Origin: Clostridia bacterium
GTDB taxonomy: Bacteria > Bacillota > Clostridia > Christensenellales > Aristaeellaceae
Length of the DNA stretch: 13,271 bases
NCBI GenBank assembly: GCA_030526225.1
Contig: JAUNDF010000063.1
Coordinates: 1 to 13,271 of the forward strand
Reading direction: 5' to 3'
Shown: piece after piece, positions 1-13,271 of the stretch
Layout of the letters: every line of letters begins with the position of its first letter
Numbering within the stretch: the stretch's first letter is position 1
Position numbers and translations under genes: made by a program
Notes under the pieces: model-generated
What the model was told of the DNA's origin: nothing
The model's input: the letters and a program-made list of their open reading frames with translations, nothing else
Databases searched by the model: none

Positions 1-1
1 G

Positions 2-57
2 CCTACCCCCACCCCGACACCCACACCTACGCCTACACCTACCCCCACCCCGACACC
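2..57 (+). repeat. Direct repeat inside the Pro/Thr-linker coding sequence: an identical 20-mer cctacccccaccccgacacc at 2-21 and 38-57 (period 36 nt).
   Basis: Both copies were read directly from the sequence. The surrounding 1-160 is ACC/CCC/ACA/CCG-rich and encodes PTPTP... low complexity. Confidence 0.8.
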
Positions 58-2254
58 TGTGCCCACCGAAACGCCGGTGCCCACACCGGTGGTGGTGTAT
101 ACCGAGCCCACTGATACCCCCGAGCCCACCGCCACACCCACGCCCGCACCCACCGCCCTGCCTGATGGCTGGCTGAGTGCCGACGAGGCCGCCGCTGCCG
201 GGTACACCTGGAAGCAGGCTGACAACGGCGTGGTCATTACGGGCTACAGCGGCACGGCAAGCAAGCTGACCATCCCCGGCAATATTGACGGCATGGCGGT
301 TACGGAAATCGGCGGTCATGCCTTCTCCGGCAACACCGCGCTCACCGGGGTGGATATCCCCGGCAGTGTGGAGCGCATCGGCGAGCTGGCCTTCGGCGGC
401 TGCATCAAGCTGGAGAATGTCAAGCTGGGGAAGGGTCTGCAGCACATCGGCGAGTGTGCCTTCTTCGGCACCGCCATCGAGAGCATCCGCATCCCCGGCA
501 GCGTGCAGACCATGGGCATCAACCCCTTTGCAAGCTGCAGCAGGCTGAACAAAATCACCGTGGATGCAGACAACAAATCCTTCCGGGTCATCGCTTCCGT
601 GCTGTTTAACACCGATAACAACACCCTGATTTTCTACCCCGCAGGGGAACAGCGCACAAGCTACACCGTCCCCGTGGGCACACAGGCCATCGGCGATTCC
701 GCCATGATGATCAACCCCTATCTGGAAACCGTCATCATCCCCGACACGGTGACCGCTATCGGCAGCATGGCGCTGGATAACCCCGCCATCAAAACCGTGT
801 GGCTGCCCAAGGGGCTGCAGACCGTGGGCGACAGCGCCTTCAACGCCCTCAGCGAGCTGCACATCCACGGCGCAAAGGGCAAGGAAGCCAAAACCGCCCC
901 CACCGCCCAGCTGCTGGAAGCAACCAGCTTTGTCATCACCGACACCAAGGCAGCCGTCACCGTGCCCAAGGGCATCAGCATCACCGATGCCGAAGCACAG
1001 ACCCAGGGCTTCCACTACGATGGCAGCCGCCTGACCCGCTATTCCGGCAGTGAAAAGAATGTGGAGGTCCCCGCGGTCATCGGCAATACCATCATCACCA
1101 CCATCGGCGAGGGTGCCTTTAAGGATTGCACCGATGTGAAGACCATCGCCCTGCCGGATACCATTGCCATCATTGAGGATGATGCCTTCCTCGACAGCGG
1201 TATTAAGGAGCTGACATTGCCCGCAAGCTGTACAACGCTTACAGACCACGCTCTGCGCGGCAAGAACTTTACCAAGATCGCAGTTGCAGAAGAAAATCCA
1301 ACTTTCTCTGCGGACAAAAACGGCATATTGTTTAATAAATACAAATCAAGGTTGGTCCGCTATCCTGCGGGGAAAGGCGGCAGTTACACCATCCCTGAAA
1401 ACATTTTTGTCATTAAGCCATATGCATTTGAGGGTGCCACTATTTCCAGCCTAACCTTGAGCAAAAACACGCGTAACATTTAGCCCAATGCATTGATTAG
1501 CATGCCCAAGCTTACCAAGATTACCGTGCACAAGGACAACAAAGTCTATGTGGTTGAGGACAATGTTCTCTATGAGAAAGACGGTCACAAACCGGTCAAA
1601 ATTCTAGCCAAAGCCATTAAGGCAGGCATGACTGTTCAGTTTGGCCGCTACGAGCAGGATGCCAACGAAGCCAACGGCCCTGAAGTCATTGAATGGCAGG
1701 TGCTGGAGGTTAAGGGCGGCAAGGCGCTGGTGATTAGCAAGTATGGCCTGGATGCACAGCCGTATAATACATCAGGAACGGTTGTCACTTGGGAAAATTG
1801 CACCCTGCGCACATGGTTGAACAATGACTTCCTGAATAAAGCATTCACCCACGCAGAACAAGCAGCCATTGAGTTGACCAATGTGGATAACAGCAAGAAA
1901 CAGGGTTATGACAAGTGGACTACCAATGGCGGCAATAATACGCTTGATAAGGTATTCCTGCTAAGCTATGCAGAAGCAAACAAATATTTCGGGGTAACAA
2001 GGGAGAATAGTAACAACACAAAATCTCGTGTACATCCCACAGACTATGCAGTAAAACAAGGCGCGTATGCTAGCAGCAGCGAAACATCCGAAGGCGCGAA
2101 AGCCGGGTGGTGGTGGCTGCGGTTGCCCGGCAGCTCTCAGGGCTATGCCGCGTACGTGAGCGCCGACGGCTCTCTCCGCGACAGCGGTGTCAGCCGCGGT
2201 TCTGGTTGTATTCGCCCCGCTTTCTGGGTCAATCTGGAATCTGGAATCTTCTAA
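2..2254 (+). CDS. Surface protein, 5'-truncated by the window edge: Pro/Thr-rich linker, BspA-type leucine-rich repeats (LRR_5) and a C-terminal DUF6273-like domain. Read through one in-frame TAG at 1481-1483. Under table 11 it splits into 2..1483 and 1493..2254.
   Basis: The frame is open from base 2 and encodes (PT)n, so the GTG at 59 is not the true start. LRR_5-type repeat motifs recur (ITGYSG..LTIPGNIDG..VTEIGGHAF, IPGSVERIGELAFGGC, IPDTVTAIGSMAL, LPDTIAIIEDDAF). The repeat unit spans the TAG in the same frame: LTLSKNTRNI[TAG]PNALISMPKLTKITVHKDNKVYVVEDNVLYEKDG. The DUF6273-like part (about 1631-2245) reads FGRYEQD..IEWQVL..TWENCTLRTWLNNDFLNKAF..VFLLSYAEANKYF..GWWWLRLPG..IRPAFWVNLE. The terminator is TAA at 2252-2254. 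Confidence 0.75.
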
Positions 2255-2350
2255 TCTTTAATCGAATGCGATTGAAATCAGGGGACGGACGAGGGTTGAC
2301 AGCAATCTTGAATCAAAAAAGCTGCAACTGTATCAAACACCGGCATGAAA

Positions 2351-2403
2351 GGGCTTCGCGGTGCAGCCGCGCCGAAGGCGCCTTTTTCCCGCCGTAAGGC
2401 GGG
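2351..2403 (+). terminator. Candidate intrinsic terminator or leader hairpins between the LRR gene and the PP2C operon.
   Basis: GCGCC-GAA-GGCGC (about 2369-2381) is followed by CTTTTT (2382-2387). A perfect CCCGCC-GTAA-GGCGGG hairpin follows at 2388-2403. The stems are short and no energy calculation was done. Confidence 0.4.
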
Positions 2404-2455
2404 TCCGATTATGTATGATTTTTCAATATTCATAACAGTTGAAAGGAGGCAACCT

Positions 2456-3250
2456 ATGCAATACCAATTAACCGTATTCCAGGCCAGCCATCAGGGTGCG
2501 CGGGAATACCAGCAGGACCGGATTGCAGCAACGCCGCAGGATGCGCAGCGGGGGATGCTGACGGTGCTGTGTGATGGCATGGGCGGCATGAAGGACGGTG
2601 AGCGCTTTGCATAGACCGGCTGTGAAAGCATGCTGCGTACCTTTAATGCATTGCCCGCCGGCGGGGACATGGCCGATACCTTGTACACCTGCTACAAGCG
2701 GGCCAATGAGGAAGCGCTGAACATCCAGAGCGAGGATGAACGCGAGGCGGGGGGCAGCACCATCACCGCCGTGTATATCCGCGGGGATGAATGCGTGTTT
2801 CTTTCCTCCGGTGACAGCCGCATCTACCTGTGCCGGGGCGGCAGCCTGATTCAGCTTTCCCGCGACCAAAACATGGGCGCGCTGCTGGATGTGCGGGCCG
2901 GGCTGGGGGATATTGACTGGTCCATGGCAAAATCCGCCATGGGCAGAAGCTCCCTCACCGGGCATCTGGGCATGAATGGCGGCCAGCCCTGTGACATCAG
3001 CCCATAGCCCTTCCGCCTTGTGCGGGGGGATGTGCTGCTGCAAATGTCGGATGGCGTGTACGGCACGTTGTCGGATGCGGAGATTCTTGCCTGCATGCAG
3101 GGCGCGGAAAACCCGGCGGAGAGCATCATCGCCGCCACCATCGGCAAAAAGAAACCCCGGCAGGATAACTGCTCGGTGATTGTAACCTATGTGCAAAGCC
3201 CTTATTTCCAGGGTGAAAAAATCACCCGGCACAAGAGAAAAAGGAGGTAA
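2456..3250 (+). CDS. PP2C-family Ser/Thr protein phosphatase (soluble), read through two in-frame TAG codons (2612-2614, 3005-3007). Under table 11 it fragments into 2456..2614, 2630..3007 and 3020..3250, all in the same frame.
   Basis: The SD GAAAGGAGG at 2441-2449 lies 6 nt before ATG 2456. PP2C motifs are spread over all three fragments in the correct order: REYQQD, CDGMGG, GGSTITAV, GDSRIYL, MSDGVYG, QDNCSVIV. The terminator is TAA at 3248-3250. Confidence 0.8.
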
Positions 3251-3256
3251 TGTACC

Positions 3257-4558
3257 TTGGCAAATGAAACGAATACTACATTCAACAACTCTAACCCAAA
3301 TGAAACGGACGAAGAATTTGACACTATCGTCTAGAAAGACGATGGTAAGGAAACTCCGGTCAACGAAACAGAATCAGGTGACGGAAATGATGCTGCAACT
3401 ACAGATATAACAACGGACGAAGCAACAAAAGATGCAGCGAACGAAACAACGAATGAAACCGCAGATGAAACGACAGACGGAGAAAACAACAAGAAATCCG
3501 AAGAACAGGTGACACAAGATAACAATTTCGTTTCAATCTCGGGAGGAGGCTTGACCGTAACAGGGCAGGATAACCAGCAAGCAGACAAACCTGCCGAAGG
3601 AGAACAGGTGACCACCGAGGCTGTTGTTCAAGCTGCCCCCATCGAAGCCCCCGCCAAAACCGGCGGCTTCAATGTATGGCCGCTGGTGATTGTGCTGCTG
3701 ATTGCGGCCCTGGGCGCAGCCGCCTTTGTGCTGTGGAAGAAGCGGCGCGCCGTGCCTGTTATCAGCGATGTGGGTGCCACGGAAGCGGGCGGCGATGTGG
3801 GCATTGGCATCCGCGTGGGCGGCGCCCAGACCATCGGCAAGCGCAGCGATCAGGAGGATTCCCTGTGCTACTCCAACTGGCAGAATGTGGCCGAGTATAA
3901 CGAGCGCGGCCTGCTGGCAGCGGTATCCGACGGCATCGGCGGGCTGGAAAAGAGCGAGCTGGCCAGCCAAACAGCCATGCGCAACATGCGGGTGCGCTTC
4001 CTGAAGCAGGACCCCGCCGTGGCCCCGGCAGACCGCCTGCTGGAGCTGACCGGTGCCGCCCAGCAGGATGTGCTTGCCCTGAACCATGCATTGCCCCAGG
4101 GCAGCAGGGTGATGGGTGCCACGCTGGTCAGTGTGCTGATTCAGCGCAACCTGCTGTGGCTGTCCTCTGTGGGCGACAGCCGCATCTACCTGTACCGCGC
4201 CGGTGCCATGCTGCCCCTCAACCGGCCCCACGTATTCGGCAAGGAGAACCGGGAGGATGCGGTGCTCACCGGCGGTGGCCGTCCCTCCGATGCACGACAG
4301 GATAAAAAGCTCACCGCCTACCTCGGGCAGGAAAACCTGCGCAAGGTGGACCGCAACGTGAACCCCATCAAGCTGATGCCCAGCGACCGTGTGCTGCTGA
4401 TGAGCGACGGCGTGTTCGGCACCGTGGGCGAGGACGAGATGGTCCGCTCCATGGGCCTTAGCCCCGACTTGGCCGCCAAGGACATCATCCGCATGGTGGA
4501 GGCCGCCAACAAACCCCATCAGGATAACGCCACCGTGGTGGTTATCGCACTGGATTAA
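3257..4558 (+). CDS. Membrane-anchored PP2C-family Ser/Thr phosphatase: acidic Thr/Asn/Glu-rich N-terminal tail, one TM helix and a PP2C domain. The start is uncertain. The core 3509..4558 is solid. The longer model starts at TTG 3257 and reads through TAG 3332-3334.
   Basis: PP2C motifs are present: GKRSDQEDS, SDGIGG, GATLVSV, GDSRIYL, MSDGVFG, HQDNATVVVI. The TM helix VWPLVIVLLIAALGAAAFVLW (about 3674-3736) is followed by KKRR, placing the PP2C domain in the cytoplasm. The SD AAAAGGAGG (3239-3247) lies 9 nt before TTG 3257, and the frame stays open into the PP2C domain except for one TAG. Alternative starts are GTG 3509 (no SD) and TTG 3551 (GGAGG at 3542-3546, only 4 nt away). The terminator is TAA at 4556-4558. 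Confidence 0.7.
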
Positions 4559-4571
4559 AGGAGGCAGCAAC

Positions 4572-5840
4572 ATGAAAAGATTCTTTGCCTTGCTGCTGGC
4601 CGTGCTGCTGCTGGCACTGCCGGTGCTGGGTCTGGCAGCAACCTATCAGGATGTGCGCGACAGCGTGGTGCGCATTTATGCTATCGGTTCGTATTACGTC
4701 CCCCAAGAAAATAGATATATAAAGGTTCCTTGGGTAGGCTCTGCCTTTGCCGTGGGCAAAAAGGGCGAGAAGGTGCAGTACTTTGTTACCAACCACCATG
4801 TAACGGGCAAGATTGGCGAATTGGATATTATTCCTGGAAGTGGCGGCATATTGGGCCAGCTGGAGAGCGTGGAGCTGTATGTTGTATATGATGATGTCAC
4901 CAACATGCTTGGTGCCCGTGTGGTGGGATGCCATGACACTGCTGACCTCGCAGTGGTGAGGCTTAATAGTGCCACGGATGTCCGCAAGCCCGTTACCTTC
5001 CATGACCCCAATGCAGATTTAAACAGCTATCAGGGTGAAGCAGTGTACGCATTGGGCTTCCCTGTCGATGGCGATGTTTTCATGAATGCAGACGCACAGG
5101 AATCATTGGCTTCTGCACCTTTTCAGGTGACGGTAAACAATGGCATAATACAGCGCATCCTACCTTCATCAGATACATTCGGCGGCGAAGTAGTTCAACA
5201 TGGTGCTGACATATCCGGCGGCAATTCCGGCGGTCCCCTTGTTACGGCGGACGGCAAGGTCATCGGCGTTAATACTGCCGGTGCGATGGAAGGCAAATAC
5301 TATAGCGCCTTGTCCTACCGCGAAGTACTGAAGATGCTGGATGATTATAATGTCCCCTACCAGACAGGCGGAGCTGGGCTGATGGGCAGCTCCCCGGTGA
5401 CATGGATTATTGCCGGTGTGCTGGCTGTGGCAGTTATCGTGGTGGTGGTGGTGCTGGTGCGCCAGAACAAGAAGGGCACCGCTGTGCCCGATGCCCCTGC
5501 GGCAGTCGCTCCCGCAGCGGATGGTGAAAAGCGTACCCTCCGCGGCGAAACGGGCGCCCTTGCCGGCAAGAGCTTTGTGCTGACCTCCGGCAAGCCGCTG
5601 GTGCTGGGCCGTGACCCGGGCCAGTGCAATGTGCTGTTCCCCAAGGATACGAAGAAGGTCAGCCGCGTTCACTGCACCATCACCCTCACCGGCGGCAAGG
5701 TTACCGTGACCGACAACCGCTCCACCTGCGGCGTGTTGATTGACGGCAACCCCATCCCCGCCGGCGGCACAAAGACATGGCACCGCGGTCAGGTGCTTCA
5801 GATTGGCTCCGATGCCGAACAGTTTACCCTGCATTCCTGA
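4572..5840 (+). CDS. Secreted trypsin-like (S1/Trypsin_2-type) serine protease domain, a TM helix and a C-terminal cytoplasmic FHA domain.
   Basis: The SD AGGAGG at 4558-4563 lies upstream of ATG 4572. The signal peptide reads MKRFFALLLAVLLLALPVLGLAA. Catalytic-triad contexts are TNHHV (His), DLAVVRL (Asp) and GGNSGGPL (Ser codon 5226-5228). The TM helix is WIIAGVLAVAVIVVVVVLV (about 5401-5460). FHA motifs read LVLGRD...SRVHC...NRSTCGVLIDGNPI. The terminator is TGA. Confidence 0.9.
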   Translation: MKRFFALLLAVLLLALPVLGLAATYQDVRDSVVRIYAIGSYYVPQENRYIKVPWVGSAFAVGKKGEKVQYFVTNHHVTGKIGELDIIPGSGGILGQLESVELYVVYDDVTNMLGARVVGCHDTADLAVVRLNSATDVRKPVTFHDPNADLNSYQGEAVYALGFPVDGDVFMNADAQESLASAPFQVTVNNGIIQRILPSSDTFGGEVVQHGADISGGNSGGPLVTADGKVIGVNTAGAMEGKYYSALSYREVLKMLDDYNVPYQTGGAGLMGSSPVTWIIAGVLAVAVIVVVVVLVRQNKKGTAVPDAPAAVAPAADGEKRTLRGETGALAGKSFVLTSGKPLVLGRDPGQCNVLFPKDTKKVSRVHCTITLTGGKVTVTDNRSTCGVLIDGNPIPAGGTKTWHRGQVLQIGSDAEQFTLHS

Positions 5841-5876
5841 TGAAGCATTATCACATATCAATAGGAGGAAATATTC

Positions 5877-6425
5877 ATGAGCAAGCAGTATTTCGACCAG
5901 AGCTACATTTCCGGCGTAACCGACGAAACCATGGCCGCCACCATGGTGGATGCTACCATGGTGGATGACGACGAATCCACCGAGCCCATCACCAACGAAA
6001 CGGAGAATGACGGCTACGGCGAAACCGAGGTTCTCCGCCCCGCAGGCTTTGAGGATGCCCGCCGTGACCCCGTGGTGGGCTGGCTGGTGTGCATCTCAGG
6101 CACAGAGCTGGGCGCCGATTTCCGCATCCACGAGGGCTGGAACACCATCGGCCGCGACCCCTCCAACGACATTGTCATCAACGACCCTGCCGTATCTGCC
6201 GACAAGATGTGCACTCTGCTGTACGATGACCCCACCAAGGCATTCATCATCGCCCGGGGCAACGGCCGCAATCCCTCCCGCATCAACGGCCGCCCGCTGG
6301 TCAGCGAAAAGGAGCTGGCACCCTTCGATCACCTGACCATCGGCAACACCGAGCTGATTTTCGTCCCCCTGTGCGGCGAACAGTTCTCCTGGGAAAGCTT
6401 CCGCAAGGACAACGAAAAGGCATAA
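5877..6425 (+). CDS. Small soluble FHA-domain protein with an acidic, Thr-rich N-terminal tail.
   Basis: The SD AGGAGG at 5863-5868 lies 8 nt before ATG 5877. The FHA core reads GWLVCISGTELGADFRIHEGWNTIGRDPSNDIVINDPAVS...NPSRINGRPL...LTIGNTELIF. The terminator is TAA. Confidence 0.9.
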   Translation: MSKQYFDQSYISGVTDETMAATMVDATMVDDDESTEPITNETENDGYGETEVLRPAGFEDARRDPVVGWLVCISGTELGADFRIHEGWNTIGRDPSNDIVINDPAVSADKMCTLLYDDPTKAFIIARGNGRNPSRINGRPLVSEKELAPFDHLTIGNTELIFVPLCGEQFSWESFRKDNEKA

Positions 6426-6461
6426 CCATGACCCTGCGCAACATTGCATAAAGGAGAGTGA

Positions 6462-8303
6462 TTGTGCCCCATGAGCGAAATGTGCTACCGGTGCATGACC
6501 GAAACCCTTGAAAACGGCACCTGTACCCGATGCGGCAAGCCGAGGTACGTGCCCGAGCCCTCCAATGCCGATGCACTGCCTGTGGGCACCCGGCTGGATA
6601 ACGGCAGCCCCGTGGTGGGCGCCATCCTTGGCCGGGGCGGCTTTGGCATTACCTATGTGGCGCTGGATACGGAAGTGAATCCCCCGCAGAAAATCGCCCT
6701 GAAGGAATACATGCCCCGCCACATGGCCACCAGAAGCGGTCTCAATCTGCAGGTGGACCCTGCCCATCAGGAGGAATACGAGCATTCCCTGCGCGCCTTC
6801 GCCCGGGAAAGCAGCGTGATCGACCGCCTGAAGGAGCACCCCAACATCGTGAAGGTGTTCTATTCCTTTAGGGAAAACAACACCGCCTACTACGGCATGC
6901 AGTTCCTGGAGGGCATGAGCCTGAAGGAATGGATTAAAAAGAGCGGCAAGCCCATGTCCGGCAAGGAAGCATGCATGCTGCTCAATCCCATCATGGATGC
7001 GCTGGCCTACACCCACAAGCAGGGCCTGCTGCACCGTGACATCAGCCCCAACAACATCTTCCTGTGCGGCACCGGCCAAAAGGACGTAACCGCCATGACC
7101 CCCAAGCTGATTGACTTCGGTGCCGCCCATGCCTATGTGGGCGATTATACCAAATCTCTTGCGCTGATTAAGACCAAGGGCTTCACCCCGGTGGAGCAGA
7201 TTCTCTACGGCGCCGAGTGTCAGGGCTCCTGGACGGATGTGTACGCCTTCTGCGCGGTGTTCTACTACGCCATCACCGGCCGCAATCTGCCCGACTCCAA
7301 GGATCGCTACATCGACAACGCCACCTTCCTCACGCCCAATGAGCTGGGGGCAAAAATCCCCAAGGAGGCCGAGAACGCCCTGCTCTCCGGTCTGGCCATC
7401 AACTACAAGGAGCGCACCCAGAACATGGCCGAGCTGCAGGAGAAGCTGTGCAAGGCCTTCGGGATTGCGCCCTACCACTACACCAAAATGGTGGAAAGCA
7501 CCCCGGTGGATCCCGACCCCGGCCCCGCGCCTGTCCACACACCGGTACCCAGACCCGTCGAAGCGCCGGTGCAGCACGAGGCCCCTGCGGCGGTCAAATC
7601 TGCCGACACCCGCATGCGGGACAGAATCCTTGGGGGCATGCTGGAGCTGATTATCTGCTACGCCGCGGCCTTCCTGCTGGTGCCCGGTTGGCAGGCACTG
7701 CTCTACGGCCTTGCCGGCATGACGCTGCTCAACACCGTGCTGTGCTCTGTGGGCGGCGGCGGTACCCTTGGCATGCGCCTCAGCCGCCAGCGGCTGGTGG
7801 ACCAGTCCGGCCGTGTGCCCAGCGTGGCGGTATCCCTTGCATACAGCCTGCTGACGGCGTTCTTCCCCTTCTCCGTGCTGGATTGCCTTGTCAACAGCGG
7901 CGACAAGCCCTGCTGGCGTGAAAAGATGCTGGCGGTGCAGACCGTTTCCTCCGGGGAGAAGGCGCCTGAGGCTCCCGCTGCCGCTGCCCAGAAGAAGCCC
8001 GTCGGAAAGGCTTGGCTGGAGACGGCCGCCGGTGAACGGATTGACGTGGAGAACGGCACGCTGGTCACCCGCCACGGCAAGGACTGCAAGGGCTACAAGC
8101 ATACCATCATCCTCAAGGATGAAATGGTATCCGGCAAGCATTGCGAATTCTATCAGGCAAGGGGCGGCTGGTACGTGCAGGATCTGTACTCCACCAACCA
8201 CACCTACATCAACGGCTCTGCCATTCCCCCCGCGGCTGAGGTTCCCCTTTCCGACGGTACGCGGGTGACCATCGGCGGCACCGACATGACCTTCCATTGC
8301 TGA
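6462..8303 (+). CDS. Hanks-type Ser/Thr protein kinase with an N-terminal CxxC..CxxC zinc ribbon, a central RDD-like multi-TM module and a C-terminal FHA domain.
   Basis: The zinc ribbon CYRC...CTRCG lies at 6483-6533. Kinase motifs are GRGGFGITY (from 6630), ALKEY, HRDISPNN (catalytic Asp 7038-7040) and DFG (7113-7121). The RDD-like part reads RILGGMLELIICY...GTLGMRLSRQRLVDQSGRVPS. FHA motifs read SGKHC...DLYSTNHTYINGSAI. The start is TTG 6462 (GGAG at 6453-6456) or ATG 6471. The terminator is TGA. Confidence 0.9.
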   Translation: MCPMSEMCYRCMTETLENGTCTRCGKPRYVPEPSNADALPVGTRLDNGSPVVGAILGRGGFGITYVALDTEVNPPQKIALKEYMPRHMATRSGLNLQVDPAHQEEYEHSLRAFARESSVIDRLKEHPNIVKVFYSFRENNTAYYGMQFLEGMSLKEWIKKSGKPMSGKEACMLLNPIMDALAYTHKQGLLHRDISPNNIFLCGTGQKDVTAMTPKLIDFGAAHAYVGDYTKSLALIKTKGFTPVEQILYGAECQGSWTDVYAFCAVFYYAITGRNLPDSKDRYIDNATFLTPNELGAKIPKEAENALLSGLAINYKERTQNMAELQEKLCKAFGIAPYHYTKMVESTPVDPDPGPAPVHTPVPRPVEAPVQHEAPAAVKSADTRMRDRILGGMLELIICYAAAFLLVPGWQALLYGLAGMTLLNTVLCSVGGGGTLGMRLSRQRLVDQSGRVPSVAVSLAYSLLTAFFPFSVLDCLVNSGDKPCWREKMLAVQTVSSGEKAPEAPAAAAQKKPVGKAWLETAAGERIDVENGTLVTRHGKDCKGYKHTIILKDEMVSGKHCEFYQARGGWYVQDLYSTNHTYINGSAIPPAAEVPLSDGTRVTIGGTDMTFHC

Positions 8304-8317
8304 AAAGAGGTATTTAT

Positions 8318-9886
8318 ATGATGAAGAAGATTGCGGCACTTGTGCTTGCACTGTGCATGCTGACCATCTGCTTCGGCGCCTTTGCCGCGGGCAGCAACAG
8401 CACCATGAGAATCCTCGGCGGCTCCATCGCCCCGGATAACACCACCACCCTCAACGTGTTTATCCCCGTGACCACACCTGTCAGCGCTGATGAGCTGGAT
8501 GTGCAGGTGGACGGCACCCCCGTGACCATCACCCAGCTGACCGGCGTGCCCACCACCTGGGTGGTTCTGCTGGACAGCTACAGCGAATGGGGCCCTGAGC
8601 GCCTGGACCACATGAAGGATGTGGCGCTGGAAATCATCTCCAAGAACATGGGCAGTGCCGATAACGGTCTGGTCCTGACCGGCGGCAGCGCCTGGAAGAA
8701 CAGCAAGGATCTGCAGTTGGGCAACATCGGCACGGTGAAGGAGGCCATCAAGGCATTTGACGGCAAGAAGTCCGGTGTCACCCCCAATGTGCCTGCGCTC
8801 CATTTCCTCACCGATATGTGGGCCGTTGAGTACATCAACCCCCGCGTGTGTCTGGTGGTCATCAGTGACGGTGCCACGGTGGCCAAGTCCAGCTGGGACA
8901 GCGTGCAGGAAAAGCTGACCAGAACGGATGCCGCCCTGTACGGCATTGCGCTGGTGAAGAACAACGAAAAGCACAAGACCGATGCCCTCCGGACCGTGGC
9001 CGAAAGCAGTCAGGGCGGCAGCTTCTACCGCTATGACAAGAGCGTAAAGACTGAGGATGCGCAGAGCTTCTGCATCAACACCGCCGCCAACATTGTCACG
9101 GCCGAGGCCTGCCAGATGCGGCAGCTGAGCATTCCCGGCACTGTGTTTACCGCCGTACCCAGCCGCTACACCATCGCCCTGAAGAACTCCAATCCTCCGC
9201 TGGATGCCGAATATGTGCTGACCGAGAACGACAAGAAGGGCTACCGCATCGGTGAACCGGCCGAGGGCGAAGAAGCAACGGAAAACGCAGGCGGCGTCAT
9301 CGGTGCAAACGTGCCTGAGGCAGAAGATCCCTGGTACACGAAGACCGAATACCTGGTGGTGGCCGGTCTGGCGCTGGTGCTGGTCATTCTGCTGATTGTG
9401 CTGGTGGTATCCGGCAAGAAGAAGAAGGCCAAGGCTGCCGCTGCCGCCGCTGCTGCTGCCGCAGAAAAGGCAAAGCAGGAGCAGGCCGCTGCAACCGAGG
9501 TCAATGCACCCTCTGCCTTTGTGGCGGATGATGACGGCGGTGCCACTGAGGTTTTGACGCCTCCCGCCGGTGCCCGCCCCACCTGCCGCCTGCAGCTGGC
9601 ACAGGAGAACAGCAGCAACGTGTACACCGCCGAATTTGCCAAGAATCTGCTGGTTGGCCGCAGCTGCCAAAAGGCTGACCTGACCGTGTACCCCGAGGAC
9701 AAGAAGATTTCCGGCCTCAACAGCGAGTTCTCCTTCCACAATGGTGTCATGACCCTGAAGGACCGCGGCTCCACCAACGGCACCTTCCTCAACGGCTCCA
9801 AGCTTACCGGCGAGGTGCGCGTCAATCAGCATGACGTTGTGAAGATGGGCACCACCCGGTTCCGCGTTACCTGGACGGTACTGTAA
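8318..9886 (+). CDS. Signal peptide, a vWA-like extracytoplasmic domain, a TM helix, a Lys/Ala-rich juxtamembrane tract and a C-terminal FHA domain.
   Basis: The SD AAGAGG at 8305-8310 lies 7 nt before ATG 8318, which I prefer over the track's TTG 8297. The signal peptide reads MMKKIAALVLALCMLTICFGAFA. vWA-like strands are WVVLLDSYSE and CLVVISDG, but the MIDAS motif is not a canonical DxSxS, so the vWA call is moderate. The TM helix is YLVVAGLALVLVILLIVLVV (about 9350-9410). FHA motifs read LLVGRS...ISGLNS...DRGSTNGTFLNGSKL. The terminator is TAA. Confidence 0.8.
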   Translation: MMKKIAALVLALCMLTICFGAFAAGSNSTMRILGGSIAPDNTTTLNVFIPVTTPVSADELDVQVDGTPVTITQLTGVPTTWVVLLDSYSEWGPERLDHMKDVALEIISKNMGSADNGLVLTGGSAWKNSKDLQLGNIGTVKEAIKAFDGKKSGVTPNVPALHFLTDMWAVEYINPRVCLVVISDGATVAKSSWDSVQEKLTRTDAALYGIALVKNNEKHKTDALRTVAESSQGGSFYRYDKSVKTEDAQSFCINTAANIVTAEACQMRQLSIPGTVFTAVPSRYTIALKNSNPPLDAEYVLTENDKKGYRIGEPAEGEEATENAGGVIGANVPEAEDPWYTKTEYLVVAGLALVLVILLIVLVVSGKKKKAKAAAAAAAAAAEKAKQEQAAATEVNAPSAFVADDDGGATEVLTPPAGARPTCRLQLAQENSSNVYTAEFAKNLLVGRSCQKADLTVYPEDKKISGLNSEFSFHNGVMTLKDRGSTNGTFLNGSKLTGEVRVNQHDVVKMGTTRFRVTWTVL

Positions 9887-9893
9887 CAATACA

Positions 9894-9935
9894 CGCCGCC
9901 GCATGGCTGTGCTGTGCGGCGGTAAATTCCTTTTA
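9894..9935 (+). terminator. Candidate rho-independent terminator after the vWA-FHA gene.
   Basis: A perfect 8-bp stem pairs CCGCCGCA (9896-9903) with TGCGGCGG (9915-9922) around an 11-nt loop. A T-rich stretch TTCCTTTTAT (about 9927-9936) follows. It begins 8 nt after the TAA at 9884-9886. Confidence 0.55.
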
Positions 9936-9958
9936 TCATTGAAAGCGGGTGTTATTGT

Positions 9959-10864
9959 ATGTACAACAACCCTCAGCAAACGCTGGCAGGGCTTTGGGGC
10001 TTTGTTGCCGGCTATTTCGCGGTGATTGCCGTCATCAGTGCGGCCATTACGGTGCTGACCATCATCGGCTTGTGGAAGACCATTGCCAAAACAGGGGAGC
10101 CCGGCTGGAAGGCCCTCATTCCGATCCTGAATGAATATGTCCTGTGCGACCGCTGCTGGGAAAAGAACGCGTTCTGGGTGATGCTGGGCGTGGCCCTGGG
10201 CTGCGGTGTGCCCGTGGTGAACATCATCTGCAGTATTGCAATGGTGGTGCTGTGGGTGATGCTGTGCATCCGCATCAGCGCTGCCTTCGGCAAAGAGCTG
10301 CCCTTCGCCATCGGCATGATTTTCCTGCCCCCGGTGTTCTTTATGATTCTGGGCTTTGGCAGCAGCCGCTACATCGGCCCCTCCAGCTTCAAAATCCCCA
10401 CCCCCGTGCCGGAATACGGCAACAAGGCCAGGGCTGATTACAGGCCCGCAGTGGATGACATGGACAAAACCGTCCCCGCACCCCGTCCTGTCATGCCGCC
10501 CCCTGCCCCTGTGCAAGTCCCCGCGCCTGCTCCCGCAGAGCAGCACTATCATGTGCTGACGGTTGAAATGAAAAATGTGCACAGCGGCACCGTGTACAAA
10601 AAGTCCGTCAAGGGCAGCAAGCTGAATGTGGGCCGCAGTGCATCCAAGTCCCAGCTGGTCATCGCCGATGATGCCAAGCTGTCCGGTGCGCATATTCAGC
10701 TGAAGTGCAAGGACAACACCCTGTACATCACCGACCTTGAAAGCACCAACGGCACCGCCGTCAACGGCAAAAAGCTGACCCACACCGCCCCGCTGAAGCC
10801 CACCGACACGGTGACCATCGGCAAGGCACAATACACCATAAAATGGAAGTACAGCCTGAAATAA
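9959..10864 (+). CDS. DUF5684-like polytopic membrane domain, a Pro-rich linker and a C-terminal FHA domain.
   Basis: The sequence GLWKTIAKTGEPGWKALIPILNEYVL...ISAAFGKELPFAIGMIFLPPVFFMILGFGSSRY matches my recollection of the DUF5684 family signature. FHA motifs read LNVGRS...LSGAHIQL...DLESTNGTAVNGKKL. The SD before ATG 9959 is weak. The terminator is TAA. Confidence 0.85.
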   Translation: MYNNPQQTLAGLWGFVAGYFAVIAVISAAITVLTIIGLWKTIAKTGEPGWKALIPILNEYVLCDRCWEKNAFWVMLGVALGCGVPVVNIICSIAMVVLWVMLCIRISAAFGKELPFAIGMIFLPPVFFMILGFGSSRYIGPSSFKIPTPVPEYGNKARADYRPAVDDMDKTVPAPRPVMPPPAPVQVPAPAPAEQHYHVLTVEMKNVHSGTVYKKSVKGSKLNVGRSASKSQLVIADDAKLSGAHIQLKCKDNTLYITDLESTNGTAVNGKKLTHTAPLKPTDTVTIGKAQYTIKWKYSLK

Positions 10865-10885
10865 GGCGCGACAAGGAGGAGAACC

Positions 10886-13119
10886 ATGTCCAGCAAACTT
10901 AGACAAACCACCGCTCTCCTGCTTGCCCTTGTGCTGCTGATGGCAGCCATGCCCGCCGGGGCAGAGGTAAAGCTGTGGCGGTGCCAATATGATCAAACAG
11001 TTAATTTTGACACGAAATGCAGTGAGTGCGGAAGAAAAAAGGAGTATGCTATAATCAATCCCGCACAAGCGGTTATATCTGTTGATTTAAGAAAACGTAT
11101 GGCATATGAGCGATACGATATGAGTTATACCGGTCGTATCGATAGCTCATGGGAAGAATTAGGTTTAGAACCTGTTCCGTTGCATTATACAAAAGGCTAT
11201 ACATACTGCAAGCTGAAGGATGGAACCATAGAAATCTATAGAATAGATATTTCTTTCGGCGAAGAAAACTGTACCATTCCAGAAACCATTGATGGATATA
11301 AGGTTACTGCAATAGGTGACAATGCACTAGAATAGGGCTATGACCTGCAGACTGTTACCATCCCTGCTAGTATAACCTATATTGGAGGAAACCTACTCTG
11401 CAATGCAGATGAATTGAAAACAATCATTATTGATGGCGAGTCACAGTATCTTTAGGTTGTGGACGGCGTTTTGTTTACAAAGACAGATAAGCGTTTGGTG
11501 TGCTATCCGCCCAAGAAAGAAAACAAGCATTATTCAATTCCTGAAGGGACAAGGATATCGGTTCGACAGCGTTTGCCTATGCGCAGTTTTCTTCCTTGAC
11601 TATCCCTGACAGTGTGAAGGTGCTAGAGGATAACGTGTTTTATGAATGCGATAAGTTGGGCAGTGTTACTCTCCCAAGCAGTGTAGAGGCAATTGGTACG
11701 AATCCGGGATATGGTGACAAAGATTACAGAAGGAACAGAAGGACCAAAAGGCTGCCTATCAAGGTTGATAAGAAAAATCCATATTTTGAAACTGTCGATA
11801 ATTCACTGATTTCAAAAGTAGACAAGCGATTGATTAGTTGCTGGCAGACGGGTTCGTGTACAGTTCCTGATAGAACTGTAACTATCGGTGAAAAAGCATT
11901 TGCTTAGACTAAAGTTACAGAAGTTATTCTGCCTGATTCGGTCAAGAGCATAGAAAACAAGGCTTTCGAACGATGTGAACAGCTTACTGAAATCAGACTT
12001 CCGGAAAATTTGGAAAGCATAGGAGAATATGCATTTGCATCCTCCGGTTTGACATCTGTCACCTTTCCAACATCACTGCAAACAATTGGCGACAGGGCCT
12101 TCAGAGGAAGCAAGCTAAAGGAAATAGATTTTGGTGAAGGTTCTCCCCAATTGGGTGTTTAGGTATTTTCGTATAATGATAATTTAATAAATGTAGAAAT
12201 ACCCGGGAATATTAATCAATTGCCATTTTGTACCTTTAACAGTTGTGAAAATTTGGAACAGGTTTTGATACGCGAAGGCGTGAAGAACATTGGCAATCAG
12301 GCATTTTATTCTTGTGTGAGTCTGAAGAGCGTTATCATTCCTGACAGTGTCATAGGTAACAATATTTTTCAGGACTGTCCAAATGTGATTGCCACGGTAA
12401 ATGAAGGATCTTATGCGGAGTAGTATTGCAAAAACAATGGTATAAAGTATGTGCTTAACACAGAGTATGTACCTGCTGTGTTGGAAAATGCGCCCTACAA
12501 GCTGAATCTTCCCATTGCTGATGGTCACTATATAATGAAAATGATATATGGTGACAAATGCACAATCGAAATGGTAGATGTTCCATAGGGAGCACATGAA
12601 GCATGGATACGGACAACAGAAGGATATGACTATAGCTATGTTTATGGCAATTAGTTATATTTCGAATCGAATGAGTTCATGAAAGAGGGCACAAGCTTAG
12701 CATATGTGCTTGTGTATGATGACAACGATAATGTGTTGTATTCGTATCCTCTTGAGATTACGGCAACAAGCCCTAATGGAACGTTTGATGTAGCTGTTGT
12801 CAGCGTTGAACTGTTTGATGGGCCAACAGAAGAAGCAAAATGGGTCCGCATACAATGCAAAGCAGATTCTCGGGATGTGCAAAAAGCAATAACCTCGGGA
12901 GAAATCAAATCTCTTTCATGTAACGGTGGATTTGCGTTCACTGCTTTTGCGAGCAAGCCATATCTTGGTTAGGATAATAATTTGATTTTTTAGTATCAAC
13001 CGTCTTCAGATGAGGGAACTTTCAAGGTTGTGATGGATGTTTTTGCCAAAGGCTACAGCAATGCCGAAGTTACAGTGGAATACACTGTGAAAGATGGTGA
13101 ACTTACCTTCACCCCCTAA
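10886..13119 (+). CDS. Secreted BspA-type LRR (LRR_5) protein with an uncharacterised C-terminal beta-rich region. It is read through nine in-frame TAG codons and needs one -1 frame change near 11551, which may be an indel, an assembly error or pseudogenisation.
   Basis: The SD AAGGAGG at 10873-10879 lies upstream of ATG 10886. The signal peptide reads MSSKLRQTTALLLALVLLMAAMPAGA. LRR_5 motifs continue across the first five TAGs (11333-12421): AIGDNALE[TAG]GYDLQTVTIP, SQYL[TAG]VVDGVLFTKTDKRLVCYP, IGEKAFA[TAG]TKVTEVILPDSVKSIENKAFERC, LGV[TAG]VFSYNDNLINVEIP, EGSYAE[TAG]YCKNNGIKY. After the last four TAGs (12586, 12652, 12970, 12991) only the open frame continues. The frame is 2 up to 11551 and 1 afterwards. 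Frame 1 stays open, apart from TAGs, to TAA 13117-13119. I checked this codon by codon for 11881-12720 and 12961-13119 and relied on the supplied ORF track elsewhere. Confidence 0.65.
11540..11600 (+). other. Frameshift site within the LRR gene (frame 2 to frame 1, net -1).
   Basis: Frame 2 reads YSIPEGT and then degenerates (RISVRQRLPMRSFLP) to TGA 11597-11599. Frame 1 from 11551 reads KDIGSTAFAYAQFSSLTIPDSVKVLEDNVFYEC, which is the expected LRR_5 continuation. Frame 1 is closed upstream by TGA 11542-11544, so the switch must lie within 11545-11553. Confidence 0.75.
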
Positions 13120-13187
13120 GTCTCCCCCCACCTCTGCACCCCCTTCCCACCGCCACCCTACAACCACCCCCAAAGGAGGCAAAAACC

Positions 13188-13271
13188 ATGAATATGGAAG
13201 TTGCGATGTTTTTTATGGTTTTGGGTACACTCATCATTGCGCGAATGATTACCTCGTTTTTCAACAATGAC
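13188..13271 (+). CDS. Start of a small hydrophobic or membrane protein, 3'-truncated by the window edge.
   Basis: The SD AGGAGG at 13174-13179 lies 8 nt before ATG 13188. The product begins MNMEVAMFFMVLGTLIIARMITSFFNND. Only 28 codons are visible. Confidence 0.45.
   Translation, partial: MNMEVAMFFMVLGTLIIARMITSFFNND

Follow-up and report, generated by a model that had tools for sequence, protein, structure and literature searches.

TAG most likely serves as a sense codon in an uncultured lineage of Clostridia

Does UAG still end translation in the organism that this DNA comes from? The window, that is the whole stretch analysed here (13,271 nucleotides), is a complete 13.3-kb contig with a GC content of 60%, from an uncultured, gut-type MAG labelled "Clostridia bacterium" at NCBI, where the contig's proteins are listed under the same name. 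The original prediction, made from this sequence, was that thirteen TAG codons interrupt its genes in frame, that none of its genes ends in TAG, and that amber is therefore decoded as sense. TAG was indeed present at all 13 coordinates (Table 1), with the sites from 1481 to 11453 in frame 1 and those from 11905 to 12991 in frame 0. The working frame of the gene models contained 12-13 TAG, zero TAA and zero TGA, while the two off-frames contained 36 TAG, 79 TAA and 240 TGA (319 TAA/TGA). The TGA at 11597 lay, as predicted, in the frame that gene I abandons. Outside gene I, TAG made up 0.1-0.3% of codons.

Table 1. Genes, in-frame TAG codons and frame shift in the window (asterisks mark TAG; terminators are given with their first base).
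Feature	Coordinates	Strand	Terminator	Description
Gene A	2..2254	+	TAA 2252	5' end cut by contig start; PT-rich linker, LRR_5 repeats, DUF6273
TAG in gene A	1481..1483	+		'IG' column of LRR_5 repeat (NI*PNAL)
Gene B, PP2C phosphatase	2456..3250	+	TAA 3248	Pfam PP2C_2 and PP2C; TAG 2612 and TAG 3005
TAG in gene B	2612..2614	+		GERFA*TGCE; L034 has Ala; variable family column R, A, Q, K
TAG in gene B	3005..3007	+		DISP*PFRL; L034 has Glu; family column V, E, R, K
Gene C (start probable)	3257..4558	+	TAA 4556	Acidic N-terminal tail, transmembrane helix, PP2C domain; TAG 3332
TAG, codon 26 of gene C (probable)	3332..3334	+		Low-complexity tail, no homology support
Gene D, trypsin-like protease + FHA	4572..5840	+	TGA 5838	NCBI protein MDO4484478.1
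Gene E, FHA protein	5877..6425	+	TAA 6423
Gene F, Ser/Thr kinase + FHA	6462..8303	+	TGA 8301
Gene G	8297..9886	+	TAA 9884	Membrane protein, weak VWA match, C-terminal FHA
Gene H, DUF5684 + FHA	9959..10864	+	TAA 10862
Gene I	10886..13119	+	TAA 13117	Secreted LRR_5 protein, low-GC (39%), ~744 codons
TAG in gene I	11333..11335	+		ALE*GYDL
TAG in gene I	11453..11455	+		SQYL*VVDGVLF
Frame shift in gene I	11546..11551	+		Frame 1 to frame 0; as if ACA AAG GAT had lost one A
TAG in gene I	11905..11907	+		KAFA*TKV
TAG in gene I	12160..12162	+		LGV*VFSY
TAG in gene I	12421..12423	+		GSYAE*YCKNNGI
TAG in gene I C-terminal part	12586..12588	+		Region without Pfam domain; open-frame statistics
TAG in gene I C-terminal part	12652..12654	+		Open-frame statistics
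TAG in gene I C-terminal part	12970..12972	+		Open-frame statistics
TAG in gene I C-terminal part	12991..12993	+		Open-frame statistics

A sister lineage was represented by contigs L034 and L049, from two other datasets, which were 98.9% identical to each other and had 42-70% amino-acid identity to the window, with gene order conserved. Domain continuity had been noted after eight of the TAGs, and Pfam matches spanned all eight: LRR_5 and DUF6273 over 1481, PP2C over 2612 and 3005, and LRR_5 over 11333-12421. The joined product of gene A (LRR_5, 3.7e-49; DUF6273, 2.7e-29) aligned with its L034 orthologue over 717 aa, running through the TAG, with a dN/dS of ~0.28 in the part after it. Gene B was 56% identical to its orthologue over 271 aa, spanning both TAGs, and its dN/dS was similar before, between and after them. 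Gene C was 68% identical over the transmembrane and PP2C part. It probably starts at TTG 3257, 9 nt downstream of an AGGAGG, and the frame from 3251 to 3608 was free of TAA and TGA, with the other two full of stops. Given that start, TAG 3332 is probably in frame; it would be untranslated if the start were GTG 3509 or 3608. Gene D had no TAG in the window, whereas its sister-lineage orthologue had one (position 6930 in L034, 3005 in L049), where the window encodes Gly.

Gene I contained nine in-frame TAGs, so that 9 of the window's 13 were concentrated in this low-GC gene, and one 1-nt frame shift near 11548. Its product matched LRR_5 (1.8e-67) and began with a signal peptide and Cys motif like those of the sister lineage's secreted DUF6273 proteins, although no close homologue was found (best ≤41% identity). 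In its second part (11548-13116, 39% GC) the coding frame held seven TAGs and no other stop, against 36 and 47 stops in the other frames. In the C-terminal part, 231 codons at 39% GC contained no TAA or TGA (P ~1e-5, from an off-frame TAA/TGA density of 5-8%). Five TAGs had originally been credited with an open frame only; these statistics strengthen the four in gene I, and 3332 stays only probable. The frame shift could be real or an assembly error and, given its presence, gene I could be decaying.

That frame shift would also suit a reading of the interrupted genes as pseudogenes and of the TAGs as ordinary nonsense mutations, as would the fact that TAG is the most reachable stop, accounting for 44-56% of the one-step nonsense mutations open to these codons. 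The chance that all stops in the window would be TAG under decay was ~1e-4 to 5e-4; the (1/3)^13 offered earlier, on the order of 1e-6, understates this roughly a hundredfold, ~1e-4 being realistic for the window alone. However, the sister lineage contained 12 distinct in-frame stops within homology alignments, all 12 of them TAG and all at positions other than those in the window, and adding these independent sites lowered the probability to ~1e-7. Over the three contigs 25/25 in-frame stops were TAG (P under decay ~1e-7 to 1e-8), and none was found in ~45 loci of standard-code relatives. Between the window and L034, dN/dS was 0.28-0.42 downstream of TAGs and ~0.37 both in the segments before them and in the uninterrupted genes C, E and F, with the frame kept at a synonymous divergence of ~1 per site. 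Purifying selection after the TAGs is the same as in genes without interruption. Moreover, the same TAG was kept in both sister strains and across paralogues. The pseudogene reading is thus largely refuted already, and we regard it as very improbable.

Nothing specific suggests that the TAGs are artefacts of assembly, polishing or sequencing, apart from the frame shift near 11548, which could be one such error. Logan contigs of SRR24915835, a separate assembly, were 100% identical to the window over 2234-6163 and 9724-10953, recovering TAG 2612, 3005 and 3332 and the same sequence for gene B (contig L001) and gene H (contig L002). With the same sequence obtained from two assemblers, the same phenomenon seen in two further datasets from a related organism, and changes restricted to the coding frame, the likelihood of artefacts is negligible.

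All nine gene ends in the window were TAA (seven) or TGA (two), as had been claimed, and TAG terminated 0/9 genes there and 0/13 in L049 (0/22 together), which again does not suit decay. Counting no TAG terminators involves some circularity once TAG is presupposed to be sense. Nevertheless, the count stands against homologues, because the window's proteins end where relatives' proteins end, and 21/112 orthologues in standard-code relatives end in TAG (19%; P ~0.01 versus none in the clade).

TAG codons are gained or lost through single-base changes to GAG or CAG. One TAG in L034 was GAG in the near-identical strain L049, and paralogue comparisons paired GCG-TAG-CCC with GCG-GAG-CCG and TCA-TAG-AAG with TCA-CAG-AAG. 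No shared RNA structure or motif was detected downstream of the TAGs (mean z 0.14), and the base 3' of TAG was variable.

The check for phage hallmark genes, proposed with the original prediction, found no capsid, terminase, portal, tail, integrase or replication genes in the window, L034 or L049. IMG/VR yielded no relative, and phage and plasmid collections gave only generic kinase-domain matches at ≤38% identity. The contig could in principle come from a mobile element, such as a phage or prophage, that translates TAG as Gln (code 15) inside a standard-code host, but these results weigh against it. In its favour, TAG recoding is established in gut and oral phages, BspA-type LRR and DUF6273-like domains are known in phages (a weak 'Hoc-like' PHROG match, 2e-12, was obtained), one paralogue pair is TAG versus CAG, and low-GC gene I looks foreign; MAG binning can also err, which leaves some room for an extrachromosomal element. 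On the other side, the PP2C-PP2C-protease-FHA-kinase-FHA cluster was syntenic in standard-code Clostridia MAG contigs (e.g., L050), with relatives on contigs of up to 243 kb, and L049 ran on into a Peptidase_C11 gene and then the start of priA. The GC content of 60% and the poor fit of Gln described below point the same way, and a mobile element is improbable. The remark that such recoding would be odd in high-GC, host-like genes therefore holds: the contig lacks phage features, belongs to a Clostridia MAG and shares synteny with chromosomal standard-code clusters, so that code-15 phages are probably not the relevant precedent.

Which amino acid is inserted was approached by scoring 15-16 TAG columns against family profiles built in this analysis. 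Glu had a posterior of 0.90-0.95, with Gln 19 nats worse, so that the Gln assignment implied at the outset is unsupported. One TAG kept in three diverged paralogues fell in a column where Glu accounts for 70% and Gln for 0.8% of 472 domains, and another in a column with 71% Asp. The exchange of TAG for GAG between the strains L034 and L049 likewise favours Glu. The TAG at 1481 occupied an LRR profile column dominated by G (0.76; E 0.07), with G as the L034 residue. The observed Glu likelihood was among the lowest 0.3-0.5% of values from real Glu codons in the same proteins, and no standard amino acid fitted the TAG columns well. Glutamate is the best-fitting standard amino acid, an assignment that these sequence profiles suggest only weakly. 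Pyrrolysine and ambiguous decoding consequently remain candidates.

Some Clostridia-class bacteria use pyrrolysine, and TAG could encode it genome-wide here, as in archaeal Code 34, through constitutive expression of pylT (tRNA-CUA), pylS and pylBCD. The poor fit of every standard residue agrees with this, as do TAG columns that are mostly polar, variable and surface-like and a mechanism that works without a local signal. Genome-wide TAG = Pyl is proven in archaea, but Kivenson et al. (bioRxiv 10.1101/2024.09.30.615893) state that this code is not observed among bacteria and link its emergence to methylamine methanogenesis. The Glu- and Asp-rich columns would be odd for a bulky lysine derivative, the log-likelihood of Lys was poor (-52.6 versus -39.8 for Glu), and no methyltransferase or pyl genes occurred within the 42 kb examined; pyrrolysine is therefore an unlikely candidate.

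In engineered RF1-free E. coli, UAG is decoded ambiguously. Similarly, the lineage may have lost RF1 without a dedicated tRNA, leaving UAG slow and ambiguous, with near-cognate tRNAs (Gln, Tyr, Lys, Trp, Glu) inserting a mixture of residues. The rarity of TAG outside gene I, its tendency to occupy variable positions (mean column entropy 2.2 versus 1.7 nats) and the lack of a single fitting residue would suit such decoding. However, nine TAGs in the 744 codons of gene I would be costly if decoding were inefficient, and one TAG was retained in its conserved Glu column through three paralogue divergences, making this reading quite improbable.

Taken together, these results make it almost certain that TAG encodes an amino acid in this contig and the related lineage. 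The original reading of amber as sense is supported by the sister-lineage TAGs, by selection downstream, by the absence of TAG from 22 gene ends, and by the lack of a local recoding signal, phage hallmark or plasmid relative, and it most likely reflects a lineage-wide trait of a bacterium. We think it probable that this uncultured Clostridia lineage no longer stops at UAG, with TAG an amino acid everywhere and genes ending only in TAA or TGA. 'Genome-wide' is here an extrapolation from ~42 kb of clade sequence, which carried no ribosomal or other universal genes; the window, L034 and L049 had no tRNA genes of any kind. The mechanism would mirror that of bacterial UGA reassignment: release factor 1, the sole factor reading UAG, would be absent or inactive, termination at UAA and UGA would fall to RF2, and UAG would be translated by a tRNA carrying a CUA anticodon.

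A TAG read as sense has not been reported for any bacterium. Among the reassignments listed in papers up to 2026, the bacterial ones all concern UGA (PMC8629427; PMC13462651; gTranslate preprint), while phages have TAG→Gln and archaea TAG→Pyl. Code 4 (UGA = Trp) occurs in Mycoplasmatales, Hodgkinia, Zinderia and some Eggerthellaceae, and code 25 (UGA = Gly) in Absconditabacteria and Gracilibacteria. As in those codes, a former stop is sense in a cellular lineage, within conserved genes and never as terminator, the trait is common to related lineages, and the expected logic is loss of a codon-specific release factor plus a cognate tRNA. Here, however, the codon is UAG, so RF1 rather than RF2 would be dispensable, and GC is high, with no hint of a reduced genome. 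In archaeal Code 34 all TAG is pyrrolysine (Kivenson et al.), and it too involves a prokaryote that reads every TAG as sense and whose TAGs are rare, spread across diverse genes and free of local signals. Its hosts are archaeal methanogens with Pyl machinery, seen nowhere in the ~42 kb here, and a single release factor that cannot be lost, whereas this is a bacterium with two TAGs in conserved acidic columns. Code 15 phages (crAss-like, Lak and the clades of Borges et al., 2022), in which metaproteomics confirms TAG = Gln (PMC9523058), share the codon, a similar gut-type habitat and in-frame TAGs in ordinary genes. They differ from the present chromosomal-type signalling operon in a Clostridia MAG, where phage genes are absent, Gln is poor at TAG columns and TAGs are not limited to a late-gene block. 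Finally, the eukaryotic nuclear codes with UAR = Glu, those of peritrich ciliates (code 30) and Blastocrithidia nonstop (code 31), read UAG as glutamate, the best-fitting assignment here. In those codes UAA is reassigned as well, whereas in this lineage UAA is the commonest terminator (7/9 gene ends in the window).

The window is the entire contig of an NCBI metagenome-assembled genome (MAG) named "Clostridia bacterium", and the proteins of genes D, E, and H are deposited under that MAG. Its 13,271 bases carried nine genes, A to I, all on the + strand. The GC content was ~60%, the exceptions being gene I (39%) and two short segments around 1250-2000 and 3000-3750. Gene A was cut by the contig start within a (Pro-Thr)n linker (PTPTPT..., positions 2-60), and this surface protein thus lacked its N-terminal part. 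An FHA domain ended each of the five successive proteins of genes D to H (4572-10864), preceded by two PP2C phosphatases, forming a dense PP2C/FHA phospho-threonine signalling cluster whose conservation extends over MAGs of Oscillospiraceae and Lachnospiraceae. Two very long antisense ORFs lay opposite genes F to H (6096-8351 and 8204-11068, both on the - strand; 751 and 954 codons); they probably arise from the GC-rich codon usage and do not represent genes.

Genes of the window, and positions of the Cys-motif leader in the window and in two sister-lineage contigs (L034 and L049)
Feature	Location	Content	Protein accession
Gene A		LRR_5 repeats and DUF6273 domain	
Gene B		PP2C phosphatase	
Gene C		PP2C, membrane-anchored	
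Gene D		Trypsin-like protease with FHA domain	MDO4484478.1
Gene E		FHA protein	MDO4484479.1
Gene F		Ser/Thr kinase with FHA domain	
Gene G		Membrane protein with FHA domain, weak VWA match	
Gene H		DUF5684 and FHA domain	MDO4484482.1
Gene I		Secreted LRR_5 protein	
Cys-motif leader	Window 10886-11050		
Cys-motif leader	L049 8738-8900		
Cys-motif leader	L049 10948-11100		
Cys-motif leader	L034 2234-2365		

The original prediction was that amber is decoded as a sense codon here, and it was supported by TAGs within conserved domains, selection downstream of them, the lack of TAG terminators and the evidence of a sister lineage. All 13 proposed in-frame TAGs were present at their positions and in the working frame. 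TAG was the sole stop in the coding frame of the gene models, while the other two frames contained 240 TGA, 79 TAA, and 36 TAG. The nine gene ends were TAA (seven) or TGA (two), never TAG, as had been reported. Four of the nine genes were hit, and homology continued downstream in three of them, with Pfam domains running across the TAGs at 1481, 2612, 3005, and 11333-12421; the TAG of gene C had no support from homology. For the five TAGs after which the prediction had seen only an open frame, separate support was found in each case. The TAG of gene C, at 3332, was 25 codons downstream of a TTG at 3257 that had an AGGAGG 9 nt upstream; the gene C frame held no TAA or TGA as far as its homology-supported part, and both alternative frames were full of stops. 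The other four were at the C-terminal end of gene I, where 231 codons at 39% GC contained no TAA or TGA (chance ~1e-5, based on off-frame stop densities). Gene I held 9 of the 13 TAGs, which made up 1.2% of its codons versus ~0.1% elsewhere. The probability of (1/3)^13 that had been put forward for random decay giving only TAG was too small, because TAG makes up 44-56% of the nonsense codons that a single step can produce in these genes, and a value of ~1e-4 to 5e-4 was obtained instead.

Logan contigs of run SRR24915835 matched the window at 100% over 2234-6163 and 9724-10953, covering the TAGs at 2612, 3005, and 3332. A syntenic contig of a sister lineage, L034, was obtained from a metagenome scan, and a longer strain variant from another dataset, L049, from a protein search; the two were 98.9% identical over 8.4 kb, and their proteins shared 42-70% identity with those of the window. 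Within homology alignments the two contigs showed 12 distinct in-frame stops, all 12 of them TAG and none at a position shared with the window, located in the orthologues of PP2C gene B and protease gene D and in several DUF6273 genes. No interrupted orthologue was found among ~45 loci of standard-code relatives, and the trait, present in the window and in L034/L049, was absent from the syntenic outgroup L050, a standard-code contig. Synonymous divergence between the window and L034 was ~1 per site, yet reading frames were maintained, and dN/dS downstream of the TAGs (0.28-0.42) was the same as upstream and the same as in genes C, E, and F, which had no interruption (~0.37). TAG terminated none of the 22 visible gene ends of the window and L049, compared to 21 of 112 (19%) in standard-code orthologues. 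Decay into pseudogenes was rejected, since 25 of 25 in-frame stops were TAG, only one frame shift occurred and dN/dS was normal. The TAGs are judged to be neither artefacts nor decay.

The seven TAA terminators of the window (2252, 3248, 4556, 6423, 9884, 10862, and 13117) were used despite the 60% GC of the contig; those of the sister lineage were mostly TGA (8 of 13 in L049). The strong TAA preference of the window and the change of code may be connected. The sister strains, 98.9% identical from the PP2C gene on, diverged sharply upstream of it (L034 1-4298 versus L049 1-372), with different DUF6273 cassettes at the equivalent site, so that in sequence the region looks like a variable surface-protein locus. 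Their gene G had in-frame indels of 6 and 18 bp in an Ala/Lys-rich linker.

Gene I differed in composition from the rest of the window, the GC content falling sharply from ~60 to 39% over 10750-13120, exactly its extent. No close homologue was found anywhere (best match ≤41% identity), and with none above ~40%, only repeat-consensus columns could be used for its nine TAGs. Secreted proteins of the clade shared an N-terminal leader, in which a signal peptide was followed by a zinc-ribbon-like Cys motif, W-[KR]-C-x(10-13)-C-x2-C-G-[KR], and which preceded either LRR_5 or DUF6273 domains. Gene I did not look like a mis-join, because its signal peptide and Cys motif were similar to those of the sister lineage's secreted proteins; a donor with the same code is one possibility for its origin. 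The one-base frame shift in gene I at 11546-11551 read GGG ACA AGG ATA TCG, as if ACA AAG GAT ATC had lost one A, and may be either a genuine lesion or an error of assembly, the region being represented in one assembly only.

Reading of TAG as glutamine is established in phages, and an amber-recoded phage using this code (Code 15) was considered as the source of the window. It was judged unlikely, since hallmark genes were absent from the contigs and glutamine fitted the TAG columns poorly. No phage hallmark genes were detected with PHROGs and Pfam in the window, L034, or L049, the PHROGs matches being generic domains only; IMG/VR contained no relative, and GenBank phages and PLSDB plasmids gave kinase-domain matches only, at ≤38% identity. 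The order PP2C-PP2C-protease-FHA-kinase-FHA was kept in standard-code Clostridia MAGs, and the contigs that carried relatives of the kinase reached 243 kb. L049 extended into a Peptidase_C11 gene and then the start of priA. The absence of phage features, the synteny, the large contigs and these neighbours favour a chromosomal origin for the TAG-bearing contigs, as judged from gene content. L050 (GCA_028694175.1, JAQUTX010000013.1, 546-13404) was the nearest standard-code contig with the same operon, with 38% kinase identity and intact genes, and its cluster adjoined a two-component system and a flavoprotein. None of its 10 terminators was TAG (7 TGA, 3 TAA), which alone was not significant (P ~0.12) and would fit a lineage near the abandonment of TAG ahead of reassignment.

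Site-specific recoding of the SECIS or PYLIS type was rejected, as no conserved RNA structure or motif was found next to the TAGs. The mean folding z-score beside them was 0.14 with no common k-mer, Rfam gave no match and the flanking bases varied, indicating that decoding is independent of a local signal. ARAGORN detected zero tRNAs of any kind, and hence none with a CUA anticodon, in the window, L034, and L049, a sequence (42 kb of the clade) far too short for such a search, and pylT, pylS, and pylBCD were not found within it. The priA of L049 was represented by its first 86 codons only, which were TAG-free, and the available contigs carried no ribosomal or other marker gene. A scan of GTDB representatives gave no relative closer than 39% identity. 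The only matches to exact-protein look-ups were short Logan contigs, identical to the window.

The residue inserted at TAG was addressed with profiles excluding all recoded-clade sequences (472 DUF6273 domains drawn from the 150 best representatives, 40 PP2C sequences and ~1,000 LRR_5 segments), whose emission probabilities were read at 15-16 TAG columns. The protease TAG column was dropped, being a variable, gappy loop. Glu ranked first with a posterior of 0.90-0.95, followed by Ser (0.05-0.09). Over 15 columns the log-likelihood was -39.8 for Glu and -58.8 for Gln, i.e., 19 nats worse, although with this small sample the exclusion of Gln is not strong. In controls, true-Gln columns were called Glu in only 3%, and for most amino acids the true residue was recovered in 82-100% of trials, much less reliably for Cys and His. 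The strongest single columns were two of DUF6273. One, with 70% Glu and 0.8% Gln, read GCG-TAG-CCC in three diverged paralogues and GCG-GAG-CCG in a fourth, and the second had 71% Asp and 14% Glu. At one site TAG was exchanged with GAG between the near-identical strains L034 and L049; in one case a pair of paralogues had TAG versus CAG. Gly was suspected first, with TAG aligned to Gly at the LRR 'IG' column, the protease loop and one DUF6273 column, and was rejected at ~17 nats worse than Glu because of the conserved Glu and Asp columns.

Compared with real Glu codons, even among variable columns, the Glu likelihood nevertheless ranked in the lowest 0.3-0.5%, and no standard amino acid was better. 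Because of this poor fit in calibration no amino acid assignment is claimed, and glutamate is a best guess from the aligned columns. The TAG columns were more variable than average (2.2 versus 1.7 nats), which two readings fit. The TAG codons may have arisen recently, at sites under little constraint, or the residue may be non-standard, through pyrrolysine (Pyl) or ambiguous decoding; against Pyl, two conserved acidic columns hold TAG.

TAG inside conserved domains, purifying selection, the lack of TAG ends and sharing with a sister lineage were all observed, as expected of a lineage-wide reassignment. Reading of UAG as sense throughout this uncultured Clostridia lineage is the most likely explanation, and we consider it probable. 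A further proposal, tentative and in our view rather unlikely, is that UAG has been fully reassigned to glutamate, a standard amino acid, which would make this the first such lineage in nature among bacteria and the code a new one for prokaryotes and phages; loss of RF1 would presumably have enabled such a reassignment. RF1 is dispensable in engineered E. coli. A high-GC, free-living-type Clostridia lineage that reads UAG as sense would demonstrate this dispensability in nature. It would also allow the onset of a bacterial code change to be studied in a natural case with neither a reduced genome nor an extreme AT bias, and would prompt the question of how cells of this kind interact with TAG-recoded phages and with horizontal gene transfer. 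Table 11 gene callers fragmented these genes (PP2C gene B into three pieces, gene I into about ten), which leaves such genomes under-annotated and may cause them to be dropped from reference sets. A UAG=Glu code would have escaped notice, because pipelines label genes of this kind as pseudogenes and their genomes do not pass quality filtering.

To our knowledge, reassigned UAG has been reported only from phages, organelles and eukaryotes and, since 2024-25, from archaea that use Pyl. A literature search found no published bacterial UAG reassignment, and no paper naming the run, the analysis or the protein accessions. In the archaeal Code 34 every TAG is read as Pyl, while bacterial Pyl occurs in a few enzymes with TAG otherwise a stop, and Code 34 was not observed in bacteria (Kivenson et al., bioRxiv 10.1101/2024.09.30.615893). 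For bacteria, only UGA reassignments have been described (Shulgina and Eddy, PMC8629427; Parks et al., PMC13462651; gTranslate preprint). Compared to these bacterial UGA codes (code 4 and code 25), the finding in the window would be the same type of reassignment, moved to UAG.

Follow-up and report, generated by a model that had tools for sequence, protein, structure and literature searches.

Sense TAG codons in a Clostridia bacterium and their uneven spread over a kinase/FHA locus

The locus described here raises the question why in-frame TAG codons crowd into some of its genes while a long run of neighbouring genes is devoid of them. It lies in a window of 13,271 nucleotides (the whole stretch of DNA that was analysed), in which a cluster of phosphatase, kinase and FHA genes is flanked by two genes for LRR surface proteins. 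An earlier note, made from the sequence of the window, had proposed that expression might be gated by amber suppression, or that the genes might differ in evolutionary origin. We compared the window with the whole genome and hold with good confidence a different reading: TAG is a constitutive sense codon, likely for glutamate, with loss of release factor 1, and the density of TAG per gene is set by codon bias.

Gene layout and in-frame TAG codons of the window

All domains named by the earlier note were confirmed with Pfam. The features of the window are the following:

2..2254, + strand: upstream surface protein with PT-rich linker, BspA-type LRR_5 repeats and DUF6273; 5' end open, ends with TAA
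2456..3250, + strand: PP2C-1 phosphatase, 264 codons, ATG at 2456; ends with TAA
3257..4558, + strand: PP2C-2, with acidic low-complexity N-terminus, one transmembrane segment and PP2C core; ends with TAA
4572..10864, + strand: core of five TAG-free genes, GC3 0.63-0.81, listed in the next five lines
4572-5840, + strand: trypsin-like protease-FHA; ends with TGA
5877-6425, + strand: FHA; ends with TAA
6462-8303, + strand: Ser/Thr kinase-FHA; ends with TGA
8297-9886, + strand: vWA-FHA; ends with TAA
9959-10864, + strand: DUF5684-FHA; ends with TAA
10886..13119, + strand: downstream LRR_5 surface protein, ~744 codons, signal peptide, two frames; final TAA
11020..13119, + strand: low-GC cassette, comprising the mature part only of the downstream LRR protein; ~33-45% GC, GC3 0.37-0.41

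The window has ten gene ends, each of them TAA or TGA. In PP2C-1 all four PP2C motifs (DGMGG, GDSR, SDG and DN) are readable. An exact-protein look-up with the FHA protein found no second assembly carrying the same sequence.

The upstream LRR_5/DUF6273 gene contains one in-frame TAG (1481-1483), located in its lower-GC half. Two occur in PP2C-1, at 2612-2614 and 3005-3007 (codons 53 and 184, with the ATG at 2456 as codon 1), and a single one in PP2C-2 (3332-3334), inside the acidic N-terminal extension. The downstream LRR gene carries TAGs at 11333 and 11453 in its first frame and at 11905, 12160, 12421, 12586, 12652, 12970 and 12991 in its second. The clustering by gene that the earlier note had described is real, as no in-frame TAG lies between 3335 and 11332. 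A run of ~2,350 codons without TAG would arise with a probability of ~3e-5 if 13 TAGs were spread evenly over ~4,300 codons; this figure considers the window only. Measured against the whole genome, the TAG-free core is not unusual: since the genome-wide rate is 0.57 per 1,000 codons, about one TAG is expected in it. The feature that stands out is the TAG density of the downstream LRR gene rather than the absence of TAG from the core.

The earlier note had counted nine TAGs over ~744 codons in this downstream gene; the count stands, and the gene is read in two frames, which meet at a GGG run at ~11546-11548. Besides the final TAA, its only in-frame TAA or TGA is the TGA at 11597-11599, which closes the first frame past the frame change. 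Over ~743 codons of the gene there is no in-frame TAA or TGA, compared with 33 and 58 in the other frames, and shuffling gave an expectation of 35 with a minimum of 15 in 2,000 shuffles. The estimate that TAG accounts for about a third of the Gln positions of this gene has to be replaced. Because TAG is more likely Glu than Gln, its share was counted against the Glu codons, of which it makes up ~14%.

A 150-nt GC profile falls to ~39% just past the signal peptide and rises again at the stop codon; values of 51-55% GC are found both in the DNA for the signal peptide (10886 to ~11000) and beyond the stop. No close homologue of the gene above ~39% identity was found among 40 relatives, viral, genome and metagenome contigs and 5.8 billion proteins, and a PHROGs search returned LRR-domain matches only. 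The C-terminal ~220 residues of the protein form an orphan domain, for which 399 class-level genomes hold no close homologue; two other TAG-rich orphan genes, compared against viral contigs, gave no matches. Neither flanking repeats nor an integrase were detected around the cassette, and promoter and terminator signals there did not exceed chance. Similar single-gene islets, AT-rich and TAG-rich, are located between native genes on contigs C125, C130, C16 and C109.

TAG as a sense codon across the genome

The genome-wide gene set comprises 1,847 genes and was obtained with our own codon-model caller, which is not a validated program; the codon model started from an amino-acid-composition seed and used two composition classes. 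In-frame TAG was found 358 times, in 258 of the 1,847 genes and on 89 of 136 contigs. Of the 77 large contigs, 69 have sense TAG codons in GC-rich native genes. Its positions along genes are uniform (24-38 per decile), and the last 10 codons hold six TAGs with 7.2 expected, i.e., there is no pile-up at gene ends. Only 84 TAGs are tail-like, compared with ~690 each for TAA and TGA. Positional uniformity, tail-like counts and the gene ends of the window all indicate that TAG is not in use as a terminator. ORF totals and terminator counts had hinted at TAG as a normal stop, an idea that was dropped since it is contradicted by the split between tail-like and internal TAGs and by the positional uniformity.

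Furthermore, TAG lies inside the housekeeping genes valS, dnaJ, rodA, ligA, rlmN and minD, with NCBIfam models matched across it. For valS this concerns a contig-edge fragment, which matches its model over the whole fragment, and prmC and recD2 contain one TAG each, again with model matches running across it. At the locus where four relatives have the order DUF1385-prmC-prfA-...-sua5, the present genome has DUF1385-prmC-(43 bp)-sua5. All 24 relatives compared have prfA, whereas it was not detected in this 80%-complete assembly. Since prfB was likewise not found in it by release-factor family searches and the assembly is incomplete, the absence of prfA rests on the synteny of this one contig, which points to a loss of release factor 1. 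With TAG in essential genes and on most contigs, no pile-up at gene ends and prfA missing, decoding should therefore be constitutive, and TAG is very probably a rare sense codon throughout the genome that is decoded at all times. The tRNA that reads it presumably carries a CUA anticodon. ARAGORN recovered none from the 80%-complete assembly with default settings or with relaxed/intron settings (noise only), and the recovered tRNA set is visibly incomplete.

Judged from alignments, the residue read at TAG is most likely Glu. Of the 44 TAG sites that were aligned to paralogues, 18 have Glu as the leading residue, five Q, four K and three D. Of 23 relatives compared at the recD2 site, 19 have E, three D and one Q, and the rodA TAG falls within the motif QPSxF, where solved RodA/MrdB structures have E. 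The valS site aligns with D. Exceptions to Glu are a conserved Tyr at the dnaJ TAG and K/Q at the minD TAG. In the homologue alignment, the TAG sites of the window's own genes are variable positions and thus uninformative on the residue. The TAG at 1481 occupies the 'IG' position of an LRR_5 repeat, where homologues have G (71%), E (7%) or D (7%); in other LRR_5 repeats of these genes, E is found at this position as well.

Codon bias and competing explanations

The genome-wide map of TAG per gene, as proposed by the earlier note, was made and shows a density that follows codon bias, with no functional gating. When genes are divided into octiles by codon typicality, TAG density decreases from 1.81 per 1,000 codons in the atypical genes to 0.075 in the codon-optimised ones (~24-fold), and this trend persists when the set is restricted to ORFs with a minimum of 300 or of 450 codons. 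Relative to high-GC3 genes, low-GC3 genes are enriched 14x in TAG and 27x, 24x, 22x and 18x in CTA, TTA, ATA and CCA. A Poisson model of per-gene TAG counts, fitted without the contig of the window (C61), has a dispersion of 1.01. For the core, modelled as the five TAG-free genes plus the PP2C-2 core from 3608 (2,353 codons), it expects 1.02 TAG, with P(0) = 0.36. PP2C-1 has two TAGs with 0.36 expected (P = 0.05 for at least two). For the kinase/FHA core and for PP2C-1, what was found is sampling noise or a GC effect, the alternative that the earlier note had itself allowed for. The sole excess over expectation concerns the downstream LRR gene (40% GC), with nine TAGs compared to 2.8 expected (P = 0.002), ~3 times the model. 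Codon bias alone is insufficient for this count.

As TAG is a rare, AT-rich, non-preferred codon, its frequency per gene would be set by the same mutation-selection axis as that of CTA, TTA and ATA. Native genes with high GC3 and optimised codons, the kinase/FHA core among them, would be nearly TAG-free, and TAG would be common in AT-rich accessory genes of atypical composition, for instance the downstream LRR gene. The two TAGs of PP2C-1 and the single TAGs of PP2C-2 and of the upstream LRR gene may represent Poisson sampling. The proteins of the operon would all be full-length at all times, and the TAG pattern would carry no regulatory information.

Conditional suppression by a tRNA that is encoded on a mobile element or regulated would instead mean that PP2C-1 and the LRR proteins are completed only when the suppressor is active. 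TAG is indeed uneven within the window, gut-phage suppressor tRNAs that switch the code during infection provide an analogy (PMC10879173, PMC11210395), and a chromosomal tRNA(CUA) was not recovered in the 80%-complete assembly. However, such gating is contradicted by TAG in valS, ligA, rodA, prmC and other essential genes, by its presence on 69 of 77 large contigs without pile-up at gene ends, and by a genome in which no genes end at TAG and prfA appears to be deleted. The TAG-free core corresponds to chance expectation (P = 0.36), per-gene counts are Poisson once codon bias is allowed for (dispersion 1.01), and TAG is not confined to one class, being present in translation, replication and division genes. 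Conditional suppression is thus very improbable. Surface LRR genes are often dispensable, and together with the frame change at ~11546-11548 this could suggest pseudogene decay, with the TAGs of the window as nonsense mutations. We find this hardly credible, since TAG is the only in-frame stop (no TAA/TGA in the LRR gene, compared with ~35 expected), the Pfam domains are intact across the TAGs and the TAG-only pattern extends over 258 genes, essential ones included. Just as slight is the chance of an assembly or binning artefact, in which a TAG-rich stretch from a recoded organism or phage was joined to a standard-code genome. Contamination can mimic stop-codon reassignment, as Shulgina and Eddy warned (PMC8629427), and the contig, which is short and ends ~150 nt past the LRR gene, shows an abrupt change in GC content. 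Nevertheless, this change falls within one continuous ORF, past a signal peptide of native composition, and native-like GC returns after the stop. Sense TAG occurs in GC-rich native genes on most large contigs (69/77), and AT-rich, TAG-rich islets like the present one lie amid native genes on C125, C130, C16 and C109.

A further explanation concerns the origin of the TAG-rich genes; it adds to a constitutive, codon-bias-dependent TAG and does not exclude it. The mature part of the LRR protein could be a recombined cassette from a low-GC pool (strains, plasmids, phages) that reads TAG as sense, at ~1% use. TAG-rich genes would then derive from a pool sharing the code, and TAG-free ones would be recent imports from standard-code donors. 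Taken jointly, we regard both statements as a real possibility, held tentatively. They are consistent with the ~39% GC that begins right after the signal peptide and ends at the stop codon, and with the nine TAGs observed compared to 2.8 expected. Among 25 low-GC3 genes TAG shows an overdispersion of 3.8, compared with 1.0-2.2 for other rare codons tested, and 11 of the 25 lack TAG yet have normal CTA, including a Fic-domain gene and a Dcm-type-like cytosine methylase. In addition, a ThsA-macro gene carries a single TAG, and low-GC LRR_5 paralogues differ, with no TAG in 521 codons on C104, six in 450 on C109 and four in 722 on C16. On the other hand, neither a donor nor a close homologue was found in viral, genome and metagenome collections and 5.8 billion proteins, the sample of 25 genes is small, with one 11-TAG gene inflating the dispersion, and the LRR island comes without mobility genes or flanking repeats. 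That TAG content is a mark of provenance, separating code-naive imports (no TAG, defence-type) from code-adapted genes (~1% TAG, including the LRR cassette), seems possible to us, although rather doubtful. The different evolutionary origins suggested by the earlier note are thus partly borne out, namely by the low-GC cassette, the dependence of TAG on codon-usage class and the split into TAG-free and TAG-rich genes.

Relation to known codes and significance

In TAG-recoded gut phages (code 15; crAss-like, Lak and others), as in the present genome, in-frame TAG encodes an amino acid and is uneven among genes, some of which have none; in the model for these phages, to which the earlier note referred, recoding delays the translation of late/lytic genes (PMC10879173, PMC11210395, PMC10607447). 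In contrast, we describe a bacterial chromosome with TAG in housekeeping genes on most contigs, with release factor 1 apparently missing and with a codon that looks Glu-like rather than Gln. The background cell, too, differs from that of the code-15 model, as it is without TAG terminators and without prfA at the conserved locus. Since the unevenness of TAG follows codon bias and not temporal or functional class, no code switch is needed.

Genome-wide reassignment with loss of the matching release factor is known from table 4 (UGA=Trp, Mycoplasmatales and some endosymbionts) and table 25 (UGA=Gly, Gracilibacteria/Absconditabacteria), where the level of the new sense codon is likewise set by genome composition. 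However, the present case involves UAG and release factor 1, not UGA and release factor 2, and the genome is GC-rich (57%), neither reduced nor AT-rich. The known bacterial stop reassignments are all of UGA (Shulgina and Eddy, 2021, PMC8629427). Genome-wide UAG sense codons exist as UAG=Pyl in some archaea and as UAR=Glu in peritrich ciliates and Blastocrithidia (PMC12153298), the eukaryotic cases also encoding Glu. These codes belong to archaea and eukaryotes, whose release-factor systems differ in having one aRF1 or eRF1. Here Glu is favoured at aligned sites. Escherichia coli C321.deltaA (PMC8511705) shares the lack of TAG terminators and of release factor 1, with TAG free for a suppressor tRNA. 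That strain is synthetic, whereas the present case is natural and TAG has re-spread into hundreds of genes.

In codon capture, as reportedly proposed by Osawa and Jukes, a codon vanishes as a stop and returns as a rare sense codon. The present data resemble this, with TAG scarcest in highly adapted genes and commoner in weakly constrained or AT-rich ones. However, codon capture is a theory and not a system, and by itself makes no prediction of TAG-free and TAG-rich classes among AT-rich accessory genes. In its usage TAG resembles the remaining rare AT-rich codons of the genome, and its frequency is similar to theirs. This suggests that the reassignment is old and complete, and not a matter of leaky suppression. 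We found no published case of a natural bacterial UAG-sense code with release factor 1 gone; the literature has UGA reassignments only.

Consequently, suppression gating should not be assumed for the kinase/FHA/PP2C operon. Annotation under table 11 would truncate ~14% of the proteins of this organism, including PP2C-1 and both LRR surface proteins of the window. The view that the likely origin of accessory genes can be told from their TAG content is partly supported; if true, this lineage would be exchanging surface-protein cassettes with an unseen pool of low-GC genes in which TAG is likewise a sense codon.

Gene content of the window and its TAG codons

The assembly comprises 2.19 Mb on 136 contigs with 57% GC, is ~80% complete, and includes the window as one contig (C61). 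All genes of the window are encoded on the + strand:

2-2254, +, LRR_5/DUF6273 surface protein (upstream LRR gene)
2456-3250, +, PP2C phosphatase (PP2C-1)
3257-4558, +, PP2C phosphatase with an acidic N-terminal extension (PP2C-2)
4572-5840, +, trypsin-like protease-FHA protein
5877-6425, +, small stand-alone FHA protein
6462-8303, +, Ser/Thr kinase-FHA protein
8297-9886, +, vWA-FHA protein
9959-10864, +, DUF5684-FHA protein
10886-13119, +, second LRR_5 surface protein (downstream LRR gene)

The cluster at 2456-10864 is of unusual architecture, as it combines two PP2C phosphatases and one Ser/Thr kinase with five FHA-domain proteins, either fused to protease, kinase, vWA and DUF5684 domains or standing alone, and is flanked on both sides by LRR surface proteins. 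In-frame TAG codons occur in the upstream LRR gene (1), PP2C-1 (2), PP2C-2 (1, within the acidic extension) and the downstream LRR gene (9). The positions listed in the earlier note proved exact throughout, including the lack of any in-frame TAG from 3335 to 11332. All ten gene ends found in the window are TAA or TGA.

Besides its TAG codons, the downstream LRR gene contains neither TAA nor TGA in frame, while its other two frames comprise 33 and 58 of these triplets and shuffled sequences 35. Thus, it is a maintained open reading frame that tolerates TAG rather than a decaying pseudogene. The gene is read in two frames that are joined near a GGG run at 11546-11548. With one extra G at this run the protein would read ...IPEGDKDIGSTAFAY..., a normal LRR_5 repeat (window 11540-11565). 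The frame change may stem from a one-base length error of the assembly or from a recent frameshift, or the tract may vary in length. Within the gene, GC drops from ~55% over the signal peptide to ~39% from 11,000-11,050 onward and returns to ~52% at the stop. The low-GC stretch looks like a replaced cassette encoding the mature protein; neither flanking repeats nor mobility genes were found around it. No homologue above ~39% identity was obtained from relatives, from viral, genome and metagenome contigs or from proteins, and the C-terminal ~220 residues represent an orphan domain. The upstream LRR gene is likewise mosaic in GC, with 63% in its first 1 kb, including a PT-rich linker, and ~49% at 1001-2000.

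TAG as a sense codon and the apparent loss of RF1

Genes of the incomplete assembly were called with an in-house two-class codon model employing TAA and TGA as sole stops, which was seeded from amino-acid composition and thereby avoids the long antisense ORFs to which this GC-rich genome is prone. The model recovers the Pfam-supported genes of the window and delivered 1,847 genes (631,217 codons), of which 258 contain a total of 358 in-frame TAG. Of the 136 contigs, 89 carry genes with TAG; for the larger contigs (3,000 codons or more) the count is 69 of 77. Were TAG the terminator of as little as a few percent of genes, it should accumulate close to their ends. Instead, its positions along genes are flat (24-38 per gene decile), and the last ten codons comprise 6 TAG compared to 7.2 expected under uniformity. 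Furthermore, only 84 tail-like occurrences of TAG were counted vs. ~690 each for TAA and TGA. Consequently, TAG is not used as terminator in this genome. TAG also lies inside valS, dnaJ, rodA, ligA, rlmN and minD, where the NCBIfam model match spans the codon (valS is a contig-edge fragment matched over its whole length), as well as within prmC and recD2.

A low-GC LRR_5 gene at C109:1748-3097 (6 TAG in 450 codons) ends with WLK-TAG-stop, the TAG directly preceding the actual terminator. Possibly this TAG once ended the gene, and translation now extends one codon beyond the old end. The antisense ORFs are very long, in the window (8153-11068, - strand, 971 aa, antisense to vWA-FHA and DUF5684-FHA) as well as genome-wide. 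In the -1 frame of native genes, TAA, TAG and TGA are all nearly absent (0.18-0.75 per 1,000), and such ORFs could mislead annotation pipelines.

The search for the RF1 gene prfA succeeded in each of 24 relatives, while in this ~80% complete genome neither prfA nor prfB was detected. More telling than mere non-detection is synteny: four relatives share the gene order DUF1385-prmC-prfA-...-sua5, while here (C109:22069-25091) DUF1385-prmC is followed by a 43-bp gap and sua5. Thus, prfA is missing from its conserved slot. The adjoining prmC carries one in-frame TAG, though this slot lacks the RF1 gene. No tRNA(CUA) was found in the incomplete assembly, relaxed settings included; TAG is presumably decoded by such a tRNA.

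The earlier note had read TAG as Gln, while sequence comparison favors Glu as the best reading. Among 44 TAG sites aligned to within-genome paralogues, the commonest partner was Glu (18), followed by Q (5), K (4) and D (3). The recD2 site corresponds to E in 19, D in three and Q in one of 23 relatives, and in solved RodA/MrdB structures the rodA site is occupied by the Glu of the motif QPSE. In valS the site aligns with Asp. Two sites do not fit Glu: in minD (C27:6512-7321) the counterpart of TAG in solved structures is K or Q, and in dnaJ (C25:20862-21977) a TAG falls into the J-domain motif KR..YD, at the position of a conserved Tyr. The sites of the window's own genes are variable and thus uninformative on the residue.

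Codon bias and the distribution of TAG

Mapping TAG usage per gene over the whole genome, as the earlier note had proposed, revealed a density that follows GC3 and codon typicality. It is far from uniform yet predictable, falling from 9.9 per 1,000 codons for genes of GC3 <0.4 to 0.30 for those of GC3 >0.8, and from 1.81 to 0.075 across octiles of a typicality score computed without counting TAG. Since restricting the set to ORFs of >=300 or >=450 codons leaves the latter trend in place, spurious short ORFs are not its cause. TAG behaves like other rare AT-rich codons of this genome: relative to high-GC3 genes, low-GC3 genes are enriched 14-fold in TAG (CTA 27, TTA 24, ATA 22 and CCA 18-fold), and in GC3-rich genes TAG reaches 0.43 per 1,000, next to 0.40 for TTA and 0.44 for CCA. 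Contig C7 (7,372 codons) lacks in-frame TAG though its mean GC3 is fairly low (0.645) and several would be expected; it may be of foreign origin or just poor in TAG.

With GC3 and typicality as predictors, a Poisson model fitted without the window left no overdispersion across the genome (dispersion 1.01) and gave the following expectations.

In-frame TAG expected from composition and observed in the window
Kinase/FHA core (five genes at 4572-10864 plus PP2C-2 from 3608; 2,353 codons): expected 1.02, observed 0, P(0) = 0.36
PP2C-1: expected 0.36, observed 2, P(>=2) = 0.05
Upstream LRR gene: expected 0.44, observed 1, P(>=1) = 0.36
Downstream LRR gene: expected 2.8, observed 9, P(>=9) = 0.002

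By these expectations, the TAG-free core and the two TAG of PP2C-1 are ordinary. Judged by the model, only the downstream LRR gene exceeds the count predicted by its composition, and it places the window first in TAG density among all large contigs.

Gene origins, amber suppression and known recodings

To explain the clustering, the earlier note had offered different gene origins or expression gated by amber suppression. The former gains partial support from AT-rich genes, which occur, for example, as single-gene islets between native genes (contigs C125, C130, C16 and C109). Among 25 low-GC3 genes, TAG is overdispersed (3.8 vs. 1.0-2.2 for every other rare codon tested), and 11 of them are TAG-free with normal CTA use. 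Among these 11 are a gene with a Fic domain, another resembling a Dcm-type cytosine methylase, and the low-GC LRR_5 paralogue of C104 (0 TAG in 521 codons), while a ThsA-macro gene has one TAG. The remainder includes TAG-rich orphans or LRR genes on C109 (6 in 450 codons), C16 (4 in 722) and C28 (11 in 277). The latter, an orphan ORF at C28:133-966 (- strand, 31% GC, neither TAA nor TGA in frame), uses TAG more densely than any other gene of the genome. Located at the edge of its contig, it adjoins native GC-rich genes and matched nothing in Pfam, PHROG or viral contigs. As donors with the standard code cannot supply genes that already contain internal TAG, this split would fit two sources of accessory DNA, within a small sample of genes.

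Conditional amber suppression, by analogy to recoded phages (PMC10879173, PMC11210395), would restrict expression of TAG-containing genes to times of suppressor activity. This is not supported: genes of translation, replication and division carry TAG and require its decoding at all times, TAG terminators are absent, and prfA is gone from its usual place. The TAG pattern in the window is that expected of a rare sense codon, probably constitutively decoded as Glu.

According to Shulgina and Eddy, every known bacterial stop reassignment concerns UGA (PMC8629427), and we found no bacterial UAG-to-Glu code in the literature. The closest known systems are bacterial UGA reassignments with loss of RF2, while phage code 15 provides a functional analogy. 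Compared to these, the present case differs in codon and factor (UAG and RF1), in its probable residue, Glu, and in its setting within a GC-rich genome of free-living type.

Follow-up and report, generated by a model that had tools for sequence, protein, structure and literature searches.

A conserved, uncharacterised kinase/PP2C/FHA signalling cassette of Clostridia with probable translation of in-frame TAG codons

The seven-gene cassette described here shares parts with several known systems. In the T6SS pathway of Pseudomonas aeruginosa, a membrane Hanks kinase (PpkA, with an extracellular vWA sensor domain), a PP2C phosphatase (PppA) and an FHA protein (Fha1) likewise occur together, and the envelope machine is assembled via pThr-FHA docking. 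The mycobacterial fhaA-fhaB-pstP-rodA-pbpA-pknA-pknB operon also encodes several FHA proteins (FhaB/FipA consisting of a TM helix and an FHA domain), a membrane-anchored PP2C (PstP) and membrane Hanks kinases. Co-occurrence of vWA, PP2C and Hanks Ser/Thr kinase is known from the TerY-P triad, the vWA protein of which (TerY) is, as Anantharaman, Iyer and Aravind reportedly described in 2012, a standalone soluble protein; the Deinococcus vWA-STPK-FHA-PP2C operon DRA0331-0334 shares FHA with the cassette as well. In Sulfolobus, the FHA protein ArnA (Zn-finger-FHA) and the vWA protein ArnB, accompanied by the kinases ArnC/D and PP2A, form a phosphorylation-controlled complex. In the Esr pathway of oral Actinomycetales (bioRxiv 2026, PMC13622651), a vWA protein and a kinase/phosphatase pair are combined with a surface sensor, and the FHA-domain output is phosphorylated on a linker Thr. 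The HtrA/DegS envelope-stress proteases and MarP (Rv3671c) share their fold, intact catalytic triad and membrane anchor with the protease of the cassette. Finally, in-frame TAG in otherwise intact genes is known from code 15 phages (TAG to Gln; Borges et al.), and in-frame TAG also from archaea with genome-wide TAG-to-pyrrolysine translation (Kivenson et al. 2025); in both cases TAG is unused as terminator.

The window, i.e., the whole stretch of DNA analysed (13,271 nt), is contig JAUNDF010000063.1 of assembly GCA_030526225.1 (Clostridia bacterium, Aristaeellaceae); all features reported are encoded on its + strand. Seven genes (G1-G7) follow one another at 2456-10864, and the gaps between G1 and G8 (in order 6, 13, 36, 36, 14, 72 and 21 nt) agree with the tight spacing originally predicted. 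The cassette encodes (i) two PP2C phosphatases (G1, G2), (ii) a protease-TM-FHA protein (G3), (iii) an FHA protein (G4), (iv) a Zn-ribbon-Hanks kinase-RDD-like-FHA protein (G5), (v) a divergent vWA-TM-FHA protein (G6), and (vi) a DUF5684-FHA protein (G7). Pfam profiles, scored on whole proteins, back the FHA, PP2C and kinase assignments of the original prediction, and thereby its content of one writer, two erasers and five readers, as well as the C-terminal position of all five FHA domains (G3-G7). The proposed topology of outward module, TM helix and cytoplasmic FHA also holds: in the single-pass proteins a signal peptide or N-terminal helix is followed by the ectodomain, a TM helix and a K/R-rich stretch on the side that carries the FHA domain. 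What is most unusual about the locus is its in-frame TAG codons, which the original prediction does not mention; all seven genes are intact only if TAG is translated.

G1 (2456-3250; PP2C_2, 32.7 bits) is a soluble PP2C phosphatase of 264 codons, two of which are in-frame TAG (2612-2614 and 3005-3007). Intact orthologs align colinearly with it (42-56 % identity), and it retains the catalytic motifs DGMGG (2573-2587), SDGV (3047-3058) and QDN (3161-3169), the latter two both located 3' of the second TAG. Identity to the ortholog of the related locus L095 amounts to 63, 61 and 46 % in the three TAG-bounded segments. Under the standard code, G1 represents three fragments of 52, 125 and 76 aa, as in public gene calls. 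G2 (3257-4558; PP2C_2, 40.9 bits) is membrane-anchored, an acidic N-terminal tail preceding a TM helix (aa 140-158), KKRR and the cytoplasmic PP2C domain, and is 49-64 % identical to its orthologs. Its TTG start at 3257 is preceded by a strong Shine-Dalgarno sequence (AAAAGGAGG), and since its N-terminus (MAN..N..NP.E..IV) is common to the orthologs of L090 and L094, the in-frame TAG at 3332-3334 is placed inside the gene.

The TAG-free G3 (4572-5840; Trypsin_2 69.1, FHA 41.5 bits) combines a signal peptide, an HtrA/DegS-like serine protease without PDZ, a TM helix (aa 278-296) and a cytoplasmic FHA domain. Among 31 family members, the catalytic residues H76, D125 and S219 as well as G346 and H367 of the FHA domain are invariant, with FHA residues R347 and S364 conserved in at least 90 %. 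The AlphaFold2 model (pLDDT 81.9) has DegS-deltaPDZ, Deg1/2, HtrA1 and MarP as best Foldseek matches (target TM-scores 0.7-0.77). The small soluble FHA protein G4 (5877-6425; Yop-YscD_cpl 43.0, FHA 28.7 bits) belongs to a family of 3,012 representative clusters (E <= 1e-10), most members of which carry an N-terminal Zn-ribbon; the C-terminal family motif (FVPLCGEQFSW, 6360-6392 in G4) is present in 133 of 150 members. Within the acidic, Thr-rich N-terminus of G4, T50 of GETEV (6018-6032) is likely to be a phospho-site, as predicted from its conservation (at least 90 % in a 40-sequence alignment) in an otherwise variable linker. This linker Thr motif is also present in 6 of 8 vWA-FHA orthologs.

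G5 (6462-8303; Pkinase 93.7, FHA 54.9 bits) contains no TAG and consists of a Zn-ribbon (CYRC-x9-CTRC), a Hanks Ser/Thr kinase with its VAIK-type Lys (IALKE), HRD and DFG motifs, a Pro/Thr-rich linker, an RDD-like membrane domain and FHA. The NCBI gene call for G5 begins at 6471. The RDD domain originally proposed stays below threshold in G5 itself (17.3 bits vs cutoff 24.1), while many G5 homologs carry PF06271. Hydropathy predicts an odd number of TM helices; the AlphaFold2 model (pLDDT 86.2), with two TM helices and a broken third hydrophobic segment between two short strands, would be compatible with kinase and FHA on one membrane side.

In G6 (8318-9886; FHA, 40.9 bits), a signal peptide and a divergent vWA-like ectodomain are followed by a TM helix (aa 346-364), a K/A-rich linker with two ATEV motifs (9491-9502 and 9542-9553) and FHA. 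The predicted vWA domain is not supported in G6 alone (17.9 bits vs cutoff 23.8; degenerate MIDAS, DSYSE, 8573-8587) and finds support at family level, G6 being colinear with orthologs that score over threshold for VWA or VWA_2 and its family profile matching the collagen VI vWA (E = 4e-5). Classical metal-dependent ligand binding by G6 is doubtful because of the degenerate MIDAS. At positions in contact with pThr, deviating residues occur in three of the five FHA domains (His replaced in G4, VSADKMC; GK in place of GR in G5; N in place of H in G6), and judged from these residues some FHA domains of the cassette may not bind pThr.

The candidate terminator predicted for the 72-nt gap between G6 and G7 was recovered there as a 13-bp GC-rich hairpin with a weak U-tract (9895-9923; RNA fold -33.4 kcal/mol, z = -4.3), which may act as terminator or attenuator; L095 has strong hairpins of different sequence (z = -6.3) at the equivalent position. 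Since the hairpin precedes G7, this gene may be transcribed separately. G7 (9959-10864; DUF5684 64.0, FHA 54.9 bits) comprises a polytopic DUF5684 membrane domain with a predicted 3-4 TM helices, a Pro-rich linker and a canonical FHA domain, its topology, like that of G5, being deduced. The closest relative, L095, has G7 at the matching position (44 % identity); more distant cassettes lack it.

As predicted, BspA-type LRR_5 genes border the cluster. G0 (2-2254; LRR_5 166.5, DUF6273 102.7 bits) is the 3' part of a surface-protein gene (PT repeat, BspA-type LRR_5, DUF6273) that has lost its 5' end at the contig edge: the ORF is open from base 2, its first 19 codons represent the PT repeat, and domains lie on either side of its single in-frame TAG (1481-1483). 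With 59 % identity, its tail matches the gene that precedes the cassette in L095. Between G0 and G1, a terminator-like hairpin is followed by CTTTTTCC (2369-2381), the fold of the wider region being unexceptional (z = -1.5). G8/G9 (10886-13119; LRR_5, 211 bits) form a single gene for a secreted BspA-type LRR_5 protein in which a signal peptide and a small Cys motif precede LRR_5 and a C-terminal domain. The two frames join as a perfect LRR repeat (YSIPEGT / DIGSTAFAYAQFSSLTIPDSV) across a 1-nt frameshift near 11552-11560, which indicates that some decay or sequencing error is present. The gene has a GC content of ~40 %, with a sharp GC fall at 10.9 kb, and nine in-frame TAG codons (11333, 11453, 11905, 12160, 12421, 12586, 12652, 12970 and 12991). 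A further gene starts at 13188 (MNMEVAMFFMVLGTLII..., with the Shine-Dalgarno sequence AAAGGAGG upstream), its 3' part being lost at the contig end (13188-13271).

The same gene order is found on more than ten independent Clostridia contigs, so the cluster is no chance juxtaposition. One-to-one orthologs in the same order are present in L095 (44-70 % identity; a contig of 16.1 kb ending in Peptidase_C11 and priA) as well as in L004/L005, L090, L093, L094 and L096 (31-52 %), and rearranged cores in L006-L009, L091/L092, L097, Cohnella L010 and Clostridiales L012; the core version thus also occurs in cultured Cohnella. Neighbours in the relatives are ffh-rpsP-rimM-trmD-rplS, dprA-topA-trmFO, urease genes and a two-component system. 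The cassette is conserved and chromosomal in Clostridia and occurs as a core version in other Firmicutes. In relatives, the gene directly 3' of the vWA-FHA gene encodes a second Hanks kinase that has LRR_5 as its ectodomain, and the flanking LRR genes are therefore probably linked functionally to the cassette; Pkinase fusions with LRR_5 or DUF6273 recur, and one cassette edge (L004) encodes a kinase-TM-PT-LRR_5 protein.

On balance, the locus probably represents an envelope-associated Ser/Thr phospho-signalling cassette, with TAG translated in this organism and its closest sampled relative. Once activated, probably in concert with receptor kinases or surface proteins that bear LRR_5 or DUF6273 and originate from the cassette edges, the membrane kinase G5 would phosphorylate Thr residues in cytoplasmic linkers, including the "G-x-T" Thr upstream of FHA in G4 and G6. 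Docking of the C-terminal FHA domains of G3, G5, G6 and G7 on these phospho-threonines could then draw the four membrane proteins into one multivalent envelope complex, facing outward with an HtrA/DegS-type protease lacking PDZ, a vWA-like binding domain and a DUF5684 membrane module. Such docking may cluster or activate the outward parts, amounting to inside-out control of extracytoplasmic proteolysis and binding; alternatively, the same contacts might serve outside-in signalling. G4 may act as a GarA/OdhI-like switch or adaptor, while the soluble G1 and the membrane-anchored G2 would reset the system. Since TAG would be translated, G1 and full-length G2 would be made and the cassette would be functional.

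A surface threat-sensing or defence function, like that of the actinobacterial Esr or vWA-MoxR ternary systems, appears rather unlikely. Variable surface domains (LRR_5, DUF6273, vWA) would here serve to detect epibionts, phage or competitors, and a protective response such as surface proteolysis or membrane remodelling would be set off via the kinase/FHA relay. Such a role would fit the fast-evolving ectodomains next to conserved cytoplasmic parts (G6 aligns by BLASTP with the L004 and L090 orthologs in the FHA part only), the varied sensor domains of associated kinases (LRR_5, DUF6273, PASTA, FG-GAP, MORN), the dynamin-like GTPases adjoining one variant (one of them fused to FHA), and the Esr precedent with its sensor, vWA/MoxR, kinase/phosphatase and FHA output (PMC13622651). 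The kinase also resembles defence kinases, at the generic domain level only. PADLOC, however, returned nothing past generic kinase and protease domain matches, and MoxR ATPase, beta-propeller sensor, toxin and nuclease effector are all absent. Moreover, the neighbours are housekeeping genes rather than defence islands, a resolvase lying near the cassette in one variant only. The conflict-module or mobile-element reading of the original prediction thus gains no support from PADLOC, PHROGs or genomic context.

Regulation of cell-envelope growth or division of the mycobacterial FhaA/FhaB-PstP-PknA/PknB type is an unlikely role. On this reading, FHA proteins would bring wall-synthesis or division factors to the kinase in its phosphorylated state, and wall hydrolases would be substrates of the ecto-protease, just as MarP processes RipA. 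At least two FHA proteins, a membrane PP2C and one or more membrane Hanks kinases in one operon are shared, G6 aligns in its TM-linker-FHA part over the entire FhaB/FipA model (below cutoff), FhaA, Rv1747 and GarA are among the FHA matches, and the structural match of G3 to MarP as well as PASTA on the kinase of the Cohnella variant point in the same direction. The window kinase, however, lacks PASTA, the NCBIfam models score far below cutoff (FhaB at most 53.8 vs 125; PknB_PASTA 96 vs 450), and none of the loci inspected has rodA, pbpA or fts genes next to the cassette.

The preferred reading of a signalling cassette with translated TAG gains from the distribution of this codon. The window contains 13 in-frame TAG codons (three in G1 and G2, ten in the flanking LRR/DUF6273 genes); TAA and TGA do not occur in frame, and none of the 9 genes ends in TAG. 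Given codon usage, the probability that all 13 of 13 nonsense mutations are TAG is 3e-5 to 1e-4. An independent assembly is identical in sequence to the window contig. L095, from an independent sample, has six further in-frame TAG codons at different sites, one of them within the G3 ortholog, and none of its 13 genes terminates with TAG; over both contigs 0 of 22 genes end in TAG, as compared to 24 % in more distant relatives. Because only TAG is found in frame, no gene ends in it and L095 has six more elsewhere, TAG is, judged from these sequence patterns, probably translated in the lineage of both organisms. Protein identity persists past the TAG positions, which align with A, E, G, D and K/S; taken alone, this downstream conservation would be compatible with very recent nonsense mutations as well. 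No tRNA(CUA), or any tRNA, was found on the 13-16 kb of the window and L095 contigs.

That the contig instead belongs to a TAG-recoded (code 15-like) phage, prophage or mobile element with a captured host signalling cassette is improbable. The TAG-free kinase and FHA genes would then be expressed under the standard code and the TAG-bearing phosphatase and LRR genes would need a suppressor tRNA. The recoding literature documents TAG recoding in phages and prophages only, one such prophage residing in Oscillospiraceae; TAG is unevenly distributed (0 in the 2,040 codons of G3-G7 vs 4 in the 1,428 codons of G0-G2, P ~0.03), PHROGs include relatives of DUF6273 and LRR_5 (one of them with a Hoc-like annotation), and the GC fall at 10.9 kb would also fit. 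Yet no phage hallmark gene is present in the 13.3 kb window or the 16.1 kb of L095, no match was obtained in 50,697 phage genomes, and of 2.9 million viral contigs a single one matches G4 as marker, the match lying at a junction of prophage and host; the orthologous cassettes are chromosomal. Furthermore, recoded phages have been described to evolve from genomes of low GC, the GC content here being 55-62 %, and the TAG within the L095 G3 ortholog shows that the pattern of TAG-free early genes is not conserved. It is very improbable that, under the standard code, G0, G1 and G8/G9 are pseudogenes of a decaying remnant with only G3-G7 (perhaps with an N-terminally shortened G2) functional, since the G8/G9 frameshift, an ordinary TGG-to-TAG nonsense polymorphism between the relatives L091 and L092 and the NCBI annotation of the window contig under code 11 are outweighed by interruptions that are all TAG with only one indel, the lack of genes ending in TAG, the catalytic motifs and 46-63 % identity kept after TAGs, and a best G2 start that lies 5' of its TAG.

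The cassette is an uncharacterised, conserved variant of kinase/PP2C/FHA signalling. In accordance with the original prediction, no characterised system was matched: no curated family, defence-system model or paper was found that names the cassette, and its proteins reach no trusted cutoff in NCBIfam. The cassette fails as a member of TerY-P, of the T6SS threonine-phosphorylation pathway and of the mycobacterial FhaA/B cluster.

Compared to the T6SS pathway, the cassette has no T6SS genes and a Gram-positive-type host, carries its vWA on a separate TM-FHA protein rather than on the kinase, and has five FHA proteins and two PP2Cs; the T6SS TagH/Fha models score at most 34.5 bits vs a cutoff of 120. 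It differs from the mycobacterial operon by the absence of rodA and pbpA and by FHA proteins bearing ecto-protease, vWA and DUF5684 modules. PstP has a domain order opposite to that of G2. All equivalog cutoffs of the mycobacterial operon are missed (NCBIfam). The likeness to TerY-P originally suggested does not extend to the vWA, which is here fused to TM-FHA as a signal-peptide-bearing ectodomain and has a degenerate MIDAS; Ter genes are absent from the neighbourhood. ArnA is resembled by the Zn-ribbon N-terminus of most G4 family members, and its FHA is matched by the G6-family profile (E = 9e-8); however, ArnA/ArnB is an archaeal, cytoplasmic, transcription-level archaellum repressor, whereas the vWA of the cassette is extracytoplasmic, both partners are membrane-tethered and the phosphatase is PP2C rather than PP2A. 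A MoxR ATPase and a beta-propeller filament sensor are required in Esr, which is also linked to Esx secretion (PMC13622651); the cassette has none of these. In contrast to HtrA/DegS and MarP (NCBIfam at most 45 bits on G3 vs cutoffs of 250 or more), the protease domain of G3 is followed not by a regulatory PDZ domain but by a TM helix and a cytoplasmic FHA, implying regulation from the cytoplasm. Unlike recoded phages and archaea, the window and L095 contigs look bacterial, chromosomal and high in GC, and are free of phage genes. TAG translation is known from phages and archaea; if true for the cassette, the reading of TAG as an amino acid would be one so far unreported for any bacterium.

All genes of the window are located on the + strand, and with TAG read as a sense codon the entire sequence resolves into a contiguous series: (i) a truncated LRR_5/DUF6273 gene at the left contig edge (G0, 2–2254), (ii) the seven-gene cassette for a soluble PP2C (G1, 2456–3250), a TM-PP2C (G2, 3257–4558), a protease-TM-FHA protein (G3, 4572–5840), a small FHA protein (G4, 5877–6425), a Zn-ribbon-kinase-RDD-like-FHA protein (G5, 6462–8303), a vWA-like-TM-FHA protein (G6, 8318–9886) and a DUF5684-FHA protein (G7, 9959–10864), and (iii) a single LRR gene (G8/G9, 10886–13119) followed at the contig end by the start of a further gene (13188). 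Under the standard code, intact + strand ORFs are obtained for five of the seven cassette genes; G1 falls into three in-frame pieces, split at TAG 2612 and 3005, and G2 carries a TAG at 3332, shortly 3' of its best start codon. The predicted seven-gene cluster is thus real, but its intactness depends on read-through of TAG. The window covers practically all of a 13,272-bp contig in an NCBI "Clostridia bacterium" MAG, where G3 corresponds to MDO4484478.1, and it is matched at 100 % identity by two Logan contigs of run SRR24915835.

The FHA, PP2C and kinase assignments, originally made from sequence inspection, are borne out by Pfam profiles: PP2C in G1 and G2, Trypsin_2 and FHA in G3, FHA in G4 (best recognized as Yop-YscD_cpl), Pkinase and FHA in G5, FHA in G6, and DUF5684 and FHA in G7. 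The kinase retains its Lys, HRD and DFG motifs, and both phosphatases keep DGxGG, SDG and QDN, the latter two motifs of G1 being located 3' of its second TAG. Residues contacting phospho-threonine (pThr) are canonical in the FHA domains of G3 and G7 and altered in those of G5 (GK), G6 (His to Asn) and G4 (His lost). The vWA-like assignment of G6 is sub-threshold for this protein alone (VWA 17.9 bits vs 23.8 cutoff; degenerate MIDAS with DSYSE, not DxSxS), but finds support at the level of its family, since positional orthologs colinear with G6 do reach VWA or VWA_2 scores and vWA domains of collagen VI are matched by the family profile.

The protease domain of G3 contains a His76-Asp125-Ser219 triad that is invariant in 31 family members. 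Its AlphaFold2 model (pLDDT 81.9) matches DegS-deltaPDZ, Deg1/2, HtrA1 and MarP in Foldseek searches, with target TM-scores of 0.7–0.77 to DegS-deltaPDZ, and G3 therefore represents an HtrA-type protease. Pfam revealed no PDZ domain in G3; a TM helix and the FHA domain follow the protease and stand where PDZ would be. From simple hydropathy and K/R counts, the FHA domains of both G3 and G6 as well as the G2 phosphatase domain are predicted to be cytoplasmic, and the vWA-like part of G6, a protein with signal peptide and TM helix, to be outside. The RDD domain of G5 is sub-threshold, PF06271 being recorded for many full-length homologs. In the AlphaFold2 model of G5 (pLDDT 86.2), two TM helices precede a third hydrophobic segment, which consists of two short helices flanked by two isolated β-strands. 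We infer from this model that the third segment may be a re-entrant element, leaving kinase and FHA domain on the same side; three TM segments with an outside FHA domain, as hydropathy alone would have it, are disfavoured by the predicted secondary structure and on biological grounds.

The closest relative found, L095 (ENA ERZ27234656, contig k141_282577), stems from a different sample and matches the window in all seven genes and in their order, at 44–70 % protein and 65–78 % nucleotide identity. It is flanked upstream by the tail of a DUF6273 gene and downstream by DUF6273 genes, followed by Peptidase_C11 and priA at the contig end. Strong GC-rich hairpins occupy the vWA-FHA/DUF5684-FHA intergenic region of both the window (9884–9961, z = -4.3) and L095 (7711–7825, z = -6.3); they share no sequence similarity and could serve in termination, attenuation or mRNA processing. 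Relatives of a second tier (L004/L005, L090, L093, L094 and L096 from GCA_028694175.1; 31–52 % identity) maintain the order PP2C, TM-PP2C, protease-TM-FHA, small FHA, kinase-FHA and vWA-TM-FHA. Synteny is thus conserved across both groups, and rearranged cores of two PP2C, protease-TM-FHA, small FHA and one or two kinases are found at several other loci. These cores adjoin ffh-rpsP-rimM-trmD-rplS (L006/L007), dprA-topA-trmFO (L012), urease genes (L010 of the cultured Cohnella yongneupensis, with a kinase carrying PASTA and FG-GAP), DUF285/LRR surface proteins (L097) or dynamin-like GTPases (L091/L092). At the last of these loci (1250–5004), the cassette lies directly 3' of two dynamin-like GTPase genes, the second of which has a C-terminal FHA fusion in L092, whereas a TGG-to-TAG polymorphism cuts it short in L091. 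A scan of GTDB genomes with the pattern GNSGGPL from the G3 alignment, a generic active site, returned ordinary HtrA-like proteases at 77 of 80 loci, and only L010–L012 proved useful.

As a marker of the cassette, the small FHA protein G4 is well suited, representing a large, unnamed family of 3,012 representative clusters (50 % identity, E <= 1e-10). The C-terminal motif phi-phi-P-phi-C-x3-F-x-W (6360–6392, + strand) occurs in 133 of the best 150 matches, and 106 of these 150 carry an N-terminal Zn-ribbon that is absent from G4 of the window. The Thr residue (T50) of a "GETEV" motif (6018–6032, + strand) is retained by at least 90 % of 40 aligned sequences; this alignment-based value replaces a regular-expression count of 33/119, which is an underestimate. 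A corresponding G-E-T-E/Q-V motif is positioned 10–15 residues upstream of the FHA domain in six of eight vWA-FHA orthologs, and G6 of the window has two ATEV copies. Despite the 3,012 clusters, the marker yielded only one match among 2.9 million IMG/VR contigs, at a prophage/host junction. Taken together, these findings show a cassette that is cellular, chromosomal and widespread in Firmicutes. In the sole viral-collection match (L098, IMGVR_UViG_3300029703_000029, 1–11806), the contig edge carries PP2C and Zn-ribbon-FHA genes, whose neighbours on the opposite strand encode phage capsid and portal proteins. When G3 and G5 were scanned singly against IMG/VR, nothing relevant emerged.

The most surprising element of the locus is its TAG codons. 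The window contains 13 in-frame TAG on the + strand, i.e., one in G0 (1481), two in G1 (2612, 3005), one in G2 (3332) and nine in G8/G9 (11333, 11453, 11905, 12160, 12421, 12586, 12652, 12970, 12991), but no in-frame TAA or TGA, and none of its nine genes ends in TAG (stops are TAA or TGA). The five FHA-protein genes G3–G7, including the kinase gene, are free of them. In G0, the LRR_5 and DUF6273 domains run on across the TAG, and the G2 start with a strong Shine-Dalgarno site and an ortholog-shared N-terminus lies upstream of the G2 TAG. L095 has six in-frame TAG (3005, 9698, 9851, 10317, 11653, 11845) at sites differing from those of the window, and none of its 13 genes terminates with TAG. 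One of the six interrupts an otherwise intact protease-TM-FHA gene (193 + 225 aa in public gene calls), the product of which shares 55 % identity with G3 before and 59 % after the TAG. Since the two organisms, related but sampled independently, have in-frame TAGs in common but not their sites, these sequences point to translation or efficient suppression of TAG as a lineage trait. Opposite the TAGs, alignments show A, E or G and, inside repeats, E, D, A/K and S/G; comparison with about 120 LRR_5 homologs and the L095 pairs is ambiguous, with Gly at one conserved LRR position and E, D, A, K, S and Y elsewhere. Judged from this leaning towards Glu, Asp, Gly and Ala, possible candidates for the inserted amino acid are Gln, Glu or pyrrolysine.

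To our knowledge, stop-codon reassignments in bacteria concern UGA only. The window and L095 may nevertheless belong to an uncultivated Clostridia lineage using UAG as a sense codon across its genome, a reading to which we assign chances slightly short of even and which would represent the first bacterial amber-codon reassignment. The trait would have become visible at the FHA/kinase cassette because the latter is conserved enough to reveal genes continuing across TAG. No in-frame TAG is present in the second-tier loci L004, L090, L093, L094 and L096, which on this reading would represent the preceding "TAG-free" stage of codon capture. There, TAG stops were found in 0/37 called genes (about 10 of them non-cassette) as compared to 14/58 genes in more distant cassette carriers, the 37 being non-independent due to orthologous stops and effectively amounting to one cassette plus about 10 flanking genes (P about 0.01); this depletion may reflect an intermediate stage, but is suggestive only. 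TAG usage in the relatives was counted on called genes, six-frame ORF statistics being too noisy. The difference between L091 and L092 does not reflect recoding but a plain TGG-to-TAG polymorphism, TAG being among the stop codons of this organism.

TAG recoding is known from phages and prophages, and TAG-to-pyrrolysine reassignment from some archaea. Origin of the contig from a TAG-recoded (code 15-like) phage, prophage or other mobile element would likewise account for in-frame TAG in intact genes and for its avoidance as terminator, as seen in the window and L095. However, no phage hallmark gene (terminase, capsid, portal, tail) is encoded in the 13 kb window, where PHROGs matches are confined to generic domain families, nor are phage genes present in the 16 kb of L095, which runs into Peptidase_C11 and priA. 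Moreover, the window remained unmatched in a near-identity search of 50,697 phage genomes (INPHARED), its orthologs are chromosomal, its GC content is high, and the cassette is virtually absent from viral contigs, rendering such an origin quite improbable. Scans for tRNAs (window and six related loci) and Rfam searches (window and L095) returned nothing, and thus no suppressor tRNA(CUA) in the 13–16 kb search space of the window and L095; even among TAG-recoded phage genomes, TAG suppressor tRNAs were detected in just 40 % (Borges et al.). Nonsense decay does not account for the TAGs, since with the codon usage of the affected genes 45–50 % of the possible single-base nonsense changes give TAG, so that 13 of 13 would arise by chance with P about 3e-5 to 1e-4, and indels are almost absent. 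A eukaryotic (ciliate-type) contaminant was rejected in view of Shine-Dalgarno sites, operon structure and TAA stops. If the bacterial code change is true, the UGA-only rule would be broken and gene calling in this lineage would be affected, since public annotation now splits or truncates these genes.

The downstream gene G8/G9 has the highest TAG density of the window (9 in about 745 codons), and the GC content drops from 58–63 % in the cassette to about 40 % in this LRR gene (10900–13271), together suggesting a different evolutionary history or recent acquisition. Its 1-nt frameshift near 11552–11560 sits in an ACAAGG stretch and may stem from an error in sequencing, from genuine decay or from programmed frameshifting. 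The downstream secreted LRR_5 and DUF6273 proteins share an N-terminal module of a signal peptide and W-[KR]-C-x(10-13)-C-x-E-C-G-[KR] (window 10886–11060; L095 8738–8920 and 10948–11130). At the opposite end, the contig begins within a PT dipeptide repeat (2–150), which probably caused the assembly break. In L004, the gene following vWA-FHA (12968–15784) encodes a kinase-TM-PT-repeat-LRR_5 protein whose kinase faces inwards and whose LRR faces outwards, the PT linker, of the kind found in G0, joining the TM helix to the LRR_5 ectodomain. Such LRR receptor kinases of these Clostridia, composed of Hanks kinase, TM helix, PT linker and BspA-type LRR_5 or DUF6273 ectodomain, recur among database proteins (also P0058, P0072, P0089, P0095, P0124 and P0289), often beside the cassette. 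Given the succession of PT repeat, LRR_5 and DUF6273 at the contig edge, the L004 protein and the recurrent Pkinase+LRR_5 and Pkinase+DUF6273 fusions among database matches, G0 may represent the ectodomain of a receptor kinase.

Hanks kinases autophosphorylate and phosphorylate Thr residues in disordered linkers, FHA domains bind pThr, and PP2Cs reverse the modification. To the demonstrated parts list, active sites, topology logic and conservation of the cassette, a mechanism may be added from what these families do elsewhere. In this proposal, the kinase and the membrane proteins bearing the protease, vWA and DUF5684 modules would assemble into a single complex by phosphorylation-dependent, multivalent FHA-pThr docking, with G4 as GarA-like switch or adaptor and the phosphatases G1 and G2 as reset. 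Docking is proposed because the conserved Thr motif recurs in the otherwise variable linkers of G4 and the vWA-FHA proteins. As HtrA proteases work as oligomers, FHA-driven clustering on the cytoplasmic side could, speculatively, substitute for PDZ-mediated activation of G3. Surface threat-sensing like that of Esr appears an unlikely purpose of the cassette, and control of wall and division like that of the mycobacterial FhaA/FhaB cluster somewhat less likely still; both would employ the same biochemistry as the docking model. A reading as defence island or mobile element found no support in PADLOC, PHROGs or IMG/VR: PADLOC-DB 2.0 gave only generic kinase hits (PD-T4-6, mad6) and one protease-domain hit, and no matches for G1, G2, G4, G6 and G7.

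With a G4 family of about 3,000 clusters at 50 % identity, the cassette represents a widespread, unstudied wiring of bacterial Ser/Thr signalling, in which a single TM helix ties each of the outer modules (PDZ-less HtrA protease, vWA, DUF5684) to a reader of phospho-threonine in the cytoplasm, and which is accompanied by genes for receptor-like kinases with an LRR_5, DUF6273 or PASTA ectodomain. The model that follows, in which gut Clostridia would control proteolysis and adhesion at their surface from the inside out, can be put to the test, and the cultured carrier C. yongneupensis KACC 11768 opens it to experiment.

Among known systems, the TerY-P triad, to which the cluster had originally been likened, shares the combination of PP2C and Hanks Ser/Thr kinase in one operon (here G1, G2 and G5). 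However, its vWA protein is standalone and cytoplasmic with an intact MIDAS, whereas the vWA-like part of G6, with DSYSE, lies outside on a protein with signal peptide and TM helix, and tellurite-resistance genes (TerD/TerZ etc.) were found neither in the window nor in the inspected neighbourhoods of related loci; membership thus fails on the kind of vWA protein and the absence of Ter genes. The TagH/Fha family of type VI secretion (TIGR03354, cutoff 120 bits) is matched best by G7 with 34.5 bits, and T6SS core genes were found in none of the loci inspected. Scores reach at most 53.8 bits for the FhaB/FipA equivalog (NF049868, cutoff 125) and 96.3 bits (PknB_PASTA) for the PASTA kinase (NF033483, cutoff 450), G5 having no PASTA domain, and rodA/pbpA are absent from the window and the relatives inspected. 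GarA/OdhI are small soluble FHA proteins with a conserved phospho-acceptor Thr in the N-terminal tail; in G4, the conserved T50 may be such an acceptor, the canonical His is lost, and the score against the OdhI equivalog (NF041660, cutoff 200 bits) is 19.2 bits. G3 shares the trypsin fold and His-Asp-Ser triad of HtrA/DegP/DegS, but not their C-terminal PDZ, of which these have at least one. No AAA+ protein corresponding to the MoxR ATPase of Esr and the vWA-MoxR ternary systems is encoded in the window or related cassettes. Because all NCBIfam equivalog cutoffs are missed widely, defining partner genes are absent and architectures differ, the cassette belongs to none of the systems it resembles, i.e., PpkA/PppA/Fha1, FhaA/FhaB-PstP-PknA/B, ArnA/ArnB, Deinococcus DRA0331-0334 and Esr. 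The original interpretation is upheld in part. In agreement with the original view that the cassette matches no characterised system, it is a previously undescribed, conserved version of kinase/PP2C/FHA signalling.

Follow-up and report, generated by a model that had tools for sequence, protein, structure and literature searches.

How does one open reading frame come to begin in the composition of its host and to continue, after 33 codons, in AT-rich DNA? The LRR gene that raises this question lies near the 3' end of the window, the 13,271-nt stretch of DNA analysed here, which comes from the metagenome-assembled genome (MAG) of an uncultured gut Clostridia bacterium (assembly of 2.19 Mb, 80% complete; chromosome of about 57% GC), the single genome representing its genus. 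The answer that we favour, and consider reasonably probable, is that the gene arose naturally as a chimera, by fusion of a ribosome-binding site and Sec leader of the host to a long-evolved foreign body of the BspA-type LRR_5 family.

The host-composition part of an FHA/kinase/PP2C operon is closed by a DUF5684 + FHA gene (9959..10864, plus strand; Pfam DUF5684, 2e-17, and FHA, 1.2e-14), for which no orthologue was found in 40 relatives or in the protein database. This host-type gene, with GC of 0.58 and GC1/2/3 of 0.54/0.43/0.78, serves as the composition reference for the LRR body. The Shine-Dalgarno sequence AAGGAGGAG of the LRR gene, read straight from the sequence (10873..10881, plus strand), lies 8 nt past the upstream stop codon and 4 nt ahead of the ATG, and no terminator-like site was found between the two genes. 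On sequence grounds, the LRR gene is the next cistron of the operon. Its first 33 codons (10886..10984, plus strand), delimited by GC, GC3 and a signal peptide judged by eye, form a host-style leader: the Sec-type signal peptide MSSKLRQTTALLLALVLLMAAMPAGA, with an n-region, an h-region and an AGA/E cleavage site, followed by EVKLWRC. Export of the protein to the cell surface is predicted from this n-h-c organization and the AGA/E site.

The body of the gene follows immediately (10985..13119, plus strand, delimited by composition; 711 codons and the stop, with nine sense TAG codons). GC is about 0.60-0.61 over the leader (10886-10984) and only 0.40 over the body, GC of the window at 1-10885 being 0.583. 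The maximum likelihood change-point of GC3 in the LRR reading frame is nt 10985 (2-lnL interval 10976-10994), just past the signal-peptide cleavage site, and plain base composition puts it at 10986. GC3 is 0.70 in the leader (23/33 codons) and 0.37 in the body (P = 1.4e-4 for the leader value at the body rate), the contrast on the leader side resting on these 33 codons only. Genome-wide, 25 of the 4187 1-kb windows have GC below 0.42, and the LRR block is among the lowest 0.6%. The first-pass annotation had described a GC-rich beginning of about 95 nt and AT-rich sequence from about 10985; both descriptions hold (GC of 10886-10980 is 0.60), and its hand count of 16/60 G+C for 12181-12240 is exact. 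Its view that the pattern is not one of gradual drift agrees with the switch of composition, which takes about 20 nt inside an open frame and is consistent with a recombination junction but not with drift.

The difference is not limited to the third codon position. GC1/GC2/GC3 of the body are 0.46/0.37/0.37, compared to 0.54-0.56/0.42-0.51/0.72-0.80 in those LRR_5 arrays of the genome that are host-like, and FYMINK is 0.31 in the body and 0.20-0.26 in these arrays. At each codon position, and in amino-acid usage, the body has the values expected of a low-GC genome. Since GC1, GC2 and the amino acids are shifted as well as GC3, this argues against in-place drift, which should shift GC3 first. 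RSCU of the body is uncorrelated with that of host genes in this window (-0.03 and -0.14), which correlate at 0.81 with each other; its correlation with the low-GC LRR island of another contig, C109, reaches r=0.63. Thus codon positions, amino acids, codon usage and TAG density of the body are all non-host, and the earlier proposal that the body has an evolutionary history different from that of the leader and the operon is supported. In the amelioration framework of Lawrence and Ochman, horizontally acquired genes are said to remain atypical until they have drifted to the composition of the host. The low GC at three codon positions, the foreign codon usage and the lack of a close orthologue in relatives are in line with it, but the atypical part here is no gene complete in itself: it starts inside the reading frame, downstream of a native leader. 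Of the features that define genomic islands, deviating composition and codon usage are present, and no mobility signatures were found in the window.

The LRR gene contains 9 of the 13 in-frame TAG codons of the window, the count given by the first-pass annotation, and their reading depends on the genetic code of the host. Among TAGs of the genome with coding sequence upstream, 67% keep coding in frame, compared to 9% for TAA and 5% for TGA. TAG is aligned to Glu at one site in MnmA and one in an ABC permease, and to a conserved Tyr at one DnaJ site. Neither prfA, sought in the 80%-complete MAG, nor a tRNA with the CUA anticodon, sought with aragorn in the assembly, was found. In the host, TAG appears to be a sense codon, with Glu as its apparent meaning from the MnmA and permease alignments. 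A literature search yielded no report of bacterial TAG-to-Glu, and none of BspA genes being mosaic in gut Firmicutes.

The frame of the body contains 0 TAA (14.9 expected), 0 TGA (6.8 expected) and 9 TAG codons (10.9 expected from composition). For TAA and TGA together, this is 0 per 710 codons compared to 21.7 expected (P ~4e-10), and the five other frames have 16-58 of them apiece. Coding selection acts on this frame, with TAG read as sense. The frequency of TAG is 12.7 per 1000 codons in the body and 0.48 in host core genes, where it stands at 0.037 of expectation, a 27-fold depletion. As TAG is ~26 times more common in the body than in host genes, the source was probably AT-rich and shared the unusual code of the host; a part of this density gap could come from counter-selection of TAG in core genes that are expressed, and not from residence time. 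All nine TAGs occupy variable repeat positions, and the homologues carry Q in 19, E in 10, R in 8 and T in 6 cases at the GSYAE-x-YC cap motif. Because the sites are variable and the cap-motif homologues mixed, these positions do not decide the meaning of TAG within the gene.

These observations suggest the following history. The host part would comprise 10873-10984, with the ribosome-binding site, the Sec signal peptide and the initial seven residues of the mature protein. The DNA from about 10985, at least 2.1 kb, may have evolved for a long time in a TAG-sense genome or mobile element of about 40% GC and have arrived in the 57%-GC chromosome too recently to drift to host composition. An in-frame recombination right after the signal-peptide cleavage site would have fused the host leader to the foreign body, so that an LRR_5 protein with orphan N- and C-terminal domains would be transcribed with the operon and exported by the native leader. 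As no donor or close relative was found for any part, we infer the transfer from composition alone, and this applies to its direction, to the nature of the donor and to the recombination event itself.

The central part of the body is a BspA-type LRR_5 array (11285..12387, plus strand), identified by Pfam LRR_5, AF2 and Foldseek. The LRR_5 profile (PF13306) matches three stretches with E=1.2e-63 and 213 bits, compared to the 27.7-bit cut-off, and the scan of LRR_5 in the genome gives four matches inside the same interval. By this profile, the product is assigned to the BspA-type LRR_5 proteins. In the AF2 model, the LRR part is a solenoid with pLDDT of 70-90, the pLDDT of the whole model being only 56, and the best Foldseek matches are 4fs7 (3e-10), 4gt6, 4cp6, 6mlx and 4h09. 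The model thus predicts a right-handed LRR solenoid like that of the solved gut-bacterial BspA-type members. The protein resembles these (4fs7, 4gt6, 4h09, TpLRR 6mlx, PcpA 4cp6) in the profile match, the predicted solenoid, the GSYAE-x-YC cap and the Sec signal peptide, and BspA-type proteins have many paralogues in gut Firmicutes, as is the case here. It differs from them in the nine sense TAGs, in the lack of a wall anchor (no recognised wall-anchor domain was found) and in having N-terminal 100 and C-terminal 218 residues without relatives. The N-terminal 130 residues have no match in the protein search. The C-terminal 218 residues, a putative beta-rich domain (12463..13116, plus strand) in a low-confidence part of the AF2 model, match only their own fragment and one spurious eukaryotic sushi-repeat sequence among 1.84 billion representative proteins.

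A single frame change, one base short, is found in an LRR unit (…YSIPEGT / IGSTAF…) at 11545..11560 (plus strand) by frame analysis, confirming the one frameshift annotated earlier. The in-frame join is followed by 204 further open codons before it, and the first TAA/TGA occurs at 11597-11599, after 237 codons in all. Frame A ends at 11599 and frame B is open from 11545, both halves being otherwise open, and no slippery heptamer is seen by eye at 11545-11560. The frame change may be a sequencing or assembly error, or else a very recent inactivation.

Searches for a source of the body gave only distant matches. A 507-residue part compared with 5.8 billion proteins has best hits of 28-41% identity, restricted to the LRR region, and in the family, of which 120 genomes were searched, the best LRR match has 40-41% identity. 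GTDB genomes, two metagenome scans and plasmids yielded nothing close to the body. Gene calling with table 11 fragments genes of this kind, which hides them from protein databases. In IMG/VR there is no related viral contig and in the phage collection identity is at most 35%; LRR_5 proteins do occur in gut phage records. A phage origin was considered and rejected, the TAG-rich island proteins having no PHROG or Pfam match and the MAG having no terminase, portal or capsid genes. AT-richness and frequent sense TAG are shared with recoded gut phages (code 15-type, TAG = Gln), but no phage hallmark or PHROG function is seen in the TAG-rich islands, and TAG in the host appears to be Glu.

The genome has 15 LRR_5 arrays, six of them low-GC and nine host-like. 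A low GC content typical of its LRR_5 genes had been named in advance as part of the evidence that would speak against a foreign body; this is so for the six arrays and not for the nine, hence low GC is common but not a property of the family. The same counts bear on the alternative that survives best, although we find it unlikely, namely that the body is a long-term resident of the flexible genome of the lineage, chromosomal or moving among close strains, which drifted AT-rich without the force that keeps the core GC-rich and gained TAG at the neutral rate. The six low-GC arrays are consistent with it, as are other extracytoplasmic segments of the window that are AT-richer and the failure of the searches to turn up a donor, and both TAG saturation and low GC3 are expected of long neutral evolution under a TAG-sense code. 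However, a break within ~20 nt inside one mRNA cannot arise by expression-dependent selection, GC1, GC2 and amino-acid usage have moved along with GC3, and the genome also contains host-like LRR_5 paralogues.

The C109 island also speaks against a resident body. This island (C109:1718-3100, in a 38-kb contig) serves as an internal control: its low-GC, TAG-rich LRR gene brings along an AT-rich promoter region, SD and AT-rich signal peptide and has host flanks on both sides, which is the shape of a classic insertion between host genes. It contains 6 TAG in 460 codons, the neutral frequency. The gene considered here is likewise an AT-rich BspA-type LRR gene with neutral TAG, and the codon usage of the island is the closest to that of the body. 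Unlike the island, it lacks an AT-rich promoter, SD and leader of its own as well as a second host flank, and uses the host leader.

The missing flank is best seen at the 3' end, where the first-pass annotation had GC-rich DNA resume right after the stop codon. A C-rich, G-poor tract that covers the spacer, the stop and the four codons before it (13104..13176, plus strand, by the scan criterion) does begin 13 nt ahead of the LRR stop, and GC of 13120-13175 is 0.68. However, the GC-rich stretch consists of this tract only, about 57-68 nt, and the next ORF (MNMEVAMFFMVLGTLIIARMITSFFNND…; 13188..13271, plus strand), with the SD AAAGGAGG at 13172-13179, has GC of 0.37; a 3' junction at the stop is not established. 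The tract, one of only four in the 2.19-Mb assembly, has no Rfam match, and its role as a recurrent border motif was rejected, as none of the four adjoins another island. No terminator was found after the LRR gene, and no contig of the assembly overlaps the end of the window. With the next ORF again low-GC and truncated where the contig stops, the 3' limit of the AT-rich block lies out of view, and one misjoin at about 10985 could yield the pattern.

Such a misjoin, with the last 2.3 kb coming from a different low-GC organism or phage of the sample that also reads TAG as sense, and joined at a shared k-mer near 10985, we regard as improbable, somewhat more so than a resident body. As low GC runs to the contig end, one junction suffices, and low-GC islands are found at contig ends in 16/50 cases compared to 3.8 expected, a four-fold excess, so the assembly is fragile exactly at such DNA. 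An independent Logan contig, 100% identical to 9724-10953, ends 32 nt short of the break, and exact look-ups of the body ORFs in existing records gave no match. On the other hand, the join is in frame with 204 open codons following, and it falls directly past a cleavage site, before a protein that depends on a signal peptide but supplies none itself. The rare TAG-sense code is common to the body and the host, no repeated k-mer ties the junction to another contig, and the equivalent TAG-rich LRR island on C109 is demonstrably integrated.

Mosaic structure recurs among the LRR genes of this genome, intragenic GC3 mosaics being seen at C16:18602-21664, C16:16366-18558 and in C134. Moreover, two LRR genes (C16:18353-18550 and C104:5357-5554) have a common 198-nt upstream region and signal peptide with 93% identity and then diverge. 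These mosaics, and a junction exactly at the boundary of leader and mature protein, are in line with a dedicated cassette exchange, with a conserved leader as an expression site and LRR bodies swapped behind it (shufflon, integron, pilE/pilS or DGR-type); nevertheless, such a system is quite improbable, less likely again than a misjoin. No second DNA copy of the leader (10840-11000) or of the body exists in the 80%-complete assembly, each being single-copy, and no silent cassettes are seen nearby. The window ORFs include no recombinase, integrase, transposase or reverse transcriptase, no bounding, inverted, att-like or attC-like repeats were found in the window, and there is no tRNA at the locus. 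The composition gap itself points to foreign DNA and not to in-house reshuffling. The conserved leader and the alternative cassettes of the first-pass annotation find no support in the single copies of leader and body or in the 40 relatives, none of which has an orthologous locus.

In the pneumococcal pbp and pspA genes, mosaics form when recognisable alleles undergo homologous recombination. The chimeric LRR gene resembles them in that blocks of unlike ancestry are joined in frame in an exposed protein, recurrently in paralogues; it differs in that the blocks are ~20 GC points apart and no allele series accompanies it. Finally, a decaying pseudogene drifting to AT, suggested by the frame change and by nine TAGs that are stops under table 11, is scarcely credible given 0 TAA/TGA where 21.7 are expected, an LRR_5 profile match that runs across the TAGs, and TAG being sense genome-wide.

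Under the preferred reading of a native leader fused to a foreign body, the gene represents an ordinary class of events, the rebuilding of a surface-protein gene with foreign DNA, and its interest lies in the host that appears to read TAG as sense. The neutral TAG of the body against the TAG-depleted core points, indirectly, to a larger set of genomes or mobile elements that are AT-rich and use the same code. We tentatively suggest, as a possibility somewhat short of an even chance, that TAG content serves as a passport for accessory DNA: low-GC genes with neutral TAG would come from an unseen AT-rich TAG-sense reservoir (sister lineages, plasmids, phages), and TAG-poor ones from standard-code donors. 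If true, the altered code would be older or more widespread than the TAG-poor core suggests, and gene flow would pass a one-way filter, standard-code genes being importable and TAG-laden genes not exportable. The observed-to-expected ratio of TAG per gene could then sort the accessory genome by donor code, which would open the effect of a code change on horizontal gene transfer to study. The TAG content of the low-GC ORFs of this genome is indeed heterogeneous (G=77.7, df 29, p=2.5e-6). Of these ORFs, sixteen, this LRR gene included, have at least 0.5 of the expected TAG, and twelve, among them a second LRR gene and the two genes of a restriction-modification pair, have less than 0.25; the two groups fit imports from TAG-sense and standard-code donors.

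The contig C61 is the window in full and belongs to a MAG of 2.19 Mb (136 contigs, 57% GC, completeness 80%). All listed genes are on the forward strand. An LRR_5/DUF6273 gene comes first, followed by two PP2C phosphatases and then by the trypsin-FHA, FHA, Ser/Thr kinase-FHA, vWA-FHA and DUF5684-FHA proteins, the latter directly upstream of the LRR gene (10886–13119), which starts 21 nt past it and is the last in the list. The composition of this gene changes abruptly between the leader (10886–10984, 33 codons) and the body (10985–13119, 711 codons). The GC content is 0.583 at 1–10885, 0.60 at 10886–10980 and 0.40 at 10985–13119, which bears out the contrast described in the first-pass annotation, including its hand count of 16/60 G+C at 12181–12240, which is exact. 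The maximum likelihood change-point of GC3 along the ORF is nt 10985 (2-lnL interval 10976–10994), and that of plain base composition is 10986. GC3 is 0.78 in the upstream DUF5684-FHA gene, 0.70 in the leader and 0.37 in the body; at the rate of the body, at least 23 GC-ending codons among the 33 of the leader would have P = 1.4e-4. The sign of the GC skew is reversed at the junction. Genome-wide, 25 of 4187 1-kb windows fall below 0.42 GC, and three of these are the LRR body block. The break is situated directly 3' of a predicted Sec-type signal peptide (…AMPAGA|EVKLWRC, judged by eye). The protein sequence directly past the signal peptide, WRCQYDQTVNFDTKCSECGRKK (10964–11035), resembles a degenerate zinc-ribbon motif of the type that the neighbouring kinase has at its N-terminus; the break lies inside this motif.

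In composition and codon usage the body looks foreign. Its GC1/GC2/GC3 are 0.46/0.37/0.37, compared to 0.54–0.56/0.42–0.51/0.72–0.80 in this genome's host-like LRR_5 arrays, and its FYMINK value is 0.31, compared to 0.20–0.26. Thus all three codon positions and the amino-acid usage are shifted, which speaks against in-place drift, as this would move GC3 first. Its synonymous codon usage is uncorrelated with that of host genes of the window (r = -0.03 and -0.14, vs 0.81 for those genes with each other) and similar to that of other low-GC islands, the closest being the LRR island on contig C109 (0.63).

The host appears to read TAG as a sense codon. When 60 open, strongly coding codons precede a stop triplet, 60 more follow in the same frame for 67% of TAG, vs 8.7% of TAA and 4.7% of TGA. 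Two TAG sites align with Glu, one in MnmA and the other in the EAA loop of an ABC permease. In this MAG, 80% complete, prfA was not found, and aragorn yielded no tRNA with the CUA anticodon. One site is discordant with the Glu reading: in the alignment with two solved DnaJ structures, the in-frame TAG of the DnaJ ORF (C25:20855–21974, forward strand) takes the place of the conserved Tyr in the KRxxYD motif of the J-domain, where relatives have no Glu.

In the core genes, 235 TAG were counted over 1168 ORFs and 485,000 codons. Their density of 0.48 per 1000 codons is 0.037 of that expected from composition, vs 12.7 per 1000 codons and 0.83 in the body; the TAG share of GAA+GAG+TAG is 0.8% and 14.5%, respectively. 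A fresh import from a standard-code donor would carry no in-frame TAG, while a long resident saturated with TAG should also be near the host GC. Hence TAG near expectation together with low GC is most simply read as the mark of a body that evolved for long in an AT-rich, TAG-sense background and arrived recently. We consider it probable that a native leader was joined in frame to such a recently imported LRR body, and that the chimeric gene would be expressed with the FHA/kinase operon as its last cistron. The time argument is not strict, since the contrast between the body and the core could be enhanced by counter-selection of TAG in expressed core genes. We consider it unlikely that the body has long resided in the flexible genome of the lineage. 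Mosaic surface-protein genes formed from horizontally acquired DNA are well known. The unusual part is the genetic-code context and the implied, unseen AT-rich gene pool with the same code.

Among the 30 low-GC ORFs that reach 200 codons, the TAG counts do not fit one common rate (G=77.7, df 29, p=2.5e-6). TAG is at least 0.5 of expected in 16 of them (the LRR gene of the window, the C109 LRR gene, two ORFs on C28, ORFs on C125, C130 and other contigs) and below 0.25 in 12, including a restriction-modification pair on C17 and the C104 LRR gene. This heterogeneity fits two kinds of donor. The most AT-rich island, C28:1–2100 (GC 0.28–0.33), abuts the contig end beside host-type genes and contains two orphan ORFs, in which TAG is used as sense 12 and 8 times (about 35 per 1000 codons) and which match nothing in Pfam or PHROG.

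The LRR_5 arrays of the host genome form two groups, six at 0.35–0.43 GC and nine at 0.56–0.63; thus low GC is frequent among the host LRR genes and not intrinsic to the family. Similar intragenic GC3 steps are seen at C16:18602–21664, C16:16366–18558 and on C134. A useful control is C109:1718–3100, a TAG-rich LRR gene inserted between host genes, directly past a host terminator. It brings a promoter region and a signal peptide, both AT-rich, as well as an SD of its own, whereas the LRR gene of the window has a host-style SD and leader instead.

Of 50 low-GC islands with a length of 700 nt or more, 16 are located no further than 500 nt from a contig end, vs 3.8 ± 1.8 expected (at most 10 in 2000 permutations). 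Assembly breaks concentrate at AT-rich accessory DNA. This is consistent with accessory regions that vary between strains, and it also calls for caution about misjoins. It speaks for an assembly chimera with a single junction, a rival reading that we consider quite improbable.

Two LRR_5 genes have a stretch of 198 nt in common (C16:18353–18550 and C104:5357–5554, 93% identity), made up of upstream sequence and signal peptide, past which the mature parts diverge completely. Thus pairs with a conserved leader and divergent bodies do exist in this genome, as a dedicated cassette-exchange system would produce, but this pair does not involve the leader of the window, and we regard such a system as very unlikely here. 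The 3' ends of C104 and C16 encode near-identical LRR stretches, so these contigs may abut. No close relative of the body, the leader or the flanking gene was found in the genome, metagenome, virus, phage, plasmid and protein collections searched, and the window searches yielded no recombinase, bounding repeat, tRNA, Rfam family or terminator marking the block.

Under table 11 the LRR frame is shredded. With TAG as sense it is open throughout 10886–13119 except for a single frame change between 11545 and 11560; this, and the presence in this gene of nine of the window's 13 in-frame TAGs, had been correctly noted earlier. The coding frame of the body has no TAA (14.9 expected from position-specific composition), no TGA (6.8) and nine TAG (10.9), vs 16–58 TAA and TGA in each of the other five frames. 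The gene is under coding selection, with TAG behaving as an ordinary codon, and a decaying pseudogene is hardly credible. It encodes a BspA-type LRR_5 array (Pfam 1.2e-63), an AF2 solenoid with pLDDT 70–90, whose best Foldseek matches are 4fs7, 4gt6, PcpA, TpLRR and 4h09; protein database searches found no relatives of the regions N- and C-terminal to the array. The nearest LRR_5 match in an unrelated gut Lachnospiraceae MAG (JALCRM010000001.1, locus positions 6001–7668) is in a low-GC patch (0.35–0.39) with flanks at 0.50–0.56. Given the same pattern there, AT-rich LRR_5 islands may be a wider habit of gut Firmicutes.

On the 3' side, the return to GC-rich sequence proposed in the first-pass annotation holds for a C-rich, G-poor tract at 13104–13176 only, which begins 13 nt upstream of the stop codon. 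The next ORF start (13188–13271), with its own SD, is again 37% GC up to the contig end, and hence the low-GC block is at least 2.3 kb, its far edge being unseen. Such tracts (C no lower than 58% and G no higher than 10% over 45 nt) occur four times in the 2.19-Mb assembly, twice on C61. The one at 1–59 encodes a Pro/Thr linker. As one frame of the tract past the LRR stop would read as a Pro/Ser/Thr linker, this tract may either be left over from an older host gene or serve the next cistron as an unstructured leader.

In the upstream LRR_5/DUF6273 gene (region 1000–2254), GC3 also drops from 0.72–0.96 to 0.36–0.72 in the C-terminal 350 codons, and one sense TAG is present at 1481. A paralogue on C56, which has two TAGs, shares 52% identity with the DUF6273 part of this gene.
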